Assembly: GCA_964431545.1 (NCBI GenBank)
Contig: CAYSLC010000001.1
Location: forward strand, 44,386 to 108,385
Direction of reading: 5' to 3'
Source: an uncultured Desulfobacteraceae bacterium
GTDB taxonomy: Bacteria; Desulfobacterota; Desulfobacteria; Desulfobacterales; JAABSP01
Length of the DNA stretch: 64,000 bases
The position numbers were made by a program, and so were the translations under genes. Positions within the stretch are counted from its first letter, which is position 1, and the number at the start of each line of letters is the position of its first letter. Positions 1-64,000 of the stretch are shown piece by piece. The notes under the pieces are model-generated. The model made no database searches, was not told the origin of the DNA, and was given only the letters and a program-made list of their open reading frames with translations.

Positions 1-884
<884 letters not shown>

Positions 885-1073
885 TCAGCGGTAGAAAACG
901 CCTACTCCCGGCAACATCTTTCCAAGTCCCCGTGCACGGAGACGCCCATCGAGGTTTCGGAACAAAGAAAATTGGACTTGCCTCGGACCGACCCGTATCC
1001 GTATTATGAGAACAGAGAACCATCAGTCCGCCGAAGGCTTCCCCCCGCGGGGGGCCCTCGCGAGCAAGGAGAG

Positions 1074-1367
1074 ATGCCGCCCATGAACGATCCGACCCGA
1101 AACAACGAAGGTGAAGTGGCCTATATCAAGATCGCGGTATTGGAGAGCCCCTTCGAGGCCCAGGTGGTGGAGGGAATCCTGCGGGAGGAGGAGATCCCCT
1201 TCCTTGTGCGTTCGTACCACGACACCGCCTACGACGGGATCTTCCAGATGCAGAAAGGGTGGGGGGAAATCCGGGCTCCGGCCCCCCACGGCCCGCGGAT
1301 CAAAGAGATTCTTTCCTTTGTGAGAACGGAGAACCATGATATAGAGGATAAAAACGACGAACCTTGA
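1074..1367 (+). CDS. small DUF2007-like protein (putative signal-transducing fold)
   Basis: This is the 3' part of track ORF 36..1367, with an ATG at 1074. The sequence EGEVAYIKIAVLESPFEAQVVEGILREEEIPFLVRSYHD resembles the DUF2007 pattern. The upstream ~340 codons of the track ORF are antisense to mreB and are not credible. Confidence 0.45.
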   Translation: MPPMNDPTRNNEGEVAYIKIAVLESPFEAQVVEGILREEEIPFLVRSYHDTAYDGIFQMQKGWGEIRAPAPHGPRIKEILSFVRTENHDIEDKNDEP

Positions 1368-1527
1368 TTGTCGCCGTGGGGCGGACGGGGGCCGTCGACC
1401 CTGAGCCGGCGAGGACCGAAACGGGAGGGTGAAAAGCAATGGTCCTGGACGGCCCGCCGTTGTCCAGGGGGAAGGCGCCATCCCGCCGGGGGGAAGGATG
1501 ATCCGACTTTGAAAGGAGGTATCTGGT

Positions 1528-2796
1528 ATGTCCGATTTTGAGAATGCCCTGAAAGTGGGCCGACCGCCCAACATCGTCAAGCTGTTTCCCAGTTCCAGGG
1601 CCCTGATCGTCAGCGGAAAGTACATCGATCTCGCCATGCTCGCCAAGGGCGGGACCATCTGCATGGCCGCCAACGGCAGAAGTCACCTGGTCATCCGCGG
1701 GGCCCTCAGGGCGGCCCAACGCGCCAACGCGGCGTTGATCATCGAGATCGCCAAATCCGAAGGGGGCGGGAACGCTTACTGCGCCGTCAACTACTGGAAC
1801 ATCGCCCGGCAGGTGGACGGACTGTGCAACGAGATGGGGATCACCGTTCCGGTGGCCGTCCACGCCGACCATTACGGCATCAAGAGCCAAAAGGACGTGG
1901 AGTCCGCCCGCAAGGAGATCCCCACCCTTTTCGAGTTCGGGATCACCTCCATGTCCATCGACGCCTCCCACATGCCCGATGACGAGAACCTCCTGGCCAG
2001 CCTCGAATTGAAGCCCCTGGTTCCGGAGTGGGCGGGATACGAGACCGAGGTGGGCGAGATCAAGGGCAAGGAGGGGCTCTCCACGGTGGAAGAAGCCCTC
2101 TTTTTGGTCCAGGGCCTCAACGCCCACGGGATCTTCCCCAACTGGATCGCCCTCAACAACGGCACGACCCACGGCATCGAGGCCAGCGACCAGGGCATCC
2201 AGGTGGAGTTGACCGCCGAGATCCACGAGGCGCTTACCCCCTACCGGGTCTCCGGTGCCCAGCACGGCACCTCCGGCAACAGTTCCGACCGCCTCCGCCG
2301 GATCGCGGCGGAGACCCGAACCACCAAAGCCAACGTGGCCACCGCCCTCCAGATGATCTCCTGGGGGGTGGATGTCAACGATTACGGCAACGCGATTCTG
2401 GACGGGTCGGGCAACTTCAGCAAGGTCAAGGGAGAGGGGGTCACCGAGGAACTCTGGGAGGAGATGGTGGCCTATGCCGAGTCGAAGGGATGGAAGAAGG
2501 GGGACTACAAAAAGCTCAATCTGCCCTTCGAAAACAAGATTCTGGGACAGCCCCGGGAGATCCGGGACCGGATGAGCAGGCGGGTGGAGGCGTTCGCCCA
2601 TACCATGATCGCCGACGTGTTCCACGGCCGGGACACCGCCGGGATCGTCATGGATGCCATCCTCAAGGCGGGTTCCCATGATCCCGGGCCAAAGGCCGAG
2701 CGGATCGAGGATCCCAAGGAATGGACCACCGAGACCATCCGCCAGAAGGCCCCGATCCAGGCGGATAAAGGTCCGGCCGGCGACTTCGACGACTGA
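1528..2796 (+). CDS. class II fructose/ketose-bisphosphate aldolase family protein
   Basis: 422 aa. It carries VAVHADHYG and the SGAQHGTSGNS metal/phosphate-binding motifs typical of class II aldolases. A GGAGG-like RBS (aaaggagg) lies upstream of the ATG. Confidence 0.85.
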   Translation: MSDFENALKVGRPPNIVKLFPSSRALIVSGKYIDLAMLAKGGTICMAANGRSHLVIRGALRAAQRANAALIIEIAKSEGGGNAYCAVNYWNIARQVDGLCNEMGITVPVAVHADHYGIKSQKDVESARKEIPTLFEFGITSMSIDASHMPDDENLLASLELKPLVPEWAGYETEVGEIKGKEGLSTVEEALFLVQGLNAHGIFPNWIALNNGTTHGIEASDQGIQVELTAEIHEALTPYRVSGAQHGTSGNSSDRLRRIAAETRTTKANVATALQMISWGVDVNDYGNAILDGSGNFSKVKGEGVTEELWEEMVAYAESKGWKKGDYKKLNLPFENKILGQPREIRDRMSRRVEAFAHTMIADVFHGRDTAGIVMDAILKAGSHDPGPKAERIEDPKEWTTETIRQKAPIQADKGPAGDFDD

Positions 2797-2999
2797 TCCG
2801 CCGAGCCAGGACCGTCCGCCGTCTGTCGATCCCGGTACCGGGTGAAAGGGGCGGACGGTCGCCGATACAGGCTCCGGGCGCGGGTCCGCGCCCGGGGCGA
2901 CGGCCATCCCCCAAGGCCGCGCCCGTTTCCGTCCTCCGCGTCCGCGGCGGACCGCATCCCCGCCCCAACACCCGGCTCCCCCCTCTGATCGCCCCGAGA

Positions 3000-3028
3000 T
3001 TGACAAGCGGCATCGATATTCGTTAAAG
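3000..3028 (+). promoter_or_regulatory. possible sigma-70 promoter (TTGACA-N17-TTAAAG) ahead of the hybrid kinase
   Basis: A perfect -35 TTGACA at 3000-3005, a 17-nt spacer, and a weak -10 TTAAAG at 3023-3028. This is consistent with the downstream TTG start at 3145 rather than the GTG at 3031. Confidence 0.3.
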
Positions 3029-3144
3029 GAGTGGGCGTCGCGAAACTCGGCATCCGGAAAGCGACCTTCGGCCCGAAGAACCATCTTCCGTCATTCCCAC
3101 CGGCATTCGGCTGCAATCGATGTACCATTAAGGGAGACGCCACT

Positions 3145-6100
3145 TTGTCCGAAAGCGGACCCACATCCTCGGATCCCCGTGGGGACGGGTTTCTTCCCGG
3201 AGAGGCCCATGCCGCCTCGGCGGCCCGGCGGCTGATCGTCAGCCTCGGGCTCACCCTGGGGCTGGTTTCCCTCATCGTTATCCCTTTGGGAGCGGTCCTC
3301 TGGTTCAAGGTGGCGGCGCCCCCTCCCCCGGCCCCGGAGGCCTATATCGATTTCATCGCCGGATGCCTGAAACCCGCCCTTCGGGAGGGGGATATGGCGG
3401 CGGTTCAACGGATGGGTCGGCTGTTGATCGAGGATGAGATCGTTTTTTCCCTGGAGCTTACCGATGCCGAGGGTACGCCTTATCTGTCCATCGAGAAGTC
3501 CACTTTCGGAGAAGATTTCGATTCCTCCATGGGATTCCAGGACGTCCGCATCCTCACCGAAGCTGGAAAGACCCTGGCCCGGCTTCGGGTCACCGTTCTT
3601 CCGCCGGATCGGGCCCTTCTGGGACGGCAGGCGCTCTACCTGGCCCTGGGGTGTACGGTCCTCTCCCTGGCGGCCCTGGTATTTCTGGCCGGACGATGGG
3701 TCCAGGTCACCATCGAACGCCCCCTGAATCGACTGGCGGACGGGCTGGGTAACGCCCTCGCCGATTCGGAGGGACCCCCGGTCCGGGGGGTGGTTCACCG
3801 GGAGTTCCTACCCCTGGCCCGTGAGCTGAAGCGGATGGTGGATCGTGCCGGGGAAAGGCTCGGGACTTTGAGGGCGGCCGAGTGGAAATACCGGTCGGTG
3901 TTCGAGACGGCCGAAAAAGGGATGTTCCAGGGGACCGAGGAGGGGCGGCTGATCCGGATCAACCCCGCTTTCGCGGCCATGCTCGGCTACGACGACCCGG
4001 AGGAAGCCATGGACCGGATCGGCGAGGCGGCGCACCGGATGTACGCCACCTTCCGGGACAGCGACGAGATCCGCCACCGGCTTCGGGAGCAGGGGCGGGT
4101 GACCGGCTACGAGACCGAACTGGTGGACCGGTCGGGCCGTCCCTTCCGGGTCGTTCTCAACATCCGCGCGGCCCTGGACCCCCACGGCAACATCCGGTAC
4201 TACGAAGGGTGTGTCACCGACATTTCCGCTCGGTCGGAGCGGGAAAGCCGGTTCACGGAACAGGCCGAAGCCGAGGCGGAAAACCGGGTTCGGGCCGAAC
4301 TGGTGGGCGAGGTCGGATACGAGATCCGGACCCCCATCAACGCCATTCTGGGGTTGGCGGGCATCCTCCTCAAGACCGGCACCACCGCCGCCCAGCGGGA
4401 TTACCTGAGCAAGATCGACGCATCGGCGCGCATCATGCGCGGGGTGGTGGAAGAATTCGTCCGTTCCTCCGAGGAGGACGAACCGCCCAGGATCGAATCC
4501 CGGCCCTTCGGGCTCCGGCATCTGATGGAGCGGCTTTCCGATATCTTCGCGGAGAAGACCGCCAAGAAGCACCTGGAGATGATCACCACCGTCGATGATG
4601 ACGTCCCCGACGCCCTGGAGGGAGACCCCCCGCGGCTGGAGCAGGTCCTGATCCACCTCGTCGACAACGCCGTCAAATTCACCGCCGGGGGGGAGGTGGT
4701 CATCCGGGTCTCCGTCCGGGATATCCGGGCGGACCGGGCGGTCCTCGGCTTTTCCATCCGGGACACGGGGCTGGGGATTCCATCCGACCAGCTTGCGCGG
4801 CTCTTCACACCCGGGAACGGGGACGGGCGGAGGGCCCGGCTCAGCGGCCTCGGCCCGGGCCTGGTGGCCTGCAAACGGTTGATCGAGCTGATGGACGGGG
4901 AGATCGAGGTGGAGACCCAGCCGGACCAGGGCTCCACCTTCTTTTTTACCGCCCGCTTCGGCGTGAGCGCCGACGCGCCGGCGCCGGACCAAGCCCTGCC
5001 CCCGGGCCTGCGGGGGCTGCGGGTGGCGGTGGTGGACGATAACGCGGCGGTCTGCGGGATGCTGGAGGGGCTTCTGACCCGGTTCAACTTCGATCCCCTC
5101 TGCCTCCGGAGCGGGGAGGCGGCCCTGGGGTTCCTGGACGCCGAGGGGGCGGCTCCGGACCTGCTGCTCGTCGACTGGCGCATGCCGGGGATGGACGGCA
5201 TCGAGTTCACCCGGCGGGTGCGCCGCAGGTTCCAGCGCCGGGACCTGCCCATCGTCCTGATGGCCGAGATGGGGGCCGAGGAGATGGCCGAGCGAGCCGC
5301 CGCGGCGGGGGTGGACGGGGTCCTCCTCAAGCCGGTCAAGCCGTCGATCCTCTTCGACACGGTCATGGAGGTCTTCGGCCCCCGGGTTATGGAGGCCTTC
5401 TCCGAGGGCGGGGGCGAGGGGAACCTCTCCGAGGTGGTGGAGCGGATCCGCGGCATACGGGTCCTTCTGGTCGAGGACCACGCGATCAACCGGCAGGTGG
5501 CCGCCCGGATCCTCTCGGGGGCTGACATCCTGGTGGAGACCGCCGGGGACGGGCGAGAGGCGGTGGAAAAAGTGGCGGCCGCCGGCGCCGGGGAGATCCC
5601 CCCCTTCGACGCGGTGCTCATGGACATCCAGATGCCCCGGATGGGAGGGCTTGCGGCCGCGGGCGCCATCCGGGAGGACCCTCGATTTGCCGACCTGCCC
5701 ATCATCGCCATGACCGCCCATACCCTTCCCAGGGACCGCCGGCGGTCTCTGGAGGCGGGGATGAACGACCACGTCACCAAGCCCATCGACGAAGAGGCGC
5801 TCTTCAGAACCCTGGCCCGCTGGGTGAACGGCGGTGAAGGGGATCCTCCGTCGGAGGCCGCGTCCCGTCGGTCCGGGGAGGAGGCTCTCCGGGAGGTCCT
5901 GGACACGGCCCAGGTCCTGGGACGGCTGGGGGGCAACCGACTCCTCTTCGACAAGCTCCTCCGGGACTTTGTCGCCGATCACGGCGATGCGGATCGACGG
6001 ATCCGCGCGGCCCTGGAAAAGGAGGACGAAGACCAGGCGCTGGGGCTGCTTCGGGGACTCAAGGGGGCGGCCGGAAACCTGGCGGCGCGGGAGGTGCACC

Positions 6101-6495
6101 AGGCCGCCCTATCCCTGGAGATGGAGCTGCACCACGGACCCGGAGACCTGGAAGCGTTGCTGGAGGACCTCTGCGAAAGCCACCGCCGCCTGGTGGCGGT
6201 CATCGAGGAGAGGGAGCCCGCGCCGGCGGCCCCTCCATCCCCGGAGGAGGAACGGAAACGCCCCCTGCCCCGGACCCTTCCCCCCATGGTCCGGGAACTC
6301 CACCGGAGCCTGATCGAGGGGGAACTCCCCCCGGAGACGATGCTGGCCGAAATCAAGCGGCTCATGAAGGGCCTCGGCCATCAGGACCGCCTCAACCGCC
6401 TGGGGGATCAGATCCGTCGGTCCCGGATGAAGGAGGCCCGGAACATCCTCGCCACCATCGCCTGGTCCCTGGGCATCTCCCTGGACGGAGAGTGA
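3145..6495 (+). CDS. hybrid sensor histidine-kinase-like protein (TM, PAS, HisKA-like, HATPase, 2x receiver, HPt-like)
   Basis: Track ORF 3031..6495. The GTG at 3031 abuts its GGAG with no spacer. The TTG at 3145 has AAGGGAG 8 nt upstream, so I prefer it. Domains read from the sequence: TM helix LIVSLGLTLGLVSLIVIPLGAVLWF; a PAS region; H-box-like GYEIRTPINAILG; N-box LIHLVDNAVKFT; G-boxes DTGLGIP and GLGPGL. The receivers have LLLVDWRMPGMDG and AVLMDIQMPRMGG. The C-terminal HPt-like segment reads LLRGLKGAAGNLAA. Confidence 0.85.
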   Translation: MSESGPTSSDPRGDGFLPGEAHAASAARRLIVSLGLTLGLVSLIVIPLGAVLWFKVAAPPPPAPEAYIDFIAGCLKPALREGDMAAVQRMGRLLIEDEIVFSLELTDAEGTPYLSIEKSTFGEDFDSSMGFQDVRILTEAGKTLARLRVTVLPPDRALLGRQALYLALGCTVLSLAALVFLAGRWVQVTIERPLNRLADGLGNALADSEGPPVRGVVHREFLPLARELKRMVDRAGERLGTLRAAEWKYRSVFETAEKGMFQGTEEGRLIRINPAFAAMLGYDDPEEAMDRIGEAAHRMYATFRDSDEIRHRLREQGRVTGYETELVDRSGRPFRVVLNIRAALDPHGNIRYYEGCVTDISARSERESRFTEQAEAEAENRVRAELVGEVGYEIRTPINAILGLAGILLKTGTTAAQRDYLSKIDASARIMRGVVEEFVRSSEEDEPPRIESRPFGLRHLMERLSDIFAEKTAKKHLEMITTVDDDVPDALEGDPPRLEQVLIHLVDNAVKFTAGGEVVIRVSVRDIRADRAVLGFSIRDTGLGIPSDQLARLFTPGNGDGRRARLSGLGPGLVACKRLIELMDGEIEVETQPDQGSTFFFTARFGVSADAPAPDQALPPGLRGLRVAVVDDNAAVCGMLEGLLTRFNFDPLCLRSGEAALGFLDAEGAAPDLLLVDWRMPGMDGIEFTRRVRRRFQRRDLPIVLMAEMGAEEMAERAAAAGVDGVLLKPVKPSILFDTVMEVFGPRVMEAFSEGGGEGNLSEVVERIRGIRVLLVEDHAINRQVAARILSGADILVETAGDGREAVEKVAAAGAGEIPPFDAVLMDIQMPRMGGLAAAGAIREDPRFADLPIIAMTAHTLPRDRRRSLEAGMNDHVTKPIDEEALFRTLARWVNGGEGDPPSEAASRRSGEEALREVLDTAQVLGRLGGNRLLFDKLLRDFVADHGDADRRIRAALEKEDEDQALGLLRGLKGAAGNLAAREVHQAALSLEMELHHGPGDLEALLEDLCESHRRLVAVIEEREPAPAAPPSPEEERKRPLPRTLPPMVRELHRSLIEGELPPETMLAEIKRLMKGLGHQDRLNRLGDQIRRSRMKEARNILATIAWSLGISLDGE

Positions 6496-6508
6496 TCCGG
6501 GGTCGGAT

Positions 6509-8014
6509 CTATTCCACGAAGCCGTGTTCGGGATCCCACCGCCGGATCAGGATCTCCTCCGGAAACGCCCGGGGTTTGTAGAGGGATTTCCCCAACAGGA
6601 GCCGGAGGCATTCCTGGATGCTCTCGGAGATGGTGGGGTGGGGGTAGATCAGCTTGAGCACGTCGGCCACCCCCTTGCCCTGGTCCATGAGGTGGGCGAT
6701 GGAGACGATGGTGCTGGAGACCTGGGGGCCGGCGGCCCGCATCCCCAGGATGGTACCGGCCGCGTCGTCGCTGACCAGGATCTTGACAAACCCGTTCAGC
6801 GCCCGCATGGCGATGGCCCGGTTGAGGAGTACATTGGAGTAGTAGGCGACCCGGTAGGGGATCTTCTTCTTCTGGCACGCCTTCTCGTTGAGGCCCACGG
6901 CGGCCACCGCCGGGTGGAAGAACATGACGGTGGACATGTTGCTGTAGTTCAACGGCCACCGGGACCGGTCGAACATGTGCTTGACGGCGTGGCGGCCCTC
7001 CATCTCGGCGATGTTGACCAGGGCGGGGTGGCGGATCACGTCTCCCACCGCGTAGATGGATTCCGCCACCTTGCAATGGTCGTCCGTGTCGAGGTGGCCC
7101 CGTTCGCCGGGACGGATCCCGGCCCGGTCCAGATCGAGGGGGGCGAGGCGGGGGTCCCGGCCGATGGAGATCAGGACCATGTCCACCTCCACCACCCGGG
7201 CGTGGCCGTCGGCGAAATCGAGGACCACCTCCAGGTGGTCCCCGCGTTTCACGATGTCCTTGAGGATGGCCGAATGGATGATCTTGACCCCGTTGCGCTC
7301 CAGGCAGCCGCCGACAAAGGCGCTGACATCCTCGTCCTCGTAGGGGATGATCCGCTCCTGGTGATCCACCAGATAGACCTTGGTCTGCCCGAAGTTGGAG
7401 AAGATGGTGGCGTACTCGCACCCGATGATCCCGGCGCCGATGATCATCAGCCGCTTGGGGAACCGGGATAGGCCCAGGATGCCGTCGGAGTTGAGGATCC
7501 GCTCCTGATCCACGGCGATCCCCTCAAAAGCCCTCGGCTTGGAACCGGTGGCGATGAGGAAGTACCGGGCCTGGATCTCCTCTCCCTCTCCGTCCGGATA
7601 ATCGATCCGGAGGCGGTCCGGGGCGGTGAACGCCCCCCACCCCCGTTTGAGGGTCAGGGAGCCGGGGCCGTCCCAGCGGGGCCGGGAGAAGGTCTCGATC
7701 TGGGAGAGCATCTGGTACTGCTTCTCCTTGACCGCCTGCATCACCGTGGTCCGCATGGCCGAGAAGTCCACCGACAGGCCGGTCGCCCGGTAGCCCCGGT
7801 CCACCTTGGCGGCGATGGCGTAATCCTTGGCCAGCTCCCACATGGTCTTGGAGCCCAGGGCCCCCCACATGACGCCGGCGCCCCCGATCTCGTCCCCCTC
7901 CACGATGCAGACGTGTTTGCCGAGATCCAGGGCCCGGGTGGCCGCGGCGAATCCGCCGGGTCCGCAGCCGATGATGCAAAGATCGAAGGGTTGGTGCGAT
8001 GAGGATGTCGTCAT
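6509..8014 (-). CDS. FAD/NAD(P)-dependent pyridine-nucleotide-disulfide-oxidoreductase family protein (LpdA-like, lacks the redox-active Cys pair)
   Basis: 501 aa. FAD GxGxxG motif DLCIIGCGPGG; NAD site MIIGAGIIGCE; C-terminal HPTISE dimer-interface motif. The position of the GGTCLNxGCIPSK disulfide reads GGAGVMWGALGSK. Confidence 0.8.
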   Translation of the reverse strand: MTTSSSHQPFDLCIIGCGPGGFAAATRALDLGKHVCIVEGDEIGGAGVMWGALGSKTMWELAKDYAIAAKVDRGYRATGLSVDFSAMRTTVMQAVKEKQYQMLSQIETFSRPRWDGPGSLTLKRGWGAFTAPDRLRIDYPDGEGEEIQARYFLIATGSKPRAFEGIAVDQERILNSDGILGLSRFPKRLMIIGAGIIGCEYATIFSNFGQTKVYLVDHQERIIPYEDEDVSAFVGGCLERNGVKIIHSAILKDIVKRGDHLEVVLDFADGHARVVEVDMVLISIGRDPRLAPLDLDRAGIRPGERGHLDTDDHCKVAESIYAVGDVIRHPALVNIAEMEGRHAVKHMFDRSRWPLNYSNMSTVMFFHPAVAAVGLNEKACQKKKIPYRVAYYSNVLLNRAIAMRALNGFVKILVSDDAAGTILGMRAAGPQVSSTIVSIAHLMDQGKGVADVLKLIYPHPTISESIQECLRLLLGKSLYKPRAFPEEILIRRWDPEHGFVE

Positions 8015-8068
8015 GGGGAGGGCCTTGATGCCGATGGGTTTTCGATTCTCGGGAACCTGTATATGCCA

Positions 8069-9370
8069 CTATAAGTCAAAGGCTTTCGGCGCGTCAACAG
8101 GCGATCGGGCGACCTGGGGACGGCCGAAGGCCCGATCCGCCAGATCCCGACGCCTGGGGCGGAAGGTGCCGTCCGTCTTCTCCCGCTCCACCACCCGTTT
8201 GTAGAGCTTGAACATCTTGATCATCTGGGATTCTTCCCGGTAAAAGGTGTCCCAGGCGAACTGGAAGAGTTCCTGGAGCTTCTCCGGCGCCATCTGCTTG
8301 GGCTGGTGGACCACCCGATCGGCCGTGTACCGGTCCCAGTCGTAGGTGAGGATCCGACCCTGGGCGTGGAGGTCGTCCCATGCCTTGGTATGGGGGAAGG
8401 GGGTGAGGACCGTGAACTCGGCCAGATCCAGATCGATCTCCAACAGAAAATCGATCAGCCGCCTGATGTCGTCCTCGGAATGGCTGTCGAGCCCCAGAAG
8501 GATGGTCCCCTCCACGGCGATACCGTGGTCGTGGTACCGGCGGATGCGATCCCGGATCTTGTTGGAGGTGTCGAAGACCGCCTGGTAGACGTACCAGGCT
8601 CCGGCCCGGGCGGCGAGGTCGAGCACCTCGGGGTCGTCCTCGATGGGGTGGCTGCACCATTTCTTCTTCAGGGGGATCATCTCCCGGAAGAGGTCCTTCT
8701 CCCATTGGGTGTCCTGGGCCAGGGAGTTGTCCACGATGAAGAGGCGGTTGTTGTCGATGGCCGCCATCTCCGCCACCGCCTTGTCGATGGGCCGGGGCCG
8801 GAACCGTCGCCCCCCCAGATAGGCCACCGCGCAGGGGTAGCAGTGGAACCGGCATCCCCGGGAGGCGTGGACCAGGTCGAACATCTGCAGGCCCTTGTAG
8901 TTATAGAGATCCCGGTTGAGGATGTCCCGGCGGGCGGTCCCCACCCATTCGATGGGGGGAGGGTCCTGGAGATGATCGTAGACCGGCTTCAGCATGCCCC
9001 GCTCCAGGTCGGACAGGACCTGTTCCATGCGCCCCTCGGCCTCTCCGAGGAAGACGGCGTCCACGTGCCCTCGGGTCTCCTCGGCGTGGAGCATGGTGGC
9101 GATCCCGCCCGAGATCACCGGAACCCCCCGCCGCCGGAAGGCGTCGGCGATCTCCCATCCCCGTTTGACCTGGGAGGTGAGCATCATGGAAAGGGCCACC
9201 AGGTCCGCGGGTTCGTCGAAATCGACGGCCTCCAGGTTCTCGTCGGTGAAGGAGATCTCCACGGTTCCGGGCAGGGCCGCCGCAAAGACCACGGGGCCGT
9301 GGGGGGGAAGGTGGAACTCGGTCTGGCCGGTCAGTTTCGGCCATCTGGGGTAGATCAGTTTGATTTTCAC
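8069..9370 (-). CDS. B12-binding-domain radical SAM protein
   Basis: 433 aa. The N-terminal Rossmann-like B12 domain reads MKIKLIYPRW..DLVALSMM..ISGG. The radical-SAM cluster motif is SRGCRFHCYPC (CX3CX2C). Confidence 0.85.
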   Translation of the reverse strand: MKIKLIYPRWPKLTGQTEFHLPPHGPVVFAAALPGTVEISFTDENLEAVDFDEPADLVALSMMLTSQVKRGWEIADAFRRRGVPVISGGIATMLHAEETRGHVDAVFLGEAEGRMEQVLSDLERGMLKPVYDHLQDPPPIEWVGTARRDILNRDLYNYKGLQMFDLVHASRGCRFHCYPCAVAYLGGRRFRPRPIDKAVAEMAAIDNNRLFIVDNSLAQDTQWEKDLFREMIPLKKKWCSHPIEDDPEVLDLAARAGAWYVYQAVFDTSNKIRDRIRRYHDHGIAVEGTILLGLDSHSEDDIRRLIDFLLEIDLDLAEFTVLTPFPHTKAWDDLHAQGRILTYDWDRYTADRVVHQPKQMAPEKLQELFQFAWDTFYREESQMIKMFKLYKRVVEREKTDGTFRPRRRDLADRAFGRPQVARSPVDAPKAFDL

Positions 9371-9411
9371 GGATCGCGCTCTCTGTTATTGTGAAAAGAC
9401 CCTGGGGAGCG

Positions 9412-10068
9412 TCAACGGGACAACCCGTCGACCTCCAGGAGTTTCAGGTGGAGGGCGTAGGCGTGGGGGCCGTGGGCGATCAGGTCCACCCGTCCGGGGA
9501 GGGGGCCGTCCGGCGGCCCGGCCCGCACCGTCCGGATCAGCCGCCGGTTCCGGTAACGCCGGATCCGCCACCCGCCCCCGGGGTCGACCCGCACGTCCAC
9601 CACCTCCTCTTTCCCCGTCCGATACCGGCAGACCGGCGCGCCGGACTTCGAGAGGCCGACGGCGGTTCGAGGCCCGACAGGGGCCAAAAAGGCCAGCCGG
9701 ATATCCGCCACCACGCCTCGGGCCGCCTCCGGGGCGTCGAAGGGGGGGATCCCCCGCCGGATGACCGTCTCGCCCCGCCGGTGGACCGCTTCCAGCACCA
9801 CCAGCCCCTCCACGGTCATCATGGCGAATTCGATGGACCGGTCCCGGGGATCGATGGCGCTGGCGCCGATCAGAAGCCCCTTGCGGCCGCCGGGAAAATC
9901 GGCCTCGATGGCGTGGACCATCCGCCATCCCATTCGGGGGAAGGCCTGTTCGCAGGCCGCGCGGATCTCCGCGGTCCTTTCGGGGGCGGCCGGCTCCAGT
10001 TGCGGAAGGGCGGCGCAGCCCGCGAGCCAGAGGGCAAGGAGGAGCGCCCCCGAAAGTCTCGGCTTCAC
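9412..10068 (-). CDS. lipoprotein of unknown function (possibly DUF3261/ApeN-like)
   Basis: Signal peptide plus lipobox MKPRLSGALLLALWLAGC. Its position directly after a LolA-like gene matches aryl-polyene-type clusters. The family assignment is from memory of that architecture only. Confidence 0.6.
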   Translation of the reverse strand: MKPRLSGALLLALWLAGCAALPQLEPAAPERTAEIRAACEQAFPRMGWRMVHAIEADFPGGRKGLLIGASAIDPRDRSIEFAMMTVEGLVVLEAVHRRGETVIRRGIPPFDAPEAARGVVADIRLAFLAPVGPRTAVGLSKSGAPVCRYRTGKEEVVDVRVDPGGGWRIRRYRNRRLIRTVRAGPPDGPLPGRVDLIAHGPHAYALHLKLLEVDGLSR

Positions 10069-10724
10069 CGGACCTTCCGGAAGAGGGCGTCGTCCAGATC
10101 GGGATTGAGGACCGTCTCCCGGAAGGTGAGCCGGGTATAGGAATCCGCTCCCTCGTAGATGGAGACCGATTCCATGACCCCCGGGGTCTCCGAGAGCTGA
10201 AGCACGATCCGATCGATGATCCGGCCCATGGAGGGCTGCCGGGGGGTGAGGACGATCTCCCCGCCGGCGGAGAGGACGGCCTCGAAGTCGGGGTTCTCAT
10301 TGAACCGCCCCCGGAGCCACCTGGAGATCTCCCCCATCACCACCCGCATCGACTGGAGCCGGGCGGTATCCTCCTCCACCAGGCCCGCCTCGCCCTCGAT
10401 GAATCGTCGAACCCCGCCGTCGGCCATGAGCAGGATCGATCGGACCGGCTCGGTATACTCCCACCGCAGCGCGCCGTCGGTCCGGAAATAAAAGACCCCT
10501 TTGGAGACCAGGGGCCGGGCGAGGATCTTCATGTGTTTCTCCTGGATGAAATCGGCCCGGACGGACCGGATTCCCTCGACCCCCTCCCGGATCTCCTTCC
10601 AGGTGCCGCCCCAACCGAGGCAGAGGAGGGCGGTCGAAAGGAGGGCGCACGCGGCTGCAAGCCGAAGGAACCCCGGGTGTCGGTGGCTGTCGCCGGTCCG
10701 GACCGCCGGCTTTCCCGCCTTCAC
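10065..10724 (-). CDS. LolA-like outer-membrane lipoprotein/lipid carrier protein
   Basis: This is the C-terminal 219 codons of track ORF 10065..11228. A GTG at 10724 overlaps the fabG stop (GTGA). The hydrophobic leader reads FLRLAAACALLSTALLCLG. The body, IRSVRADFIQEKHMKILARPLVSKGVFYFRTDGALRWEYTEP, fits the LolA fold family. The longer track ORF overlaps fabG and is an artefact. Confidence 0.7.
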   Translation of the reverse strand: MKAGKPAVRTGDSHRHPGFLRLAAACALLSTALLCLGWGGTWKEIREGVEGIRSVRADFIQEKHMKILARPLVSKGVFYFRTDGALRWEYTEPVRSILLMADGGVRRFIEGEAGLVEEDTARLQSMRVVMGEISRWLRGRFNENPDFEAVLSAGGEIVLTPRQPSMGRIIDRIVLQLSETPGVMESVSIYEGADSYTRLTFRETVLNPDLDDALFRKVR

Positions 10725-11458
10725 ACCATCCCCCCGTTGACGGAGATCACCTGTCCGGTGACATAGGATGCCTGGTCGGAGCAGAGGAACCGGACCACGG
10801 CGGCCACCTCCTCTGGCCGACCCACCCGCGCCATCGGAATCATCGCCTTGATCTCCTTGACCGGAGCCCCTTCGATCATCTCGGTGTCGATGAGGCCGGG
10901 AGCCACCACGTTGACCCGGATCCCCAGGCGCGCCACCTCGGCGGCCACCGACCGGCTCGCCCCGATCAGGCCGGCCTTGGCGGCGGCATAGTTGGCCTGC
11001 CCCCGGTTGCCCACCAGACCGGCCACCGAGGCGATGGAGACCACCGCCCCCCGTTTCCGGGGGAGCATCGCCTTGAGGACCGGCCGGGTCATGTTGTAGA
11101 ACCCTTTCAGGGTCGTGTCGACCACCCGGTCCCAGTCCGGGGCCTCCATCATGATGAAGAGCTGGTCCGCCGTCACCCCGGCGTTGTTGACCAGGACCTC
11201 CACCGGCGCGGACCGGGAGAGAATCCACTCCAGGGCCCCGGTGCAGGCCGCGGAATCGGAGACGTCGAACCCGGCGGCCGTCCCGTCCCCCCCCGCCTCC
11301 CGGACGAGCCGGAGCGTCTCTTCGGCGGACCCGGCGTCCGACCGGTAGGTGATGATGAGGAAATGCCCAGCCCGGGCCAGGGCCACCGCTATCGCCCGTC
11401 CGATGCCCCTGCCGGCCCCCGTTACGATGGCCGTGGTCCTATCCGACGTCTTCGCCAT
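10721..11458 (-). CDS. fabG: 3-oxoacyl-ACP reductase (SDR)
   Basis: 245 aa. TGAGRGIG cofactor motif, NNAG, the catalytic S..YAAAK triad and a C-terminal VNGGM, as in classical FabG. Confidence 0.9.
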   Translation of the reverse strand: MAKTSDRTTAIVTGAGRGIGRAIAVALARAGHFLIITYRSDAGSAEETLRLVREAGGDGTAAGFDVSDSAACTGALEWILSRSAPVEVLVNNAGVTADQLFIMMEAPDWDRVVDTTLKGFYNMTRPVLKAMLPRKRGAVVSIASVAGLVGNRGQANYAAAKAGLIGASRSVAAEVARLGIRVNVVAPGLIDTEMIEGAPVKEIKAMIPMARVGRPEEVAAVVRFLCSDQASYVTGQVISVNGGMV

Positions 11459-11960
11459 CCGCCTTCTCCTTCTCCCCCCGCATCACCTGGAGGGTCACCG
11501 ATCCGATCACCGCCTCCGGATCGCCGGCCCGGCAGACCCCGTGGATCTCGGTGTAGTTGTCCATGTTGAACCGAATCTCCGCCCGGGTGGTGATCCGGCT
11601 GCCGGCCGGGATCGGGTCCGCCGGAAAAACGGCCGACTTGATTCCCACCAGCCATCCGCTGCCCACGGCGGCTCCCGTCTCCATCAGCTCCTTCCACCCG
11701 ATGGAGACCGCCGCCGACTGGGCCACCAGCTCCACCAGCACCAGGGGGTGGATCCCCGTTTCCGACGCCAGCGGCCAGTTGGGACCGGCCGTCGATTCCG
11801 TTGTGGCCGCGTCCGTCTCCACGCCGAGGATCCGGTCCACCAATTTCATCCGATCCCGGTGGGGAATGAGCCGTTCGATGGGGATGTCGATCACCTCCGC
11901 CTCCCGATGGGAAACGCCCGTTGAAAAACTGTTGAAAACCGATTCCAAAACCGATAACAT
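11439..11960 (-). CDS. hotdog-fold 3-hydroxyacyl-ACP dehydratase-like protein
   Basis: 173 aa. LIPHRDRMKLVDRIL matches the (l)PHR.P..lvD active-site stretch of FabA/ApeI-type dehydratases. It overlaps the fabG start by 20 nt. Confidence 0.7.
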   Translation of the reverse strand: MLSVLESVFNSFSTGVSHREAEVIDIPIERLIPHRDRMKLVDRILGVETDAATTESTAGPNWPLASETGIHPLVLVELVAQSAAVSIGWKELMETGAAVGSGWLVGIKSAVFPADPIPAGSRITTRAEIRFNMDNYTEIHGVCRAGDPEAVIGSVTLQVMRGEKEKADGEDVG

Positions 11961-12073
11961 CCAAGGTCGTTTTTTTTACAATAATTTCTATTTTCTGTAA
12001 AGAAACAACTCGATATTCCGCCCCAGCCGCGGCGGGAACACCCAAATCGTCAAAACAAATCCTGGAAGGATCG
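11961..12073. promoter_or_regulatory. AT-rich divergent promoter region of the lipid cluster
   Basis: A 113-nt gap between divergent operons. It contains the AT-rich stretch ttttttttacaataatttctattttctgtaaagaaacaac in an otherwise GC-rich locus. No specific -35/-10 assignment is made. Confidence 0.4.
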
Positions 12074-12340
12074 ATGGACGCATTACTGGAAGAGCTGAAG
12101 ACCAAAATCATCGAGACCCTCAACCTGATCGACGTGACCCCCGCCGACATCGGGAAGGAGGATCCCCTGGTGGGGGGTAAGCTGGGGATCGACTCCATCG
12201 ATGTCCTCGAACTGGTGATGATGATCGAAAAGGACTACGGGGTCCGGATCGACAACAAGGAGGTGGGGGCGAAGGTCTTTTCCACCCTCGGCTCCATGGC
12301 CCGACACATCGAAGCACACGCATCGGGGCTCCCCAACTGA
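12074..12340 (+). CDS. acyl carrier protein 1
   Basis: 88 aa. It has the phosphopantetheine attachment motif LGIDSIDVLELV (DS motif) and a GGAAGGA RBS. Confidence 0.85.
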   Translation: MDALLEELKTKIIETLNLIDVTPADIGKEDPLVGGKLGIDSIDVLELVMMIEKDYGVRIDNKEVGAKVFSTLGSMARHIEAHASGLPN

Positions 12341-12447
12341 GGGCATCCGGTTCCCGCTGAATCCGCGATATTCTCCCCCAGGCTCCGGTCTTCGCCAAAC
12401 AGGACCGAGGAAGGGCCGGGGGCTGTTTTGCCGAGCTTGAATGCGCT

Positions 12448-13827
12448 ATGAAGGTCCTCCTGGTCTCCGCCAATACCCTCACCGCCCCCTATCCGGTTTA
12501 CCCTCTGGGGCTGGACCATGTGGCCGCCGCCCTCCGTCCGGACCATGCCGTGCGGGTGGCCGATCTCAACCCCCTGGGGGGAAACGGAGCCCTGGGCCGG
12601 GCGGTGGCCGATTTCGCTCCGGACGTGGTGGGGCTCTCCCTGCGCAACATCGACAACACCGACGCCGCAGACCCCCGGAGTTTCGTCGACCGGTACCGGG
12701 AGATTGCGGAGACGGTCCGCCGGAACACCAGCGCCCCCTTGATTCTGGGGGGCAGCGGCTTCACCCTCTTTCCGGCGGAACTGATGAAAGCCCTTTCCGC
12801 CGACTACGGGATCGTGGGGGAGGGGGAGCGGCTGAAACCCTTCCTGGACCGATTGGACCGTGGAAGGGACCCAAAGGGATCGGAAGGACCCGAGGCCTTG
12901 GAGGGGGTGATCGCCGCAGGCGGGCGGAACGGACCCGCGGCACCCTGGAACGGCGCTTTCCACCGGAGGGCGACCCCCGCCGGGGACCAGGTGCGATACT
13001 ATCTGGACCGAGGCGGGATGCTCAACCTTCAGACCAAGCGGGGGTGCCCCTTCCGGTGCGTCTACTGCACCTATCCCCACATCGAGGGGCGTCGAATGCG
13101 GCCCATCCCGCCGGAGGATGTGGCCCGCACCGCCATGGCGCTCCAACGGGCCGGCGCCAGGTACCTGTTTATTACCGATTCGGCCTTCAACGCGGACGAG
13201 GATCACAGCCTGGCGGTGGCCCGGGCTTTCCGGGCCGCCGGGCTGTCCATCCCCTGGGGGGGCTTCTTCATGCCCATCCGGCCGCCGGACGGCTACTATG
13301 CGGACCTGGCGGCGGCGGGATTGTCCCATGTGGAGTTCGGCACCGAATCGCTTTCGGACCGGGTCCTGGAATCTTACGGAAAGCCCTTCAAGACCGCGGA
13401 CGCCCTGGCGGCCCACCGGCAAAGCGTGGCCGCCGGTATCCCCGTGGCCCATTACCTGCTGCCGGGGGGACCGGGGGAGACCCCCGAGACCTTGGAGAAG
13501 ACGCTTTCCACCGTTGACAAACTGGCGGGAGCCGTCCTATTTTTCTTCTGTGGAATGCGGATCTATCCACACACGAAACTCTATGAAATCGCTTTGAAAG
13601 AGGGCCGGATATCCTCCGACCGGGATCTTCTGGCCCCGGTCTTCTATGCCTCTCCGGCCATCTCTTCATCCGAGATCATGGGCCGGATCCGGGAGAAGGC
13701 CCGGGGTCGGGCCAACTGGATCTTCGGCGCCGGAGGGGAGGAGACCGCCCGGATCCTGGCGCGGCTTTACGAGCGGGGGTATACCGGCCCGCTGTGGGAG
13801 CAGTTGATCCCCGGGGCGGGGGCCTGA
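12448..13827 (+). CDS. B12-binding-domain radical SAM protein (lipid-biosynthesis type)
   Basis: 459 aa. The N-terminal B12-like domain reads MKVLLVSAN..VVGLSLRN..ILGGSG. The cluster motif is KRGCPFRCVYC. It sits directly between an ACP and a FabZ-like gene. Confidence 0.85.
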   Translation: MKVLLVSANTLTAPYPVYPLGLDHVAAALRPDHAVRVADLNPLGGNGALGRAVADFAPDVVGLSLRNIDNTDAADPRSFVDRYREIAETVRRNTSAPLILGGSGFTLFPAELMKALSADYGIVGEGERLKPFLDRLDRGRDPKGSEGPEALEGVIAAGGRNGPAAPWNGAFHRRATPAGDQVRYYLDRGGMLNLQTKRGCPFRCVYCTYPHIEGRRMRPIPPEDVARTAMALQRAGARYLFITDSAFNADEDHSLAVARAFRAAGLSIPWGGFFMPIRPPDGYYADLAAAGLSHVEFGTESLSDRVLESYGKPFKTADALAAHRQSVAAGIPVAHYLLPGGPGETPETLEKTLSTVDKLAGAVLFFFCGMRIYPHTKLYEIALKEGRISSDRDLLAPVFYASPAISSSEIMGRIREKARGRANWIFGAGGEETARILARLYERGYTGPLWEQLIPGAGA

Positions 13828-14213
13828 TGGGGACCGCGCCCGGACCGGACGATCCGTGGGTACGGGTCCGGGATCTCCGCCCCGAGGGGCCGGACCGCTG
13901 GCGGGCCACGGCCACCGTGGAACCGGACTCCCCCTGGTTTACCGGACACTTTCCCGGGGATCCGATCCTGCCGGGGATCGCCCAGCTCGCCCTGGTCCAC
14001 GCCGTGGTCGGAACGGTCGTGCCCGGCGGGGCGAGCATCACCGGGCTCCGGCGGGTCCGGTTCAAACAGGTTCTCCGGCCGCCCATGGCGTTGGCGATCC
14101 GGATCCGGCGAGAGGCGGGCGGGAACGGTCCGTTCTGGGCCTTCCAGATCGAATGCGGCGGCGGTGTCGCCTGCACCGGCTCGATGACGGCGGAGCCGAG
14201 AATGGAAAGATAA
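13827..14213 (+). CDS. FabZ-like 3-hydroxyacyl-ACP dehydratase
   Basis: An ATG at 13827 overlaps the upstream stop (TGATG). The motif PWFTGHFPGDPILPGIAQLALV is the FabZ HFPxxPxxPG active-site signature. Confidence 0.8.
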   Translation: MGTAPGPDDPWVRVRDLRPEGPDRWRATATVEPDSPWFTGHFPGDPILPGIAQLALVHAVVGTVVPGGASITGLRRVRFKQVLRPPMALAIRIRREAGGNGPFWAFQIECGGGVACTGSMTAEPRMER

Positions 14214-14314
14214 CCTTCCGGGGCGTTCAGGGAAAGGATCCGACGATCCAGCCCCTGTGTCCGGAAGCGTCGACATCGGTACCAATCGTTTACAGTAGAG
14301 GAGAGCACAGGACA

Positions 14315-14578
14315 ATGGCGATGGACATCGAGAAGATCATGCGTCGCGTGTCGGAGGTGATGATCGAGGAACTCAAGCTGGAGGACGTGACGCCCGACAC
14401 CTTCGACCCGGACGTGGACCTGGTGGATGAGGTCGGCATCGACAGCATGGACCTGGCGACCGTCGCCCTGGTGCTCCAGGATGAATACACCATCCGGATC
14501 GACGAGGATGACTATCCAAAACTGACCACCGTCCGGCGGATCGCCCAATACATCCAGGGAAAACTGACGGAGGCCTAA
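14315..14578 (+). CDS. acyl carrier protein 2
   Basis: An ATG at 14315 follows agaggagag, inside track ORF 13856..14578. The attachment motif is VGIDSMDLATVALVL. 87 aa. Confidence 0.8.
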   Translation: MAMDIEKIMRRVSEVMIEELKLEDVTPDTFDPDVDLVDEVGIDSMDLATVALVLQDEYTIRIDEDDYPKLTTVRRIAQYIQGKLTEA

Positions 14579-14580
14579 TC

Positions 14581-15681
14581 GTGGAAGCCACCCAGAAAAG
14601 AGCGGATGCGTCGCCCTCGCGCCCGCGCCGAACGTGGAAGTTCTCCGAGATCCTCGGGGATCCCGAGATCCGGCGGCGGTGGGAGCGGGTCCGGCAATAT
14701 TTCTTTTTGCGGGAATCGACCTACGACATGACCCACCGGTGCAACATCCGGTGCGAGGGGTGCTACTACTATGAGGGGGAGAAGCAGTTCGTCCCCGAGA
14801 ACCGGGAACCGGAGGCCTGGCGCCGTCTCATGGCGGCGGAGAAGGAGCGGGGGATCACCTTTGTGGTCCTGGCCGGGGCCGAACCGGCTTTGGTACCGGA
14901 ACTCTGCGAAGTCTGCTACCAGGAGATGCCCCTGGGAACCATCGCCACCAACGGACTCAAGCGGATCCCCGACGCCGTGGGGTACCGGATTCACATCTCC
15001 GTCTGGGGGGACGACGGGACCAGCCGACGGACCCGGGGGGCCGGGAACATGCTGGTTCGGCAGATGGAGAACTACGCCGGAGATCCCCGGGCCGTCTTCG
15101 TCTATACCTTCACCCCCCAGAACATCGACCAGGCCCAGGGGGTGGTGGAGACCCTGGCCGGCAACGGCTGCCGGGTGACCTTCAACATGTTCTCCGCGCC
15201 GGTGGGCTACGCCGGGGGGCTTCGCCACACCGACCGGTCCCTGGTCCGGACCCGGAATACCATGCTCTCCCTGCTGGATGCGTATCCGGACACGGTCCTC
15301 TTCTCCCCGTACAGCGCCGTGGCCCACACCCACCGGCACGGCCTCCATCGGCTCTACGGCTGCTCCTATCCGCGGATGAACCCGTCCACGGACGTGGGGC
15401 TCGGCCGCTCTTTCCGCCAGTACCGGACCGATCTGACCTGGGACCGGGGGGCCTCCTGCTGCGTTCCGGACACCGATTGCGAGGACTGTCGCCATTATGC
15501 CGCCGGCAGCGCCGTGGTCACCGCCCGCCTCTTCCGCCACGCGGTGGACCCGGATACCTTCCGGGGGTGGCTCGACTACGTGGATACCTACCTGGCGGTG
15601 TGGGTGACGGGATACGGGAAAGGGGAAAACCTCTCCCGCCGGCCCGTCCCGCCCCCGGGCCACGGGCTCGCGGAGGCGTGA
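14581..15681 (+). CDS. radical SAM protein (no B12 domain) with C-terminal Cys-rich auxiliary motif
   Basis: A GTG start lies 2 nt after the ACP2 stop. The cluster motif is THRCNIRCEGC. The C-terminal motif is SCCVPDTDCEDCRH. Confidence 0.8.
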   Translation: MEATQKRADASPSRPRRTWKFSEILGDPEIRRRWERVRQYFFLRESTYDMTHRCNIRCEGCYYYEGEKQFVPENREPEAWRRLMAAEKERGITFVVLAGAEPALVPELCEVCYQEMPLGTIATNGLKRIPDAVGYRIHISVWGDDGTSRRTRGAGNMLVRQMENYAGDPRAVFVYTFTPQNIDQAQGVVETLAGNGCRVTFNMFSAPVGYAGGLRHTDRSLVRTRNTMLSLLDAYPDTVLFSPYSAVAHTHRHGLHRLYGCSYPRMNPSTDVGLGRSFRQYRTDLTWDRGASCCVPDTDCEDCRHYAAGSAVVTARLFRHAVDPDTFRGWLDYVDTYLAVWVTGYGKGENLSRRPVPPPGHGLAEA

Positions 15682-15697
15682 AGGAGGATTTTCACCC

Positions 15698-16696
15698 ATG
15701 AAGACCGTCAGTTCGCTGCTCGATGCCCACTGGTATGATCGGTACAAACGGATCTCCAGGCTCAACATCCGAAGCTCCATCTACGACGTGACCAACCGGT
15801 GCAATCTCCGGTGCAAGGGGTGTTTCTTTTTCTCCTCCGGGGAGGACAAAGCCGCTTATGAAGAGATGGACCTCGGCGCATGGGAGCGGTTCATCGAAAA
15901 GGAGAAAGCCCGGGGCGTGAACCTGGCGATCCTGATCGGGGGCGAACCCACCCTCTGCCTCGACCGGGTGGAGGCGTTCTACAGGCGGCTGCCCACCTTC
16001 TGCGCCACCAACGGCCTGATCAAGGTGGATCGGGACCGATTTCCGGACATGATGGTGGGCATCTCGCTGTGGGGGGATGAGTCGGACGAGAAGCTTCTGC
16101 GGGGCAAGGACACTTTCGCGATCTCCAGCAAACATTACCAGGGGGATCCCCACGCATACTATCTTTACACCATCACCCCCCGGCAGATCGGCAAGACCGA
16201 GCGGATCGTCCGGAAGATCCGTGACGCGGGCCTCAAGGTTCACATGCAGCTTCTCTCCAACGACGAGGGCGTGGACGGCTTCAACTGGCGGGCCGACGAA
16301 CTCTCGGCCATCCGGGAGGAGATGGACGACATGCTCGACCGGTACCCGGAGACGGTGATCTCCTCCAAATACTACCATGAGATCATCACCACCGGAAAGA
16401 TGGTGGGGCGGACCTTCGGCTGGACCGAATGTCCGTCGGTGACCGAGCCCCTGGACACGCGGAACCCCCGTCCCAAGCGGCTGATCCACTTCATCCGGTG
16501 GGCCTCGGACCTTGAAACCATGCACCGGTGCTGCACCTCGGAGACCCGGGACTGCGCCACCTGCAAGGACGGCGCGGCCCACATGAGCTGGGTGATGGTC
16601 AACAAGCGGGCTCACATCCGGACGCCCCAGGACCTCCGGAACTGGATCGAAGTCTACGAGATGTTCGCCAAGCTCTACCAGTTCATCCCGTGGTGA
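15698..16696 (+). CDS. radical SAM protein, paralogue of 14581..15681
   Basis: AAGGAGGA RBS. Cluster motif TNRCNLRCKGC. C-terminal motif HRCCTSETRDCATCKD. The order of blocks is collinear with the upstream gene. Confidence 0.8.
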   Translation: MKTVSSLLDAHWYDRYKRISRLNIRSSIYDVTNRCNLRCKGCFFFSSGEDKAAYEEMDLGAWERFIEKEKARGVNLAILIGGEPTLCLDRVEAFYRRLPTFCATNGLIKVDRDRFPDMMVGISLWGDESDEKLLRGKDTFAISSKHYQGDPHAYYLYTITPRQIGKTERIVRKIRDAGLKVHMQLLSNDEGVDGFNWRADELSAIREEMDDMLDRYPETVISSKYYHEIITTGKMVGRTFGWTECPSVTEPLDTRNPRPKRLIHFIRWASDLETMHRCCTSETRDCATCKDGAAHMSWVMVNKRAHIRTPQDLRNWIEVYEMFAKLYQFIPW

Positions 16697-17955
16697 ACCG
16701 CGCCGATCCCCGGAGGGCGGTGGTCCTGGGGTGGGACGGGGTCTCGCCCCTGGGGACCGATATGGACGATCAGTGGGCGAGGGCCGCCCGTGGGGAGAGC
16801 GGGGTGGGCCCCCTGACCCGGTTTCCCCTCGACGGCGGCTTCCCGGTCCGGGTGGCGGGGCAGGTGGCCGAAATCGACGCCGCGCCGTACCCCTTTCTCA
16901 AACCCCGGGCCCTGGCGCTGTGGCCCTCCCCCATCTTCAAACATGCCCTGATCACGGTCCACCGGGCCCTGGAACGAAGCGGCCTCGCCATCACCCCCGA
17001 ACTGGCCCCGCGGACCGCCGTCACTTACAGCTCCGCCGTGGGAGGGCTGGACGCCGTCCTGGACGCCGACCGGCGTCTGACCGGCGAAGGGAAGCTCCCG
17101 GCCCCGTACGCCAATCCCAACGCCTGCATCAACATGGTGGGGGGCAAGGTGGCCATCCTGACCGGCGCCACCGGGCCGATCACCGCCACGGTCACCGCCT
17201 GCGCCACCGGGGCCACCTCCATTGCCGCGGGGGCCCTGCTCCTTGAGGCCGGCCGGGCGGACGTGGCCATCTGCGGGGCCGTCGACTTCCCCCTGGTGGC
17301 CCCCATCGTGGGGGGCTTCGCCACCATGAATGCGGCCTACGTCCACAAAGACGGCGACGAGGATCCGCGACGGGCCAGCCGTCCCTTTTCCGTGGACCGG
17401 CGGGGATTCGTCATCTCCGAGGGGGCCGGCGCCGTGATCCTGGCGACCCGGGAGTTCGCCCGGACCCACGGTCTCGGCCACCAGATCGAAGTGGCCGGAT
17501 GGTCCATGACCTCCGACGCCCACCACTTCGTGGCCCCCAATCCGGATACGGTGATCCGGTGCATGGCCGAGGCCGTCTCCGACGCCGGCATCTCCCCCGG
17601 CGATGTCGACGCCGTCAACACCCACGCCACCGCCACCCGTGTCGGGGACAGAGTGGAATACGACGCTTTGCGCGCCGTGTTCGGGGAAAAGGTGCCGCCG
17701 GCCTCGGCCAACAAGTCGCTGATGGGCCATGCCATGGGCGCCTCCAGTGTGCTGGAATCGATCTGGGCCATGGAGGGGATGCGGCGCTCCCTGGTGCTGC
17801 CCACCATCAACCACACCCCGGATCCGGAGATGGACTTCGACCCGGTGGCGGACGGGGCGGCCCGCCGGCTGGACCAGGAGTTCGTCCTCAAAAACGCCCT
17901 CGGCTTCGGCGGGTGCAACACCTGCATCGTCTTCAGAAGGAGCGGCACCGGATGA
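16693..17955 (+). CDS. beta-ketoacyl-ACP synthase (KAS I/II family), copy 1
   Basis: A GTG at 16693 overlaps the upstream stop (GTGA). The active-site Cys is in TACATGATS and the His pair is in NTHATAT and MGHAMGAS. The earlier part of track ORF 16528.. overlaps the previous gene. Confidence 0.85.
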   Translation: MNRADPRRAVVLGWDGVSPLGTDMDDQWARAARGESGVGPLTRFPLDGGFPVRVAGQVAEIDAAPYPFLKPRALALWPSPIFKHALITVHRALERSGLAITPELAPRTAVTYSSAVGGLDAVLDADRRLTGEGKLPAPYANPNACINMVGGKVAILTGATGPITATVTACATGATSIAAGALLLEAGRADVAICGAVDFPLVAPIVGGFATMNAAYVHKDGDEDPRRASRPFSVDRRGFVISEGAGAVILATREFARTHGLGHQIEVAGWSMTSDAHHFVAPNPDTVIRCMAEAVSDAGISPGDVDAVNTHATATRVGDRVEYDALRAVFGEKVPPASANKSLMGHAMGASSVLESIWAMEGMRRSLVLPTINHTPDPEMDFDPVADGAARRLDQEFVLKNALGFGGCNTCIVFRRSGTG

Positions 17956-19217
17956 GGGCTCCGAAACACCGGCGCGTCTTCGTCATCGGGTACGGGGCCG
18001 CCACCCCCCTGGGCGCCACCTTCGACCGGACCTGGGAACGGGCGGTCCGGGGGGAAGCGGGGTTCCGGCGGGTCACGCGGTGCCGGGTGGACTCTTTGAG
18101 CAACGTGGTGGGGGAGATCCCCGACTGGAACCCCACGGAACAAGATTTCGTGGACCGAAAGGAGGCGTACAACTGGAACGCCGCCTTTGTTCTGCTGACC
18201 ATGGCCGTCTGCCGGGAAGCGCTGGCCCGGTCGGGGCTCGTCATCGATTCGGAGACCGGCCCCCGGACCGCCTGCCTCATCGGCTCCGCGCTCAACGGCA
18301 CCGACGCCTTCCGGGTGGCCATGGACAATTACCGCCTCCGGGGTCCCTTCAAGGTGAGCCCCTATCTGCTGCCCAACCTCTGTGCCAACCTCCCGTCCGG
18401 AAAGGCCGGGATGCTCCTGGGATTCACGGGGCCCATCTTCTCCCCCCAGGGGGCGTGCGCCTCGGGGAACCACGCCATCGGCATCGGGGCGCGGATGATC
18501 CGGGACGGGGACTGCGACTTCGCCCTGGCCGGTGGGATCGACACCTGTTTGATGCCGGAGATCATCCACGGCTTCGCCAACATGAACGCCACCGTCAAGA
18601 TCGTGGAAGGGGACCGGGCCTTCGATGATCCGTCCCGGGCGTGCCGCCCCTTCAGCATCGACCGGCGGGGGATGGTCCTCTCCGAAGGCGCCGGGGTGGT
18701 GGTGCTGGCGGCCGACGAGGCGGTGGCCGCCCACGGGCTCGAGCCCAAGGCCGAGGTCCTGGGGATCGGCTGGACCTCCGACGCCCACCACTTCACCCTG
18801 CCCAACCCGAAGACCATCATCCGGGCCATCCGGGAGGCGGTGTGGGACGCCGAAATCCGGCCCGGAGACATCGATGCCGTCAACGCCCACGGCACTTCGA
18901 CGCCGAAAGGGGACCGCACCGAGATCGAGTGTCTGCGGACCATCTTCGGCGCCGACCTCTCCCGCATGGCGGTGACCTCCAACAAGTCCCAGATCGGCCA
19001 CACCCTGGGGGCCGCCGCCGCCATCGAGGCGGCCCTCGCCATCGAGGGGATGCGCCGGGGCATCCTCCTGCCCACGGTCAACCACATCCCCGACCCCGAG
19101 CTGGCCGACGTGGACGTGGTGCCCAACGTCGCCCGGCCGCGGACCCACGAGCTGGTCCTCTCCAACGCCTTCGGGTTCGGCGGCACCAACTGCTGCGTCA
19201 TCTTCCGGGGGGCGTGA
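17952..19217 (+). CDS. beta-ketoacyl-ACP synthase (KAS I/II family), copy 2
   Basis: An ATG at 17952 overlaps the upstream stop (ATGA). The Cys is in GACASGNHA and the His pair is in NAHGTSTP and IGHTLGAA. Both copies retain the Cys-His-His triad, so neither is a CLF-type partner. Confidence 0.85.
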   Translation: MRAPKHRRVFVIGYGAATPLGATFDRTWERAVRGEAGFRRVTRCRVDSLSNVVGEIPDWNPTEQDFVDRKEAYNWNAAFVLLTMAVCREALARSGLVIDSETGPRTACLIGSALNGTDAFRVAMDNYRLRGPFKVSPYLLPNLCANLPSGKAGMLLGFTGPIFSPQGACASGNHAIGIGARMIRDGDCDFALAGGIDTCLMPEIIHGFANMNATVKIVEGDRAFDDPSRACRPFSIDRRGMVLSEGAGVVVLAADEAVAAHGLEPKAEVLGIGWTSDAHHFTLPNPKTIIRAIREAVWDAEIRPGDIDAVNAHGTSTPKGDRTEIECLRTIFGADLSRMAVTSNKSQIGHTLGAAAAIEAALAIEGMRRGILLPTVNHIPDPELADVDVVPNVARPRTHELVLSNAFGFGGTNCCVIFRGA

Positions 19218-19257
19218 GCGTGGAGGCGGCCGGAGGCGGTCGGGGGCCGGGGCTTTC

Positions 19258-19737
19258 ATGAGACCCAAACCGTTCATCCCGGAAGCGCTGGAGGACGGGG
19301 GACCCTACGTTCGGGATCGGATCGGCGGGCTGGCCTGGCATCGATCCCCTTACCGGACCCTCTACGCCGACACCGACCGGTCCCAGGTGGTCTACCACGC
19401 CAATTACCTCCGCTATTTCGAAGTGGGACGGGCCACCCTGATGCGGGACGCGGCCTACCCCTACCGGGAGATCGAGGAGAGCGGCTTCGTCTACCCCATC
19501 ATCCAGGTGGGGATCGATTACCACAGTCCCCTGGGATATGATGACCCCATGGACATCTTCACCCGCCCGTCGGAACTGGAGCGGGTCCGGGTCCGTTTCG
19601 ACTATATCATCACCCACGGGACCACCGGCGAGATCGTCTGTAAGGGGTTCACCCGCCACTGCGCCATCGGCCCCAAGGGAACCCCTGTGGGGGTCGACCC
19701 CAAGACGGCCTGTCTGTGGGAGACCTTTCCCAAATAG
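19258..19737 (+). CDS. 4HBT/YbgC-type hotdog acyl thioesterase
   Basis: 159 aa. YADTDRSQVVYHANYLRYFEVGR is the typical 4HBT N-terminal catalytic-Asp segment. Confidence 0.75.
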   Translation: MRPKPFIPEALEDGGPYVRDRIGGLAWHRSPYRTLYADTDRSQVVYHANYLRYFEVGRATLMRDAAYPYREIEESGFVYPIIQVGIDYHSPLGYDDPMDIFTRPSELERVRVRFDYIITHGTTGEIVCKGFTRHCAIGPKGTPVGVDPKTACLWETFPK

Positions 19738-20588
19738 GCGAAACCCGCGTGATCCCGCTGGAGATCCGGGTCGCCCCTTATCTGCGGGACCACCGGTTCC
19801 AGGGGAGGACGGTCCTTCCGGCGGTGGAGGCCATGGGGCGCCTCGCCGCGTCGGTGGGACGGATCCGGCCGGGCGCGCGGACGGACCGGATCCGGGAGGC
19901 CAGGTTCGACAAGTTCCTCTTCATCGAAGCGCATGCCGAGGTCATCGAAGCCGCCGTTGAAATGGCGCTCCTGCCGGACGGCGCCACCACGGCCCGCCTG
20001 GTCACCCGGACCCGCTCTCCGAAAACCGGAATCACCCGGGCCAAGGTCCACGCCGCTCTCCGCTTCGCTGGACCGGCGTCGCGGGATGGTTTCGATCCGC
20101 CGCCCCTCGACCCCTTCGAACCTGCCGGCCATCCGTTTCGGATCTCCGCGGGCCGACTCTACCGGGAGCTGGTCCCCTTCGGTCCCGCCTTTCGGAACAT
20201 CCGGGGGGATGTCCGGATCGATCCCGCCCGAGCCGTGGCCGATGTCCACGCGGCGTGCCACGACCCGGCCCCCGGCCCCCTGGGCTCCCCTTTCCCCCTG
20301 GATGCCGCCTTCCACGCCGCCTGCGTCTGGGGCCAAAGGTTCGCCGGGGTGGTGGCGTTTCCGGTGGGGATCGACCGCCGGACCATCCACCGCCCCACCC
20401 GGTCCGGTGAAACCTACCGGGCGGTGGTCCGGCCGGTGGAGACCGGCCTTTCGACGCTGGTTTTCGATATCGGATTGTTCGACGCGGCGGACGGCCGGTC
20501 CTGCGAGCAGGTGCGCGGCCTCCGCATGCGGGACGTGACCGGCGGCCGGATGCGGCCGCCGGCATGGGTGGTACATCCGGATCGCTGA
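19716..20588 (+). CDS. free-standing PKS-type (double-hotdog) dehydratase-like protein
   Basis: 290 aa. LRDHRFQGRTVLPAVEAM matches the PKS DH HxxxGxxxxP motif, and the second half has LDAAFHAACVW (DxxxH/Q). The start is uncertain: the ATG at 19716 overlaps the thioesterase by 22 nt, and an alternative GTG lies near 19749. Confidence 0.6.
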   Translation: MGDLSQIGETRVIPLEIRVAPYLRDHRFQGRTVLPAVEAMGRLAASVGRIRPGARTDRIREARFDKFLFIEAHAEVIEAAVEMALLPDGATTARLVTRTRSPKTGITRAKVHAALRFAGPASRDGFDPPPLDPFEPAGHPFRISAGRLYRELVPFGPAFRNIRGDVRIDPARAVADVHAACHDPAPGPLGSPFPLDAAFHAACVWGQRFAGVVAFPVGIDRRTIHRPTRSGETYRAVVRPVETGLSTLVFDIGLFDAADGRSCEQVRGLRMRDVTGGRMRPPAWVVHPDR

Positions 20589-20644
20589 CCAGACAATTCC
20601 CTTCCGGAACAAAATGGAACGAAAGGTTTCCCCAAAAAAAATTC

Positions 20645-20672
20645 TTGATTCGTGTACAAGATATGATAATTA
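20645..20672 (+). promoter_or_regulatory. possible sigma-70 promoter (TTGATT-N16-TAATTA) for the CBS/DASS operon
   Basis: Read directly in the low-GC 210-nt gap upstream of 20800. No experimental support. Confidence 0.3.
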
Positions 20673-20799
20673 CGGCATCTTGTGCGGATGCCAACCTGTT
20701 TCAAATGCGGATCGCGCTCGGGAAGGGCGGAGATGAGCGAGGGGCCGCGGGGGTAGAACCATGTTTTCTCCGATCCCTGTCGGAGAGAGGAGGTGCGGG

Positions 20800-21366
20800 A
20801 TGAAATCAAAGAGGGTAAAGGAATTGATGGTGCCGCTTTCCGAGTACGCCACTGTTTCGAAAGAGGCCACATTGTTTCAGGCGGTACAGGCGTTGGAAAA
20901 GGCCCAGGAGGAGTTCGATCAGACGCGGTACCGCCATCGGGCGGTGCTGATCTACGATGAGAACGATGCTATCGTCGGCAAGATCAGCCAGAACGACATC
21001 CTCCGGGCCTTGGAGCCCAAGTACGAACAGCTCGGCGACCCCAATTCCCTTTCCCGCTTCGGCTTTCCACGGACCTTTCAGAAAACGATGATGGAACAGA
21101 TGCAGCTCTGGGACAAGCCGTTGCGGGATATTTGCCGCAAGGCCGCCGACCTCCAGGTGAAAAGTTTCATGTATACGCCCCAGGATGGAGAGTACGTTCC
21201 CGAGGATGCGACCCTCGACGAAGCCATCCACCAGCTGGTGATGGGACGGCACCAGTCCCTTCTGGTCACCGAGGGGAAAAAGGGCAAGCGGATCGTGGGC
21301 ATCCTGCGCCTCACGGATGTCTTCAAGGCGGTATCCGAGGTCATGGCCGAGTGTGAACTGAAATAG
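20800..21366 (+). CDS. CBS-domain-pair protein
   Basis: An ATG at 20800 follows GAGAGGAGG. The two CBS-like halves are VKELMVPLSEYATVSKEATLFQAVQAL and VKSFMYTP..ATLDEAIHQLVMGRHQSLLVTE. It is a paralogue of 31685..32236. Confidence 0.75.
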   Translation: MKSKRVKELMVPLSEYATVSKEATLFQAVQALEKAQEEFDQTRYRHRAVLIYDENDAIVGKISQNDILRALEPKYEQLGDPNSLSRFGFPRTFQKTMMEQMQLWDKPLRDICRKAADLQVKSFMYTPQDGEYVPEDATLDEAIHQLVMGRHQSLLVTEGKKGKRIVGILRLTDVFKAVSEVMAECELK

Positions 21367-21410
21367 AAGACCGAAAACGCAGCTGTTCGGGAACGGGAGG
21401 GGTATTACAA

Positions 21411-22874
21411 ATGGCAAACAACGAAAATTCGAGTTTCAACTGGAACAGATTGGTCTTCATGCTCACCGGCGTGGTCCTCTTTACCGTTGTCTATTTCTCT
21501 CCGCCCTGGCCGGACGCCGTGGATCCGCTCGGAGAACGTTTCGTCCTGTCCCGGGAGGGCAAAGGCGCCCTGGCGGTCTTCCTGCTGGCCGGCACCTGGT
21601 GGGTCTTCGAAGTGGTCCCCATCGGTGTGACCAGCCTGGCCATCGGCGTTCTCCAGGCCCTCTTCATGATCCGGCCCGCCAAGGTGGCCTTCAAGGATTT
21701 CATGGATCCATCGGTGATGTTCATCTTCGCCTCCATCGTCATCGGGCTGGTCTTCACCAAGACGGGATTGACCAAGCGGCTCGCCTACAAGATGTTGGAG
21801 ATCGTGGGGGAGAAGACCAGCATGATCTACCTGGGTTGCTTTCTGGTCACCTCGGCCCTGACCCACATCATGGCCCACACGGCGGTGGCGGCCACCATCT
21901 ATCCGCTTCTGCTCGCCATCTACAGCCTCTACGGGGAGGGGGACAAGCCGACGAAGTTCGGCAAGGGCCTTTTCATGGGGATGGCCTACGTGGCCGGCGC
22001 CGGGAGTATCGTGACCCTCCTCGGGGCGGCCCGGGGGGCCGTGGCCATCGGCTTTTACAAGGACATCGTGGGGGAGGAGATCACCTTCTTCGGTCTGACC
22101 TACTACATGTTTCCCATCGGGTGGATCATGACCTTCCTGCTGTGGGGGTTCTTCATGGTCTTCTTCAAACCCGAAAAGGAACGGATTCCGGGACTGCGGG
22201 AGCGGGCCAAGCTCCTCAACGCCGAGCTGGGGTCGATCACCCAAAAGGAGATCATCGCCGGTGTCATCGTGCTCCTCTGTATCATCACCATGTCCCTGCG
22301 CTCTTTCGTTCCGGCCTTGGCGGCCATCGACAAGACCGCCATCATCCTCATCTCCACCATCCTCTTTTTCATCTTCAAGATCCTCGACCTGGACGACCTG
22401 GAAGATATCCCCTGGAACATCATTCTGCTTTTCGCCGGGGCCATGAGCATCGGCTTCTGCCTCTGGGAGACCGGGGCCGCCAAGTGGCTCGCCGTCAACT
22501 GGCTGGTGATGTTCCAGGAGGCCAACTGGTTCATCTTCGTCATGGCCATCGCCTTCTTCGTGATGCTCATGACCAACTTCATCATGAACGTGGCGGCCAT
22601 CGCCATCTCCCTGCCCGTGGCCCTGGTGATCGCGCCCTATCTCAAGGTCGCGCCGGAGGTGATCCTCTTCGCCTCTCTGGTGGTGGCGGGCATGCCCTTC
22701 CTCCTGCTGGTGGGCGCGGCCCCCAACGCCATCGCCTACGACTCCAAGCAGTTCACCACCGGCGAGTTCTTCCTCTACGGGCTGCCGGCAAGCCTTCTGC
22801 TGATGGTGATCGTGGGCCTGGCCGCGCTGGTGATCTGGCCCATGATGGGGATGCCCGTCACGGTGCCCGGATAA
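21411..22874 (+). CDS. DASS/SLC13-type (ArsB/NhaD superfamily) anion:Na+ symporter
   Basis: 487 aa and polytopic. The repeated hairpin-helix architecture and the sequence style (..VVPIGVTSLAIGVL.., ..GAAPNAIAY..) are typical of divalent-anion:sodium symporters. Confidence 0.75.
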   Translation: MANNENSSFNWNRLVFMLTGVVLFTVVYFSPPWPDAVDPLGERFVLSREGKGALAVFLLAGTWWVFEVVPIGVTSLAIGVLQALFMIRPAKVAFKDFMDPSVMFIFASIVIGLVFTKTGLTKRLAYKMLEIVGEKTSMIYLGCFLVTSALTHIMAHTAVAATIYPLLLAIYSLYGEGDKPTKFGKGLFMGMAYVAGAGSIVTLLGAARGAVAIGFYKDIVGEEITFFGLTYYMFPIGWIMTFLLWGFFMVFFKPEKERIPGLRERAKLLNAELGSITQKEIIAGVIVLLCIITMSLRSFVPALAAIDKTAIILISTILFFIFKILDLDDLEDIPWNIILLFAGAMSIGFCLWETGAAKWLAVNWLVMFQEANWFIFVMAIAFFVMLMTNFIMNVAAIAISLPVALVIAPYLKVAPEVILFASLVVAGMPFLLLVGAAPNAIAYDSKQFTTGEFFLYGLPASLLLMVIVGLAALVIWPMMGMPVTVPG

Positions 22875-22920
22875 GCCGGGAAACATCGGGATCGACGATG
22901 GGGTGTTGGTCCTGAGAATC

Positions 22921-22962
22921 AAAAAAGGGCCGCCCGGTCCATCGACCGGCGCGGCCCTTTTC
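22921..22962. terminator. bidirectional intrinsic terminator between convergent genes
   Basis: The sequence aaaaaa-GGGCCGCCCGGTC-catc-GACCGGCGCGGCCC-tttt has an A-run on one side and a T-run on the other, and lies between the + transporter and the - response regulator. Confidence 0.7.
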
Positions 22963-23019
22963 CGTTTCCATTCCACCCGCCCGATCCCCGGGCCTCCCGG
23001 CCCAAGGAGGAGCGGCCCG

Positions 23020-23448
23020 CTACCACCCCTTGGCCGACATGATCTTCTTGAGCTTCTCCTCGGTCTTCTTGTCCACGAGAATCATCTTCTGGGCCCGGGC
23101 CTGTCTGATCTTCTCCGTCAGCGCGTTCATGTCGATGGGCTTTTCCAGGAAGTCCATGGCACCGAGCTTCATGGCCTCCACCCCCTTTTCCACGGTGGCG
23201 TGGCCGGTGAGAAGGATCACCTGGAGGTCGGGGTTCTTCTCCTTGAGGGCGGCCAGGGCCTCGATGCCGTCCATCTCCGGCATCATCAGATCGAGCACCA
23301 CCGCGTCGTAGTCTCCCGCCTGGGCCTGTTTCAGGGCCTCGACGGCGGATGAGGAAGTGGATACATCGATTCCCCGGGCCTTCATCCGTTCGGACATGGC
23401 GTCGAGGAATTCGGTCTCGTCGTCGACGAGAAGCACTTTGTCACTCAT
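23020..23448 (-). CDS. single-domain response regulator (receiver) with short C-terminal tail
   Basis: VLLVDDE, AVVLDLMMPEMDG, ILLTGH and FLEKP mean all phospho-acceptor pocket residues are present. Confidence 0.9.
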   Translation of the reverse strand: MSDKVLLVDDETEFLDAMSERMKARGIDVSTSSSAVEALKQAQAGDYDAVVLDLMMPEMDGIEALAALKEKNPDLQVILLTGHATVEKGVEAMKLGAMDFLEKPIDMNALTEKIRQARAQKMILVDKKTEEKLKKIMSAKGW

Positions 23449-23526
23449 GATCGGCTCCTTTCGATAATTGGTATGCCTACATCCGGACGCGGTGGGGGGA
23501 TCCGAGGCCGTACCGACGGGATCGGA

Positions 23527-24177
23527 TCAATCGGGGAAGGCCACGGTGATCTTCCCGGCCCCGGCGTCGACCCGGACATCGGCGCTCAACAGCTCCATGA
23601 TCCGGGCCTCCCGTTCGCCGGGGAAGGCGGCGGCCGCCTCGGCCAGGGCGGTCAGGCCCGTGAAGGTCACGGCGGGTCCGTCCTCCCCCTGCTCCACGGC
23701 GATGGCCACGGACTTTCCGGCCCCGGCCGCGTCCAGGGACTGGTCGAGGCACTGGAACAGGAGGTTCTCGAGGAAATACGGGTTGGTGGTCACCGTCACC
23801 GGTGAGGGCGGCGGGGTGTAGGCCACGGTTACGTTCTTGTTCGAAATGAATCGGTTGGACAGGGAGACCACCAGACCCACGACATCCCCGAGATCCGTCT
23901 GGGAGACCGGTTCGTCCACGCTGTGGGAGAAGCGGTTCATCCGCCTGACGATATCGTCCGCCCGGCGTACTTGCTTCAGGAGATTCCCGGCCAATTTCTT
24001 CAGGCGTTCGGGCTCGATGGTCTTCCCCTTCTCCGCCATGAAACAGAAATCTTCCAGAAGCCCCGCGTTTTCGTTGAGGATGGCCAAGGCGTTCTTGATT
24101 TCATGGGAGATGGATGCCGAGATCTTTCCGAAGAACTGCAGACCGGTTTCGGCGAGGGGGTCGGGACGTTGTTCCAT
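23527..24177 (-). CDS. short cytoplasmic HisKA protein with degenerate ATP-binding domain
   Basis: 216 aa. The H-box ISASISHEIKNALAIL is present. The expected N-box reads NLLFQCLDQSL and no clear DxGxG/GxGxG boxes are seen (EQGEDGPAVTFTGLTALAE). Confidence 0.7.
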   Translation of the reverse strand: MEQRPDPLAETGLQFFGKISASISHEIKNALAILNENAGLLEDFCFMAEKGKTIEPERLKKLAGNLLKQVRRADDIVRRMNRFSHSVDEPVSQTDLGDVVGLVVSLSNRFISNKNVTVAYTPPPSPVTVTTNPYFLENLLFQCLDQSLDAAGAGKSVAIAVEQGEDGPAVTFTGLTALAEAAAAFPGEREARIMELLSADVRVDAGAGKITVAFPD

Positions 24178-24189
24178 GGACAGGCTCCT

Positions 24190-24543
24190 TTACTCGTTGA
24201 GGGCTTCTTCCATTCTTTCCACCAGGGCCTCCAGCTTGACCGGCTTCACAAGGTAGTGGGAGGCGTCCGTTGAACCGGCCCGGAAATCCTCTTCGGACCC
24301 ATGCCCCGTCATGAAGATGAACTTCATCTCCGGATGGCGTTCCCGAAGGCGTTTCATCAGGCTGATGCCGCCCATCTTGGGCATCTTTACGTCGAGCACC
24401 GCCACATTGTAGTTCTTTTTTTCAGCCAGTTCCAGGGCCTCGTGTCCGGAAGTGGCCCAGTCCGCTTCGATCCCCCTGAAAGAGAGCCGCTCGGCCAGCG
24501 TGGCCACCAGCTCCCGTTCATCGTCCACCAGCAATGCAATCAC
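24190..24543 (-). CDS. single-domain response regulator
   Basis: GTG start. ALLVDDE, VAVLDVKMPKMGG, IFMTGH and YLVKP are present. Confidence 0.9.
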   Translation of the reverse strand: MIALLVDDERELVATLAERLSFRGIEADWATSGHEALELAEKKNYNVAVLDVKMPKMGGISLMKRLRERHPEMKFIFMTGHGSEEDFRAGSTDASHYLVKPVKLEALVERMEEALNE

Positions 24544-24547
24544 CTTG

Positions 24548-26281
24548 TCATCCCTCCTTGCCCTCCGGGTTCACGGGCAGGGTCACCGTGAAGGTGGACC
24601 CCTTGCCCAGCTCGCTGTCGGCCTTGATCTTTCCCCCCAGCTCCTGGACCAGGTTATAGGTGATGGACAGGCCCAGGCCCGTGCCCCCCTTTGTGGAACG
24701 GGTGGTGAAGAACGGCTCGAAGATCCGTTCGAGGTTCTTCTTGGGGATCCCCTGGCCGTCGTCGGAAAAGGAGACCGACACCCATCGATCGTTTTTGGGC
24801 CGGACCGCCACCGTCAGTGAGCCGCCCTCCTTGATGAAGGAGAAGGCGTTGTTGACCAGATTCAGAAAGATCTGCTGGAGCTTGCCCCGGTCGCTCTCGA
24901 TCTCCGGCATCTCGTCGGCCACCTCCAGGGTGACGGAGATGGACCGGTACTCCGCCTCCTTCTGGACGAACCCCAGAACCTCCTCTATGATCGGCCGGAG
25001 CTTCACCCTGCCGAGCGCCGATTCTTGGTGCCGGGCGAAGGAGAGCACCCTTTTGGTGATGGTTCCGCACCGCTCCACGGAGTGAAGGACCGAGTCGACC
25101 AGTCCCAGCAGCCGGGGGTCCTCTTTGTATTCGGGTTTGTAGGTGAAGAAGTCCTTGATGAGTCCCGCCTTTTCGTAGATGATCTGGAGCGGGTTGTTGA
25201 TCTCGTGGGCCACTCCGGCCGCCATCCGGCCGATGGAGGCCATCTTGTTGGCGTACTCCACCTCATGCAGGGCCATGACCCGTCGCCGATCGGCCGTGTA
25301 GATGTTGTTGACCAGATAGGTGGCCATGCCGATGATCACCACCAGGATGAAAGTGATGCTCAGCCCCAGAAAACCGATGATCTTCCGGCGCGTCTGGTAC
25401 CAGGAGTGCATCAGCTCCTCCTTGTCCTTGATCACCATCAGAATGAAGGGGGTGTCGAGGATATAGGCGTATCCCACCAGGAGGGGCCCGTCGTCGGGCC
25501 GGTCCTTCTGGAAGACCTGGGTCTTTTCCGAAAACCGGGGGACCTCGAAATCGATCTTCTCCAGCACCTCCCAGCCGCAGTCGAGGCAGGGGGTCTGGAG
25601 AATCCCCTCCCGGTTGATGATGATGGCCGCGCCGCTTCCCATCACCTGCAACTGGTGGAGAAGGAGGTTGAACCGCTCCAGGTCCACCGAGGCCCGGAGC
25701 ACGAAAAACGAGCCGCTCGGCAGGTCGTGTTTTACGGCGATGACGAAGTGCGGGGTCCGCCGGTACCCCAAAAAGACGTCGCTGATGTAATGGCCCCGCT
25801 CGGCCACCTCCCGGAACCACTCCTGGCCGCTGTAGTTCTTCCCCTCCAGGGAGTGGGGCCCCACGTAGGTCTGCTGGAGGCCCTGGGCGTCGATGACCCC
25901 GAGGTCGGCGAAGCCGCCCAGCCCCTTTTTCAGATTCTCCAGAATGGTCGACAGCCGTTCCGGGTTCCGGAGCGAGGCCAAGGTGTTGTCCCGGACGATG
26001 AATTCCAGGGCGAAGCGGCGCTCCTCCAGAAAGAAGGTGACCGTCCTGCGGGTGTTGGAGACGAACCGGGAGGTTCGCAGGATGATCTCCGACTCCGTGG
26101 CCTTTCGGGTGACGGCGTAATCGGCGAAGGTGATGAAGATGAGGGGAAGCAGGACCACGACGGAGACGAAGATCACCGCCTGGTACCAGATGCGCCGGAA
26201 ATCGAACAGGCGCGCGTAATGGCCGGCGGCGGCGTCCTCGTGGTCCCAGAACCGGGGTTTGATTCGATCGAAAAAGGACAT
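24548..26281 (-). CDS. Cache-type periplasmic sensor histidine kinase
   Basis: 577 aa. Two TM helices flank a ~270-aa extracytoplasmic domain. H-box AAGVAHEINNPLQII, N-box LNLVNNAFSF, G-boxes DDGQGIP and GGTGLGLSI. Confidence 0.9.
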   Translation of the reverse strand: MSFFDRIKPRFWDHEDAAAGHYARLFDFRRIWYQAVIFVSVVVLLPLIFITFADYAVTRKATESEIILRTSRFVSNTRRTVTFFLEERRFALEFIVRDNTLASLRNPERLSTILENLKKGLGGFADLGVIDAQGLQQTYVGPHSLEGKNYSGQEWFREVAERGHYISDVFLGYRRTPHFVIAVKHDLPSGSFFVLRASVDLERFNLLLHQLQVMGSGAAIIINREGILQTPCLDCGWEVLEKIDFEVPRFSEKTQVFQKDRPDDGPLLVGYAYILDTPFILMVIKDKEELMHSWYQTRRKIIGFLGLSITFILVVIIGMATYLVNNIYTADRRRVMALHEVEYANKMASIGRMAAGVAHEINNPLQIIYEKAGLIKDFFTYKPEYKEDPRLLGLVDSVLHSVERCGTITKRVLSFARHQESALGRVKLRPIIEEVLGFVQKEAEYRSISVTLEVADEMPEIESDRGKLQQIFLNLVNNAFSFIKEGGSLTVAVRPKNDRWVSVSFSDDGQGIPKKNLERIFEPFFTTRSTKGGTGLGLSITYNLVQELGGKIKADSELGKGSTFTVTLPVNPEGKEG

Positions 26282-26365
26282 TCCACAACTCTGACGAGGG
26301 GTTGATATGACTCAACGGGAAATGTCCCGCCGAGCGGTCCGGCGATCCGGAAGGATGGTTCGGGA

Positions 26366-26830
26366 TCAGTCCTCGTCTTTGTCCATGATGTCCTTGGCGG
26401 TGTCGAACTCGCCGGCCTCGGCAAAGGTGGCCGCCATGATCGATTTGTCGATCTTTTTCTTGTAGGCGGTGCGGATGGTGCTGACGATGGTCTCGATATC
26501 GGCCGGTTTCTGAAGATACTCGAAGGCGCCCAGCTTTCGGGCTTCCTTTTCATCTTTCTCCGAACCATGGCCGGTGAGCATGATCACCTGAACCTGGGGA
26601 TAGGCCTTCTTGACCCGCCGTAAAACCTCCATGCCGTCGATTCCGGGCATCTTGAGGTCGAGAATCATGACATCCGGAACTTCGTCCTTCACGACCTTGA
26701 GGGCCTGTTCCCCGTCATAAGCGATGTCCGAACCGAGGTTCCGCATCTCGATCCGCTCGGACAGGGTCTTGACGAACTCCTCTTCGTCGTCCACCAAAAG
26801 GACCTTGATGTTTTCCTTATCTTTTCCCAT
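26366..26830 (-). CDS. response regulator (receiver) with C-terminal MAATFAEAGE-motif tail
   Basis: The start is taken at MGKDKENIKVLLVDDE (ATG 26830). DVMILDLKMPGIDG, IMLTGH and YLQKP are present. The tail reads KSIMAATFAEAGEFDTAKDIMDKDED. Confidence 0.85.
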   Translation of the reverse strand: MGKDKENIKVLLVDDEEEFVKTLSERIEMRNLGSDIAYDGEQALKVVKDEVPDVMILDLKMPGIDGMEVLRRVKKAYPQVQVIMLTGHGSEKDEKEARKLGAFEYLQKPADIETIVSTIRTAYKKKIDKSIMAATFAEAGEFDTAKDIMDKDED

Positions 26831-27386
26831 CGTTCTCTCCCTTCTGATCTCCCGTGAGTCGGGTGGTTTTTCCCTCGGCTCCGGCATCGCCGGACGGCGC
26901 CGCGGGGGACTTTTCGATGAACGCCAGGGCCGTTTCCGGCTCCCCAGCCTCCGCGAAGGCGGCGGCCATCATGGCGTCCTGGTAGCGCTTGAAAAACGAC
27001 CTCTTTGTCCGCTCCCCGGACGTCTTGCGCTGGTAGGCCTCCTTGATGCGCTCCACCAGCTTCTTGACATCGAAGGGGACGAAGAAATCGTCGAAGGCCC
27101 CCAGTTTCATGCCCTCGATGGAGAGGGAGAGCTGGGCGGCCCCGTTGAGCAGGATGACCTCGGTCAGCGGGTTGAGCTTCTTGATCTGCCGTAGCAGGGT
27201 CAGCCCCTCCTCCCTCAACCCGCCGAGGCTCAACAGCACCACGTCGATCTTATGATGTCGGATCGTTTTCTTCAACCCTGCCGCGCCGTCGGACTCGAAT
27301 ACCCGAAACGGATCGGTCTCCAGGCGCTGTTGCAGACTTCGCCTGAAGAACCGGTCCGAATCGATGATCAGAAGGTTGATCCCCAT
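26817..27386 (-). CDS. pseudo-receiver protein with C-terminal MMAAAFAEAGE-motif tail
   Basis: The fold is receiver-like (MGINLLIIDSD..). However, the acceptor position reads VVLLSLGG (Asp to Ser), the Thr position reads ILLNG and the Lys position reads FFVPF. The tail reads DAMMAAAFAEAGEPETALAFI. Confidence 0.8.
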   Translation of the reverse strand: MGINLLIIDSDRFFRRSLQQRLETDPFRVFESDGAAGLKKTIRHHKIDVVLLSLGGLREEGLTLLRQIKKLNPLTEVILLNGAAQLSLSIEGMKLGAFDDFFVPFDVKKLVERIKEAYQRKTSGERTKRSFFKRYQDAMMAAAFAEAGEPETALAFIEKSPAAPSGDAGAEGKTTRLTGDQKGENDGKR

Positions 27387-27415
27387 GAGTGAGCGCGGTT
27401 GCCCGCTACATACGG

Positions 27416-27598
27416 CTACAGGTTCGCGACGACGTAGCTGTAGCGGACGCCGCCCAACCCGACGGTATCGAGGAACTCCTCCAGCGTCGGCTTGGCCTTG
27501 GGGGCCTCCATGAACTCCCGGGCTGTGTCATGGCAGTCCGCCTCGGCGAAGGTTGCGGCCATAAAGGTCTTTTCCAGCTTCTCAAAAAACTTTTTCAT
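27416..27598 (-). CDS. 60-aa protein consisting largely of the MAATFAEA motif
   Basis: An AAGGAGA RBS lies 6 nt upstream of the ATG, and the gene is directly downstream of a consensus sigma-54 promoter. Sequence: MKKFFEKLEKTFMAATFAEADCHDTAREFMEAPKAKPTLEEFLDTVGLGGVRYSYVVANL. Confidence 0.65.
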   Translation of the reverse strand: MKKFFEKLEKTFMAATFAEADCHDTAREFMEAPKAKPTLEEFLDTVGLGGVRYSYVVANL

Positions 27599-27660
27599 GG
27601 TGTTCTCCTTTTTTCATCCATGTGGGTTATCGATGCCACCTTTTCGATGACAGATAACGA

Positions 27661-27676
27661 AGCAAGAAGGGTGCCA
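27661..27676 (-). promoter_or_regulatory. sigma-54 (RpoN) -24/-12 promoter
   Basis: The minus strand reads TGGCAC-CCTTC-TTGCT, an exact match to TGGCAC-N5-TTGCW. It lies about 60 nt upstream of the 27598 start codon, in a 197-nt low-GC gap. Confidence 0.75.
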
Positions 27677-27795
27677 AACCAGTAACAGCCACCGTTTCGG
27701 GCGCTGGTGGAACTATGGTCCTCCCCGGAAACGGAGTTGAAGCACCATGAAACAAATCAAAACAATTACATCGGCACAAACCGAAACATAATGAA

Positions 27796-28173
27796 CTATG
27801 TATCAGGCTTCCCCGACGCCTCCTCGATCTTCGAAAGGAGCTGATTAATATCGATGGGCTTCATCATGTAGTCGAAGGCCCCCTGTCGCATCCCCTCGAT
27901 CCCCTCTTTGGTGGACCCCCGTCCGGTGAGCAGGATCACCGGCATGTCCGGATGTTCGGACTTGATCCGTTTGAGCGTCTCCAGGCCGCCGATGCCCGGC
28001 ATCATCAGGTCGAGGACCACCAGGTCCGGCGGGTCGTCGGAGACCATGGGCAGCGCGGTCTCCCCGTCTCCGGCCGTCCGCACGGCCATTCCCCTGAGTT
28101 CCAGCCGTTCGGCCAGGGTGGTGACAAACTCCTTTTCATCGTCCACAAGAAGCAGTTTCATTTGGGCCATCAA
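27796..28173 (-). CDS. single-domain response regulator
   Basis: LLLVDDE, LVVLDLMMPGIGG, ILLTGR and YMMKP are present. The start overlaps the upstream kinase stop by 4 nt. Confidence 0.9.
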   Translation of the reverse strand: MMAQMKLLLVDDEKEFVTTLAERLELRGMAVRTAGDGETALPMVSDDPPDLVVLDLMMPGIGGLETLKRIKSEHPDMPVILLTGRGSTKEGIEGMRQGAFDYMMKPIDINQLLSKIEEASGKPDT

Positions 28174-29912
28174 CCGATCTCCTCCGGGGACTCGTTCCCC
28201 GCTGTGGCCTTCTTCGGCAGATAAACGGTAAAGGTGGCGCCCTCTCTCTCCTTGCTGTGGACCTTGATGTCGCCACCCAGTTTCTTAACGATTCCGTAGG
28301 TGATAAAGAGCCCCAGCCCGGTGCCCCCCGATTTTTTCGTGGTGAAAAAGGGGTCGAAGATCCGCTGGATCGTCTCCTCGGACATGCCGGAGCCGTTGTC
28401 CTGGATGGAGATCCCCAGGGTCTCGGGATCCTCCTCCCAGGTGGTGACGGAGATCCGCCCGCCCTCGGATACCGCCCCCAGCGCGTTGGTCATGATGTTG
28501 AGAAAGACCTGCTGAAGCTGGCCCAGATCCGATGAGATCCGGGGGAGGTCTTCGGCCAGCTGGAGGCGAAGGTCGATGTTCCGGTAGATCATCTCCTTTT
28601 CCAGGAATCCCGCCACATCCCGGATCAGGAGGTTGAGGTCGAGTTCCTCGAAGTGGACCTCCTTTCTGCGGGCGAAGCCCAGAAGCCGATGGGTGATGGT
28701 CTTGCACCGGCCCACCGAGTCGAGCACCCCTTCCAGAAGCTGTTCGAACTTCTCCTTTTTGTCGAAATCCTTGGAGAAAGCGACCAGATCCTGGAGCAGT
28801 CCGGCCTTTTCGTTGATGATGGCCAGGGGGTTGTTGATCTCATGGGCCACACCGGCGGCCAGCCGGCCGATGGAGGAGAGCTTCTGGTTCTGCTCCAGCT
28901 CGTGGATGGCGTTCTCCCGTCGTTCGTCCGCCTCGCGGATGTTGGTCACCAGCACGTCGGAGAGCTTGATGACGATGACCATGATGACCACCACGCTGAC
29001 GAAAAAGATGAAGAACATCTCCCCCTGGAGCGTCATCCAGGTCCTAAGGACCAACGCCCTGGGCTTGACCACCACCAGTTGAAAGCCGGGCTTTTCGAGG
29101 CCCACGTACGCGATGGTCACCTCCCTCCCCTGGGGATCGAGGGTGTCGAGCACATGGGGGCCGAAGCTCTGGGAGGGGAGATCGAAGGGGCATTTTTCCA
29201 GGAGTTCGCCGTAGAAACGGGACCGGGTCTGCAGGATCCCCTCCTGGTTGATGATGAAGGCGTCCGCCTCGGGGTCGAGCCCCATGGCCGAGATGAGGTC
29301 GTAGAACCGGTTGGTGTCGATGGTGGCCCGGAGGACCCAGGTGCGGCCCTCCTCCTCCACCCGCTGGACGGCGATGGCGATGTGGGGAAACTTCCGATAC
29401 CCCATGAAGACGTCGCTGATGTAGGTGTCCCGGATGACCACCTCCTGGAACCATTCCTGGCCCGAATAGTCCTTGCCCAGCAGGGAGTAAGGCCCGGCGT
29501 AGCTGATCTGCGTGCCGGCGCTGTTGATCAGTCCGATGTCCACGAACCCCTCGAACTCCATCTTGAGGACCCGGAAGATCCGGGCAAGGGTCCGCTCGCC
29601 GGCGAGCTGGTCAAAGGAATAGGCCGAGGCGACGAACCGGACCGTGGAGAGCCGTTCCTCCAGGAAGAGTTCGAACGAATGGCGGGTCTTGCTCAGCAGG
29701 ACCCGGAGAGGGTCGATGACTTCGTTTTTGATGCTCTCCCGGTACTGGAAATGGTTGATTCCCGCCATGATCCCCAACGGCAGGATGGTGACGACCAGCA
29801 TGGTCACGGTGATGTTCCGCCGGAGTTCCAGATACCGCCGGGGGGAGTCGCTCACCTTATGGATGCTCAGAAACCCTCTGAGGATGGCGCTCGGCCAGTG
29901 CCTAACATTCAT
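28170..29912 (-). CDS. Cache-type periplasmic sensor histidine kinase (paralogue of 24548..26281)
   Basis: The ATG at 29912 has GGAGGA 6 nt upstream, so it is preferred over the track start at 29966. H-box AAGVAHEINNPLAII, N-box LNIMTNALGA, G-boxes DNGSGMS and GGTGLGLFI. Confidence 0.9.
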   Translation of the reverse strand: MNVRHWPSAILRGFLSIHKVSDSPRRYLELRRNITVTMLVVTILPLGIMAGINHFQYRESIKNEVIDPLRVLLSKTRHSFELFLEERLSTVRFVASAYSFDQLAGERTLARIFRVLKMEFEGFVDIGLINSAGTQISYAGPYSLLGKDYSGQEWFQEVVIRDTYISDVFMGYRKFPHIAIAVQRVEEEGRTWVLRATIDTNRFYDLISAMGLDPEADAFIINQEGILQTRSRFYGELLEKCPFDLPSQSFGPHVLDTLDPQGREVTIAYVGLEKPGFQLVVVKPRALVLRTWMTLQGEMFFIFFVSVVVIMVIVIKLSDVLVTNIREADERRENAIHELEQNQKLSSIGRLAAGVAHEINNPLAIINEKAGLLQDLVAFSKDFDKKEKFEQLLEGVLDSVGRCKTITHRLLGFARRKEVHFEELDLNLLIRDVAGFLEKEMIYRNIDLRLQLAEDLPRISSDLGQLQQVFLNIMTNALGAVSEGGRISVTTWEEDPETLGISIQDNGSGMSEETIQRIFDPFFTTKKSGGTGLGLFITYGIVKKLGGDIKVHSKEREGATFTVYLPKKATAGNESPEEIG

Positions 29913-30258
29913 GGGATTTCCTCCTGGGGCACAGAATGCTCCCCGGTTCCAGGCGCCCCGCCACATAGGCGGACAGGGCCGCCTTCCACGCCCCGATCAC
30001 GCCGTCCAACAAAGAGACCCGTTTCCACTGGAGGTACTGGTGGTACTCCTCCTCGATGCCGCCGCAGATCACGGTGCCGATCTCCTCTTTGAGGACCATG
30101 TGGCACAGCTGTTCCGCCGAGGCCTGGGAGACCACGATGATCCGGTCCTCCCGAACGTCCCCTTGGCTGTCCAGGACGGCGATGAGGACCTCCGTCGCCA
30201 GGTCGAACCGGGGGGCCACATCGTCGCCGAAAAGGGGGATCAACACCTTGTCGCTCAT
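29902..30258 (-). CDS. NifX/NifB-C-terminal-type (dinitrogenase FeMo-cofactor-binding fold) domain protein
   Basis: An ATG at 30258 overlaps the EBP stop (ATGA). MSDKVLIPLFGDDVAPRFDLATEVLIAVLD...AEQLCHMVLKEEIGTVICGGIEEEYHQYLQWKRVSLLDGVIG has the pattern of that small alpha/beta family. Confidence 0.65.
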   Translation of the reverse strand: MSDKVLIPLFGDDVAPRFDLATEVLIAVLDSQGDVREDRIIVVSQASAEQLCHMVLKEEIGTVICGGIEEEYHQYLQWKRVSLLDGVIGAWKAALSAYVAGRLEPGSILCPRRKSHEC

Positions 30259-31685
30259 GGGGAGTCGATCCCGTGCCGCTTCATCTTCCGCCAGAGGGTC
30301 GATCTGCCCCATCCCAAAATCTCCGCGGCCCGGCTCCGTTTGCCTCCGGCACGAACCAGGGCGTCGAGGATCATCCGCCGTTCCACCTCGGCCCAGGTCT
30401 CCGTCCCGCCGCTCCCCTCCGCGCCGGTAAGTCGGGGCCGTTCCCCGGCCGGGGGGCGGTCCCCTCCGGCCTCGCCGGCGGGGACCGGCCGGGGTTCGGT
30501 GAGGTAGGCCGGCAGGTGGGCCGGCAGGATCCGGGATTCCCGGCAGATGTTGACGGCGTACTCGACGATGTTCCGCAGCTCCCGGACGTTGCCGGGGTAG
30601 TCGTACTGATTCAGGAGGGTCAGAGCCTCCCGGGAATACCCTTCCACGGCCTTGTTGAACTTCCCCGCGAAGCGGTTGAGGAAATGGTCGAGGAGGAGGC
30701 GGATATCGAGTTCCCGGTCCCGCAGTGGCGGAAGCTTGACCCGCACCACGTTGAGGCGGAAGAGGAGATCCTCCCGGAATCGCTTCTCATGGACCATCGT
30801 CTCCAGATCCCGGTGGGTGCCGGCGATCACTCGGACGTCGGCCTGGAACCCCCGGGTACTGCCCAACGGATAGACCACCTGGTCGTCCAGGAAGGTGAGC
30901 AGCTTCACCTGGAGGGTCGGGGGGAGATCCCCGATCTCCGTGAGAAAGAGGGTGCCGTTGTGGGCCAGTTGGAACCGCCCCGGCTTGTTCTCCACCGCGC
31001 CGGTGAACGCCCCTTTCCGGTGGCCGAAGAGTTCCGACTCCAGAAGGGTTTCCGGGAGGGCCCCGCAGTTGACCTTGATGAAAGGGCCCTTGGCCCGGCC
31101 CGAGGCCCCGTGGATCGCCTCGGCCACCAGATCCTTGCCGGTCCCGGTCTCGCCGGTGATCAGGACCGAGGAGTCGCTCTGGGCCACAGCGGGAAGAACC
31201 GAAAAGACCTTCTCCATGCTGGGGCTCTTGCCGATGATGGTCCCGAAACTGTAGGCCTGGCTCGACCGGGCGTCCATCTCCCCGTACGGCCGGAGGTCCT
31301 CCACCGTTTCGATGAATCCCAAGGGATCCTCCCCGTCGCCGGCGATGGGGGCGACGGTGACGCGGACCGGGATCCGCTGCCGCTCCCGGTTGATGATGTC
31401 CGTGTCGACGCTGACGGGGTTGGTGTCCGCGGTCATCCCCCGGGCCGGACACGCGGTGACGCAGGCCCGGCTTCGGAGGACATGGTGGCAGGGGATCCGG
31501 TAGGTCGCGGCGGTCTCCTGGGAGAAGCCGGTCACGGCGCACAGGGACCGGTTCAATAGGGTGACATGGAGTCCGTCGTCGAGGATCGCAATGCCCATGG
31601 GGATCTCGTCGAGGAGCGCCTGGAGGGTGACCGGGGCGTGAAAAAGCCCCTCCACGCGGGGGATGCACCGGTCCTCAGGGGCCAC
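30255..31685 (-). CDS. sigma-54-dependent transcriptional activator (PAS - AAA+ - Fis HTH)
   Basis: Walker A GETGTGKD, the sigma-54 contact loop GAFTGA and a C-terminal HTH (AAEILGWGRSTLWRKMKRHGI). The N-terminal PAS-like domain carries C..CHHVLRSRACVTAC. GTG start. Confidence 0.9.
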   Translation of the reverse strand: MAPEDRCIPRVEGLFHAPVTLQALLDEIPMGIAILDDGLHVTLLNRSLCAVTGFSQETAATYRIPCHHVLRSRACVTACPARGMTADTNPVSVDTDIINRERQRIPVRVTVAPIAGDGEDPLGFIETVEDLRPYGEMDARSSQAYSFGTIIGKSPSMEKVFSVLPAVAQSDSSVLITGETGTGKDLVAEAIHGASGRAKGPFIKVNCGALPETLLESELFGHRKGAFTGAVENKPGRFQLAHNGTLFLTEIGDLPPTLQVKLLTFLDDQVVYPLGSTRGFQADVRVIAGTHRDLETMVHEKRFREDLLFRLNVVRVKLPPLRDRELDIRLLLDHFLNRFAGKFNKAVEGYSREALTLLNQYDYPGNVRELRNIVEYAVNICRESRILPAHLPAYLTEPRPVPAGEAGGDRPPAGERPRLTGAEGSGGTETWAEVERRMILDALVRAGGKRSRAAEILGWGRSTLWRKMKRHGIDSP

Positions 31686-32236
31686 TACTCCTCTTCTTCC
31701 AATAAGGCGTGGACCGCCAGCAGCAGATCGGCGTCCCGGAGGACCCCCACCAGTTGCTTCCCCTCCAGGACGGGAAGCTTTGTGATCTTGTTTTTGAAGA
31801 TCATCCGGAGGGCGTCCATGAGCCCGGCGTCCGCCTGGATCGTGCCCCGGATCTTGAGCATGATATCCTTGACCTTGACCTCGGCGTTCTTCCGGACCCG
31901 GGCCCGGAACCCCAGATTGGCGTCGTCCAGATCCGAGGCCCCCGCCTCCGCGAACGCGGCCGAAACCCCGGCGGCGGCCAGCCGCTGGCTGAGCCCCCCC
32001 GCCACCTCCGGGATCAGGGTCCTCAGAATGGTGGCGAAGTCCAGAATCCCGGCCAGGTTGTCCTTATCGTCCATGGCCAGGACCGTCCGATGGCCGGCCT
32101 CGGTGCACGATTCGGCGTCCAGCTCGCAGTAGGAGCCCCGGAGAACGGCGACGGCCTCCCGCAGGGGGGCCTCCTTGGAAACGGTGGAGTAGTCTTTGAT
32201 CGGGATCATGATCTCCCGGACTGTTTTTTTCAACAT
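31685..32236 (-). CDS. CBS-domain-pair protein with inter-domain AAFAEAG insert
   Basis: The ATG at 32236 has AGGAGG 9 nt upstream. The N-terminus MLKKTVREIMIPIKDYSTVSKEAPLREAVAVL parallels the 20800 CBS protein. The linker contains GVSAAFAEAGASDLDD. Confidence 0.75.
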   Translation of the reverse strand: MLKKTVREIMIPIKDYSTVSKEAPLREAVAVLRGSYCELDAESCTEAGHRTVLAMDDKDNLAGILDFATILRTLIPEVAGGLSQRLAAAGVSAAFAEAGASDLDDANLGFRARVRKNAEVKVKDIMLKIRGTIQADAGLMDALRMIFKNKITKLPVLEGKQLVGVLRDADLLLAVHALLEEEE

Positions 32237-32323
32237 ATTTCGGTACCTCCTGGATGGCATTCGGGTTCTTGGAGCCCCGGTGGTCGGCGGTCCCGGCCCC
32301 TCGGGGGTTGGCGTCTCGGTGGA

Positions 32324-32758
32324 TCAGTGGCCCCCGGCGATCAGACCGCTCGCCGCGGCGGTCAGGATGACGGCCTCCAGAATGGCCAATACCGCGTAGA
32401 CCTTGTCGTTGTTTTTCAGGAGGGTGGGCACGATTCTCAGATAGCAGATGATCGTGACCCCCGCCAGGATGGCCACCCCGATGAAGTTGAGGAAGTCGCC
32501 GTACTTGAGCATGCCGAGCCAGGCCCACCCGGAGTGGATGTTGGCGTCATGCAGATATTGATCCACGTTCTTTGACCAGTGCCGGGAGATCTCATCCAGG
32601 GCGATATAGGGGTCCATGATGCCGAAGATGTAGATGGCGTAGGTGATGAAGAGAATGAGCAATCCGATGTACATCCCCTTTTCGAGAATGGCGGCATAGA
32701 TCACCTGTTCCGGGGAGGCCTCCAGGGAGACTTCAGAGCTTTCCGGTTTATCCGTCAT
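32324..32758 (-). CDS. small integral membrane protein (about 3 TM helices), unknown function
   Basis: 144 aa. The hydrophobic helices are MYIGLLILFITYAIYIFGI, FLNFIGVAILAGVTIICYL and VYAVLAILEAVILTAAASGLI. It is tightly downstream of TauE. Confidence 0.6.
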   Translation of the reverse strand: MTDKPESSEVSLEASPEQVIYAAILEKGMYIGLLILFITYAIYIFGIMDPYIALDEISRHWSKNVDQYLHDANIHSGWAWLGMLKYGDFLNFIGVAILAGVTIICYLRIVPTLLKNNDKVYAVLAILEAVILTAAASGLIAGGH

Positions 32759-32810
32759 GTTGTTTTCCTCCTGTATTTTTTAAACTTTTTCCATCTGTGT
32801 TGGCGCGGGG

Positions 32811-33773
32811 CTATCCGAAAATGCCTTTCTGGAGTGCCTTGAGCCCGGCAAAGGCGAGGATGGCGATGACCATCCACCGGATGAAGGTGGGCTTTGCGAT
32901 TTTGAGCAGCCGGACCCCGACAAATGAGCCGAGCATGATCCCCACCAGGGAGGGGACCACCATCAACGGTATCACACATCCTTTGTTCATGTAGATCCAC
33001 GCGGCCGAGGTGTCTGTAATGGAGAGGAGAAACTTGCTGGTGGCCACGCTGATCTTCAAAGGAGCCCCCATGAGCAGATTGAGCACGGGAACATTGGCCC
33101 AACCGGCCCCCAGGCCGAACATGCCGGCCATGACGCCGATGATGACGAACAGGCACAACCCCAAAGGGGTCCGGTGAACCTTCCAGTGGATAGTCTTGCC
33201 GGTACTCGCCTCCTGGTAGACGCCGTAAATCCGGAGGACGGAGGAAAGCGGGTCCGCCTCCGGCACATCCGGCAGCTCCGATTTCTTGGCGGTGAGCATC
33301 AGCGCGCAGATCCCCAGGATGGTGGCGCCCAGGGCGATCTGGACGATCTGGGTGGGCAGGGCGAGCCCGATCATGGCGCCGATGATGGCACAGGTGGAAG
33401 CGATCAGGGCCACGGGGATGGCGAGCCGCAGGCTGGCCAGGTTGGCCTTGAGGAGCCCCGGACCCGCCGCCAGTGCTCCGGACAGGGCCACCAGCAATCC
33501 CGTCCCCCGCACGAAGTCGAGGTGAAACGGGAAAAATCCGCTGATGATGGGCACAAAGAGGACGCCGCCGCCCACGCCGCCCAGGACGGCCAGAATCCCC
33601 ATGACAAAGGTGACGATAAAGAGCAGCAGCGGCCAGAACCACCAGGCATGGGTATCCGGCGCGGGGGCCGGCGCGGCATCCGCCGGCGGGTTGGCCAGAG
33701 CGGTCGATCCCGCCAGGATCATCCCCATAAGGAGTACCAGTGCGACAGCCCAGAACATTCGGTTTTTCCCCAT
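32811..33773 (-). CDS. TauE/SafE-family anion (sulfite/sulfonate-type) exporter
   Basis: The start is taken at MGKNRMFW (ATG 33773) after AAGGAGGAA. It is polytopic, with GGVGGGVLFVPI and GLGAGWANVPVL repeats typical of DUF81/TauE. The upstream 43 track codons are not supported. Confidence 0.75.
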   Translation of the reverse strand: MGKNRMFWAVALVLLMGMILAGSTALANPPADAAPAPAPDTHAWWFWPLLLFIVTFVMGILAVLGGVGGGVLFVPIISGFFPFHLDFVRGTGLLVALSGALAAGPGLLKANLASLRLAIPVALIASTCAIIGAMIGLALPTQIVQIALGATILGICALMLTAKKSELPDVPEADPLSSVLRIYGVYQEASTGKTIHWKVHRTPLGLCLFVIIGVMAGMFGLGAGWANVPVLNLLMGAPLKISVATSKFLLSITDTSAAWIYMNKGCVIPLMVVPSLVGIMLGSFVGVRLLKIAKPTFIRWMVIAILAFAGLKALQKGIFG

Positions 33774-33999
33774 CGATTCCTCCTTGAAAAAGATTTTGTG
33801 AGAGCTGATTGTCTTCTTGAGCCGTGATCTTCGGCCGTGTCTGTCCGATGGAAAATGGGAACTCCCCGCCCGCCTCGGTCGATGGCGGACAAGGGCCATC
33901 AAATACTGAATGTTCCAAAACGTGTCAAGAAAAATGTGAATGCCCCTGTAGGGAATGAACCGCGTTCGGGGGCCGGGGACCCCACTCGGTACGGTCCCC

Positions 34000-35622
34000 T
34001 TACCGCCGGAAGACCACGCGGCCGTCGAAAAGGGTCATCTCCACCCGGGCCTTCCGGATCTCCGAGGGGTCGGTGGTGAAGATGTCCCGGTCGAGGATGG
34101 CGATGTCGGCCCGTTTTCCCGGAGCCAACGTCCCCAGCTCCCCTTCCAGTCCGTAGTAGGCGGCGGTGTCGGCCGTGTAGGCCCGGAGGGCCACCTCCAC
34201 GCCCACCCGGTGGCGGGGGTGCCAGCCGGAGGCGGGGCGGCCGTCCGGCCTCTGGCGGGTGACGGCGGCGTGGATCCCGGCCAGGGGGTTGGGGTCGCAG
34301 ACCGGGGCGTCGGAACTGAAGAGGGTCGGGATCCCGGCGTCGATCACCTCCCGGAAAGGGTAGGTCCAGCGCCCCCGGTCCCCCACGCAGGTGTCGATCA
34401 TCTCGATGTCCAGGACCATGTTGGTCGGCTGCATGCAGGCGGTGACCCCGAGGCGGGCCAGCCGCGCGACATCTTCGGGTCGGACCATCTGGAGATGCTC
34501 GATCCGGTGGCCCAGGCGGGGGTTCGGGCGGCCGCCGCCCGCCCCCCGTTTCCGGGCCAGGGCTTCGAAGATATCGATGATCTCCCGGTTGGCCCGGTCG
34601 CCGATGGCGTGGACCATGACGGCGAGCCCCGCCCGGTCGGCGCTGAAAATGTCCTGGCGCAGCTTCTCCATATCGAGCAGGGGCATGCCCACATCCGCAT
34701 CGAGGTACGGCTCGATCATCCAGGCGGTGCGGGCCCCCATGCCGCCGTCGGCGAAGTATTTGAGGTGGCCGATCCGGAGCCGGTCGTCCCCGAACCCCGA
34801 TTTGAGCCCCAGGCCGATCGCTTCGTCGATGGCCTCGCCGGGCAGGGAGGCCCAGCAGCGCAGATCGAAGTCCCCGCGGTTCCTCAAGTCCTGCCAGCAC
34901 CGGAGGCAACGGCCGGCATTGGGATCATCCATGAGCTTGACGTCCTGGATCCCCGTCAGGCCCAGGGAGTGGAGCACGGGGATCCCCTCGGCCATGATGT
35001 CGGTGAGTTCCTCGTCACCGGGGGGGAGAATCACCTCCTTGATCCGGTTGACGGCATGCTCCCGGAGGATGCCGTCGGGGCGGCCGGTCGCGTCCCTACC
35101 GATGACCCCCTCGGGCGGATCCGTCGTGCTCCGGTCGATGCCGGCCAGTTCCAGGGCCCTGGAGTTGACCGCCACCAGGTGGAGGTCGCAGCGCCACAGC
35201 GCCACCGGATGGGCCGGGGCCGCCCCATCGAGGTCGTCCCGCCCGGGCATTCGCCGATCGGGCCAGGGGGCTTCGTTCCACCCTTGCCCGATGATCCAGG
35301 TGCCCACGTCGATCCGGGAGGCGGCCGCCGCCACCCGGTCGAGCACCTCCTCCCGGGATCGGGCATCGGAGAGATCGAGCTGGCGTCGGCCCATGGCCCA
35401 GTCGTAATAGTGGAAATGGGCGTCGATCATGCCGGGGATGGCCAGGCGGCCCTCCAGATCGATGACCCCGGTCTCCGGGCCGGCCGACCGGCGGATCTCG
35501 TCGTCGGTGCCCACCGCCGTGATGCGCCCCTTGCGGATGGCCAGGGCCTGGGCCGTCGGCAGGGAGAGTTCCAGGGTCCGCACCCGGCCGTTGACCAGGA
35601 TCCGGTCGGGGGAGCGGCTCAC
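34000..35622 (-). CDS. amidohydrolase-3 (YtcJ-like) metal-dependent hydrolase
   Basis: 540 aa. IPGMIDAHFHY is the N-terminal metal-binding HxH motif, and the length is typical of the family. Confidence 0.8.
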   Translation of the reverse strand: MSRSPDRILVNGRVRTLELSLPTAQALAIRKGRITAVGTDDEIRRSAGPETGVIDLEGRLAIPGMIDAHFHYYDWAMGRRQLDLSDARSREEVLDRVAAAASRIDVGTWIIGQGWNEAPWPDRRMPGRDDLDGAAPAHPVALWRCDLHLVAVNSRALELAGIDRSTTDPPEGVIGRDATGRPDGILREHAVNRIKEVILPPGDEELTDIMAEGIPVLHSLGLTGIQDVKLMDDPNAGRCLRCWQDLRNRGDFDLRCWASLPGEAIDEAIGLGLKSGFGDDRLRIGHLKYFADGGMGARTAWMIEPYLDADVGMPLLDMEKLRQDIFSADRAGLAVMVHAIGDRANREIIDIFEALARKRGAGGGRPNPRLGHRIEHLQMVRPEDVARLARLGVTACMQPTNMVLDIEMIDTCVGDRGRWTYPFREVIDAGIPTLFSSDAPVCDPNPLAGIHAAVTRQRPDGRPASGWHPRHRVGVEVALRAYTADTAAYYGLEGELGTLAPGKRADIAILDRDIFTTDPSEIRKARVEMTLFDGRVVFRR

Positions 35623-36659
35623 AGGAGAAACCCCTGGGGGAAGGGGTCCCGGGGATCGGCCACGAACGTGTGGAATCCGGTGATGTGGGCGCTGCCCCGG
35701 ATCTCCACCACCACGGCGGGAAGGCCCCCCATTCGGGTTTCCTCGACGATGCGGGCGTCGAAGACGGTTCCGAGCGGGCTTGCGTTCCTGAACACGTCCC
35801 CGGGCCGGAGCTTTCCCCTGGCATGGAGCAATGTCAGCTTGGCGGCGGTGCCGGTGCCGCAGGGGGACCGGTCCATGTGGGACTCGCCGTAGACCACCAC
35901 GCTGGTCCCCCGCCCCTCCCCGTGACCGTCGGCATCGTAGAATTCCGTGACGTCCACGGTGGCGACCTCCGGCCGGGCCGGGTGGTGGACGGTGAACTGT
36001 TCGTTGGCGGCGTCGATGATCGCCATGCCCAGTTGGATGAGCCGGGGTCCGTTTTCCGGGGTCAACGCAAGGCCGATCTCCTCGGCCGGGACCATGGCGA
36101 AGAATCCGCCCGCGCAGACCAGATCGACCGGAATCGAACCGAGGCCGGGGACCTTCAACGTTCGGGTCTCCCCTAGGGCGAAGGAGGGCACCATGAGGAT
36201 GGCCACCGACGCGACTTTGCCGTCTTCCACCGCCGCCCGCGCCTTCATGGGGCCGGAAGGGGTGTCCACCGTCACCAGGGTCTCCGCTCCGTCCGCCGGG
36301 AGCCCCCCCGTTTCGATCAGGGAGGTCACCGCGCCGATGGTGGCGTGACCGCAGAGGTACGGGTATCGGCGGGCATCCATGTAGATGAGTCCGAAGGCGG
36401 CCCCTTCGGTGACCGGCTCGGTCACCAGGGCGGCCAGGACTCCCCGGTGTCCCCGGGGCTCCCGGGTCAGCCGCAGCCGGATGTGGTCCTGGTGCGCTTT
36501 CAAATGGAAGAGCTTGTCCCGCATGGTCCCGCCGGGGATGGGATCGACCCCGCCCACGATGAGTCGGGTCATCTCCCCGGCGGTGTGGGAGTCGATGGTG
36601 GAGATGCTTGACGGGAAACGTTCCGCCGCGGCTGTGTGGATACGGTCAAGGTCGATCAA
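35619..36659 (-). CDS. proline racemase / 4-hydroxyproline epimerase family protein
   Basis: 346 aa. Both catalytic Cys motifs are present (YLCGHATIG and DRSPCGTGTAAKL). The start overlaps the downstream gene arrangement by 4 nt. Confidence 0.85.
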   Translation of the reverse strand: MIDLDRIHTAAAERFPSSISTIDSHTAGEMTRLIVGGVDPIPGGTMRDKLFHLKAHQDHIRLRLTREPRGHRGVLAALVTEPVTEGAAFGLIYMDARRYPYLCGHATIGAVTSLIETGGLPADGAETLVTVDTPSGPMKARAAVEDGKVASVAILMVPSFALGETRTLKVPGLGSIPVDLVCAGGFFAMVPAEEIGLALTPENGPRLIQLGMAIIDAANEQFTVHHPARPEVATVDVTEFYDADGHGEGRGTSVVVYGESHMDRSPCGTGTAAKLTLLHARGKLRPGDVFRNASPLGTVFDARIVEETRMGGLPAVVVEIRGSAHITGFHTFVADPRDPFPQGFLL

Positions 36660-36725
36660 TTCGGTACGGCTCCATTTCGATCCGCAAAAGACACTTCGGG
36701 ATCAACATCCTCCCGTACCTTCGGA

Positions 36726-37835
36726 TCATACTTCCTTGGGAAGGAGTTTGCAATGGCGGGGCGGAACGGTGACCGCGACCGCCTCGCCGCTTCTGAAGGG
36801 GTTCGTCTTCACGATGCCGATGGCGTGGATCACCGTGCCGTTTTCCAGCTCCACGAAATAGCTGACCTCTCCGCCCATGTAGCTGCGTTCCTTGATCTTT
36901 CCGAAGAAGCAGTTGACGGCGCCGTCTGGCCGGTGGGCTTTTCGGGGTTCGAGGTCGAGTTTCTGCGCCCGGACCACGATCTCCACCGCGTCGCCCTCCC
37001 GCCACCGGTCGCCGCCGCCGGCGGCGGCCAGCAATTCGTTGCCGTCCTCTAATCCGACCCGGAAGCCTTCCCCGTCCTTGCCCAGGATCACCCCGTCCAC
37101 GAAGTTGGAGTGGCCCAGAAAATCGGCCACGAAGTGGTTGACGGGATTGTTGTAGACCTCTTCCGGACTGCCCTCCTGCTGCTTTTTGCCGCCCTCCATG
37201 ACCACGATCTTGTCGGACATGGAAAGCGCCTCCCGCTGGTCGTGGGTGACGAAGATGGTGGTGACCCCGAGCATCTGCTGGATGTTGTCGATCTCCCGGC
37301 GCATCTCCTCCCGGAGGTTCTCGTCCAGGGCCGAGAGAGGCTCGTCCATGAGCAGCACCACCGGCTCGATGACGATGGCCCGGGCCAGGGCGATGCGCTG
37401 CTGCTGGCCGCCGGAGAGCTGTGAGGGCATCCGGCGCTCCACGCCGGGGAGCCGGACCATCTCCAGTGCCCGGGTGACCTTCTCCTTGATCTGATCCTTG
37501 GGGACATCCCGGTACTTCAGGCCGAAGGCGACGTTGTCGAAGATGGATTTATGGGGAAAGAGGGCGTAGTTCTGGAAGATCATTCCGAGGTTTCGCCGGT
37601 GGATGGGCACGTCGTTGATCCGATTTCCCTGGATGTAGATGTCTCCCTCGGAGGGAGATTCCAATCCGGCCACCATCCGGAGCAGCGTGGTTTTGCCGCA
37701 CCCCGACGGACCGAGCAGGGTGACCAGGGACCCTTCGGGGATGTCCAGATCCATCTTCTCCACGGCGACCACGTTGTCGAAGCGCTTGGCGATGCCGCGG
37801 AACCGAACCAGGGCGGGGTCTTTTTCTTGTTCCAA
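36726..37835 (-). CDS. ABC transporter ATP-binding protein (PotA/polyamine-type)
   Basis: Walker A GPSGCGKTT, signature LSGGQQQR, Walker B LLMDEPLS and a C-terminal TOBE-like domain. Confidence 0.9.
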   Translation of the reverse strand: MEQEKDPALVRFRGIAKRFDNVVAVEKMDLDIPEGSLVTLLGPSGCGKTTLLRMVAGLESPSEGDIYIQGNRINDVPIHRRNLGMIFQNYALFPHKSIFDNVAFGLKYRDVPKDQIKEKVTRALEMVRLPGVERRMPSQLSGGQQQRIALARAIVIEPVVLLMDEPLSALDENLREEMRREIDNIQQMLGVTTIFVTHDQREALSMSDKIVVMEGGKKQQEGSPEEVYNNPVNHFVADFLGHSNFVDGVILGKDGEGFRVGLEDGNELLAAAGGGDRWREGDAVEIVVRAQKLDLEPRKAHRPDGAVNCFFGKIKERSYMGGEVSYFVELENGTVIHAIGIVKTNPFRSGEAVAVTVPPRHCKLLPKEV

Positions 37836-37924
37836 AATCGGGGGGTCTCCTCGGTGCGATGGGGTGCGGATGCCCGCGCCGGCGGGGGTGCCCGGCCGGA
37901 CGCGGGCATCCGGTTAGCGGCGGA

Positions 37925-39091
37925 TCAGGCGCCGGCCTTGATCCGGTCCCACTTTTCGGTCCACTCGAGCTGATGGCTGTTCCAGTACTCGGGATCGGCG
38001 AACAGATAGCCGTCCAGGGTGCCGGTGGGGTCGAAGGCCGGCAGCTTCTGGATCGATTCGGGCATCTCCACCTTCCGCGGGTCGAGGCTGGGCGGATATT
38101 TCTGGCCTTCGGCCACGGCGATGGCCGGCTCGGGCTCCAGCATGAAGTTGAGCAGCTTCTGGGCCACCTCCATATCCGTCCCTTTGAGAACGTACATATA
38201 CTCCATCCAGGAGTACGTATTGGGCGGGGCGAGGTACCCGATGGGATGGCCCTCGGCCTGGAGGTTGGCCACGCGCCCGGACCAGGCCACCGTGGCATAG
38301 ATCTCTTCGTTGGCCAGCAGGCTCATCAGCTCCGAGCCGGAGGCCCAGTACTTTTTGATCATCTCCCGCTGTTGCTTGAGAGCATCCCAGACCGCGTCCA
38401 GCTTTTGGATATCGTTGGGGCTCTGTCCGGTGTGGAGGGCCGCGTACCACATGTTGGTCCGGAAGTCCCCGCCCCAGCTCCCCAGTTTGCCCTTGAGTTC
38501 CTTGTCCCAGAGAAGGGAGGCCCCGAGCTTCTCCGCTTTTTCCTTGCTGATATGCTTGGTGTTGTAAGCGATTCCGGTCTGGCCGTAATCATAGGGAACG
38601 GCCGAGAGCTTTCCGTCGGTGATCCCCTTGAGGGTGGCGATCATTTTGGGAAGGACATTTTGCAGGTTCGGGATCTCGCTTTCGTCCAGCACCGAGTTGA
38701 ATCCCAGGTTCTTGTAGCGGGCATAATCGTAGACGGCGCTCAAATGGGCGATGTTGAACTCTCCGCCCGGCGGATAGGAGGCCTTGACCTGGGTGAGAAA
38801 CGCGTCCATGCCCGTAAAGGCGGCATCGACCACCTCAATGCCGGTGGCCTTGTTGAACGGGTCGAAGGCGTACTTCCGCAGGGCTTCGGAGGTGGAGCCG
38901 CCCCAGCTGTGGAACGTGATCGATTCGGCGCCGAACGCCTTCCGGGCCAACCCGAAGGGACCGCCCACGAGCCCGGCCGCCGCCCCGGCGATGCCGAGGT
39001 ACTTCATGAAGTCACGACGAGAGACCTTTCCCTCTCGATACCCGTCGATCAGCCTGTCGAGCGTCTTCTCCATCTTCTTTTCCATGTTCAA
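37925..39091 (-). CDS. ABC transporter periplasmic substrate-binding protein (PotD/family-1 type) with Tat-like signal
   Basis: 388 aa. SRRDFMKYLGIAGAAAGL is a twin-arginine signal. It is adjacent to two permeases and an ATPase. Confidence 0.8.
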   Translation of the reverse strand: MNMEKKMEKTLDRLIDGYREGKVSRRDFMKYLGIAGAAAGLVGGPFGLARKAFGAESITFHSWGGSTSEALRKYAFDPFNKATGIEVVDAAFTGMDAFLTQVKASYPPGGEFNIAHLSAVYDYARYKNLGFNSVLDESEIPNLQNVLPKMIATLKGITDGKLSAVPYDYGQTGIAYNTKHISKEKAEKLGASLLWDKELKGKLGSWGGDFRTNMWYAALHTGQSPNDIQKLDAVWDALKQQREMIKKYWASGSELMSLLANEEIYATVAWSGRVANLQAEGHPIGYLAPPNTYSWMEYMYVLKGTDMEVAQKLLNFMLEPEPAIAVAEGQKYPPSLDPRKVEMPESIQKLPAFDPTGTLDGYLFADPEYWNSHQLEWTEKWDRIKAGA

Positions 39092-39163
39092 GCCTCCTGT
39101 GTTTATGTTGGGTGGTTGGGTTCCATCCGAAGATCACGCTTTATCAGATAGGTCGCTTGGATA

Positions 39164-39958
39164 TCATTCGCTTCCCCTTGCGAACCGCCGGGACACATAC
39201 CCCGCCGCCAGGGGCAGGGAGACGGTCAAAAAGATCATCACGGTACCGAGGGCGTTGATCTCCGGGCTGATGGAGTTTCGCAGCATGCCGAAGATCTTCA
39301 CCGGCACCGTCTGGTTCTGGGCCGTGGCCCAGAAGAGGGTCGCCGTCACGTCGTCGAAGGAGATGGTGAAGGAGAAGAGCATCCCGGCGAAGATGGCCGG
39401 GGCCAGCAGCGGAAAGGTGACCGACAGGAAGGTTTGAAACGGACTCGCTCCGAGGGTCTGGGCCGCCTCCTCGTATTCCCTCTTGATGCCCACCAGCCGG
39501 GCCTGGACCACCAGTAGAACATAGGGCAGGGTGAGCACCACGTGGCCGATGAGGAGCAGGGCGAAGCTCTTGGGCTGCTGGAGCCACCGGATGAAGATCA
39601 GCAGGGCCACCCCGAGCACCACCTCCGGGATCATGATGGGGGCCAGCAACAGGGTGTTGAGGGTCTCCTTGCCCGGAAATTCATACCGAACAAAGGCCAT
39701 GGCCGCCGGTATGCCGATGGCCGTCGTCAACACCGCGGTGAGGGAGCCGAGGATCATGGAGTTTTTGAAAGCCCCCAGGATCGTCGCATTCTGGGCCAGC
39801 TTCGCGTACCACCGAAAACTGAACCCCTCCATGGGAAACGATCCGAACTGCTGGGGGTTGAAGGAGAGGAGAACCACCGCCACGATGGGCGTGAACATCC
39901 AGATGTAGATGAGCAGGGTATAGATCTTGATCAGCGACCAACCGGAGAAAAATTTCAT
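39164..39958 (-). CDS. ABC transporter permease (PotC-like)
   Basis: The start is taken at MKFFSGWSLIK (ATG 39958). It has the EAA-loop region EEAAQTLGASPFQTF. The upstream 98 track codons overlap the neighbouring gene. Confidence 0.85.
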   Translation of the reverse strand: MKFFSGWSLIKIYTLLIYIWMFTPIVAVVLLSFNPQQFGSFPMEGFSFRWYAKLAQNATILGAFKNSMILGSLTAVLTTAIGIPAAMAFVRYEFPGKETLNTLLLAPIMIPEVVLGVALLIFIRWLQQPKSFALLLIGHVVLTLPYVLLVVQARLVGIKREYEEAAQTLGASPFQTFLSVTFPLLAPAIFAGMLFSFTISFDDVTATLFWATAQNQTVPVKIFGMLRNSISPEINALGTVMIFLTVSLPLAAGYVSRRFARGSE

Positions 39959-39966
39959 CGGCGATC

Positions 39967-40827
39967 CTATTGGAGGGTCTTGAAGATCTGGTTGATGCCC
40001 AGATACCGGTTGTAGGTATAGACGATGACGCCCAGAAGCCCCAGCAGGATGGTGCTCAGAGCCGAACCGAAGGGCCAGTCGAGGGTGCCGACGATCCGTT
40101 TGAAGATCAGGTTGGCGATCATGTCGTTGCCCGGCCCCCCCAGGATCATGGGCGGCAGGTACGTCCCGCAGGTCAGGACGAAGACCAGCAGGCATCCCGC
40201 GCTCACCCCCGGCAGGCTCAAGGGGAGCGTCACCTCCTTGAAGGCCTGCCATTCGGTGCAGCCGAGGCTTTTGGCCGCTTCGACGAGGCTCCTGTCGATC
40301 CCCTCCAGACTCACATAGATGTTCAGGATCATGAAGGGCAGGAGGTACTGCAGGAGGCCCATGAGCACCGCCGCCTCGTTGTAGAGCATGGGAAGCGGCG
40401 TCTCGATGAGACCGATCTTCAGCAGGATGTGGTTGATCAGGCCGGAATCGCCCAGGATGTTGATCCAGGACAGGGTCCGGATGATGAAGCTGATCCAGAA
40501 GGGGAGCATGATCAGGATCATCAGAAACGGTTTGAGGCGGGACTCGGTCCGGTAGAAGAAGTAGGCCGGGATGTATCCCATGACCAGGCAGAGGAGCACC
40601 GTCTCCAGGGCCACCCGGATGGTCCGGATCAGCAGGGACGGATAGAAGAAATCATCGAAGAACTTGGCGTAGTTTCCGAACTGAAAGGCCGGTATGTCCC
40701 CGCCGAACGGCGACCGCAGCCAGAAGCTGTAGACGACCACGAAGCAGACGGGAATGACGAGGAGGAAAAATACCGCGCTGAGCGACGGCGCGAGCAGTGC
40801 CCAAGGTTTCCAGGCTTTCTCTTCCAT
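39967..40827 (-). CDS. ABC transporter permease (PotB-like)
   Basis: The start is taken at MEEKAWKPWALLAP (ATG 40827). It has the EAA loop VEAAKSLGCTEWQAF. Confidence 0.85.
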   Translation of the reverse strand: MEEKAWKPWALLAPSLSAVFFLLVIPVCFVVVYSFWLRSPFGGDIPAFQFGNYAKFFDDFFYPSLLIRTIRVALETVLLCLVMGYIPAYFFYRTESRLKPFLMILIMLPFWISFIIRTLSWINILGDSGLINHILLKIGLIETPLPMLYNEAAVLMGLLQYLLPFMILNIYVSLEGIDRSLVEAAKSLGCTEWQAFKEVTLPLSLPGVSAGCLLVFVLTCGTYLPPMILGGPGNDMIANLIFKRIVGTLDWPFGSALSTILLGLLGVIVYTYNRYLGINQIFKTLQ

Positions 40828-40999
40828 GCTCCCCTTTCGAACGGTCGACCGATGTCGAAACCGGCCGACGGCCGTCCTTCCCTGGGGAAGAACCGATTCA
40901 GCGGCGCCCGTGGCGGGCGCGGGCAATGGACAAAGGGTGGTTCGATCCGTCGGCGTTGCTGGAGCTTGCGGAAGATGACGCACAGCATCATCCAAGGCA

Positions 41000-41017
41000 A
41001 TACATTATTGTATGTAT
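41000..41017. promoter_or_regulatory. perfect inverted repeat ATACAT-N6-ATGTAT (candidate operator) upstream of the ABC operon
   Basis: Read directly. It is an AT-rich palindrome in the 229-nt gap about 175 nt upstream of the 40827 start. Confidence 0.3.
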
Positions 41018-41056
41018 CCGACGCGACGGCGGATGTCAAGGCCGAATCGGCGCGCC

Positions 41057-41842
41057 TTACTCGACCCGGAACACGCGGCCGCAGGTGTGCTGGGCCGCCA
41101 CCGTCAGCATGGCCCGGCTGTTTTGCAGGACCGGGCCCACTTCCCGGAGGGCCTTTTCCGGGGTGTTGTTCTGTTCGCTCAGGTGGGCCAGGATGACGTG
41201 GGAGAGCCGCTCGTGGAGGAGGTCCCCCAAGAGATCCCTCGACGCGGGGTTGGAGAGGTGTCCGGTCCGTCCCCGGACCCGCTGCTTGAGGGGCCAGGGG
41301 TAGGGGCCGGACAGGAGCATCTCCGGGTCGTGGTTCGCTTCGAGGATCAACAGGGCGCACCCCTGGAGGTGGGTCTTGACCATGGCCGTGGCGATCCCCA
41401 GGTCGGTGGCGATCCCCACCTTGAGCCCGTCCGTGGAGACGGTGAATCCGGCGGGGTCCTCCGCGTCGTGGGAGGTGGCGAAGGGATGGATGGTCAGGCG
41501 GTTGATGACGAACCGGCGGCCGGGCTCGAAGGGCACGGGCGCCGGGAGCTTCCGGAGGTGAGCCGCCGCCGCCCGGTGGGTGGCGGGGCTGATGTAGACC
41601 GGCAGGTTGTACCGCCGGGAGAGGACCCCGATGCCCCGGGTGTGGTCGCCGTGTTCGTGGGAGACCACCAGGGCCGTCAGGTCTTCGGGTCGAAGGCCCC
41701 GGGACCGGAGCCGTCGTTCGATCTCCTTGCCCGACAGGCCCGCGTCGATGAGGATCGATGTCTCCCCGTCGGAGACGTGGATGGCGTTGCCCTTGCTGCC
41801 GCTGGCCAGAATACAGATTTGGAGGTCGCCCTTGGCCGCCAC
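41057..41842 (-). CDS. MBL-fold metallo-hydrolase (YycJ-like)
   Basis: 261 aa. It has SHEHGDH (the HxHxDH motif) and the N-terminal ILASGSKGN. Confidence 0.85.
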   Translation of the reverse strand: MAAKGDLQICILASGSKGNAIHVSDGETSILIDAGLSGKEIERRLRSRGLRPEDLTALVVSHEHGDHTRGIGVLSRRYNLPVYISPATHRAAAAHLRKLPAPVPFEPGRRFVINRLTIHPFATSHDAEDPAGFTVSTDGLKVGIATDLGIATAMVKTHLQGCALLILEANHDPEMLLSGPYPWPLKQRVRGRTGHLSNPASRDLLGDLLHERLSHVILAHLSEQNNTPEKALREVGPVLQNSRAMLTVAAQHTCGRVFRVE

Positions 41843-41843
41843 G

Positions 41844-42305
41844 TCACCGCCCCGTGTGGCCGAAGCCGCCGGAGCCCCGGCCGGTTCCGTCCAGCGTCTC
41901 CACCTCCTCGATGCGGACCCGGGGGAGCCGCTGGATCACCATCTGGGCGATCCGGTCCCCCCGGCGGAGGGTGTAAGGGGCCCTGCCCAGGTTGATCAGC
42001 GGCACCATGACCTCCCCCCGGTAGTCGGGATCGATGGTGCCGGGGGCGTTGATCATGCCGATGGCGTGTCGCGCCGCCAGCCCGCTCCTGGGCCGGATCT
42101 GGGCTTCGTACCCCGGTGGAACGGCCATGGCGAAGCCGGTGGGGACGAGGAAAATGTCGCCGGGAGACAGGGTCACCTCCGAGGGAACGGCCGCGCAGAT
42201 ATCCATCCCGGCGGAATCCGGGGTCATGTACCTCGGCGGGGGGATGTCCCGGTCGGCCTCCGGGTTGAGGCGTAAGAGCTTGACGGGGCAGAGGGGATCG
42301 ACCAT
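41844..42305 (-). CDS. dut: dUTP diphosphatase
   Basis: SAGMDI, RPRSGLA, GTIDPDYRGE and a C-terminal RGSGGFGHTG are the dUTPase motifs. The start at 42305 gives a length of ~153 aa. Confidence 0.9.
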   Translation of the reverse strand: MVDPLCPVKLLRLNPEADRDIPPPRYMTPDSAGMDICAAVPSEVTLSPGDIFLVPTGFAMAVPPGYEAQIRPRSGLAARHAIGMINAPGTIDPDYRGEVMVPLINLGRAPYTLRRGDRIAQMVIQRLPRVRIEEVETLDGTGRGSGGFGHTGR

Positions 42306-42347
42306 GGAGCGCCTGGGTGGCCTGGGAAGCGGCATTGGGGGACGGAC

Positions 42348-43637
42348 TCAGCCGGCCATCAGTTCCTCAAACGGAGCCCCGTCGGAGAGAGGACCCAGCA
42401 GGGTCAATGCCATGGCCTCCGGGGTGAAGAGGCTTTGGGCCAGCTCCTGGACCTGGGCCTCGGTCACCGCCTCGATGTTGGCCACCACCTCCTCCAGGGG
42501 GACATGGCGCCCGAAATGGAACTCGTTCTGGGCCAGGCGCGCCATGTGGTTGTCGGCGTTCTCCGTGGAGAGCATCAAACACCCCTTGGTGTACTCCTTG
42601 GCATCCCGGAGTTCCTCGGGGCCCACCCGGATCGACCGGATATCGGCCAGGCAGGCCAGGATGGCCCGGACCGCTTCGACCGTGTTCCTGGGATCCACGG
42701 CGGTGTAGACGCCGAACAGGCCCGAGTCGAAGTAGGCGGTCATGAAGGAGAAGATGGTGTACGCCAGCCCCCGCCGCTCCCGGACCTCCTGGAAGAGCCG
42801 GGAACTCATGTTGCCGCCGACGATGGTATTGAGCAGGGAATAGGCGAACCGGTCCGGATCGGCGATGGGAAGGCCGGGAGCCTCGATGCACAGATGGACC
42901 TGCTCCTGATCCCGCCCATGGAGATAGACCCCTGGTCGCGCCTGGGGAACGGTCCGCCCGGGCCGGCCGTTTTCTCTGGGGACCCCCTCGAAGATCGGGG
43001 CCAGAAGGTCGACCAGTCCCTGGTGCTCCAGGTTCCCCGAAGCGGAGATCACGATGCGATCCGCTCCGTAGAAGCGATTGAAAAAGGATCTGATGGCCTC
43101 CGAGTCGAACCGGACCACGTTTTCCCGGGTCCCCAGGATCGACCGGCCCAAGGGGTGGTCCCCCCAGTAGGCCGCTTCGGAAAGGAGGTGGATGTAATCC
43201 TCGGGGTTGTCCTCCACCATCCCGATCTCCTGGAAGATCACGGGACGCTCCTTGTCGATCTCCACCGGATCGAAGACCGAGTTGAGAAGGATGTCGCCGA
43301 GGATGTCCACCATGATGGCCACGTGCGTGTCCATCACCTTGGCGTGGTAGCAGGTGGTCTCCATGGTGGTGAAGGCGTTGGTGTGGCCGCCGATGACGTC
43401 GAAGGCCTTGGCGATCTCGTAGGCGGACCGACGACGGGTGCCCTTGAAGATCATGTGCTCGATGAAATGGGAGAGTCCGCTCTCCGCCTCCGACTCGTCC
43501 CTCGCTCCGACGGAGACCCAGACGCCCATGGAGACGGAGCGGACATGGGGCAGACCGCGGCTGATGATCCGGACTCCGTTGTCCAGGGACGTCTTACTTA
43601 CGGTTCGGCTTTCCGTCCCGCTGCCTGTCCGGGCCAT
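42348..43637 (-). CDS. M16-family zinc peptidase (insulinase-like)
   Basis: [14 protein letters not shown] contains the inverted zinc motif HxxEH. 429 aa. Confidence 0.85.
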
Positions 43638-45723
43638 CCTTCTCCTCTTCCAGCACCGCCTTGTGGCTCAGCCGGATCTTTCCGTCCTTGTTGACCTCCA
43701 GGACCTTGACCTTGAGCATCTCCCCCTCCTTGATCACATCCGTGACCTTCTTGACCCGCTGGGGGCTCAACTGGGAGATGTGGACCAGGCCGTCGGTGCC
43801 CGGCATGATGTTGACGAAGGCGCCGAAGTCGGTGATCTTGACCACCTTGCCCTCGTAGATCTCCCCGACCTCGGGCTCCGCCGTGATCTCCTTGATCATG
43901 CCGATGGCCTTGTCCGAGTCCTCGGTGGAGGTGGCGGCGATCTTCACGGCGCCGGAGTCGTCGATCTCGATCCGGGTGTTGGTCTCGCTCTGGATGGCGC
44001 GGATCACCTTCCCGCCCGGGCCGATGATCTCCCGGATCTTATCCGGATTGATCTGGATGGTGGTCACCTTGGGGGCGTAGGGGGAGATCTCGTCCCGGGC
44101 CTCCCGCAGCGTGTCGAGCATCTTCTCCAGGATGTGGAGCCGTCCCCTGCGGGCCTGCTCCAGGGCCTGGCGCAGGATCTCCCGGGGCAGTTCATGGATC
44201 TTGATGTCCATCTGGACCGCGGTGATGCCGTTCTTGGTGCCGGCCACCTTGAAATCCATGTCCCCGGTGTGGTCCTCGTCGCCGAGGATATCCGACAGGA
44301 TGGCCACCTCGTCCCCCTCCTTCATCAGCCCCATGGCGATGCCGGAGACCGGCGTCTGGATGGGGACGCCGCCGTCCATCAGCGCCAGACTGGCGGCGCA
44401 GACGGTGGCCATGGAGGACGAACCGTTGGATTCCAGCACCTCGGAGACGATCCGGATGGTATAGTCGAAGGCCTCCTTGGACGGGAGGATCTTCTCCACC
44501 GCCCGGGTGGACAGACCCCCGTGGCCGATGTCCCGGCGGCTCGGACCCATGATCCGTTTGGTCTCCCCCACGGAATAGGGGGGGAAGTTGTAATGGAGCA
44601 TGAACGGGCGCATCTCCTCGCCGCTCAGGGTCTCCACCCGCTGTTCATCCTGCCCCGAGCCGATGGTGAGCACGCCCAGGACCTGGGTTTCGCCCCGGGT
44701 GAAGAGCGCGCTGCCGTGGGGCCGGGGCAGAAGGCCCACCTCGCAGGTGATGGAACGGACCTCGTCCCGCTGGCGGCCGTCGATGCGGATGCCGTCTTTC
44801 AGAACCATATCCCGGGTGATCCGCCGTTCCAGGTCGTTGAGGATCCCGTAGACCTCCCCCTTCCGCTCGGCATATTCCTCGCCGAGTCCCTCGAAAACAT
44901 CCCCCTTTGCCTGGCGCAGGGCCGCGCGGCGCGGGATCTTCCGGGGGACCCGCAGGGCCTGCCGGAGGGGTTCCTCGGCCGCCGCGTTCAGCCGGGCCTC
45001 CAGGTCGGCGTCCCGTTCCTTGACGGGGACTTCCATTTTGGGGAGCCCAACCGCCTCCCGCAGCTTGGCCTGAATATCGATGAGCGGCTGCATGGATTGG
45101 TGGGCGAATTCGATGGCCTCCACCATCTCATCCTCGCTCACCTGGTTTCCGCCCCCTTCCACCATCACGACGCCGGTTCCCGAGCCGGCCACGATGATGT
45201 TGATGTCGCAAAGGTCCCATTCGGCGATGGTGGGGTTGACCACCAGCCGGCCGTCGATCCGGCCCACCCGGACGCAGGCGATGGGGCCTTCGAAGGGGAT
45301 GTCCGAAATCTCCAGGGCCGCGGAGGCGCCGGTCATGGCCAGGGTGTCCGGATCATTCTCCTGATCCATGGAGAGCACGGTGGCGATGACCTGTATCTCG
45401 TTGGTCCAGGTCTTGGGAAACAGCGGGCGTATGGGGCGGTCGATGAGGCGGGCGGTGAGGGTCTCTTTTTCACTGGGGCGCCCCACCTCGCGTCTGAAGT
45501 AGTTGCCGGGGATGCGTCCGGCGGCGTAGATCTTCTCCTGATATTCCACGGACAGGGGGAGAAAGTCGAGTCCGGGCCGCTCTTCCTTGGACGACACCAC
45601 CGTCACCAGGACGATGGTGTCCCCATACTGGACCACCACCGATCCCGATGCCTGTTTGGCCACCTTGCCGGTTTCGATGCTCAGCGGTCTTCCGCCGATA
45701 TCGGCTTTAAATACAATTTCCAT
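43594..45723 (-). CDS. pnp: polyribonucleotide nucleotidyltransferase (PNPase)
   Basis: 709 aa, with two RNase PH domains, KH and S1 (..[21 protein letters not shown]..). It is in the standard rpsO-pnp context. Confidence 0.95.
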
Positions 45724-45736
45724 AAGCGTTTTTTTT

Positions 45737-46006
45737 CTATCTCCTCAGGCCCAGAGTCTCGATGATCGTCCGGTACCGTTTGACATCTTTGTTTTTTACG
45801 TAATTCAACAGTCGCCGCCGCTTGCCCACCAGCATGAGCAGTCCGCGGCGGGAGTGGTGATCCTTTTTGTGGATCTTGAGGTGTTCCGTAAGATAGGTGA
45901 TCCGGTGGGTCAACAGTCCGATCTGCACCTCGGGCGAGCCGGTGTCCTCCTCGTGGAGTTTGTACCGGTCGATCAACTCCCTTTTGTCCTGCGCTTGAAA
46001 AACCAC
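45737..46006 (-). CDS. rpsO: 30S ribosomal protein S15
   Basis: A GTG at 46006 follows GGAGG, giving 89 aa. The sequence includes [37 protein letters not shown]. The longer track ORF (to 46129) is not supported. Confidence 0.9.
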
Positions 46007-46112
46007 TTTCTTTAGGCCTCCTTGTTCCAACTCATGGGTTTCGGATGATGCTCGTCCTGGGTTTCTGGGCCGCCCTCCGCCGGGGTCGCGTCGCCAGCTT
46101 GCAGTAAACACA

Positions 46113-47021
46113 TTATTTTGGAAAAACACAACAGTAAATATAGGTACAGCTTCCCTTTTTGTGCTGGATCACCGCCAGCAGTCCACCGGCTTCGTCCACC
46201 ACCTTGACGTACTCCCCCCCCGACGGCGGCGGGATATCGGCCGTGGTGACGGCGTTGCCGTTCAGGATGCGGCCCGCCAAACCCGGCGGCGCCTCATGGG
46301 CGGCCATTCCCCGCAGAGCCGCGGCCGGCGGGATGATCCGCTCCCGGATGCGTCCCCCCGATGCCAACGCCTCGATTTCGGGCAGGGTCGCCGCTTCGGA
46401 CACCGAGAACCCGCCGCCGGCCGTCCGCCGCAGCGCCTTCAGATGGCCGCCGCATCCGAGGGCGTCGCCGATATCGGCGCACAGGGTTCGCACGTAGGTC
46501 CCGGCCGAACAGGTGACCCGAAACCCCACCGTCGGCGGCCGGATCCGATCGATCTCCAGGGAGGTGATCCGGACCCGGCGGGGGGGCTTCTCCACCGGGG
46601 TCCCTTTTCGCGCCAGTTTGTAGAGCGGCACCCCTTCATGTTTCAATGCCGAAAAGGCCGGCGGTGTCTGGTCGATCTCCCCCACAAACCGCTGAAAGGC
46701 GGCGCGGATCTCCTCCTCCCCGAGGGCCGCCGCCGCGTCCCCATCGGCGGCGGTCACCCGCCCCGTGGCGTCCTGGGTATCGGTCCGGATGCCCAGGACG
46801 AGTTCCCCTTCGTAGGTCTTCTCCCCGTGGAGGAAGAACCGGGCCAGCTTGGTCCCCTGGTTGAGGCAGCAGACCATCAGGCCGGTGGCGAAGGGGTCGA
46901 GGGTTCCCGTGTGTCCGATCTTTTTGACCTTCAGCATGCCCTTGATCCGGGCCACCACCCGCGCGGCGGTGATCTCCGGCGGCTTGTCCACCACGAGGAT
47001 GCCGTTGGATTCCGGGGTCAT
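46113..47021 (-). CDS. truB: tRNA pseudouridine(55) synthase
   Basis: [22 protein letters not shown] contains the catalytic Asp motif. 302 aa. Confidence 0.9.
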
Positions 47022-47031
47022 GGCCCTCCGA

Positions 47032-48021
47032 TCAGACCCGCTCCGCCAGGTTGAAGATGCCGCTTTTCAGCTCTCCGATCCCCGTGACGATGTTGAACCC
47101 GGCCGCGTTGCGGTGGCCGCCGCCGCCGAACATGGCGGCGATGGCCCCCACGTCGACGGATCCGTCGGATCGGAGGCTGACGTGGAACCGGTTGACCCCC
47201 CTTCCGGTCACGGCACCGCCGGAGGCGGCCTCTCCGTTGGTGTATTCCCGGATCAATACGGCGATCCGCACGTCCTCGATGAACCGGGCATAGTTGATCA
47301 GGCCGTCTCCGTCCTCGGACCGGGTTCCGGTCTCCTCGAACATCTCCCGGGTGAGGGTCATCAGGGAGAGCTTCCCGTTGTCGGAGATCTCCAGGGAGTC
47401 GAGGGCCCGGTTGAGCAGCTTGATCCGTCCCAGGGAATAGGTGCCGTAGACGTGGCGGGCCACCTCGTAGGGATCCACCCCCGCCGAGACCATCTCTTCG
47501 CAGATGGAGAAGGCCGCCCGGTTGGTGTTGGAGAACCGGAATGATCCCGTATCGGTGAAGATGCCGGTGTAGATGGCCGTGGCGATGGCCCGGACCATGG
47601 GGATCTCCATTCGGCGGATCAGGCGGTAGACGATCTCGGCGGTGGCGCAGGCCGTGGGATCGATCAGCCGGAATCGGCCGAACCGCGTGTTGGTGACGTG
47701 GTGGTCGATATTGACCACGTCGGGGATCCGACCGATGGCGCCGGCCAGGTCGCCCACCCGATCGAGGTCGCCGCAGTCGAGGATGACGGCCGTCTCGAAC
47801 CGCTCCGGATCCTCCACCCGGTTCTGGATCCCGCTTACCGACGGCAGGTACCGGTACACCGTGGGGATGGGGCTCTGATTGTAGAGGGTGGCATCCTTTC
47901 CCAGCGCCTTGAGGCAGAGCCCCATGGCGATCAGAGAGCCGATGGCGTCTCCGTCGGGGCTGGTGTGGCTTGCAAGCAGGACACTGTGGCTATTCCTCAG
48001 ATGCTCCGCGGTCCGATCCAT
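47032..48021 (-). CDS. nrnA: DHH/DHHA1 phosphoesterase (NrnA-like oligoribonuclease/pAp phosphatase)
   Basis: SHTSPDGDAIGS, the DHH motif IDHHV and GGGH in the DHHA1 part. The start could be 48021 or 48084. Its position between rbfA and truB matches that seen in other phyla. Confidence 0.75.
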   Translation of the reverse strand: MDRTAEHLRNSHSVLLASHTSPDGDAIGSLIAMGLCLKALGKDATLYNQSPIPTVYRYLPSVSGIQNRVEDPERFETAVILDCGDLDRVGDLAGAIGRIPDVVNIDHHVTNTRFGRFRLIDPTACATAEIVYRLIRRMEIPMVRAIATAIYTGIFTDTGSFRFSNTNRAAFSICEEMVSAGVDPYEVARHVYGTYSLGRIKLLNRALDSLEISDNGKLSLMTLTREMFEETGTRSEDGDGLINYARFIEDVRIAVLIREYTNGEAASGGAVTGRGVNRFHVSLRSDGSVDVGAIAAMFGGGGHRNAAGFNIVTGIGELKSGIFNLAERV

Positions 48022-48370
48022 TTCCGTCTTCGAGAGATTTGAGCAGCTTGTCGATTCGGGCTCCGTAATCGAATGATTCGTCATAGAAGAATTTCAATTC
48101 GGGCATGTACCGCAGGTCCAGCCGGTCACCGAGATACCGTTTGATGAACCCGCCGGCGCTCCGAAACCCCTCCGCCGCGTCCTGGCGCCGCTCTGTCTCG
48201 CCACCGGGCACGGAGAAGTAGATCCGGGCGTTTTTCAGGTCGGGGGAGACCTTCACGGCGGTGATCACGGCCATCTCCAGCCGGGGGTCCTTCACCTCCC
48301 GGAGCAGAATCTCCGACAGGGTCCGCTGGATCAGACCGGCCACCCGGTCCGCCCTTGAATACCCCTTCAT
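47990..48370 (-). CDS. rbfA: ribosome-binding factor A
   Basis: The start is taken at MKGYSRADRVAGLIQRTLSEILLREVKDPRL (ATG 48370), giving 126 aa. The upstream 104 track codons overlap DUF503 and are an artefact. Confidence 0.85.
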   Translation of the reverse strand: MKGYSRADRVAGLIQRTLSEILLREVKDPRLEMAVITAVKVSPDLKNARIYFSVPGGETERRQDAAEGFRSAGGFIKRYLGDRLDLRYMPELKFFYDESFDYGARIDKLLKSLEDGNGSDRGASEE

Positions 48371-48657
48371 GCGGTGAAGATCTCCATCTGGGTGTCGACC
48401 ACCTCGGCGGTCGGGTCCAACTCCTCGGCCATGTTGAAGATCTTGTCGATCTTGGCGTTGACCACCGGCTTGTCGTTTCCCACCAGGGCGAATCCGATCT
48501 CCGCCCGGTGGTGGACGTCGTTGGCCCCCACTTCCGCCACCGACGCGTTGAAATTGTTCCGAAGCCGGGCCACCACCGACTTCACCACCTTCCGTTTGCC
48601 CTTGAGCGAGTGGCAGTCGTGCAGCTTGTATATGATGATCCCCAGTCCGATGACCAT
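48367..48657 (-). CDS. DUF503 (YlxP-like) protein
   Basis: 96 aa. MVIGLGIIIYKLHDCHSLKGKRKVV.. is the family pattern. The location between infB and rbfA is conserved. Confidence 0.8.
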   Translation of the reverse strand: MVIGLGIIIYKLHDCHSLKGKRKVVKSVVARLRNNFNASVAEVGANDVHHRAEIGFALVGNDKPVVNAKIDKIFNMAEELDPTAEVVDTQMEIFTA

Positions 48658-48706
48658 GTTCCCTTTCAGCGTCTCTTTCCATGGACTTCCAGAAGGCTCT
48701 GGAAAA

Positions 48707-51616
48707 TCATTGGATCTCCGGTTTGATCTCCACCAGGTAGAAGCACTCGATGGTATCGCCGAGCTTGATGTCGTTGTAGTTCTCGATCCCGATGCCGCAT
48801 TCGTAGCCGGACTGGACCTCCTTCACGTCCTCTTTATACCGCCGCAGGGAGCCGACCTTGCCTTCGTAGAGGATCACCCCCTCCCGGACCAGCCGGGCCT
48901 TGGCGTTTCTCTGGATCTTTCCGTCGGTGACATAGCAGCCGGCGATGGCCCCCACCTTGGGCACATGGAAGATCTCCCGGATCTCGGCGCGGCCCATGAC
49001 GTGTTCTTCGTACGTGGAGGACATCATTCCCAGGATGGCGTCCTGGATGTCCTTGATGGCGTTGTAGATCACGTTGTAAAACCGCATGTCCACGTGCTCT
49101 TCCTGGGCAAAGGTCTGGATCTTTCCCGTGGGACGCACGTTGAAGCCGATGATGATGGCGTCCGAGACCGCGGCCAGGGAGACGTCCGATTCGGTGATGG
49201 TGCCGGTGGCGGCGTGGATCACGTTGATGGCCACCTCCTCGTTGGAGAGTTTGGTGAGGGAGTCCCGAAGGGCTTCGATGGAGCCGTGGACATCGGCCTT
49301 GAGGATGATGTTGAGGTCCTTGACCTCCCCCTCCTGCATCCGCTCGAAGAGCTTCTCCAGGCTCATGCGGCTCGTCTTGGCCAGCTCCTTGGATCGCTGT
49401 TTCTGGGCCCGGTGGTCGCTCACCTGCTTGGCGCTCTTGTCATCTGCGAGGGCCACCAGCTCATCACCGGCGTTGGGGACCCCGGAGAGCCCCAGGATCT
49501 CCACCGGGATGGAGGGGCCCGCCGATTCCACCTGGATCCCCCGGTCGTTGAGCATCGCCCGGATCTTTCCGTGATGGACGCCGCAGACCACGGCGTCGCC
49601 GGAATGCAAGGTCCCGTCCTGCACCAGGATGGTGGCCACCGGACCCCGGCCGGCATCGAGCTTGGCCTCCACCACGTACCCCACGGCCAGCTTCTCGGGG
49701 TTGGCCTTGAGTTCCAGCACCTCGGATTGCAGGAGGATCATCTCCAACAGGTCGTCAAGACCCATGGGCTGCTTGGCGGAGACCTTGACGAAGATGGTGT
49801 CGCCGCCCCAGTCCTCCGGCACCAGTCCCTGCTCCGAGAGTTCCCGGTAGACCCGGTCCGGATCCGCGCCGGCCTTGTCCATCTTGTTGACGGCCACGAT
49901 GATCGGCACCTCGGCGGCCCTGGAGTGGTTGATGGCTTCGATGGTCTGGGGCATCACCCCGTCGTCCGCCGCCACCACCAGCACCACGATGTCGGTCACG
50001 GTGGCGCCCCGGGCCCGCATGGAGGTGAACGCTTCGTGGCCGGGCGTGTCGAGGAAGACGATCTGACCGTTGTCGGTGGCGACGTGGTAGGCCCCGATGT
50101 GCTGGGTGATGCCGCCGGCCTCGTGCTCGGTGATCTTGGTCTTGCGGATCACGTCCAGAAGCGACGTCTTTCCATGGTCCACGTGCCCCATGATGGTGAC
50201 CACCGGCGGCCGTTCGGCCATCTTTTCCGGATCGACGGTCTCTTCGGTGACCTTGAGGACCGCGTCCTCCTCGAAGGCGGCCCGTTCCACTTCGTATCCG
50301 AACTCCGCGGCGACAAGGGCCGCGGTATCGTAGTCGACGGTCTGGTTGACCGTCACCATCACGCCCTGACCCATGAGCTTCATGATGATCTCGTTGGCCT
50401 TGATGCCCATGCGCTTGGCCAGATCCGCCAGCACGATGGTGTCGTCCACCTTGATCCGGCGTTTGATGGCCTTGGGGGTGGTGATTTGGGGTTTCTGGGG
50501 CTGTTGCTGGACCTTGGTTTTCTGCCCCTTCCGGCCCTTGCGCGACCGGCCGCCGCCGGCGTAGAGATCGGCCCCCTCCACCACCGCCTTGTCCTTGAAG
50601 GAGATCTTCTTTTTGGCCCACCGGGTCTCCTTGGCCTTGCCTTCCGCCTTCTCCGGCTCCTCCGCGCCCCGTTTGCCGCGCTTTTTCCGCTTCTTGTCCT
50701 TGGCGGCGGCGTCCGCGGGCTGTCCCGCCTCCTGGGCTGCGGGGGGCGTTGCGCCGGCGGCTGCGGGTTCCTCGGGCTCCGGCGTCCTCTCCTTCGGGGC
50801 CGCCGGCGGTTTCGTGGGCAGCTTGATGATCTTGGCCGGGGTCTCCTTCTTGCCCTTCTTGGCCTTCTTCTTGGCCTTGGTCGCCGGCTTTTCGGGCTCG
50901 GGTTTGGAGGGCTCGGTCTTCTCCGCCGGGGATTCCGGCTCTTTTATCTCCTGAGGTTCGGCGGCGGCCTCGACCGGCTCCTGGGCCGTCGGCCCGGCCT
51001 CGTCCGCGGCGGCGGTCCCCTCGGGCGGTTTCGCCTCGACGGTCGCTTCGGAGGGCGGCGCCTCCTCTTCTCTGGCTTCGATGGGTTGGGCGCTGGCTTT
51101 CACTGGCTCTTCCGTTTTCTCGGCCGCCTCCGGTTCGACGGCCTCGGTCTCTTCAGGAGCGGCGGCCTCCTGATCTGGTTTCGTGGAAGGCGCTTCCGCG
51201 GGCTTCTCCTCGACGGGAGCCTCCTCTATCGGCGTTCCGGCGGCGTCGATCTCCTCGGCCTCGGTCTCGGGCGCCTCTTTCCCCGGAGCGGGCTCGGTCG
51301 GCTCCGGTTCCTGCTCGGCCTCGACGGGCGACGCCGTCTCCGGGGGCTGGTCGGCGTCGGTCTCCTCCACCGGAGGCGGTTCGACCTCCGCGGGCCGTTT
51401 TTTCCGTCTCCGGATCACCGTCGGCTTCGCGCGGGACTCGTCCAGGGCGCCGGCCTGGCTTCCGAGAATCTGAGCCTTGATGGTCGCGGCCGTCTCCCCG
51501 TCGATGGAACTCATGTGGCTCCTGACGGAGACATCCATGTCGCTCAGCCGATCGAGGAGCGCCTTCGGCTTCATGTTCAAATCCTTGGCAAGCTCATAGA
51601 CTCTGATATTTGCCAT
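48707..51616 (-). CDS. infB: translation initiation factor IF-2
   Basis: 969 aa. The G-domain reads [22 protein letters not shown] and NKMD. There is a long Pro/Glu/Ala-rich N-terminal region. Confidence 0.95.
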
Positions 51617-51639
51617 CCATCCCCCTTACGGTTCGTCTA

Positions 51640-53277
51640 TCACGAATCTTCTTTGCGCGAATCTGTGATCCCGTCGATCTCTTCCCCGGCGGTGTCGATG
51701 GTCTCCGGTTCGGAACCCGCACCGGCCGCGGCATCGGACGGATCGGCCTCCTCCCCGTCCTCGTCTTCCTCGGCCCCGTCGTCTTCCGGCGCCGTGTCGA
51801 TCTCCCGGCCGGCTTCCGCCACCGGTTCCGTCCCGGCGTCGGTCTCCTTTTCGGCGTCCGCCTCTGTCGGCGATTCGGAGTCCTCGTCCGTCCCGGCCCG
51901 ATCTTCCACCCCGGCCTCCGGTTCCTCGTCGGTTCCGGCCTCGGTCTCGGTCTGGTCTTCGAATGCCTCGTCCGTATCGCCTTCGGCTTCCGTCTCGGCC
52001 TCCTCTTCCTCTTCTTCGGCCTCCTCTTCGAAAGCCTCCTCGTTTATCACATAATCCTGCGCAATTTCAATAAGATTTTCCGCGTCTTCCTCGTCCAGCC
52101 CCCGGACTTGGGTCAGGTCCTCCACCGAGGCCTTGCTCACCTCCTCGGCCGAGAAAAAGCCCTTCTCGTAGAGGGCGTCCGCCAGACCGATGCTCACGTC
52201 GGGCAGGGCCATCAAGGAGTTGTATCCCTGCTGCATGGCCTCGTTGTAGCTCGACTCGCTCTTGACATCGAGGCGCCATCGGGTCAGTTTGGACGCGAGC
52301 CTCACGTTCTGTCCCCGCTTGCCGATGGCCACCGAGAGGAACTCGTCGGGAACGATCACCTCCATGGAGCGGTTCTCCTCGTCGATGATCACCCGGGCGA
52401 TCTCGGCCGGGGCCAGGGCGTTGCAGACGAACTTGGCGGGGTCGACGTGCCAGGGGATGATGTCGATCTTTTCCCCCCGGAGTTCCTGGACCACGTTCTG
52501 GACCCGGGAGCCCTTCATCCCCACGCAGGCCCCCACCGGGTCGATGTCCGAGTCGCTGGAGGCCACCGCGATCTTGGCCCGGCTGCCGGGCTCCCGGACG
52601 GCCCCCACAATGGTGACGATGCCTTCGCTGATTTCGGGCACTTCGGTCTTGAAGAGGCTGATCAGGAAGCTGGGATGGCTCCTGGAGAGGATCACCTGGG
52701 GCCCACGGCTTTCATGGTGGACGTCGAGGATGTAGGCCCGGACCCGATCCCCCCGCCGGTAGACCTCCCGGGGGACCTGTTCCCGCTCCGGCAGCCCCCC
52801 CTCGGTCTGGCCGAGGTTGACGATGATGCTCCCCCGCTCGATCCGCTGGACGATGCCGTTGATGATCTCCCCTTTGCGATCGATGAACGTGGAGTAGACC
52901 GCGTCCCTCTCCGCGTCCTTCATCTTCTGGATGATGACCTGTTTGGCCGACTGGGCGGCGATCCTGCCGAAGGCGCCGGTATCCATCTTGATGCCGAGGC
53001 TGTCGCCCACCTCGCATTCGGGATCGAGGGCCTTGCCCTCGGTCACGGTGAACTCGACCTCGGGATCGGTGACCTCCTCCACCACCTCCTTGAACTGGAA
53101 GACCTCGATCTCGCCCACCTCGTCGTTGTACTGGACCTCGATGTCGATCCGGTTTCCGTATTTCTTCCTGGCGGCCGATTTCAGGGCCTCTTCCAGTGCC
53201 CGGATCAGGACCTCGCTGTCGATGCCCTTGTCCCGGCTCACCTGATCGATGATCCGCTTTATATCCGATATGAACAT
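51640..53277 (-). CDS. nusA: transcription termination/antitermination factor NusA with long acidic C-terminal tail
   Basis: 545 aa, with an N-terminal domain, S1, KH1/KH2 (..VGACVGMKGSRVQ..) and one HhH-like module, followed by about 134 residues of D/E-rich sequence. Confidence 0.95.
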   Translation of the reverse strand: MFISDIKRIIDQVSRDKGIDSEVLIRALEEALKSAARKKYGNRIDIEVQYNDEVGEIEVFQFKEVVEEVTDPEVEFTVTEGKALDPECEVGDSLGIKMDTGAFGRIAAQSAKQVIIQKMKDAERDAVYSTFIDRKGEIINGIVQRIERGSIIVNLGQTEGGLPEREQVPREVYRRGDRVRAYILDVHHESRGPQVILSRSHPSFLISLFKTEVPEISEGIVTIVGAVREPGSRAKIAVASSDSDIDPVGACVGMKGSRVQNVVQELRGEKIDIIPWHVDPAKFVCNALAPAEIARVIIDEENRSMEVIVPDEFLSVAIGKRGQNVRLASKLTRWRLDVKSESSYNEAMQQGYNSLMALPDVSIGLADALYEKGFFSAEEVSKASVEDLTQVRGLDEEDAENLIEIAQDYVINEEAFEEEAEEEEEEAETEAEGDTDEAFEDQTETEAGTDEEPEAGVEDRAGTDEDSESPTEADAEKETDAGTEPVAEAGREIDTAPEDDGAEEDEDGEEADPSDAAAGAGSEPETIDTAGEEIDGITDSRKEDS

Positions 53278-53279
53278 GG

Positions 53280-53849
53280 TCAGTGCTCTCCATTAAGATT
53301 GACAAGCCGTGCCCGGAGGATGTCGTCCAGGGGAAAGGCCCGGATCTCCTCGCCGGTCTTCAGGCGGACCCGGCCGTCCCGGTACCCCAGGAGTTCCCCC
53401 TGGAAATTCCGCCGCCCGTCGATGGGCTCCGCCAAACGGAGCTTGGCCCGGCGGCCCGAGAACCGGTCGAAGTCGGCGGGCCGGCCCAGGGGCCTCTCCG
53501 GCCCGGGGGAGGAGACCTCCAGATGGTAGGCGCCGCTCTCCTCCAGGTGAACGTCCAGGAGGTCGCCGAGCTGCCGGCTGACATCGACGCAGTCGTCGAG
53601 CGTCACGCCGCCGGGTCTGTCGATGTACAACCGGAGGATCCGTCCCCTCGGCTCCCGGTTGAACTCCACGTGGACCAGTTCCATGCCCTCCGCTTCGCAC
53701 AGGGTCTCCGCAAGGTCGAAGACCAGGGCCACGATCCGGCGCTGGACCTCCGGCGTGATCGGCTGGCTCGCCTGGGTCTCCGGATCGGGCCGACTCCGTT
53801 TCGACCCCTTTTTCTTTCGCTTGCCGGCGCTCATGGGCGCGATGTCCAT
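53280..53849 (-). CDS. rimP: ribosome maturation factor RimP
   Basis: GMELVHVEF..ILRLYIDRPGGVTLDDCVDVSRQL..HLEVSSPGPERPL is the RimP pattern. It has a basic ~35-aa N-terminal extension and the start is uncertain. Confidence 0.85.
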   Translation of the reverse strand: MDIAPMSAGKRKKKGSKRSRPDPETQASQPITPEVQRRIVALVFDLAETLCEAEGMELVHVEFNREPRGRILRLYIDRPGGVTLDDCVDVSRQLGDLLDVHLEESGAYHLEVSSPGPERPLGRPADFDRFSGRRAKLRLAEPIDGRRNFQGELLGYRDGRVRLKTGEEIRAFPLDDILRARLVNLNGEH

Positions 53850-53859
53850 CCCCCATAAA

Positions 53860-53886
53860 AATAAAAAAACGGGCTTTCCGCCCGTT
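53860..53886 (-). terminator. intrinsic-terminator-like hairpin between tRNA-Gly and rimP (possible attenuator)
   Basis: The minus strand reads ACGGGC-ggaaa-GCCCGT followed by TTTTTTTAT. It lies about 10 nt upstream of the annotated rimP ATG. Confidence 0.55.
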
Positions 53887-54043
53887 TTCCGCTTCCTCGC
53901 TCCGTAAACCTTTTATGTCTTCGAATGGAAGATCTCTATCCGTTCATGAGGGTTACCCCTATCAAAAAAGTTACCGACCACACAGCATCATAAAAGGTCT
54001 ACTCCGAAAGCTGCCCCAAAAACAGGCGGACTTTGGTACAATT

Positions 54044-54119
54044 TGGAGCGGGCAACGAGACTCGAACTCGCGACACCAAGCTTGGGAAGCTTGTACTCTA
54101 CCAACTGAGCTATGCCCGC
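54044..54119 (-). tRNA. tRNA-Gly (anticodon CCC), CCA-encoded
   Basis: The reverse complement is GCGGGCATAGCTCAGTTGGTAGAGTACAAGCTTCCCAAGCTTGGTGTCGCGAGTTCGAGTCTCGTTGCCCGCTCCA. It folds by hand into a cloverleaf with a 7-bp acceptor stem, anticodon stem CAAGC/GCTTG, loop TTCCCAA and a TTCGAGT T-loop. Confidence 0.95.
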
Positions 54120-54131
54120 TCTAAGAAGGAA

Positions 54132-54160
54132 GATATAAGCCAAATCGGAAAACTTGTCAA
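54132..54160 (-). promoter_or_regulatory. sigma-70-type promoter for tRNA-Gly (TTGACA-N17-TATATC)
   Basis: The minus strand reads a perfect -35 TTGACA (54160-54155), a 17-nt spacer and -10 TATATC (54137-54132). The -10 ends about 12 nt before the tRNA 5' end. Confidence 0.55.
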
Positions 54161-54218
54161 CACCTTCTTTCGGGGAGGTCCGAAATTTCCAGGAGGCCCT
54201 CTCGGCCGGCCACCCGTC

Positions 54219-54425
54219 TCACCGGGCCGCCACGTAGACCAGGATCATGAACAGGGCGCCCATGGCCGCGGCAAAATATCCGCCGTATTGGTCGTAGGCC
54301 AGGGCCGTGAAGAATCCCAGCCCGATGATCGCCGCCCCCATGATCAGCCCGATCACGAAGGCGGGGGTGATCTTCTTTTTTCCGAACAGGCCGTCAGTCA
54401 CCTTTGGTCGTTTCCGTTTTGCCAT
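54219..54425 (-). CDS. 68-aa two-TM membrane protein, unknown function
   Basis: A basic N-terminus (MAKRKRPKV..GKKK) is followed by two Gly/Ala-rich hydrophobic helices. Confidence 0.45.
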   Translation of the reverse strand: MAKRKRPKVTDGLFGKKKITPAFVIGLIMGAAIIGLGFFTALAYDQYGGYFAAAMGALFMILVYVAAR

Positions 54426-54760
54426 TCATTCCCCCACTCCGCCCGATTTCGGGCCGTTTCCTGCGTGGCTTGGTGGATCTTGTTCAGGGTGGCGTCGATG
54501 GAGGCCAGCGATGACTTGATGTCGTTCAACTGGCCGATGATGGAGTCCTCGTCGTCCGGGATCTGGGTGGGCCGGTCGTGGGAAGTGCCGATCTGTTTGG
54601 AGATGTCGTCCAGACGGATCCCCAGGGTGATGATAAGATAGAGGAGCAGGAGGTAGGCGAAGTGGTCCTCCCGCCAGTGGAGAAAGAACCGGCCCGCCAC
54701 GAGGATCAGCAGAAAGACGACGCTGGTGACGAAGTAGGGATGGGTGGAGATCCGGTTCAT
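54398..54760 (-). CDS. 120-aa membrane-anchored protein with C-terminal helical/coiled segment, unknown function
   Basis: There are two N-terminal TM helices (YFVTSVVFLLILVAGRFF and AYLLLLYLIITLGI), then IIGQLNDIKSSLASIDATLNKIHQATQE. It overlaps the next ORF by 28 nt. Confidence 0.5.
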   Translation of the reverse strand: MNRISTHPYFVTSVVFLLILVAGRFFLHWREDHFAYLLLLYLIITLGIRLDDISKQIGTSHDRPTQIPDDEDSIIGQLNDIKSSLASIDATLNKIHQATQETARNRAEWGNEWQNGNDQR

Positions 54761-54773
54761 GGCTGCCTGGGGG

Positions 54774-55295
54774 TCACCTGAAGAGATGGTTGACGGCGAA
54801 GGTCTCGAACTCCTCGGTATTGGGGCGGTAGGCCACCATGGCCAGGGCCGAGAGGAGGATGAAGATGTAAAGGGTATTGAAACCGCCCCCTAGAAGGAAC
54901 AGGACCAGCCCATAGACGCCGATGCTCTCGGCGATGGCCAGCGTCACCATCACGGTGGTCATGTACCGCGCCATGAAGACCCGTTTGTCGATGAGGGGCC
55001 GGGGTTCCTTGCTCCGGGAATCGCGGCGGCCGGATCCCGGGGCCGTCATGGCCCGACGGATGGAATGGATCACCAGGAGTTCGGCCACGGAGACGCCGAG
55101 AAGGATGTTGCGCAGGGTGGTGAGGGAGAATCCAACCGTGATTCCCGAACGCAGGGAGTCCTCCAACAGGTGGCAGATGACCACGTAGATCACCAGGGAA
55201 CTCAACATGGCGGCCCAGATGATCCAGAGGGACAGAAACTGCCTGTCCAGCTCCTGTCGGTCGCCGCGCCTATCATTGTCCCGTGGGTCCTTCAT
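54774..55295 (-). CDS. 173-aa four-TM membrane protein, unknown function
   Basis: The start is taken at MKDPRDNDRR (ATG 55295). The hydrophobic helices include FLSLWIIWAAMLSSLVIYVVI, ILLGVSVAELLVI and TTVMVTLAIAESIGVYGLVLFLLG. The upstream track codons are not supported. Confidence 0.5.
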   Translation of the reverse strand: MKDPRDNDRRGDRQELDRQFLSLWIIWAAMLSSLVIYVVICHLLEDSLRSGITVGFSLTTLRNILLGVSVAELLVIHSIRRAMTAPGSGRRDSRSKEPRPLIDKRVFMARYMTTVMVTLAIAESIGVYGLVLFLLGGGFNTLYIFILLSALAMVAYRPNTEEFETFAVNHLFR

Positions 55296-55512
55296 GCCCT
55301 TCTCCTGCCGGGGTCTTTGCCGAAAGGGCCATCCTATAGGAAAGATCGCGGGGGGGTCAATCCTAAAATGCTCCCGGATTTCATGGGATTCCCCTTCCGC
55401 TCTCCCTACCGGACGCCAAAGACGGTTTCCGGCCTTCCGAAGCCGGTTTTCCATTGACGGCGGCCGCCGCCGGGTATAGGGAAAGGATCCACAGCGTTCG
55501 GAAAAAACGTCC

Positions 55513-57144
55513 ATGACGGAAGTCCTCCTCATCCAGCCCCCGATCCGGGATTTTTACATGACCGCCAAGCGGACCCTCCCCTATGGCCTGGCCGCGGTCG
55601 CGGCGGCCCTGATGCGGGAGGGGGTCTCCGTTTCGATCCTAGACGGGCTGGCCACCCGCAAGCGCCGAACGCTCCCTTTCCCCCCGGAGATGGCGTTTCT
55701 GAAAACCCACTACGGAACCCCGGACCGGTCGCCGTTCGCACTCTTCGGGGGATTCAGCCATTTCGGCCTGAGTTTCGAACACCTGGGCCGGTCGGCCCGG
55801 GCCTCGGGCGCGGTTCTTGTGGGGATCTCCTCCCTCTTCACCGCCTACGCGGGGGAGGCGGCGCTGGCCGCCGAGGCCGTGAAGCGCCACCACCCGGACT
55901 GCCGGGTGGTCCTGGGGGGCCACCATCCCACGGTCCTGCCGGAGGCGGCCATGGCCTGCGACGCCGTGGACTACGTCCTCCGGGGGGAGGGGGAGGTCTC
56001 CCTGCCAGCCCTCGCGGCGTCGGTCCGGGAGGGGAGGGTCCCTTGGGAGGTGCCGGGCATTGTCCATCGGAAGCCCGAAGGCGGGCTCCGGATCACCCCG
56101 CCCGCCTTCATGGAGCGGCTGGAGGATCACCCCTTTCCGAACCTCGACCTGATTTCCAGGAGATTCTACCGGCGGAAGCAGGGGGGGAGCGCGGTGGTGG
56201 TGGCCAGCCGGGGGTGCCCGATGAAATGCAGCTATTGCGCCCTCGGGGAGTTCCCGGTGCCGTACCGGAGACGAGGCGTCCCCGCCGTGCTTTCGGAGAT
56301 CGAACACGCGGTGGTGCGGCATGGGGCGGGATTTATCGACTTCGAGGACGAAAACCTCTCCCTGGACCGCCGGTGGTTCCTCGATCTCCTGTCCGGGATC
56401 GCGGAACGGTTCCGACCCGGTCCGCCCGAACTCCGGGCCATGAACGGCCTCTTTCCCCCCACCTTGGACGCGCCGGTGGTGACCGCCATGAAGGCGGCGG
56501 GATTCCGGGCACTCAACCTTTCCCTGGGGACCTTCCATCCCGGTCAACTGGGGCGGTTCAACCGGCCGGACGTCCGGGAGGGGCTCCTTGGTGCCCTCCG
56601 TCTGGCCGCCGTTCATGACCTTTCGGCGGTCACCTACATCATCGCCGGCGCCCCCGGTCAGTATGGGGCCGACACCGTGGATGACCTGCTCCACCTCTCC
56701 GCTTTGCCCACGCTCTCCGGCGTCTCCGTCTTCTATCCGGCTCCGGGCAGCGCCGACTACCGGCGATGCCGGGACCGGCGGTTGCTGCCGGGATCGTTCT
56801 CCCTGATGCGGGCCAGCGCCCTGCCCATCTCCGACACCACAACCCGTCTGGAAGCGGCGACCCTGCTGCGGCTGGGAAGGATCCTCAACTTCATGAAGGA
56901 ACTCGCCGGCCGGGGACTGCCGATTCCAAGGCCGGCTCCCGTCCCCGTCGGGTCCGTCCTCGATCCCGGGGATCGCCGGGCATCGGGTATGGCCCTGTTG
57001 GGCGGATTCCTCCACGACGGCCGGATCCGCGGCGTGACCCCCGGCGGCGAGGTCTTTGCGCATCCCGTCGCCCCGGAGCTGACCCGACGGTTTCTGTCCG
57101 GCATCGAACCGGACGCCGTGGCGGCGCCCCGGCGTCCGCGGTAG
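55513..57144 (+). CDS. B12-binding-domain radical SAM protein (third in window)
   Basis: 543 aa. The N-terminal B12-like domain reads VLLIQPP..LVGISSLFT..VLGGHH. The cluster motif is SRGCPMKCSYC. Confidence 0.8.
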   Translation: MTEVLLIQPPIRDFYMTAKRTLPYGLAAVAAALMREGVSVSILDGLATRKRRTLPFPPEMAFLKTHYGTPDRSPFALFGGFSHFGLSFEHLGRSARASGAVLVGISSLFTAYAGEAALAAEAVKRHHPDCRVVLGGHHPTVLPEAAMACDAVDYVLRGEGEVSLPALAASVREGRVPWEVPGIVHRKPEGGLRITPPAFMERLEDHPFPNLDLISRRFYRRKQGGSAVVVASRGCPMKCSYCALGEFPVPYRRRGVPAVLSEIEHAVVRHGAGFIDFEDENLSLDRRWFLDLLSGIAERFRPGPPELRAMNGLFPPTLDAPVVTAMKAAGFRALNLSLGTFHPGQLGRFNRPDVREGLLGALRLAAVHDLSAVTYIIAGAPGQYGADTVDDLLHLSALPTLSGVSVFYPAPGSADYRRCRDRRLLPGSFSLMRASALPISDTTTRLEAATLLRLGRILNFMKELAGRGLPIPRPAPVPVGSVLDPGDRRASGMALLGGFLHDGRIRGVTPGGEVFAHPVAPELTRRFLSGIEPDAVAAPRRPR

Positions 57145-57148
57145 CCCT

Positions 57149-58273
57149 TTAGATCCGGACCAGTTCGTAGGCGCGCGAGCCCAGCCCGAGCTTCTCCGCG
57201 TATTCGAGCTGGATGGGCCATTCCACCTTGGGGTAGAGGGTCTTGAACTTGTCCACGCCGCACTCCTTGCTCGACTCCAGACACGAGCCGGCCAGGGCCG
57301 GCTCTTCGTTGATCAGGTCCACCGCCGCCTGATCGATGGCCACCGGATCGGAGGACGCCACGATCCCGATATCCCGCACAATGGCGGCATCGTTGTATCC
57401 GTAGCAGTCGCAGGCCGGGGAGACGTTGGTGATGAAGTTGATGAAGAGACTCCGGTCCTCCTTGCCCTTGAGCACCGCCACGGTGTACTCCACCATCTTC
57501 TCCAGAAAGACCGGCACCGAGGTGTCCCACTGGATCTGGATCGCCTCGTTGGGGCAGATCAGGATGCACTCCCCGCACCCGATGCACGTCTCCTCGTCGA
57601 TCCTCGCCTTCTCCTTGCCCTCCCGGGCCTGGGTCAGCGCGATGGCCCCCTGGGAACAGTGGGGAATACAATCCCCGCAGCCGATACACTTTTTGGCCTT
57701 CACCTTGGGGGAGAGGTTGGAGTGCTGGGCCAGCTTCCCCCGCCGGGAGGCGCACCCCATCCCCAGGTTTTTGATGGTCCCTCCGAATCCGGACAGCTCA
57801 TGTCCCTTGAAGTGGGCCACGGAGATCAGCGCGTCGGCCTCCACGATCTCGGTGCCGATGTAGGCCGTCTCGATATGCTTGCCCTGGATCGGGATGGGCT
57901 CCTCGGTCCGGCCCCGGAGCCCGTCGGCGATCACCAGGGGCGCCTCCACCACCGCATAGGCGAACCCGTTCTGGATGGCCGTGGTCAGATGGGTCGGGGT
58001 GTCGCTCCGGGTGCCGGCGTAGAGGGTGTTGGCGTCGGTGAGAAAGGGGATGCCCCCGGCGGCCTTGATCCGCTCCACCACCCGCCGGACGTAGATCGGC
58101 CGGATGAAGGCGGTGTTCCCGGCCTCCCCGAAGTGAAGCTTCACCGCCACCAGATCCCGTTTTTTGAACCGGCGGCCCATCTCCGCCGCTTCCAGAAGCC
58201 GTGAAAGCTTCACCAGAAGATTCTCCTTGGGGGTGGTTCTCAGATCCATGAAATAGACATTGGGCTTCATCAT
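57149..58273 (-). CDS. DUF362-domain protein with 2x[4Fe-4S] ferredoxin insert
   Basis: The start is at MMKPNVYFMDL after AAGGAGAAGG. The two ferredoxin motifs are CIGCGDCIPHC and CIGCGECILICP. The flanking DUF362-like sequence includes FLTDANTLY and HFKGHELSGFGG. Confidence 0.8.
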   Translation of the reverse strand: MMKPNVYFMDLRTTPKENLLVKLSRLLEAAEMGRRFKKRDLVAVKLHFGEAGNTAFIRPIYVRRVVERIKAAGGIPFLTDANTLYAGTRSDTPTHLTTAIQNGFAYAVVEAPLVIADGLRGRTEEPIPIQGKHIETAYIGTEIVEADALISVAHFKGHELSGFGGTIKNLGMGCASRRGKLAQHSNLSPKVKAKKCIGCGDCIPHCSQGAIALTQAREGKEKARIDEETCIGCGECILICPNEAIQIQWDTSVPVFLEKMVEYTVAVLKGKEDRSLFINFITNVSPACDCYGYNDAAIVRDIGIVASSDPVAIDQAAVDLINEEPALAGSCLESSKECGVDKFKTLYPKVEWPIQLEYAEKLGLGSRAYELVRI

Positions 58274-58607
58274 CCTTCTCCTTACATGATTATGTGGGGG
58301 CTGAAACAAAATCGGATCATTGCGGCCGAGTCGGAAACCCTACGGGGGCAAGGAGATCTTGTCAAGGCCCGATCGGACGGAGTCGCCGCACCCGTCCGGG
58401 TCCTACGGACTGCACGGTCGGTTTACCGTGAGAACGAAAGGGATATGGAGTCTTTCCTCGCCTCAAGTTAGGGGATGACCCCATATACATCCCGCGGTCT
58501 CCGCGGGTATGATGAATCTACATTTGGAAAGGGAAAGGGTTGAACCGTAACTTCGAACCCGAAGGTTGGAGGCTCCAACCGAAACAGAAAAATAGGAGGA
58601 CCGAAAA

Positions 58608-58745
58608 ATGGCTGAAGAAAGAGACAGAGTCAAGGAAGGCAAGGATGAGCGTCAGGAAGAAATGGACAAGAAGGATGTGAAAGAGGTCCATGAATATCCG
58701 GAAGCCGAAGGGGATACCAAGAAGGACGTACCCCCCGGCACCTGA
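58608..58745 (+). CDS. 45-aa highly charged small protein (not in ORF track)
   Basis: ATG at 58608, with ATAGGAGGA 8 nt upstream. The translation is MAEERDRVKEGKDERQEEMDKKDVKEVHEYPEAEGDTKKDVPPGT. The stop at 58743-58745 is followed by two hairpins and a strong terminator. Confidence 0.5.
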   Translation: MAEERDRVKEGKDERQEEMDKKDVKEVHEYPEAEGDTKKDVPPGT

Positions 58746-58784
58746 TGGTCCCTGGCGCGGGACGCGCCATCCATACAAAAAAAA

Positions 58785-58817
58785 AGAGGAGGGGAAATTT
58801 CCCCTCCTCTTTTTTTA
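58785..58817 (+). terminator. strong intrinsic terminator
   Basis: AGAGGAGGGG-aaattt-CCCCTCCTCT is a perfect 10-bp stem followed by TTTTTTT. It is also preceded by an A-run. Confidence 0.85.
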
Positions 58818-58832
58818 TGGCGGAATTGAAAA

Positions 58833-58861
58833 TTGAAGTCCGGCAAGGAATCGTGTAGGAT
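58833..58861 (+). promoter_or_regulatory. possible sigma-70 promoter (TTGAAG-N17-TAGGAT) for the formamidase gene
   Basis: Read directly in the low-GC gap, about 55 nt upstream of the ATG at 58915. Confidence 0.3.
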
Positions 58862-58914
58862 CCCTCGATACAGATTCGATCTCTTCAAGATAGCGACTTC
58901 CAGCGGAGTCTCCC

Positions 58915-59862
58915 ATGAAGATCACACCCGATTACACGATCCACAAGGATAGCCGCCACTACGGCTGGGACAACTCTCTCAGGCCCGCGTTGACCGTGGC
59001 CCCCGGAGACGTGGTGAGTTTCGAGGTCCCCGACGCCTCCGGGGGGCAGTTTTCACGGGCGTCCGAGGTCCGGGACATCGCCCGCCTCGATTTTTTCAGC
59101 GTCAACCCGGTCACCGGCCCGGTCCGGGTGGATGGGGCCGAACCCGGCGACGCCCTGAAGATCACGCTTCTGGAGTTCGCCCTGGCCGACTGGGGATGGA
59201 CCGCCATTCTTCCCGGCTTCGGGCTGCTGGCGGACGACTTCCCGGAACCGGCCCTGCACATCTGGCGGTTCGCCCCCGAGATCGGGGCACTGGCCGAATA
59301 CGGGCCCGGCGGACGGGTCCCCATCCGGCCTTTCCCCGGAACCATCGGCCTGGCGCCCGCCGCCGCCGGTCTCCACGAGGTGATCTGTCCCCGCCGGGTC
59401 GGGGGGAACCTGGACACCCGGGACCTCACCCAGGGGACGGTCCTTTATCTGCCGGTGGAGGTGGACGGCGCCCTGCTCTCCATCGGGGACGGCCACGCGG
59501 CCCAGGGGGACGGCGAGGTCTGCGGCACGGCCATCGAGAGCCCCTTCCGCCTGACGGTGAAGCTGGAGCTGGAGAAGGGGGCGGCCCCGCCCTTTCCGCG
59601 GTTCGTCACCGACAGACCGGTCACCCGCCACATCGACGGGCACGGCTACGAGGTCACCACCGGCGTGGGGCCGGACCTCATGGCCTCGGCCCGGGCGGCG
59701 GTGGCGGCCATGATCGACCGGCTCGCCGCCCGCCACAGGATGTCTCCCCCCGAGGCGTACATGCTCTGCAGTGTCTGCGCCGATCTGCGCATCACCGAGA
59801 TCGTGGACGCGCCCCACTGGGTGGTGGGCTGCTACTTTCCGCTGGCGGTCTTCGCCGGCTGA
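58915..59862 (+). CDS. acetamidase/formamidase-family amidohydrolase
   Basis: 315 aa. NPVTGPVRVDGAEPGDAL, GGNLDTRDL and GDGHAAQGDGEVCGTAIE are hallmark FmdA/AmdA segments. Confidence 0.85.
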   Translation: MKITPDYTIHKDSRHYGWDNSLRPALTVAPGDVVSFEVPDASGGQFSRASEVRDIARLDFFSVNPVTGPVRVDGAEPGDALKITLLEFALADWGWTAILPGFGLLADDFPEPALHIWRFAPEIGALAEYGPGGRVPIRPFPGTIGLAPAAAGLHEVICPRRVGGNLDTRDLTQGTVLYLPVEVDGALLSIGDGHAAQGDGEVCGTAIESPFRLTVKLELEKGAAPPFPRFVTDRPVTRHIDGHGYEVTTGVGPDLMASARAAVAAMIDRLAARHRMSPPEAYMLCSVCADLRITEIVDAPHWVVGCYFPLAVFAG

Positions 59863-59897
59863 TCAAGGGGAGGACGGCGCCCGTTTCCGGGCGGAAC

Positions 59898-60734
59898 CTA
59901 CAGGCACCTATTGACGATCTCCCCCACCTTCTCCACCCGGCAGGCCACCACGTCGCCGGCCGACAGGGTGACGGGGGGATCCCGGAAGATGCCGACACCG
60001 GCCGGGGTGCCGGTGGAGATGATGTCGCCGGGCAGCAGGGTCATGTCCCGGCTGATGAATTCGATGAGGAAGGGGATGTCGAAGATCAGGTCCCGGGTGT
60101 TGCCCGACTGCATCGGTCGATCGTTGACCCGGGATTCCACTGCCAGGGCCCCGGGGTCGGGGATCTCGTCGGGGGTGACCAGGCAGGGGCCGAGGGGCGC
60201 GAAGGTGTCGAAGGATTTCCCCCGGAACCACTGGCCGTCGCCGAACTGGGCCTCGCGCCCCGAGACATCGTTCATCACGGTGTATCCGGCCACATATTGG
60301 AACGCCTCGGCCCGTCGGATCCGCTTCCCCTCCCGGCCGATGACCACCGCTAGCTCCGCCTCCCAGTCCACCTGGCCGCTCGATTCGGGCAGTTCGATGG
60401 GGTCGGTGGGGCCGGCGAGGGCCGTGGTCGCCTTGCAGAAGAGCAGGGGCCGCTCCGGGGCGTCGAAGCCCCCCTCCCTGGCGTGTTCGGCGTAGTTTTT
60501 CCCCAGGCAGATGATCTTGGAGGGGCGGTGGACCGGCGGGCCGAACCGGATCTCCATCGGCTCTCCGGGCTGGTCGGCCGCGGCCCGGGCCGCCCGATCG
60601 AGCCACCCCTCCCGGAAGAACCGCTCGCAGATGTCCGGAACCTCCGGGAGGCGTTTCCGAAGGTCGACGATCCCTTCCGCCGTGAGCACGCCGGGGCGTT
60701 CCGCCCCCTTCTCTCCGAATCGAATCAGTCGCAT
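59898..60734 (-). CDS. fumarylacetoacetate hydrolase (FAH)-family protein
   Basis: 278 aa. The sequence MRLIRF.., WEAELAVVIG, NDVSGRE and GDIISTGTPAGVG fits the FAH fold pattern. Confidence 0.85.
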   Translation of the reverse strand: MRLIRFGEKGAERPGVLTAEGIVDLRKRLPEVPDICERFFREGWLDRAARAAADQPGEPMEIRFGPPVHRPSKIICLGKNYAEHAREGGFDAPERPLLFCKATTALAGPTDPIELPESSGQVDWEAELAVVIGREGKRIRRAEAFQYVAGYTVMNDVSGREAQFGDGQWFRGKSFDTFAPLGPCLVTPDEIPDPGALAVESRVNDRPMQSGNTRDLIFDIPFLIEFISRDMTLLPGDIISTGTPAGVGIFRDPPVTLSAGDVVACRVEKVGEIVNRCL

Positions 60735-61498
60735 GGGTTTTCCGTTTCCTTTTCCCGGCGTCCGTCCCGGTGGCGCTTGCCGCCGTACCAGTCGATCTGC
60801 CGGCAGATCCCCCGGATGATGGCCACCTCCTTGGCCCGCAGGGGATAGCGGCCGAAGAACTGGCGGAGGTTGTCCACCCAGTACGCGGGATTTTCGGGGT
60901 TGATGTAGGAGATCTTCACCAGGGTGTCGGCCAGCTGGGCGTACATGGCGTCCAGCTCGAACCGGCTGGCCAGCCGGGGGACGTACCGCTTCGTCTCCGG
61001 CAGGCCGGCCCGGAAGAGTTCGTAGCAGACCACCAGGACGGCCTGGGCCAGGTTGAGGGAGGAGAATTCCGCCGTGGGGATGTTGACCAGGGTGTGGCTG
61101 AACCGGATCTCGTCATTGGTCAGCCCGGCGTCCTCGGGGCCGAAGACGACGGCGACCCGGTTCTCCCGGCTGATCTCCACCAGTTGGCGGGCCAGGGTCT
61201 TCGGGGTGATGACGTTCCGCCGCCGGTCCCCGAGGCGGGCCGTGGTGCAGGCCACGTAGCCGAAGGGGCCGAGGGCCGTGGGCAGGTCCCCGTGATGCTC
61301 GATGGCCTCCACGATGTCCGACGCCCCCTGGGTGGCCATCATCCGGACCCTGGCCGGGTCGAAGTTCTTCGGGGCCACCACCAGGAGCCGGGACAACCCC
61401 ATGTTGCGCATGGCCCGGGCCGCGGCCCCGATGTTTTCGGGGATCTGGGGGCGGTGGAGAACGATGGAAACGTTCTCCAGGCGGACCCGCTCGGTCAT
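60725..61498 (-). CDS. trmJ: SpoU/TrmH-class RNA 2'-O-methyltransferase (TrmJ-like)
   Basis: 257 aa. [33 protein letters not shown] and [14 protein letters not shown] are the SPOUT knot motifs. Confidence 0.8.
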
Positions 61499-61914
61499 CC
61501 GCCCACGATCTCCAGCTTGTTGAAGAAGTAGCCGATCTCGAAGGCGGCGGTCTCGGGGGCGTCGGAGCCGTGGACCACGTTTTTCTCCACATCGGTGGCG
61601 AAGTCCTTCCGGATGGTCCCCTCGGCGGCGTCCTTGGGGTTGGTGGCGCCCATGAGTTCCCGGTTCCGCTTGATCACGTCGTCCCCCTCCAGCACCAGGA
61701 CCACGCAGGGGCCAGACGACATGAAGTCGGTGACGGAGTCGAAGAAAGGCCGCTCCCGGTGGACGTTGTAGAAGCCCTGGGCCTGGGCCTTGGTCATCCG
61801 GATCATCTTCATGGCGGCCACCTTGATGCCGTTTTTTTCGAACCGGCGGATCACCTCGCCGGCCAGCCCCCGGGAGATTCCGTCCGGCTTGATAATCGAT
61901 AATGTTCTTTCCAT
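61495..61914 (-). CDS. ndk: nucleoside-diphosphate kinase
   Basis: The start is at [12 protein letters not shown] after AAAGGA. NVVHGSD contains the catalytic His. 139 aa. The 11 upstream track codons are not needed. Confidence 0.95.
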
Positions 61915-62131
61915 GCTGTCGTCATCCTTTCCGAAATGAGGGTACATTATAATGAAGGTACATTATGAGGTTACGTGGCCCGTGGCATAACAGAAGCCCT
62001 TCCGGGAGTCAACCGCCATAACAGTGGCCGGAATCGTCCCGCGGCGGTGGATAAGTCCTTGAGATTCCGGAGGGCGTGTGGTAGCTATGGAACGAAGGCC
62101 AAATTCCTGGTGAGGACGAGGAGGACGGGTG

Positions 62132-63493
62132 ATGGCGGACAGACAGCGGCTCGTGTTCGGGCTCTTGGGGGCGGGATTGGCCGCGCTCGTGGGGGCGGTG
62201 GTCCTGATGCTCCTGCCCGGGGCCGGGGAACGCTCCGGCCCGGAGACCCGCCGGAGCCCGGGAGGGAAAACAGAGACGGCGGTGCGCCTCGACGGCCGCC
62301 GGGTGACGGTCCTCACCAACCATCCCCATGCGCGGTCCGCCGAGGCTCTGGGAAAATGGTTCGAGGCGGAGACCGGCGCGGTGGTCCGCAACCTGGTCCT
62401 CGATTACAAGGAGGCCCTTCGGTATACCCTGGAGGATGCCGCCTCCCCGTCCCCGAAGCTCGATGTGGCCATGGTCTGGTACGTCCACCTGGGGGCCCTG
62501 GTGGAGGCCGGCGCCCTGGTCGACCTCACCGATTTCATCGCCGAAAACGCGACGTACCTCCAGGTCGACGACTTTCTGCCAGGGCTGTGGGACACCTACA
62601 CCCTGTACCACGGCCGGAGATGGGGGATCCCCTACGACGGCGACACCCACATCCTTTTCTACCGGCCGTCGATACTGGAGAGGCACGGCCTCTCCCCGCC
62701 GGAGACCTGGGACGACTACCTCCACGTGGCCCGGACCATCACCGGGGCGGAGGGGGAAAACGGGATCTTCGGCGCGGCGATCATGGCGCCCCGGATCCCC
62801 ATCATCCTGATCTCCAGCTTTATGAACCGGCTGGGGGGGTACGGCGGCAGACTCCTGGACGAAGACGGCCGACCGGCCCTGACGACGCCCGAGACGGTGG
62901 CGGCCCTCCGGGACATGGTTCTCCAGGGCCGGTACGCGCTGCCCACTCCCCTGGAGACCGATTGGGAGGTCTCCAGGGACGCTTTTCTCGGGGGGCGGGT
63001 GGCCATGGTGGAACAGTGGACCGACTTCGGGCTGATGGCGGAGGATCCGTCCCAGTCCCTCATTCAGGGGGATTGGGACGCGGTGCGCATGCCGAGGGGC
63101 CCGGAGCCCGGAGGACGTCACGCCCCGGCCCTCAACGCCGGGTACTGCCTCTCCATTTCCACCGGCTCCCGGGATCCGGAGGCGGCCCGGGCTTACATGC
63201 TCTTCGCCTCCCGGCCCGACATCACCCTGAGACTCAACCTGATGGTGGGCGGGATCGATCCGGTGCGCAAGTCGGTGCTCCGGTCCAGGGAATACCGCGA
63301 CTTCGCCCCCCGGATCAGCCGGGCGGTCCAGGCCGCCCTGAAGGAGGCGACCCCGTGGCCCAAGATCCCCCAGGCCCCGGCCATGCTCATGGGGCTCACC
63401 GACGGCATCATCCTGGCTTTGGAGGGCAAGGAGAGGCCGGAACAGGCTTTGGCAAGGGTGCGGGAGCAGTGGGAGACCATGATCCCTCGCTGA
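62132..63493 (+). CDS. ABC-type extracellular solute-binding protein (family 1), membrane-anchored/secreted
   Basis: The ATG at 62132 lies 6 nt after GAGGAGGA; the track uses the GTG at 62129. The N-terminal hydrophobic anchor reads LVFGLLGAGLAALVGAVVLMLL. The body is family-1 SBP-like. Confidence 0.75.
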   Translation: MADRQRLVFGLLGAGLAALVGAVVLMLLPGAGERSGPETRRSPGGKTETAVRLDGRRVTVLTNHPHARSAEALGKWFEAETGAVVRNLVLDYKEALRYTLEDAASPSPKLDVAMVWYVHLGALVEAGALVDLTDFIAENATYLQVDDFLPGLWDTYTLYHGRRWGIPYDGDTHILFYRPSILERHGLSPPETWDDYLHVARTITGAEGENGIFGAAIMAPRIPIILISSFMNRLGGYGGRLLDEDGRPALTTPETVAALRDMVLQGRYALPTPLETDWEVSRDAFLGGRVAMVEQWTDFGLMAEDPSQSLIQGDWDAVRMPRGPEPGGRHAPALNAGYCLSISTGSRDPEAARAYMLFASRPDITLRLNLMVGGIDPVRKSVLRSREYRDFAPRISRAVQAALKEATPWPKIPQAPAMLMGLTDGIILALEGKERPEQALARVREQWETMIPR

Positions 63494-63542
63494 GCCCCCG
63501 CCGGGCCGGGATTACCCACAGCCACCCAAGATCATCCCATCC

Positions 63543-64000
63543 ATGAGGCGCCAACGGTTTACCTTCCTCTTTTGGCACAAGATCCTGCTGCTGTTGACGG
63601 CCAGTATCGTCATGCTCACCGTGGGGCTCGGCCTGGCCACCTGGCGCACCCTGGGCGAGGCCACCCAGGAGATGACCGGAGAGACCGGGGCCATCTTCTC
63701 CTCCCAGACCGAAACCTTCATCCAGAAGCTGGTGCAGAGCCAGGCGGCCACCCTCGACGTGCAACTGGAGAACGTCCGGGCATCCGCGGGGTACGGCGCC
63801 TTCCACATGGCGGAAAATCTCGGCCACCATTCCCTGGACGAGATCCCCATCCAGGAGGTCATGGTTCGCCTCCACCGGAACGTCCGCCACTGCGTGGCGG
63901 TCTACTATATCGGCATGGATGGGCGATCGAAGGTCTATCCGCCGCCGGATTCCGGGACCACACCGCCGGACGGCCACGGGATGCTCCTGCAGCCCTTTTT
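63543..64000 (+). CDS. N-terminus of a Cache-like periplasmic sensor protein (runs off the window)
   Basis: Own translation: MRRQRFTFLFWHKILLLLTASIVMLTVGLGLATW..QKLVQSQAATLDVQLENVRASAGYGAF..VAVYYIGMDGRSKVYPP. It consists of a TM helix followed by a Cache-like N-terminal helix and beta start. The output domain is not visible. Confidence 0.55.
   Translation, partial: MRRQRFTFLFWHKILLLLTASIVMLTVGLGLATWRTLGEATQEMTGETGAIFSSQTETFIQKLVQSQAATLDVQLENVRASAGYGAFHMAENLGHHSLDEIPIQEVMVRLHRNVRHCVAVYYIGMDGRSKVYPPPDSGTTPPDGHGMLLQPF

Follow-up and report, generated by a model that had tools for sequence, protein, structure and literature searches.

The gene at 3145..6495 (+) of the 64,000-nucleotide stretch of DNA analysed here (the window) encodes a hybrid sensor kinase that has lost both of its phosphorylatable histidines, with tyrosine in the H-box of the DHp domain and arginine in the HPt domain. 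The original prediction that this is not a standard phosphorelay was upheld: with both acceptor histidines replaced, no His-Asp-His relay can be run by the protein alone. The role suggested for it, that of a pseudokinase or scaffold, is also the best reading of our results. Considering that the acceptor histidines are replaced and the receivers intact, we lean towards a histidine pseudokinase that would act via its receivers and docking surfaces, as RetS, DivL or AHP6 do.

Domain layout and the two acceptor positions

The product has 1116 amino acids when read from the TTG at 3145, which is the start in the database entry (P0001/P0121) and is preceded, 8 nt upstream, by a Shine-Dalgarno-like AAGGGAG (3130..3136, +). 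The open reading frame itself spans 3031..6495 (+) and would give 1154 amino acids from the in-frame GTG at 3031; residue numbers used here are counted from 3031. The domain order was TM-sensor-TM-PAS-DHp-CA-REC-REC-HPt followed by a four-helix tail. The sensor region (3220..3714, +) consists of two transmembrane helices, TM1 and TM2, with some 100 periplasmic amino acids between them. The PAS domain (residues 286-400; 3886..4230, +) was detected by Pfam, together with HisKA (36.0 bits), HATPase_c, two Response_reg and Hpt; all Pfam and NCBIfam matches were under the equivalog cut-offs. By sequence homology and domain order the kinase belongs to the HK-REC-REC-HPt family of the BarA/TorS/ArcB kind, the closest families being BarA, TorS, ArcB, LuxQ, and RcsC. 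There were 1293 relatives at E ≤ 1e-20, and the sensor and C-terminal tail were common to one subfamily of them. Whole-protein scans of 185,579 species genomes (a set from which the source species is absent) and of 241 million metagenome records returned only paralogues, with at most 42% identity. The best matches in these scans came mostly from Desulfobacterota-like metagenome-assembled genomes.

The DHp/HisKA domain occupies residues 412-492 (4264..4506, +). Alignment to solved kinases and to the relatives placed Tyr430 (TAC, 4318..4320, +) in the H-box phospho-His column, as had been predicted: it was aligned with the phospho-His of 7z8n, 7p8e, and RetS 6dk7 (gYEIRTPiN versus sHEIRTPlN). 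In this column His was found in 307 of 311 and in 166 of 166 related DHp domains. No other residue can take its place as acceptor histidine, since the DHp helices have no His at all. The ExxT motif is retained (E431, T434) and now reads YExxT. The claim that the rest of the H-box fits the consensus stood for the C-terminal side of the tyrosine and failed for its N-terminal side, where the near-invariant FLANMS is replaced by LVGEVG, and for helix 2, where LL..NDILD.SKIEAG has become MR..EEFVR.SEEDE. The domain is thus strongly remodelled, although still amphipathic, and on a profile from about 119 relatives it scored z = -10 to -11. Of 21 conserved core positions, 17 keep their hydrophobic character and only 4 the consensus residue; therefore the DHp has been repacked, not randomised.

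The CA/HATPase_c domain (residues 493-645; 4507..4965, +) had been described as having intact boxes. This held for N546, D578xGxG, and G606xGxG, which preserve the N box and the glycines of G1 and G2. It failed for the remainder: we found N542H, G605S, T607L, L609P, and I613A, and the F-box/lid segment is rewritten to the point of loss. The profile score of the domain (z = -4 to -5) was below that of all 119 relatives.

These two domains bear on the idea that Tyr430, or another residue, is autophosphorylated and drives signalling. The tyrosine is at the exact acceptor position and the CA domain retains the Mg-binding Asn546, the G1 DxGxG and the G2 GxGxG. Nevertheless we hold this altered chemistry to be very improbable: no two-component chemistry known to us would transfer phosphate from phospho-Tyr to Asp, both the ATP lid and the linker between DHp and CA (SKIEAG to SEEDEP) are degenerate, and the DHp helices contain no histidine that could serve. 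DivL was initially called a tyrosine kinase (by a reference cited in PMC12189002), yet it proved inactive as an autokinase in vitro, and it can dispense with phosphorylation of its tyrosine (PMC4211667).

Both receiver Asp pockets were predicted to be intact, and the residues are present, with a Thr to Ala change in the first receiver as the sole alteration. Receiver 1 (residues 662-782; 5014..5376, +) has D669, D670, D715, and K767, and receiver 2 (residues 809-930; 5455..5820, +) has E815, D816, D865, T895, and K917, which makes 9 of the 10 pentad residues. Against about 119 relatives the profile z values were +0.35/-0.1 for REC1 and -1.0/-1.8 for REC2; the scores of both receivers and of the HPt were within the range of out-of-sample canonical members.

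The HPt-fold domain (residues 958-1050; 5902..6180, +) is otherwise typical of the family, with K1011 and G1012 kept. Its Pfam Hpt match (22.6 bits) was slightly below the cut-off of 24.6; on a profile built from the HPt domains of the relatives it scored 84-91 bits, with z = +0.28/-0.5 among about 119 relatives. A phmmer search of the region against the PDB found nothing, and the fold was established from a structure model instead. The AlphaFold model (mean pLDDT 92) matched 3MYF with a TM score of 0.79-0.80 at 1.9-2.0 Å, followed by HptB, BarA, and ArcB. Taking together this model and the alignment to relatives, the predicted replacement of the HPt histidine by Arg1008 (CGG, 6052..6054, +) was confirmed. 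His was present in this column in 258 of 266 and in 156 of 156 related domains. Among 98 relatives there were 96 His and two apparent Arg; the latter, in P0035 and P0042, proved to be alignment slips of RAHTLRG. H1023 was considered as an alternative acceptor and rejected, its column not being His in relatives. The C-terminal four-helix module (6262..6492, +) trails the HPt in many relatives as well; in our searches it fell into no Pfam family, had no counterpart among PDB sequences, and resembled no structure to a significant degree.

Orthologues, gene integrity and the order of losses

A second assembly, 99.79% identical over 11.7 kb, carries the same Tyr and Arg. Between the two strains compared there was one difference within the kinase gene, P939H, which is non-synonymous. 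The Tyr-bearing lineage is known from one species only. The gene order orf97 - aldolase - (SBP) - kinase - Pyr_redox was found in four loci (L082, L083, L084, and L085), and the sister genomes provided syntenic orthologues of the kinase (P0132, P0272, and P0273). All the sister sequences have an SHEIRTP H-box, Gln (CAG) in the HPt column, and a lid stem RMFRVDRRG, the rewritten lid and F-box of the CA domain being common to them and to our kinase. It was argued beforehand that an H-box His uniform in orthologues would point to a strain-specific mutation or a sequencing error. The His is indeed uniform in them, but neither an error nor a fresh point mutation follows: the second assembly has the same residues and the remodelling extends over the whole DHp, so sequencing error does not account for the Tyr and Arg.

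Since the orthologues combine an H-box His with an HPt Gln and the same lid, the HPt His disappeared first, already in the ancestor that they share with our kinase. The description of a dead HPt is right for the Arg in our kinase, but the loss is not peculiar to it and is ancestral to the orthologue clade; a single transition separates CAG from the CGG of Arg1008. The Tyr, on the contrary, is convergent with that of DivL and lineage-specific, because family members and syntenic orthologues all have an H-box His. In the sister genomes an SBP_bac_3 gene lies directly upstream of the kinase, where the window has an intergenic gap (2797..3144); no trace of the SBP gene could be detected, either in the gap or elsewhere in the window. 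From these comparisons of sequence, the Tyr, the DHp remodelling, the drifting sensor, and the SBP gene loss are specific to the lineage of our kinase.

We propose that the ancestor was a canonical sensor-PAS-DHp-CA-REC-REC-HPt kinase whose phosphorelay would have been taken apart in steps. The exchange of the HPt His for Gln and the rewriting of the ATP lid would precede the separation from the sister lineage. Later, in our lineage only, Gln would have changed to Arg and the H-box His to Tyr. The DHp hairpin would have been remodelled on its surface and preserved in its hydrophobic core, the periplasmic sensor would have drifted almost neutrally, and the adjoining SBP gene would have been lost.

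The sensor region is 14-25% identical to every family member. Between our kinase and the orthologue its dN was 1.09 versus a dS of about 1.1 (dN/dS about 1.0), the tail gave a dN/dS of 0.9-1.1, and the dN of DHp, REC1, and REC2 was 0.43-0.47, well under dS; these per-domain ratios are unreliable, because dS is saturated. Among the sister-clade sequences no domain evolves faster than the HPt without its His (dN/dS 0.40-0.96). Identity to the orthologue is 39% for the kinase versus 71-79% for the flanking genes. An overall faster evolution of our gene was considered and rejected, the kinase/Pyr_redox dN ratio being 4.4 within the sister clade and 3.0 between it and our kinase. What is unusual, as far as the sequences tell, is only how the divergence is distributed among domains.

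It could be thought that the gene is a decaying relic, functionless after losing its relay and its SBP partner, which has acquired no frameshift or stop yet. Signs of relaxed constraint (sensor and tail dN/dS of about 1, P939H as the sole inter-strain SNP, and the SBP loss) are compatible with decay, and so are the low scores of the DHp (z = -11) and the CA domain (z = -5). A sigma-70 promoter and terminator scan around the kinase gene gave nothing useful, with no consensus promoter. The intact reading frame is also weaker evidence than usual, because the DNA is 65-70% G+C, in which spurious long frames arise readily, and the gene contains antisense frames of 763 and 517 amino acids. However, the decay would be uneven: REC1, REC2, and the HPt score as canonical members, nine pentad residues survive, the hydrophobic pattern of the DHp persists, and the dN of DHp, REC1, and REC2 is well under dS. 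The frame is unbroken across all eight domains, and the differences from the orthologue are all in-frame over 3.35 kb, although the flanking genes have a dS to the sister clade of 0.75 or more. GC3 (0.85) is as in the neighbouring genes and the Shine-Dalgarno-like sequence is in place. Weighing both sides, we regard a relic as unlikely, though as an explanation to be taken seriously.

Proposed function and its significance

Returning to the pseudokinase, autophosphorylation on His would be impossible because the acceptor is absent, and the protein would export no phosphate through its own HPt. The receivers would then be the input, phosphorylated by another kinase or HPt, and might serve as a phosphate sink or as a switch, by analogy with REC2 of RetS. 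The Tyr-bearing DHp and the Arg-bearing HPt would be docking surfaces for receivers that do not transfer phosphate, as in DivL and AHP6. A transmitter-phosphatase activity may still reside in the DHp, judging by the ExxT motif; its retention is no proof of activity, because DivL, the precedent for the Tyr, has no phosphatase activity. Likewise a conserved docking role for the HPt is not established, because this is the domain that evolves fastest in the sister clade.

The intact receiver pockets also fit a relay conduit, in which the receivers take phosphate from a partner kinase and hand it to a separate HPt or response regulator. There are hybrid kinases that pass phosphate to free-standing HPt proteins, HptB among them (PMC5992135), and a change of dimerisation partner could lie behind the repacking of the DHp core. 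The partnering might proceed by heterodimerisation via the remodelled DHp. But no other HPt gene was found within the 64-kb window, the two-component cluster nearby consists of dCache kinases and free-standing receivers with no HPt, and a conduit leaves unexplained why the protein keeps its own HPt fold without the histidine. We consider it rather improbable. About as doubtful, and perhaps slightly more so, is that the DHp and HPt read, or latch onto, the receivers of the same protein once these are phosphorylated, which would make the protein a self-contained sensor of phospho-Asp driven by another kinase. Tyr, Gln, and Arg could hydrogen-bond or salt-bridge the aspartyl phosphate, not accept it, and the output could go through the PAS domain or the C-terminal four-helix module.

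The original prediction joined a DivL-like substitution and a dead HPt in one two-receiver hybrid. This combination is not unique: P0265, an unrelated hybrid kinase, independently has Phe in both acceptor columns. This second double loss suggests that the joint loss of the two histidines is a tendency; if the receivers were indeed latched as above, P0265 would make doubly His-less hybrids a recurrent functional class, not debris.

Histidine pseudokinases are few and have mostly been studied singly (DivL, RetS, and PsmA). The present one is most likely of a kind already known, seen here as a stepwise evolutionary series. The syntenic series runs from the canonical family (His/His), through the sister clade (His and Gln, a changed ATP lid, and the solute-binding partner still in place), to our kinase (Tyr and Arg, remodelled DHp, partner lost), and gives the order in which a phosphorelay is dismantled while the receivers remain intact. 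It also offers a matched comparison for the effect of each loss, with Y430H, R1008H, and the orthologue as control. In practice this is limited by the organism being uncultured and by decay of the gene, which keeps a minor share of the probability.

Comparison with known systems

The plant pseudo-HPt proteins of the AHP6 type, in which the His is replaced by Asn, are a close parallel for the HPt domain. Both have the HPt fold without the acceptor His, with the HxxKG helix otherwise kept, and by analogy our domain could bind receivers while taking up no phosphate. AHP6 is a stand-alone eukaryotic protein and a competitive inhibitor, whereas the domain described here is bacterial, is fused to receivers, and has Arg (Gln in the orthologues); moreover, the sister-clade HPt is under relaxed constraint.

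Two other hybrid proteins share the missing H-box His. CCNA_03265 of Caulobacter keeps its receiver Asp, and its authors suggested that the receiver is phosphorylated by another kinase (PMC11481889). It resembles our kinase in joining a His-less core to an intact receiver; it differs in having one receiver and no pseudo-HPt, and a nearby His may substitute in it, of which our kinase has no counterpart. PsmA of Streptomyces is a hybrid histidine pseudokinase (PMC12963549) that is conserved and acts by protein-protein interaction, with no family-level relation to our kinase.

DivL of Caulobacter crescentus has the same H to Y replacement (Tyr550) and neither kinase nor phosphatase activity, and its DHp binds a phosphorylated regulator (PMC4211667). 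The comparison with DivL was apt for the substitution, since the Tyr is at the exact HisKA phospho-His position and the DHp fold is kept; by analogy, our kinase would be expected to have lost its autokinase activity and still to dock receivers. It does not extend to kinship, as our kinase belongs to the BarA/TorS/ArcB-like family and the homology is limited to the generic kinase core: DivL 4q20 ranked seventh or eighth among PDB matches, under GacS, RetS, and plant kinases. DivL is also non-hybrid, without receivers or HPt, while the Tyr of our kinase is recent and lineage-specific and the DHp around it is remodelled.

RetS of Pseudomonas aeruginosa is unable to autophosphorylate; the Asp of its REC2 serves as a sink for phosphate, its HExxT motif gives it phosphatase activity, and it inhibits the partner kinase core-to-core (PMC5992135). 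It differs in having the H-box His and no G boxes, whereas our kinase has no His and keeps the G-box glycines. Its sensor is a 7TMR-DISMED2 and it has no HPt, in contrast to the two TM helices, small periplasmic segment, and HPt fold found here. Both are membrane hybrid sensors whose two receivers lie in tandem, whose ATP-binding domain is compromised and whose ExxT is retained, and the intact receiver Asp of our kinase could, by analogy, be a phosphate sink as well.

The phospho-acceptor columns of the hybrid kinase

The hybrid sensor kinase of the window (the query) is encoded in an ORF at 3031–6495 (+), of which the public start is a TTG at 3145 (+; 1116 aa in the database entries P0001/P0121) with AAGGGAG 8 nt ahead of it on the same strand; residues are numbered here from nt 3031. 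Two hydrophobic segments enclose some 100 periplasmic residues, and Pfam assigned a PAS domain (residues 286–400), HisKA (422–479, 36.0 bits), HATPase_c (531–642), two receivers (664–781 and 811–927), and Hpt (976–1048, 22.6 bits, below the cut-off of 24.6). Two antisense ORFs run inside the gene, at 3808–6099 (−, 763 aa) and 4401–5954 (−, 517 aa). Such long antisense ORFs are typical artefacts of DNA with 65–70% G+C, so an uninterrupted frame, taken by itself, is only a weak sign of selection in this region.

The original prediction, that both phospho-histidines are substituted, was confirmed. Tyr430 (TAC, 4318–4320, +) occupies the phospho-His column of the solved kinases 7z8n, 7p8e, and RetS 6dk7 (...sHEIRTPlN... 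versus ...gYEIRTPiN...), and no alternative His was found in the DHp helices. For Arg1008 (CGG, 6052–6054, +), a PDB sequence search with the HPt region gave no matches, and the placement in the HPt His column was obtained from the relatives' alignment, the HPt profile, and an AlphaFold model. Among 98 aligned relatives this column held 96 His and 2 apparent Arg, both of which were rejected as alignment slips of ...RAHTLRG.... Scored with a profile built from the HPt domains of relatives, the region reached 84–91 bits; in the model (residues 954–1154, mean pLDDT 92.1) Arg1008 is located mid-helix, and the best structural matches were all HPt, with 3MYF first (TM 0.79–0.80, 1.9–2.0 Å), followed by HptB 7C1I, BarA 3IQT, and ArcB 2A0B. 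A second assembly of the locus (L001, GCA_054920695.1), 99.79% identical to window 1–11718 with 25 mismatches, also carries Tyr and Arg, and therefore these residues are no artefact; its sole mismatch within the kinase gene is P939H, in the REC2-HPt linker.

In all the sequences gathered in this analysis, the H-box column is His in 307 of 311 proteins and in all 166 fetched loci, the exceptions being the query (Tyr) and P0265 (Phe). The HPt column is His in 258 of 266 proteins and 156 of 156 fetched loci; the exceptions are the query (Arg), its syntenic orthologues P0132, P0272, and P0273 (Gln), P0265 (Phe), and P0091 (Asp). P0265/P0390 (L087, 6001–9864; Logan SRR14069905) is an independent hybrid kinase from an unrelated metagenome, seen in three samples, with the architecture dCache_3, three PAS, HisKA, HATPase_c, REC, and HPt. 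It has Phe in both acceptor columns (H-box FLAAMGFEIRTPLN, HPt LATQAFDLNN), its DHp being otherwise canonical (HisKA 56.5 bits), as is its ATP lid (RKYGGTGLGL), and its receiver is intact. Thus, in both lineages devoid of the H-box His, the HPt His is also gone. Loss of the HPt His alone was seen in the sister clade formed by the three orthologues and in P0091, a hybrid kinase of 1455 aa from JGI with a canonical H-box and an HPt at 1352–1434 (43 bits; LERAADSLRGS).

Departure from the family, domain by domain

Each domain was scored twice against profiles of about 119 relatives, with the query excluded. The DHp reached 60.5 bits (relatives 137 ± 7; z −10.4, repeat −11.4) and the CA domain 170 bits (211 ± 10; z −4.1, repeat −4.8), and in both the query was the lowest-scoring sequence, with none of the relatives beneath it. 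Canonical members left out of training lay between z −0.4 and −3 for each domain, apart from a few individual proteins with lower values, and against this background the query DHp is a real outlier. The other scores were 141.1 bits for REC1 (135.0 ± 17.6; z +0.35, repeat −0.1), 155.0 for REC2 (165.1 ± 9.8; z −1.0, repeat −1.8), and 91.4 for HPt (88.6 ± 10.1; z +0.28, repeat −0.5); on this score the HPt is in no way inferior to a canonical one.

That the rest of the H-box fits the consensus holds on the C-terminal side of Tyr430, where EIRTP is kept together with the ExxT motif (E431, T434), but not on the N-terminal side, where the near-invariant FLANMS has become LVGEVG; helix 2 is altered too, from LL..NDILD.SKIEAG to MR..EEFVR.SEEDE. 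The Tyr is thus one of several changes in this domain, which also speaks against an artefact. The DHp core remains hydrophobic at 17 of 21 class-conserved positions and has the consensus residue at 4 of them, and the domain is a repacked hairpin, still amphipathic. Regarding the ATP-binding boxes and receiver pockets, which had looked intact, the pockets are so except for a Thr to Ala change in REC1, in a column that is unconserved in the family. The CA domain retains N546, D578xGxG, F592, and G606xGxG, but it has lost the lid segment F.QAD.STTRKYGG and carries N542H, G605S, T607L, L609P, and I613A.

The HPt is succeeded by a compact four-helix module of about 75 aa (window 6262–6492), as it is in many HK-REC-REC-HPt kinases; at least 70 relatives, P0134, P0025, and P0036 among them, carry the module at the C-terminus. 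It has the conserved motif (D/N)(F/Y)D(F/Y)xxAxxxLxxIA. Its AlphaFold model had a pLDDT of 90 and a pTM of 0.80. Searches against Pfam, PDB sequences, and structures gave no family, no sequence match, and a best structural E of 0.87, which is not significant. This tail is a widespread domain without earlier description.

Orthologues and the order of losses

No protein 42–99% identical to the query was present in the collections covered: 5.8 billion clusters at 90% identity, 185,579 species genomes, 1.84 billion representatives in an exhaustive HMMER scan, and 241 million metagenome records. A word-indexed search with residues 39–420 missed even the identical P0001, and the sub-region negatives of that tool are unreliable. 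The exhaustive scan (alignment A1) yielded a subfamily with a common N-terminal sensor and C-terminal tail, whose nearest member, P0132, is the positional orthologue of the query. Its locus (L082, GCA_054920495.1) has the order orf97, class-II aldolase, SBP_bac_3, kinase, and convergent Pyr_redox; in the window the order is identical except that the SBP gene is missing. The arrangement of L082 recurs around P0272 (92% identical to P0132; L083 and L084) and P0273 (78%; L085). The SBP_bac_3 gene (L082 7149–7988, L083 5149–5988, L084 2827–3666, and L085 1015–1854) ends 13 nt ahead of the kinase start in every sister-clade genome, in an operon-like manner, and no remnant of it was detectable in the corresponding gap of the window (2797–3144).

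The conserved 97-aa orf97 (1074–1367, +), which matched no Pfam family, immediately precedes the aldolase gene in each of the related genomes. Downstream of Pyr_redox, a run of lipid-type genes at 8069–13452 (−) encodes a B12-binding radical SAM enzyme, a LolA-like protein, a FabG-type reductase (10721–11458, −), and a hotdog-fold ORF (11439–11960, −), and resembles aryl-polyene or unusual-lipid clusters. Of the 25 differences from the second assembly, 15 fall in 1.6 kb at 9775–11378, including the doublets 9775/9776, 10515/10516, and 11237/11238, which may mark a tract of recombination or reflect the quality of the assembly.

Neither substitution is conserved in the orthologues. With cluster members from NCBI, ENA, and JGI included, every sister-clade sequence has the canonical H-box SHEIRTPMNAV, and all of them read Gln (CAG) at the HPt acceptor position; P0273 has, in addition, lost the Lys and Gly of HxxKG. 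The sister-clade DHp is canonical (Pfam HisKA 74 bits versus 36 in the query). The lid stem is rewritten identically in every sister-clade sequence (RMFRVDRRG) and leads into a variable loop, and the drop in CA score (z about −5) is common to the query and the sister clade. One transition turns CAG into CGG, which makes His (CAY) to Gln (CAG) to Arg (CGG) the shortest path. From these sequences, we infer that the ancestor common to both had already lost the HPt His and the ATP lid, and that only in the query lineage did Tyr enter the H-box, the DHp become remodelled, and the SBP gene disappear.

Selective constraint and likely mode of action

At the protein level, the window and L082 are 79.4% identical in the aldolase, 71.0% in Pyr_redox, 60% in orf97, and 39.4% in the kinase. 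An overall acceleration of the kinase in the query lineage was rejected, as the kinase/Pyr_redox dN ratio was 3.0 between query and sister clade versus 4.4 inside the sister clade. The unusual point is the spread of change over the domains: the query-P0132 dN was 1.09 for the sensor (close to dS), 0.82 for the tail, 0.64 for HPt, 0.59 for PAS, 0.56 for CA, 0.47 for REC1, 0.46 for DHp, and 0.44 for REC2, with dN/dS ratios only indicative for this pair because dS is saturated. The query sensor is 14–25% identical to that of every family member, whereas the others share 34–46% among themselves. Because the SBP gene is gone and the sensor drifts at dN close to dS, the protein has probably given up its periplasmic input. 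Inside the sister clade, dN/dS was 0.07–0.16 for REC1, 0.14–0.25 for DHp, 0.17–0.31 for REC2, 0.19–0.23 for the sensor, 0.29–0.33 for CA, 0.35–0.46 for the tail, and 0.08–0.12 for the flanking aldolase and Pyr_redox; the 0.40–0.96 of the His-less HPt, set against the other regions, indicates relaxed but not absent constraint.

The main rival explanation takes the gene for a relic that is being lost, and it is favoured by the sensor and tail rates, the missing SBP gene, and the nonsynonymous nature of the single between-strain SNP in the kinase gene. The conservation, however, is non-uniform and function-shaped, which argues against a relic. The reading frame is unbroken through all domains although the flanking-gene dS is at least 0.75.

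As a retained pseudokinase, the protein would be unable to autophosphorylate on His or to route phosphate via its own HPt. Its receivers would be phosphorylated from outside, by the DHp or HPt of another kinase or by small-molecule donors, and could then work as a sink or switch, while DHp(Tyr) and HPt(Arg) may provide docking surfaces without phosphate transfer. A dense two-component cluster lies at 23023–31685 (−) of the window, with dCache-HisKA-HATPase kinases at 24551–26311 and 28173–29996 (−), each beside stand-alone receivers (23023–23526, 24193–24570, 26369–26968, 26820–27527, and 27799–28284, −), and a sigma-54 activator (PAS-AAA-HTH; 30255–31685, −). No HPt was found in this cluster, so it could supply donors for the query receivers only via direct DHp-to-REC transfer.

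Histidine pseudokinases of this general kind are already known, and plant AHP6 is one precedent for the proposed functions. Others are PsmA (PMC12963549) and CCNA_03265 (PMC11481889). In RetS, the REC2 Asp acts as a sink, together with HExxT phosphatase activity and core-to-core inhibition (PMC5992135); DivL, with Tyr550, has neither kinase nor phosphatase activity and binds the phosphorylated regulator DivK (PMC4211667). The query belongs by descent to the BarA/TorS/ArcB-like HK-REC-REC-HPt family, but it lacks two of the functional features that define this family, namely both histidines. The comparison with DivL thus stands for the likely mode of action but not for family membership, and the same applies to RetS. 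What is new with respect to these systems is a two-receiver architecture without either His and with an order of losses that can be reconstructed.

Follow-up and report, generated by a model that had tools for sequence, protein, structure and literature searches.

The output of single-domain response regulators and of pseudo-receivers is a long-standing gap in two-component signalling. The window analysed here, a DNA stretch of 64,000 nucleotides from an uncultured Desulfobacteraceae bacterium, raises this question at a single locus: an initial annotation had noticed that an alanine-rich peptide motif of about 18 residues recurs in three consecutive genes, which encode a receiver, a pseudo-receiver and a protein of 60 amino acids (Table 1). 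We asked what this motif is and what it could do for the proteins that carry it.

Table 1. Positions of the motif copies, their host proteins and neighbouring features in the window.
Feature	Position	Strand	Description
Single-domain response regulator, 154 aa	26366..26830	-	receiver domain and C-terminal hairpin tail
FAEAGE hairpin copy 1, type I	26372..26458	-	receiver tail (..KKKIDKSIMAATFAEAGEFDTAKDIMDKDE); 48.7 bits against the motif profile
Pseudo-receiver, 189 aa	26817..27386	-	C-terminal hairpin tail and disordered end
FAEAGE hairpin copy 2, type I	26901..26996	-	pseudo-receiver tail (..FFKRYQDAMMAAAFAEAGEPETALAFIEKS); 44.8 bits against the motif profile
60-aa protein	27416..27598	-	type II hairpin (FAEADCH) and C-terminal VGLxGVRYxYVV module
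Second conserved module of the 60-aa protein	27419..27484	-	LEEFLDTVGLGGVRYSYVVANL, C-terminal 22 residues
FAEAGE-family hairpin copy 3, type II	27494..27589	-	60-aa protein (KFFEKLEKTFMAATFAEADCHDTAREFMEA); 60.7 bits against the motif profile
Sigma-54 promoter consensus	27661..27676	-	TGGCACCCTTCTTGCT; 63 nt upstream of the ATG of the gene for the 60-aa protein
PAS-AAA+-HTH sigma-54 activator (EBP)	30255..31685	-	GAFTGA at aa 225
AAFAEAG heptapeptide	31928..31966	-	linker between two CBS domains; doubtful copy of the module

Translation of the three genes yielded the motif peptides IMAATFAEAGEFDTAKDIM for the receiver, AMMAAAFAEAGEPETALAFI for the pseudo-receiver and TFMAATFAEADCHDTAREFM for the 60-aa protein, exactly where the annotation had placed them, and a motif profile built from 87 instances, with the three window copies among its training rows, scored these copies at 44.8-60.7 bits. 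The segment is thus present as described, but the similarity is longer than 18 residues: it extends over approximately 28-32 residues and begins about ten residues before the segment first reported, as [FY]xxK[LI]EK. Comparison of the copies with each other showed a nucleotide identity of 33/48 and use of the same codon at just 5-6 of 11 identical residues; since codon usage differs between the copies, a DNA repeat was rejected. The module is kept in all three genes in each of the six orthologous operons found, and the invariant core shows many synonymous changes among them, which confirms the proposed conservation at the protein level. Loss from orthologous operons had been named beforehand as a finding that would refute the motif, as had its being a common low-complexity Ala/Glu segment; neither applies. 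Six-frame translation of the 64 kb gave only four matches to FAEA, each in one of the four genes named in the annotation (the fourth encodes a CBS protein). The pattern A[ATV]FAEA[GD] was observed four times in the window and never in any of 60 second-order Markov simulations of it, in which bare FAEA occurred 0.63 times on average. Together with the profile scores, these counts led us to reject an origin by chance or low complexity.

The CBS protein had been thought to contain a degenerate fourth copy. Its linker shares only AAFAEAG with the motif and reaches 5.8 bits over 7 profile positions, a score also attained by an unrelated open frame at 6112-6546; the motif profile does not recognise the segment, and a fourth copy is therefore unsupported. 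The heptapeptide is conserved in the CBS orthologues and absent from the paralogous CBS protein encoded beside the Na/sulfate symporter, and a chance match of seven residues in the same operon as the motif genes is unlikely.

The motif had been pictured as a single short amphipathic docking helix. Monomer models generated with AF2 instead predict a helix-turn-helix hairpin of about 30 residues. This module is self-contained: a long amphipathic helix with ..MAA[TA]FAEA at its end leads through a turn of three residues, GE[HFWP] or DCH, to a second, short helix (xTAxEhh). In the receiver model (pLDDT 84.8), an unbroken helix leads from alpha5 into helix A of the hairpin (residues 112-138), followed by the turn (139-141, GEF) and a helix at 142-150, with pLDDT values of about 77-84. 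A natural two-copy protein (P0016) was modelled as two such units, with helices at residues 2-19 and 23-30 and at 34-58 and 62-69, each pair joined by a turn; because the pTM of this model is 0.43, its tertiary packing is untrustworthy. Across 87 diverse instances of the module, E18 and A25 never vary, and A13, F16, A17 and A19 are retained in no fewer than 90% of them. Two types were distinguished, type I (FAEAGE) and type II (FAEA[DNG]C[HP] or FAExGL[HP]). The His of the turn is not conserved in type I, where GEH, GEF, GEW, GEY and GEP are all found, and a large proportion of type II copies have Leu at the position of the Cys (FAEAGLH, FAESGLH).

In line with the annotation, which could assign the motif to no known domain, no Pfam or NCBIfam family corresponding to it was detected in scans of the window proteins and their relatives. 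A full-text search of the literature for the string 'FAEAGE' gave a single, unrelated paper, comparison of the motif profile with PDB sequences returned nothing below E=0.19, and the two-copy model of P0016 had no Foldseek match in the PDB at E<=0.001. TPR, MIT and ferritin-like helical proteins are slightly over-represented in the Foldseek list for this model, an enrichment on which we do not rely because of the pTM of 0.43.

The module resembles a truncated TPR unit (Pfam TPR_4, TPR_6, TPR_12 and TPR_14) in that AF2 predicts a helix A-turn-helix B arrangement, in that small and large residues are, by sequence reading, spaced as at TPR positions 7, 8, 11, 15, 20 and 24 (M-A..F...G....A...M), and in that one to four copies occur per protein. 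Weak matches at E<=0.1 were obtained to TPR_4 in 11/87 and to TPR_12 in 5/87 instances; none lies above a Pfam threshold (among relatives, the best score to TPR_4 is 26.4 bits against a cut-off of 27), and no TPR model matched the three window proteins or the receiver-tail segment at E<=0.1. The module differs from TPRs in its second helix of only 8-9 residues, in the variable linkers between copies, which do not form a contiguous 34-residue superhelical array, and in the FAEAGExxTA signature, which allows far less variation than any TPR consensus. Foldseek gave no significant TPR fold match for the two-copy model (best E=2.4; model pTM 0.43). The commonest weak NCBIfam match was FimV_Cterm (TIGR03504), obtained for 13/87 instances at E<=0.1 (best E=0.0014); it remained below its curated cut-off (best 19.2 against 30.65 bits) and did not match the window proteins or segments scanned. 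The C-terminal domain of FimV/HubP ('TPR3 of FimV', 4MBQ/4MAL) is likewise a single TPR-like hairpin located at one end of its protein and serves protein-protein contact, but it occurs in other host proteins, taxa and contexts than the FAEAGE module. 4MBQ appears in the fold list of the two-copy model without significance (TMt 0.56 over 46 columns, E=7.7).

Both receiver-type hosts were recognised by the Pfam model Response_reg (PF00072, cut-off 30.2 bits), the receiver with 101 bits (E=5e-29) and the pseudo-receiver with 51.4 bits (E=1.4e-13). The phospho-acceptor Asp at the end of beta3 is present in the receiver (DVMILDLKMPG); the pseudo-receiver has a Ser in its place (DVVLLSLGG) and a degenerate acidic pocket (IIDSD). 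The description of the motif as an appendage of receivers without output domain was borne out: the receiver ends after the hairpin at 154 aa, with no match to Sigma54_activat in the Pfam scan, and the pseudo-receiver is tailed as well. More than 100 clusters of receiver relatives share about 70-90% identity, and all those of approximately 150 aa that were inspected have the tail. Among solved structures, the NtrC1 receiver together with its linker helix (1ZY2) fits the receiver model best (TMq 0.82, rmsd 0.9, 130 columns); 1NY5 and 4L4U match it as well. As in NtrC1 and DctD, alpha5 extends well past the receiver fold; in those proteins it forms a coiled coil that mediates dimerisation and changes its packing upon phosphorylation. 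The window receiver differs from them in having neither an AAA+ nor a DNA-binding domain, in its helix ending in a short hairpin, and in that this hairpin is also found on non-receiver proteins.

The module is not restricted to this locus: at least 1,553 clusters (50% identity) match it at E<=0.001. Its hosts are mainly Thermodesulfobacteriota and Nitrospirota, and the family is mostly confined to anaerobes; cultured carriers include Nitratidesulfovibrio sp. HK-II and Hydrosulfovibrio ferrireducens CB1MN. Copy number per polypeptide ranges from one to four, with linkers of varying length (roughly 10-40 residues) between the copies, and the scaffolds are receivers, pseudo-receivers, divergent Usp domains or tiny proteins. 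The module is located at the C-terminus of receivers and at the N-terminus of Usp-like proteins, and many copies are internal, in REC-motif-REC fusions (P0128, P0131, P0136, P0149), within Usp-like proteins and as the first copies of arrays. We collected 59 loci through one motif copy each and searched 6 kb to either side, which gave 140 ORFs with the module (47 REC or pseudo-REC, 58 small proteins and 32 Usp-like proteins). At least two module-bearing ORFs are present in 52/59 loci and three in 29/59; in 7/59 the copy is the only one within this distance. The number of copies per operon is three in the window and two to four elsewhere. A constant number, in which copy 1 would 'move' from the small protein to the pseudo-receiver or back, was rejected because several loci have a two-copy small protein together with tails on both receivers. 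The operon DVU2957-DVU2967 of D. vulgaris (PMC4641369) is suspected to be an orthologous cluster.

The 60-aa protein had been regarded as the motif expressed on its own. This description does not hold, since its C-terminal 22 residues are a second module that is equally conserved. Scans at E<=0.1 assigned the protein to neither a Pfam nor an NCBIfam family; its own family comprises 12 clusters with 57-100% identity, in which D21-C22-H23 is invariant and L39, F42, L43, G47, L48, V51, Y53, Y55 and V56 of the second module are invariant or near-invariant. Its counterpart is the second half of widespread proteins of about 100 aa, in which a type I hairpin, a type II hairpin and the VGL tail are present in a single chain; the second copy in these two-copy proteins often has a Cys (FAEADCH, FAEANCH, FAEAGCP). 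Every class-B two-copy protein has the second module, which elsewhere, as in locus L009, is part of the pseudo-receiver by fusion and is duplicated in locus L014 and in the proteins P0354, P0371 and P0373.

Upstream of the small gene lies TGGCAC-N5-TTGCT, the sole zero-mismatch match to the sigma-54 consensus in the window. Orthologous and many other loci (L001 and L005-L009 among them) have kept an equivalent site upstream of their small gene, and in 572 kb of related loci 21 sigma-54 sites are on the gene strand compared to 2 on the opposite strand. The small gene is separated from that of the pseudo-receiver by 29 nt, and no terminator-like site was found in this gap on that strand. The short gap and the lack of such a site suggest that the promoter probably serves the whole small-pseudoreceiver-receiver-kinase operon. 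Thus, sigma-54 control of the small gene, as proposed initially, agrees with the perfect and conserved consensus, but the candidate promoter is probably shared with the downstream genes and does not drive a private decoy gene. The probable activator is the PAS-type EBP encoded nearby, which has a triad of cysteines spaced C-x8-C-x3-C (CHHVLRSRACVTAC, aa 66-79, nt 31449-31490). This is the spacing of the three PAS cysteines of OrpR (C52, C61 and C65; PMC8359166). The locus also encodes a NifX/ORP-like protein, TauE and CBS genes.

From these observations we tentatively propose that hairpins on different proteins pair and thereby join the proteins of the locus into a complex, a reading that, taken with its phosphorylation dependence and the identity of the activator, we hold slightly likelier to be wrong than right. 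A pair of hairpins would make up a small bundle of helices, and the module-bearing proteins of one locus would be joined as homo- or hetero-oligomers; in the window, the partners would be the phosphorylatable receiver, the pseudo-receiver and the 60-aa protein. Since the first hairpin helix directly continues alpha5, phosphorylation of Asp58 in the receiver would change the partner engaged by its tail. The 60-aa protein would supply the single type II hairpin of the operon (FAEADCH), and its second module would connect this complex with a further component. These genes would be transcribed from the sigma-54 promoter, probably under the neighbouring OrpR-like activator with its putative Fe-S-type PAS domain. 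Bundling of short helix-turn-helix units from separate chains, uniting signalling proteins, would recall the D/D domain of PKA RII and the docking domains of PKS (X-type four-helix bundles) as an analogy of mechanism only.

One to four copies per polypeptide are expected if the units pack on one another. The fusion of type I hairpin, type II hairpin and VGL tail elsewhere, compared with their distribution over the receivers and the 60-aa protein in the window, provides a Rosetta-stone argument for pairing, to which the REC-motif-REC fusions add, and co-occurrence on unrelated scaffolds within loci also counts for it. The varying copy number per operon and the seven single-copy loci count against it. 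In addition, the very high conservation of the surface-type residues E, E/D and T in FAEAGExxTA looks more like recognition by a fixed partner, or of a ligand, than like a simple hydrophobic zipper. Co-occurrence would be expected equally if one shared partner recognised all copies and the carriers competed for its site, an explanation that we consider possible though unlikely. The shared partner could be the sigma-54 activator, through PspA-PspF-like feedback; other candidates are the DHp bundle, either that of the kinases or that of the degenerate HisKA protein, and the TauE-type permease. The docking and decoy function suggested in the initial annotation is close to this explanation. Such a receptor would fit the extreme conservation of solvent-type signature residues such as E18 and A25, the presence of several carriers per locus, and the position of the genes behind sigma-54 promoters, an arrangement expected of negative feedback on the activator. 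The candidates themselves are frequent neighbours, with an EBP AAA+ domain within 6 kb in 42/59 loci, a histidine kinase in 48/59 and the degenerate HisKA protein in 25/59; however, no candidate receptor is common to all 59. Tandem arrays of two to four copies in one small protein are also more typical of packing units than of repeated tags, and the first helix of the receiver hairpin belongs to alpha5, an element through which the closest solved structures dimerise.

The turn could also be the functional element, with the acidic EAGE[H]E/D or the Asp-Cys-His of type II binding a metal or reacting with a redox-active or sulfur compound. The invariant D21-C22-H23 of the 60-aa family, the frequent Cys in the second copy of two-copy proteins and the near restriction to anaerobes are in line with such a sensor, as is the redox and sulfur context of the locus (the Cys-triad activator, the NifX/ORP-like protein, TauE and CBS). 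We nevertheless regard it as improbable: His varies in type I and Leu replaces Cys in much of type II, a hairpin with one Cys is unable to form a site alone, and Foldseek detected no significant similarity to metal-binding folds for the two-copy model (pTM 0.43). The terminal location on receivers and Usp-like proteins would suit removal of all carriers together by a regulated protease that recognises the hairpin, for instance REC-Lon, and a gene for a receiver-AAA-Lon protease is indeed located immediately upstream of the motif genes in locus L010. This is the only locus with a REC-Lon neighbour, many copies of the module are internal, and a structured, highly conserved hairpin of 30 residues is unlike known bacterial degrons, which makes a degradation or adaptor tag very improbable.

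This very conserved and unnamed short module could supply the output of single-domain receivers and pseudo-receivers. Its place, just where alpha5 ends, is the one from which a receiver signals its phosphorylation state, and it recurs on other proteins of the same loci. If hairpins pair, this would give a testable wiring rule for which proteins of a locus touch, valid for many sigma-54-controlled loci in sulfate reducers and Nitrospirota, and a function for hundreds of 'hypothetical' proteins of 57-105 residues. A wider reading, which we think doubtful but worth stating, is that the FAEAGE hairpins are an unrecognised bacterial 'connector' domain with a combinatorial pairing code of type I, type II and VGLxGVRxxYG elements, activated in strict anaerobes by redox-sensing sigma-54 activators. 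Locus-specific signalling complexes of receivers, pseudo-receivers, Usp-like proteins, small membrane proteins and micro-proteins would be built by such a code, a prokaryotic counterpart of the eukaryotic adaptors SAM, PB1 and death domains. Independently of pairing, the family deserves a Pfam or NCBIfam model.

Elsewhere in the window, an AT-skew anomaly at 50-52 kb was traced to an acidic low-complexity stretch of a minus-strand gene, which judging by its sequence is most likely infB and is unrelated to the hairpin module.

The three strong peptides quoted in the initial annotation were found exactly as written, in the 60-aa protein, the pseudo-receiver and the receiver encoded next to it. 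A six-frame translation of all 64 kb contains the string FAEA four times, once in each of these genes and once in the CBS protein (mean 0.63 in second-order Markov simulations). The pattern A[ATV]FAEA[GD] was likewise observed four times and never in 60 such simulations, excluding a chance origin. Nucleotide identity between copies is 33/48, and the codon is the same for only about half of the identical residues; a DNA repeat is thereby ruled out, and conservation acts on the protein, as had been proposed. A profile was built from 87 diverse instances, three of them the window's own strong copies, which score 60.7 (60-aa protein), 48.7 (receiver) and 44.8 bits (pseudo-receiver). The CBS linker, annotated as a fourth copy, reaches 5.8 bits over seven profile positions, which is not above the score of an unrelated frame in another part of the window, and cannot be counted. 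CBS orthologues keep its heptapeptide AAFAEA[GD], which the paralogous CBS protein lacks; this stretch may be left over from the module or represent a version with the helix alone.

Positions of genes and elements, in the window unless another locus (L) is named
Feature	Position	Strand	Remark
TauE-family permease and AF_1016/DUF1634-like partner	32324-33902	minus	transporter set
sigma-54 activator (EBP)	30255-31685	minus	GAFTGA
Cys triad in PAS domain of EBP	31449-31490	minus	CHHVLRSRACVTAC
gene with weak resemblance to the Nitro_FeMo-Co/ORP domain of MrpORP	29902-30312		
dCache kinase	28170-29966	minus	
receiver	27796-28173	minus	between dCache kinase and 60-aa gene
sigma-54 promoter consensus	27661-27676	minus	perfect TGGCAC-N5-TTGCT, 63 nt upstream of small gene
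60-aa protein (small gene)	27416-27598	minus	motif copy
VGL module	27419-27484	minus	C-terminus of 60-aa protein
pseudo-receiver	26817-27386	minus	motif copy
receiver with motif copy	26366-26830	minus	
second dCache kinase	24548-26281	minus	
receiver	24190-24543	minus	between second dCache kinase and HisKA-like gene
degenerate HisKA protein	23527-24177	minus	after receiver 24190-24543
second CBS protein and Na/sulfate-type (DASS) symporter	~20800-22874	plus	transporter set
L009 pseudo-receiver	8379-8870		VGL module, no hairpin
L010 receiver-AAA-Lon fusion	5510-7513	minus	
L014 protein	6001-6243		VGL module duplicated
L037 membrane protein	6556-6894		hairpin
L052 membrane protein	6568-6909		hairpin
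L060 membrane protein	5971-6324		hairpin
L061 membrane protein	1753-2094		hairpin
L011 membrane protein homologue	8515-8793		no hairpin

In the pseudo-receiver, Ser (DVVLLSLGG) stands where the phospho-acceptor Asp would be, and the acidic pocket (IIDSD) is degenerate; the final ~40 residues are of low complexity and poorly conserved, and the gene ends 14 nt inside that of the next receiver. The CBS protein, the PAS sigma-54 activator and a NifX-like protein are encoded upstream of the first dCache kinase.

In a collection of 5.8 billion proteins, a profile search matched 1,097 at E<=10, and the best-ranked are 57-105 residues long with one or two module copies. Among 1.84 billion cluster representatives, searched exhaustively, 1,553 matched at E<=0.001, of which 308 also at E<=1e-10; single proteins have as many as four copies. 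The approximate consensus is [LF]-E-x-x-[FM]-x-A-[AV]-[TA]-F-A-E-A-G-E-[HFW]-[ED]-T-A-[RLK]-[EQ]-[IFM]-[ML]; E18 and A25 are invariant, and A13, F16, A17 and A19 are present in at least 90% of instances. The module is found as a tail on receivers (about 150 aa in total) and pseudo-receivers, in two-copy small proteins ending in KRDRxxPRPRxQLRA or in VGLxGVRxxYG (the second half of the latter corresponding to the 60-aa protein), in two-copy proteins with a long C-terminal helix, as one to four copies before or inserted in a divergent Usp domain, singly before a small membrane protein, and in REC-motif-REC fusions. The receiver-plus-tail family comprises more than 100 clusters (about 70-90% identity over 88-100% of the query), and all inspected members of ~150 aa have the tail. 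The small membrane protein (112-117 aa) bears a single hairpin at its N-terminus, ends in the conserved sequence ..FFFSFIHGAFASxLLxxLG[LI]EAKK and adjoins a Usp-like hairpin protein; a hairpin-less homologue in L011 lies directly upstream of a TauE permease.

The neighbourhood of the small gene is the same in six metagenome-assembled genomes: TauE, AF_1016, CBS, EBP, NifX-like, kinase, receiver, small, pseudo-receiver, receiver, (second kinase, receiver), HisKA-like, receiver, with the bracketed pair missing in locus L001. All three genes carry the motif in 6/6 of these operons, and its invariant core shows synonymous substitutions throughout; the motif is thus conserved in orthologous operons, and it is not a common low-complexity segment. 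The 60-aa protein family (12 clusters, 60-63 aa, 57-100% identity) has two conserved halves, a hairpin in which Asp-Cys-His is invariant and, C-terminally, the segment LxxFLxxVGLxxVRYxYVxA, so the small protein is more than the free-standing motif it was taken for. The VGL segment, [FL]xxxVGLxGV[RQ]xxYGxV, is a second mobile module with no family name. It also terminates all class-B two-copy proteins (~100 aa, one type I copy, FAEAGE, and one type II copy, FAEADCH-like) and is duplicated in some proteins (L014, P0354, P0371, P0373); AF2 predicts a short helix followed by low-confidence coil. In L009 it replaces the hairpin at the C-terminus of the pseudo-receiver, showing that both modules move between the same partners.

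For the natural two-copy protein P0016 (37-sequence alignment), AF2 predicts for each motif a long helix to FAEA that is joined to a short one by a turn of three residues (AGE or DCH), with a mean pLDDT of 74.9. The secondary structure of this model is credible; the packing is not, because pTM is only 0.43. No significant fold match was obtained for it. The window receiver carrying the motif (pLDDT 84.8, pTM 0.77) was modelled as a standard receiver fold in which an unbroken alpha5 runs from residue 112 to 138, through KKKIDKSIMAATFAEA, followed by a turn (139-141) and a helix (142-150). In NtrC1-type receivers, the alpha5 extension is a dimerising linker that responds to phosphorylation. The closest solved match is the Aquifex NtrC1 receiver-plus-linker 1ZY2, then 1NY5 and 4L4U (130-134 aligned columns). 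This likeness and the course of the predicted helices argue that the motif, as modelled, is a hairpin grafted onto the output helix of the receiver and not the appended single amphipathic helix of the initial annotation. That annotation could not assign the motif to a domain, and the motif lies outside named families: Pfam and NCBIfam gave no match above threshold, PDB sequences none below E=0.19, and FAEAGE appears as a string in a single, unrelated paper. When the 87 instances were scanned singly at E<=0.1, weak matches to TPR_4 (11/87), TPR_12 (5/87) and FimV_Cterm (13/87) were obtained. The module is of the TPR-like helical-hairpin kind and merits its own family model.

A scan of one genome per species yielded more than 598 matching stretches. 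Among the matches listed were 59 loci, most of them belonging to Thermodesulfobacteriota and Nitrospirota (Thermodesulfovibrionia) and a few to Burkholderiales and Latescibacterota; two came from cultured organisms, Hydrosulfovibrio ferrireducens and Nitratidesulfovibrio sp. HK-II. Within 6 kb either side of the seeding copy (profile at >=15 bits), these loci contain 140 module-carrying ORFs: 47 REC or pseudo-REC, 58 small, 32 Usp-like and three others. At least two carriers are present in 52/59 loci and three in 29/59, and the triad of small protein, pseudo-receiver and receiver, one copy each, recurs widely. Since the carriers have unrelated scaffolds, simple gene duplication does not explain their co-occurrence. 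Within 6 kb, 42/59 loci encode an EBP AAA+ domain and 48/59 a kinase catalytic domain.

The sigma-54 control proposed for the small gene agrees with the perfect consensus upstream of it, which follows a weak terminator-like hairpin 3' of the preceding receiver. The same element precedes the small gene in 6/6 orthologues, L009 and many other loci; in 572 kb of related loci, the strict consensus was counted 21 times on the strand of the genes and two times on the opposite strand. The 29-nt gap between the small gene and the pseudo-receiver contains no terminator-like site on that strand, so the promoter probably serves the whole downstream operon rather than the small gene alone. The PAS domain of the window EBP has a C-x8-C-x3-C triad, the spacing of the [4Fe-4S] ligands C52/C61/C65 in OrpR of D. 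vulgaris (PMC8359166). This EBP is probably a redox-sensing, OrpR-like protein, and we infer that it activates the promoter. The sigma-54-dependent operon DVU2957-DVU2967 of D. vulgaris, annotated 'transmembrane transport' and including the EBP DVU2960 (PMC4641369), may be the Desulfovibrio counterpart of the cluster. In a Nitratidesulfovibrio genome (L038), the order is NifX-like, kinase, receiver, HisKA-like, two-copy small, receiver plus tail.

Our tentative reading is that hairpins of one locus pair by mutual packing and so link the proteins that carry them; in the window, this would couple the small protein to a pseudo-receiver and to a receiver that can be phosphorylated. The reading draws on the repeat behaviour within single chains, the natural fusions of type I and type II copies in one chain, the presence of copies on several unrelated proteins of one locus and the placement on alpha5. 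The main rival, essentially the initial proposal, has all copies docking on one shared partner and competing for it; in favour of this rival, polar residues are rigidly conserved and sigma-54 activators and kinases are constantly present, and we consider it the less likely of the two. The initial proposal was right in spirit, in that receivers lacking an output bear an interaction element with no name.

That the Asp-Cys-His turn serves in sensing appears improbable, and a function of the hairpin as a degradation tag very improbable. The latter would fit L010, where a pair of hairpin genes is immediately preceded by those for a receiver-AAA-Lon protease fusion and an NtrC-type EBP. This locus, from a Nitrospirae MAG, is the sole hint of a link to proteolysis.

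Transporter sets flank the signalling cluster on both sides, and both are found again beside it in other genomes, which suggests that the system controls the transport of anions or sulfur compounds. Elsewhere in the window, a strong AT skew (-0.50) at 50500-52000 is unremarkable: it stems from low-complexity, acidic/Ala/Pro coding sequence on the minus strand, which most likely belongs to the N-terminal part of infB, after which comes the end of the upstream gene.

Follow-up and report, generated by a model that had tools for sequence, protein, structure and literature searches.

A predicted sigma-54-dependent promoter with a direct-repeat enhancer inside a conserved signalling array of an uncultured Desulfobacteraceae bacterium

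We analysed a stretch of 64,000 nucleotides from an uncultured Desulfobacteraceae bacterium (contig CAYSLC010000001.1; the whole stretch is hereafter called the window), in which an intergenic gap on the minus strand separates two groups of signalling genes. In our judgement, it is highly probable that this gap holds a functional sigma-54-dependent promoter that lies inside a conserved signalling array, has a three-part layout of enhancer, spacer and promoter, and is activated by an EBP. The features on which this reading is based, and those that were set aside, are listed in Table 1.

Table 1. Features of the gap and of the surrounding signalling array, in minus-strand order
Feature	Position	Strand	Remarks
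CBS protein	31685-32260	minus	Pfam
Candidate activator, PAS-AAA+-HTH_8 EBP	30255-31685	minus	PAS_8/PAS_9, Sigma54_activat 5e-67, AAA_lid_14, HTH_8 (Pfam)
118-aa ORF	29902-30258	minus	adjoins EBP gene
dCache histidine kinase	28170-29966	minus	Pfam
Receiver, 125 aa	27796-28173	minus	Pfam; last gene before gap
UAS box 1, TGTTTCG	27782-27788	minus	about -138 to -132; 8 nt past stop codon of upstream receiver gene
Weaker repeat units	+10 (27778-27772), +24 (27764-27758)	minus	positional pile-up in 22 loci
UAS box 2, TGTTTCA	27748-27754	minus	about -104 to -98; 34 nt from box 1
Auxiliary unit, TGCTTCA	27738-27744	minus	offset +44, about -94 to -88
Inverted repeat, CCGTTTC-N29-GAAACGG	27692-27734	minus	arms 27734-27728 and 27698-27692; judged non-functional
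IHF-like core position	27695-27707	minus	about -57 to -45; CCAGCGCCCGAAA; overlaps 3' arm of inverted repeat
Sigma-54 -24/-12 promoter element, TTGGCAC-N5-TTGCT	27661-27677	minus	GG 27675-27674, GC 27663-27662
Predicted transcription start, +1 about 27650	27649-27651	minus	standard sigma-54 geometry, C of GC = -12
Shine-Dalgarno sequence of 60-aa ORF, AGGAG	27605-27609	minus	invariant in alignment of orthologous gaps; window reads AAGGAG
60-aa protein, predicted first gene of unit	27416-27598	minus	FAEADCH module and GLGGVRYSYVVA tail
Receiver, 189 aa	26817-27386	minus	Pfam
Receiver, ~154 aa	26366-26830	minus	Pfam
dCache histidine kinase, 577 aa	24548-26281	minus	Pfam
Receiver, 117 aa	24190-24543	minus	Pfam
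HisKA-like, 216 aa	23527-24177	minus	Pfam
Receiver, 142 aa	23020-23448	minus	Pfam
Intrinsic terminator, GGGCCGCGCCGGTC...GGACCGGGCGGCCC and U6	22920-22964	minus	predicted end of unit, after last receiver

Results

The -24/-12 element

The gap (27599-27795) extends over 197 nt from the TAG stop codon (27798-27796) of the 125-aa receiver gene to the ATG at 27598. Its GC content is 46-51% compared with 64% for the window; that is, it is indeed the low-GC gap directly 5' of the 60-aa gene that a preliminary description of this region had reported. The same description had pointed to a sigma-54 motif, and we found TGGCACCCTTCTTGCT at 27676-27661 on the minus strand as the -24/-12 element. The exact form TGGCAC-N5-TTGCT was matched once in the window when both strands were searched, as had been claimed, and only 0.01 matches were expected from dinucleotide shuffles. 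When all 1119 GG-N10-GC candidates in the window were ranked using sigma-54 consensus scoring, TGGCACCCTTCTTGCT obtained the best score. Its GG and GC are exactly 10 nt apart, which is the spacing expected of a sigma-54 element.

The intergenic gaps of eight distinct orthologous loci were aligned; their mean pairwise identity was 52% (44-62%). Six blocks were invariant in this alignment, namely GTTTC (27787-27783), TGTTTC (27754-27749), TTGGC (27677-27673), TTGC (27665-27662), AGGAG (27609-27605) and ATG. TTGGC-N7-TTGC was thus preserved in all eight loci, and TTTGGCATCTGTTTTGCAT was present in a ninth, partial contig (L025) as well. Each of the 12-kb orthologous loci had a single match to the strict pattern TGGCA[CT]-N5-TTGC, and it lay between the same pair of genes throughout. 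Because the match is unique in the window and invariant in orthologues with diverging flanks, we judged it to be genuine. On sequence grounds, the conservation pattern is a textbook phylogenetic footprint of a sigma-54 promoter.

From the geometry of the -24/-12 element, transcription would start near 27650, and the predicted 5'-UTR would comprise ~52 nt up to the ATG. Folding of the 5'-UTR revealed no structure beyond that of shuffled sequences across the orthologues (z -0.9 to +2.1); small GC hairpins could be seen by eye in several orthologues, and a conserved 5'-UTR hairpin was rejected on the basis of these z values. The coding strand of the gap showed no sigma-70-like promoter, and no Rfam match was obtained in the gap at E<=1.

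We also considered that the conserved blocks could be the sites of another factor, their resemblance to a -24/-12 element being fortuitous. In line with this idea, rpoN was not seen in the window, where no ORF with an RpoN box was found among the ORFs of the 64 kb. However, invariance falls exactly on the GG and the GC, spaced by the obligatory 10 nt, and on the consensus bases next to them, and bases outside the demands of the search pattern fit the sigma-54 consensus as well (A after TTGGC and W after TTGC). In addition, the enhancer, the IHF-like site and the promoter follow one another in this order, and an EBP bearing GAFTGA is encoded in the same array; we know of no function for such an EBP in the absence of sigma-54. 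In our estimate, the chance that the resemblance is fortuitous is close to negligible.

The upstream direct repeats

Upstream of the promoter element, the putative enhancer consists of helically phased direct TGTTTCA repeats that occupy 27788-27738, about -138 to -88. The GTTTC core of box 1 was invariant in the eight distinct orthologues and also occurred in about 14 more distant loci, and TGTTTC of box 2 was invariant in the eight orthologues. The span from box 1 to box 2 was 40 nt in all loci, with the register fixed at 34 nt, and the distance from box 2 to TTGGC was 70-77 nt, mostly 71-73 nt, in 24 sequences. UAS sites lie ~80-150 bp 5' of their promoter at a constrained distance, and the boxes at about -138 and -104 are placed in this manner. 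The dyad symmetry of NtrC-family UAS sites was not found; the units are direct repeats. Fis-type HTH dimers usually bind dyad-symmetric sites. The TGTTTCA direct-repeat array had been overlooked in the preliminary description.

We then compared the positions of near-matches to the repeat in 22 loci. Beyond the anchors at offsets 0 and +34, forward near-matches piled up at +10, +24 and +44. Non-anchor near-matches in the forward direction numbered 26 compared with 6.2 expected (P<0.0005), and the 7 matches in the reverse direction showed no positional preference. From the forward excess and the small number of reverse matches, we therefore regard the enhancer as a phased direct-repeat array. 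The +44 unit, which is imperfect in the window, reads as a perfect TGTTTCA in two strains with 99% identity (L087 and L088). A second GTTTC...TGTTTCA pair in the window (58338-58302) was attributed to chance; it has another spacing and no -24/-12 element, and a sigma-70-like TTGACA lies nearby.

Metagenome contigs were scanned with the pattern GTTTC-N28-TGTTTC-N68-77-TTGGC-N7-TTGC, which gave 58 matches; as the pattern itself demanded the boxes, the independent evidence in these matches is confined to the positions that were not demanded and to the gene context. About 18 matches adjoin homologues of the EBP, HK or RR with 33-68% identity. About 40 of the 58 lie without related genes, one gut-bacterium gene alone being matched nine times, and these were treated as chance. 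A scan of genome contigs with the 598-aa kinase returned relatives with at most about 42% identity, none of which had a strict -24/-12 element or the box pair. A literature search for a TGTTTCA enhancer found nothing relevant.

The inverted repeat and the IHF-like site

The preliminary description had further proposed that an inverted repeat just upstream of the -24 element might serve as a regulator or IHF-type site, or as the terminator or attenuator of the upstream module. The sequence is present where it had been reported, but it does not exceed chance level: when the gap was shuffled 2000 times with dinucleotides preserved, 35% of the shuffled sequences had one or more 7-bp inverted repeats with a loop of 3-40 nt. 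The MFE fold of the window spacer bypasses the arms (z = +0.21), and the hairpin taken alone (-15.3 kcal/mol) has a z of -0.23. Five orthologous spacers gave z values of +1.33, -0.24, +1.31, -0.72 and -2.10, and they lacked a common structure. No U-tract or T-run was found after 27692, and a terminator scan of the gap did not call the inverted repeat. It occupies the part of the alignment with the lowest conservation and is not conserved in orthologues other than near-identical strains. On the basis of the chance test, folding, the terminator scan and non-conservation, the inverted repeat was rejected as a hairpin, a terminator or an operator.

Each arm includes the GTTTC/GAAAC core seen in the enhancer repeats, and the 3' arm overlaps the IHF-like position, which might be taken to indicate that the inverted repeat is itself functional, as a terminator or attenuator of the upstream module or as a dyad operator. 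The 5' arm (CGTTTCC, offset +55 from box 1) was assessed as a sixth enhancer unit and rejected because the offset of +55 did not recur over the 22 loci; repeats in the reverse orientation did not pile up at any position either. In L087 and L088, both arms are retained and six of seven substitutions fall between them (27724-27709); however, at 99% overall identity this retention carries almost no information. We consider a function of the inverted repeat highly improbable. It is probably a coincidence and not a functional unit, and the proposals of a regulator site and of a terminator or attenuator found no support.

The designation as an IHF-type site was right about the place, because the 3' arm overlaps the IHF-like core of the relatives, and wrong about the inverted repeat as the site itself. 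When the spacers were right-aligned on TTGGC, an AACC...TTGAw element appeared at a fixed distance. In the relatives, 14 of 22 loci had a sequence with <=2 mismatches to YAANNNNTTGATW whose centre lay 24-25 nt 5' of TTGGC, compared with 3.3 expected (P<0.001). The corresponding 13-mer of the window, CCAGCGCCCGAAA, has 4 mismatches to YAANNNNTTGATW, and the best match to the IHF consensus WATCAANNNNTTR at that position of the window, between enhancer and promoter, has 4 mismatches. That is, IHF dependence is uncertain in this GC-rich genome, and the sequences support it better in the AT-richer relatives.

The downstream genes and the extent of the transcript

Genes were identified using Pfam; the TauE label was taken from the annotation of the orthologues, the ORF of the window itself having no Pfam hit. 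On the minus strand, the gap is preceded, in this order, by genes for a TauE-like membrane protein, a 144-aa ORF, the CBS protein, the EBP, the 118-aa ORF, a dCache kinase and the 125-aa receiver. It is followed by the 60-aa ORF, the receivers of 189 aa and ~154 aa, a second dCache kinase, the 117-aa receiver, the HisKA-like protein and the 142-aa receiver. This order was identical in five long orthologous loci from the TauE gene through the last receiver. The earlier statement that the promoter splits a signalling array was therefore borne out: the array is conserved, and the promoter sequence is invariant between its two parts in the eight orthologous loci.

The genes downstream of the gap are separated by -14 to 84 nt. 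No minus-strand terminator was found between them outside coding sequence, the sole terminator-like match lying inside the kinase CDS. The terminator after the last receiver (22964-22920) has a dG of -38.1 kcal/mol and a z of -6.87, and 0 of 200 shuffles folded as well. Judging from the short or overlapping gaps, the lack of an internal terminator and the strong terminator after the last gene, the promoter most likely drives a 7-gene unit of ~4.7 kb that extends down to ~22921. The terminator scan and spacer folding found no terminator between the upstream receiver gene and the promoter; therefore, transcription reading through from the upstream module may supplement the expression driven by sigma-54.

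The gene that follows enhancer and promoter varies among the distant loci. It encodes a small motif protein in L031, L070 and L077, a receiver in L035 and L084, and a SulP-type transporter in L032. In L036, L041, L045, L059, L062 and L078, a ~400-aa protein comes first and is followed by a receiver and a transporter.

For the 60-aa protein, 12 homologues with 57-100% identity were found, and the 24 invariant columns indicate strong purifying selection. About 271 representative clusters make up its uncharacterised family, whose members contain one to three FAEAGE/FAEADCH modules and a GL.GVR tail. No Pfam or NCBIfam model covering this family was found. In the window, the module also occurs at the C-terminus of two receivers of the unit and in the CBS protein, and nowhere else. 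A literature search for the FAEAGE motif found nothing relevant.

The candidate activator

When the ORFs of all six frames were searched with the AAA+ core using phmmer, 30255-31685 was the only EBP of the window, in agreement with the preliminary description, which had also placed it correctly 2.6 kb upstream in the same array. The GAFTGA loop of the EBP is intact, and the protein lacks a receiver domain. Its gene is syntenic in the window and in all five full-length orthologues. In Desulfovibrio, EBP genes as a rule lie close to the promoters that they control, and conserved co-localisation is the accepted criterion for assigning one to the other (PMC4641369). The EBP is thus the obvious candidate and most likely the activator of the 27661-27677 promoter.

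The promoter could also be a genuine sigma-54 promoter that is activated by an EBP encoded elsewhere, with the EBP of this locus acting on another target and a different factor reading the TGTTTCA array. Deltaproteobacterial genomes often carry dozens of EBPs (PMC4641369), and direct repeats are atypical for HTH_8 dimers. Moreover, a 14-kb locus (L045) has the array and the promoter, and no EBP homologue was found in it within 11.7 kb upstream. However, the EBP gene lies directly 5' of array and promoter in L035, L064, L072 and L084, with no HK-RR module between them, which links the promoter to the EBP and not to the genes in between. Pfam detected no other DNA-binding domain among the array proteins, and the synteny and the co-localisation described above also argue against a distant activator. 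The HTH helix (AA.ILGWGRSTLWRKMKQ.GI) was nearly invariant in the loci with direct-repeat arrays, even at ~55% EBP identity, and differed in L032 and L039, where the boxes take the form of palindromic variants. However, many EBPs share the 'RSTLWRK' recognition helix, so that its conservation discriminates weakly. Taken together, we consider activation by an EBP from elsewhere unlikely and retain the EBP of the array as the candidate.

The PAS domain of the EBP contains three cysteines spaced C66-x8-C75-x3-C79. This triad was retained in all 10 orthologous EBPs compared, including those with a PAS identity as low as 38%.

Discussion

We propose the following mechanism for the promoter. The enhancer would be formed by two invariant boxes 34 bp apart, each with weaker units 10 bp away. 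The spacer is fixed in length and unconstrained in sequence; in relatives it appears to carry an IHF-type bending site near -51, which is degenerate here. The repeat array is most likely the place where the PAS-AAA+-HTH activator encoded upstream assembles, and this activator would contact the closed complex of the sigma-54 holoenzyme through DNA looping and open it by ATP hydrolysis. Transcription from near 27650 would then cover the 60-aa motif protein and six two-component genes to ~22921. The cysteine triad of the PAS domain plausibly provides a redox input, which would restrict synthesis of the second signalling module to reducing conditions.

The redox input was proposed because the C-x8-C-x3-C triad corresponds to that in the PAS domain of OrpR (DVU2106) of Desulfovibrio vulgaris Hildenborough, and redox sensing by the EBP of the window is plausible by this analogy. 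In OrpR, the C52/C61/C65 triad, which has the same spacing as C66/C75/C79, holds a redox-sensing [4Fe-4S] cluster (PMC8359166). Like the EBP of the window, OrpR is a one-component PAS-AAA+-HTH protein without a receiver domain, and its gene is co-localised with the target promoter. OrpR works with IHF, and the orp promoters are ordered as EBP site, IHF site and sigma-54 element (PMC8359166, PMC3897727). In the orp promoters, the EBP site lies at -88/-131 and the IHF site at -43/-79, followed by -24/-12 (PMC8359166, PMC3897727); the layout proposed for the window is similar. A further probable parallel is a small orange-protein-like gene beside the regulator. In the window, this would be the 118-aa gene (29902-30258), on the strength of sub-threshold, full-length matches to Nitro_FeMo-Co (orange-protein fold) and the C-terminal domain of MrpORP.

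The two systems differ in several respects. The OrpR operator is a GC-rich imperfect palindrome of 17 bp, GGGCGYRTTTTGCGCCC, whereas the enhancer of the window consists of AT-rich direct TGTTTCA repeats. GGGCGYRTTTTGCGCCC was absent from the window; one match with 3 mismatches was found inside a gene, compared with 1.04 expected. OrpR targets orp operons, whereas the promoter of the window precedes two-component genes and the 60-aa motif protein; the sole ORP-like gene lies upstream of the promoter and not among the downstream genes. The acidic residue two positions past the first cysteine of OrpR is not conserved in the EBP of the window and its orthologues. Finally, the EBP scored below every NCBIfam equivalog cut-off. 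Given the absence of GGGCGYRTTTTGCGCCC, the differing target genes and the scores below these cut-offs, we treat the EBP as an OrpR-like paralogue that would have its own operator.

The arrangement of the boxes resembles that of glnAp2 with NtrC and dctA with DctD, where two strong sites also lie about three helical turns apart (34 bp here) and ~100-140 bp upstream. NtrC and DctD are response regulators controlled by phosphorylation and bind dyad-symmetric sites, and their paired sites nucleate an activator oligomer that reaches the holoenzyme by looping, as the two boxes would do here. In contrast, the candidate activator of the window has a PAS sensor instead of a receiver, and the boxes to which it may bind all point in one direction and are joined by auxiliary units that keep a 10-bp phase. 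Examples of IHF-assisted sigma-54 promoters are Pu with XylR and pspA with PspF. As in these, the spacer in the promoter family described here is constrained in length and free in sequence, and relatives of the window appear to carry an IHF-type site at a fixed distance between enhancer and promoter; unlike in these, the IHF-like core of the window is degenerate, with the mismatches given above. By analogy, the element would work in the manner of classical sigma-54 promoters that depend on an EBP and are assisted by IHF, with OrpR at orp as the closest case. The apparent departures from OrpR at orp are the direct-repeat enhancer and a second-tier two-component target.

A bolder reading of the locus is that the direct-repeat array loads an OrpR-like Fe-S/PAS activator head-to-tail, that the two modules form a hierarchical cascade licensed by redox state, and that the small protein competes with or mimics the receiver tails. 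We regard this combination as speculative and rather improbable. The array in this reading comprises as many as five or six TGTTTCA units in direct orientation instead of palindromes in pairs. If the reading is true, redox potential would decide whether an entire two-component module of the second tier is synthesised, along with the small FAEAGE-module protein.

With the elements described here, a bare motif match becomes a regulatory unit with enhancer, bend site, promoter, 7-gene transcript, terminator and candidate activator, each at the strength given above, and one signalling module would be placed in putative transcriptional control of a paralogous second module. The locus leaves the understanding of sigma-54 promoter function unchanged; it would be an ordinary element belonging to a well-understood type of switch. 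Its appeal lies mainly in the geometry of the repeats, which is unusual, in the input from redox potential that is suggested for it and in the control that it may exert over uncharacterised motif proteins. TGTTTCA in 10/34-bp phase may represent the operator motif for an uncharacterised clade of sigma-54 activators in Desulfobacterota-like metagenome contigs, and this motif could be used for predicting the regulons of that clade.

The activator and its neighboring gene

The PAS domain of the enhancer-binding protein (EBP), the candidate activator of the sigma-54 promoter, contains a C-x8-C-x3-C triad (C66, C75 and C79) that was invariant in 10 orthologues. Its spacing is identical to that of the [4Fe-4S] ligands of OrpR, the Fe-S redox-sensing sigma-54 activator of Desulfovibrio vulgaris (PMC8359166). 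The OrpR operator was absent when searched for across the window. In three orthologues, the product of the 118-aa gene, which overlaps the EBP gene end, showed full-length, sub-threshold matches to Nitro_FeMo-Co (E 0.02, 3.7e-4 and 0.035), and a weak match to the MrpORP C-terminal domain was also observed; the gene may encode an orange-protein-like cofactor-binding protein.

Coordinates of features in the window
Feature	Position	Strand	Location or remark
Peptide module copy	27416-27598	minus	60-aa ORF (coordinates of the ORF)
Peptide module copy	26940-26966	minus	C-terminus of 189-aa receiver
Peptide module copy	26408-26434	minus	C-terminus of ~154-aa receiver
Peptide module copy	31937-31963	minus	mid-part of CBS protein
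EBP gene	30255-31685	minus
118-aa gene	29902-30258	minus	overlaps EBP gene end
Substitution cluster	27709-27724	minus	between enhancer and promoter
84-nt gap with hairpin	26282-26365	minus	5' of 577-aa kinase gene
Hairpin between convergent genes	22920-22964
Na/sulfate-symporter-family (DASS) gene	21411-22874	plus
Candidate sigma-54-like site	3112-3127	minus	28 nt 5' of ATG of next ORF
ORF following candidate site	1300-3084	minus
Hybrid kinase ORF	3031-6495	plus	candidate site in N-terminal part
GTTTC...TGTTTCA pair	58302-58338	minus	intergenic, 5' of DUF362/4Fe-4S gene

Variation in the enhancer region and related loci

Over 210 nt, the window differs from strains L087 and L088, both 99% identical to it, by 7 substitutions, and six of these fall within a 16-nt stretch flanked by the enhancer on one side and the promoter on the other. 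The clustering reflects either hypervariability confined to this patch or a short tract of recombination. The remaining substitution, 27742 C>T, gives the two strains a perfect TGTTTCA at the +44 unit, an auxiliary enhancer repeat.

The full enhancer and promoter architecture was also found in a 14-kb metagenome locus (L045:11753-11881), where it is followed by a ~400-aa gene. No EBP homologue was detected up to 11.7 kb upstream of that promoter, making this locus the sole exception to EBP co-localization among the loci compared. At two distant loci (L039:7436-7563 and L032:883-1008), the boxes are palindromic (GTTTCATGAAAC; GTTTCA-N10-TGAAAC), EBP identity is 33-38%, and the EBP HTH is different; the promoters precede genes for a CoA-transferase and a SulP transporter, respectively. 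These loci may represent a related regulator family that uses the same half-site in dyad form.

Other candidate sites in the window

The second-ranking sigma-54-like site of the window, TGGTACATCGATTGCA, precedes a minus-strand ORF for which the Pfam search returned no match, and it also lies inside the plus-strand hybrid kinase ORF. A second GTTTC...TGTTTCA pair was judged a chance occurrence, as its spacing is off by 3 nt and a sigma-70-like TTGACA lies nearby; no -24/-12 element was found after it.

Hairpins in and after the gene unit

Between the last receiver gene and the convergent DASS gene lies a hairpin of very high stability (dG -38.1, z -6.9), with A4 on one flank and T6 on the other; it is probably a bidirectional terminator. 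At distant loci, a DASS-like transporter gene occurs on the same strand, downstream of the same sigma-54 promoter. A stable GCUCGGCGGGAC...GUCCCGUUGAGU-like hairpin (dG -29.2, z -2.0 for the region) with no U-tract lies in the gap preceding the 577-aa kinase gene. It might act within the operon as an element for transcript processing or stability.

Peptide module of the 60-aa protein

All four copies of the module A-A-x-F-A-E-A-G/D-E/C...T-A in the window lie within the signalling array. The family of the 60-aa protein comprises ~271 representative clusters, for which no Pfam or NCBIfam model was found; the majority of members are ~100 aa long, with two modules followed by a conserved GL.GVR..Y tail. 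Because the motif is common to the small protein and the receiver tails, its distribution suggests mimicry of, or competition with, these tails by the 60-aa protein.
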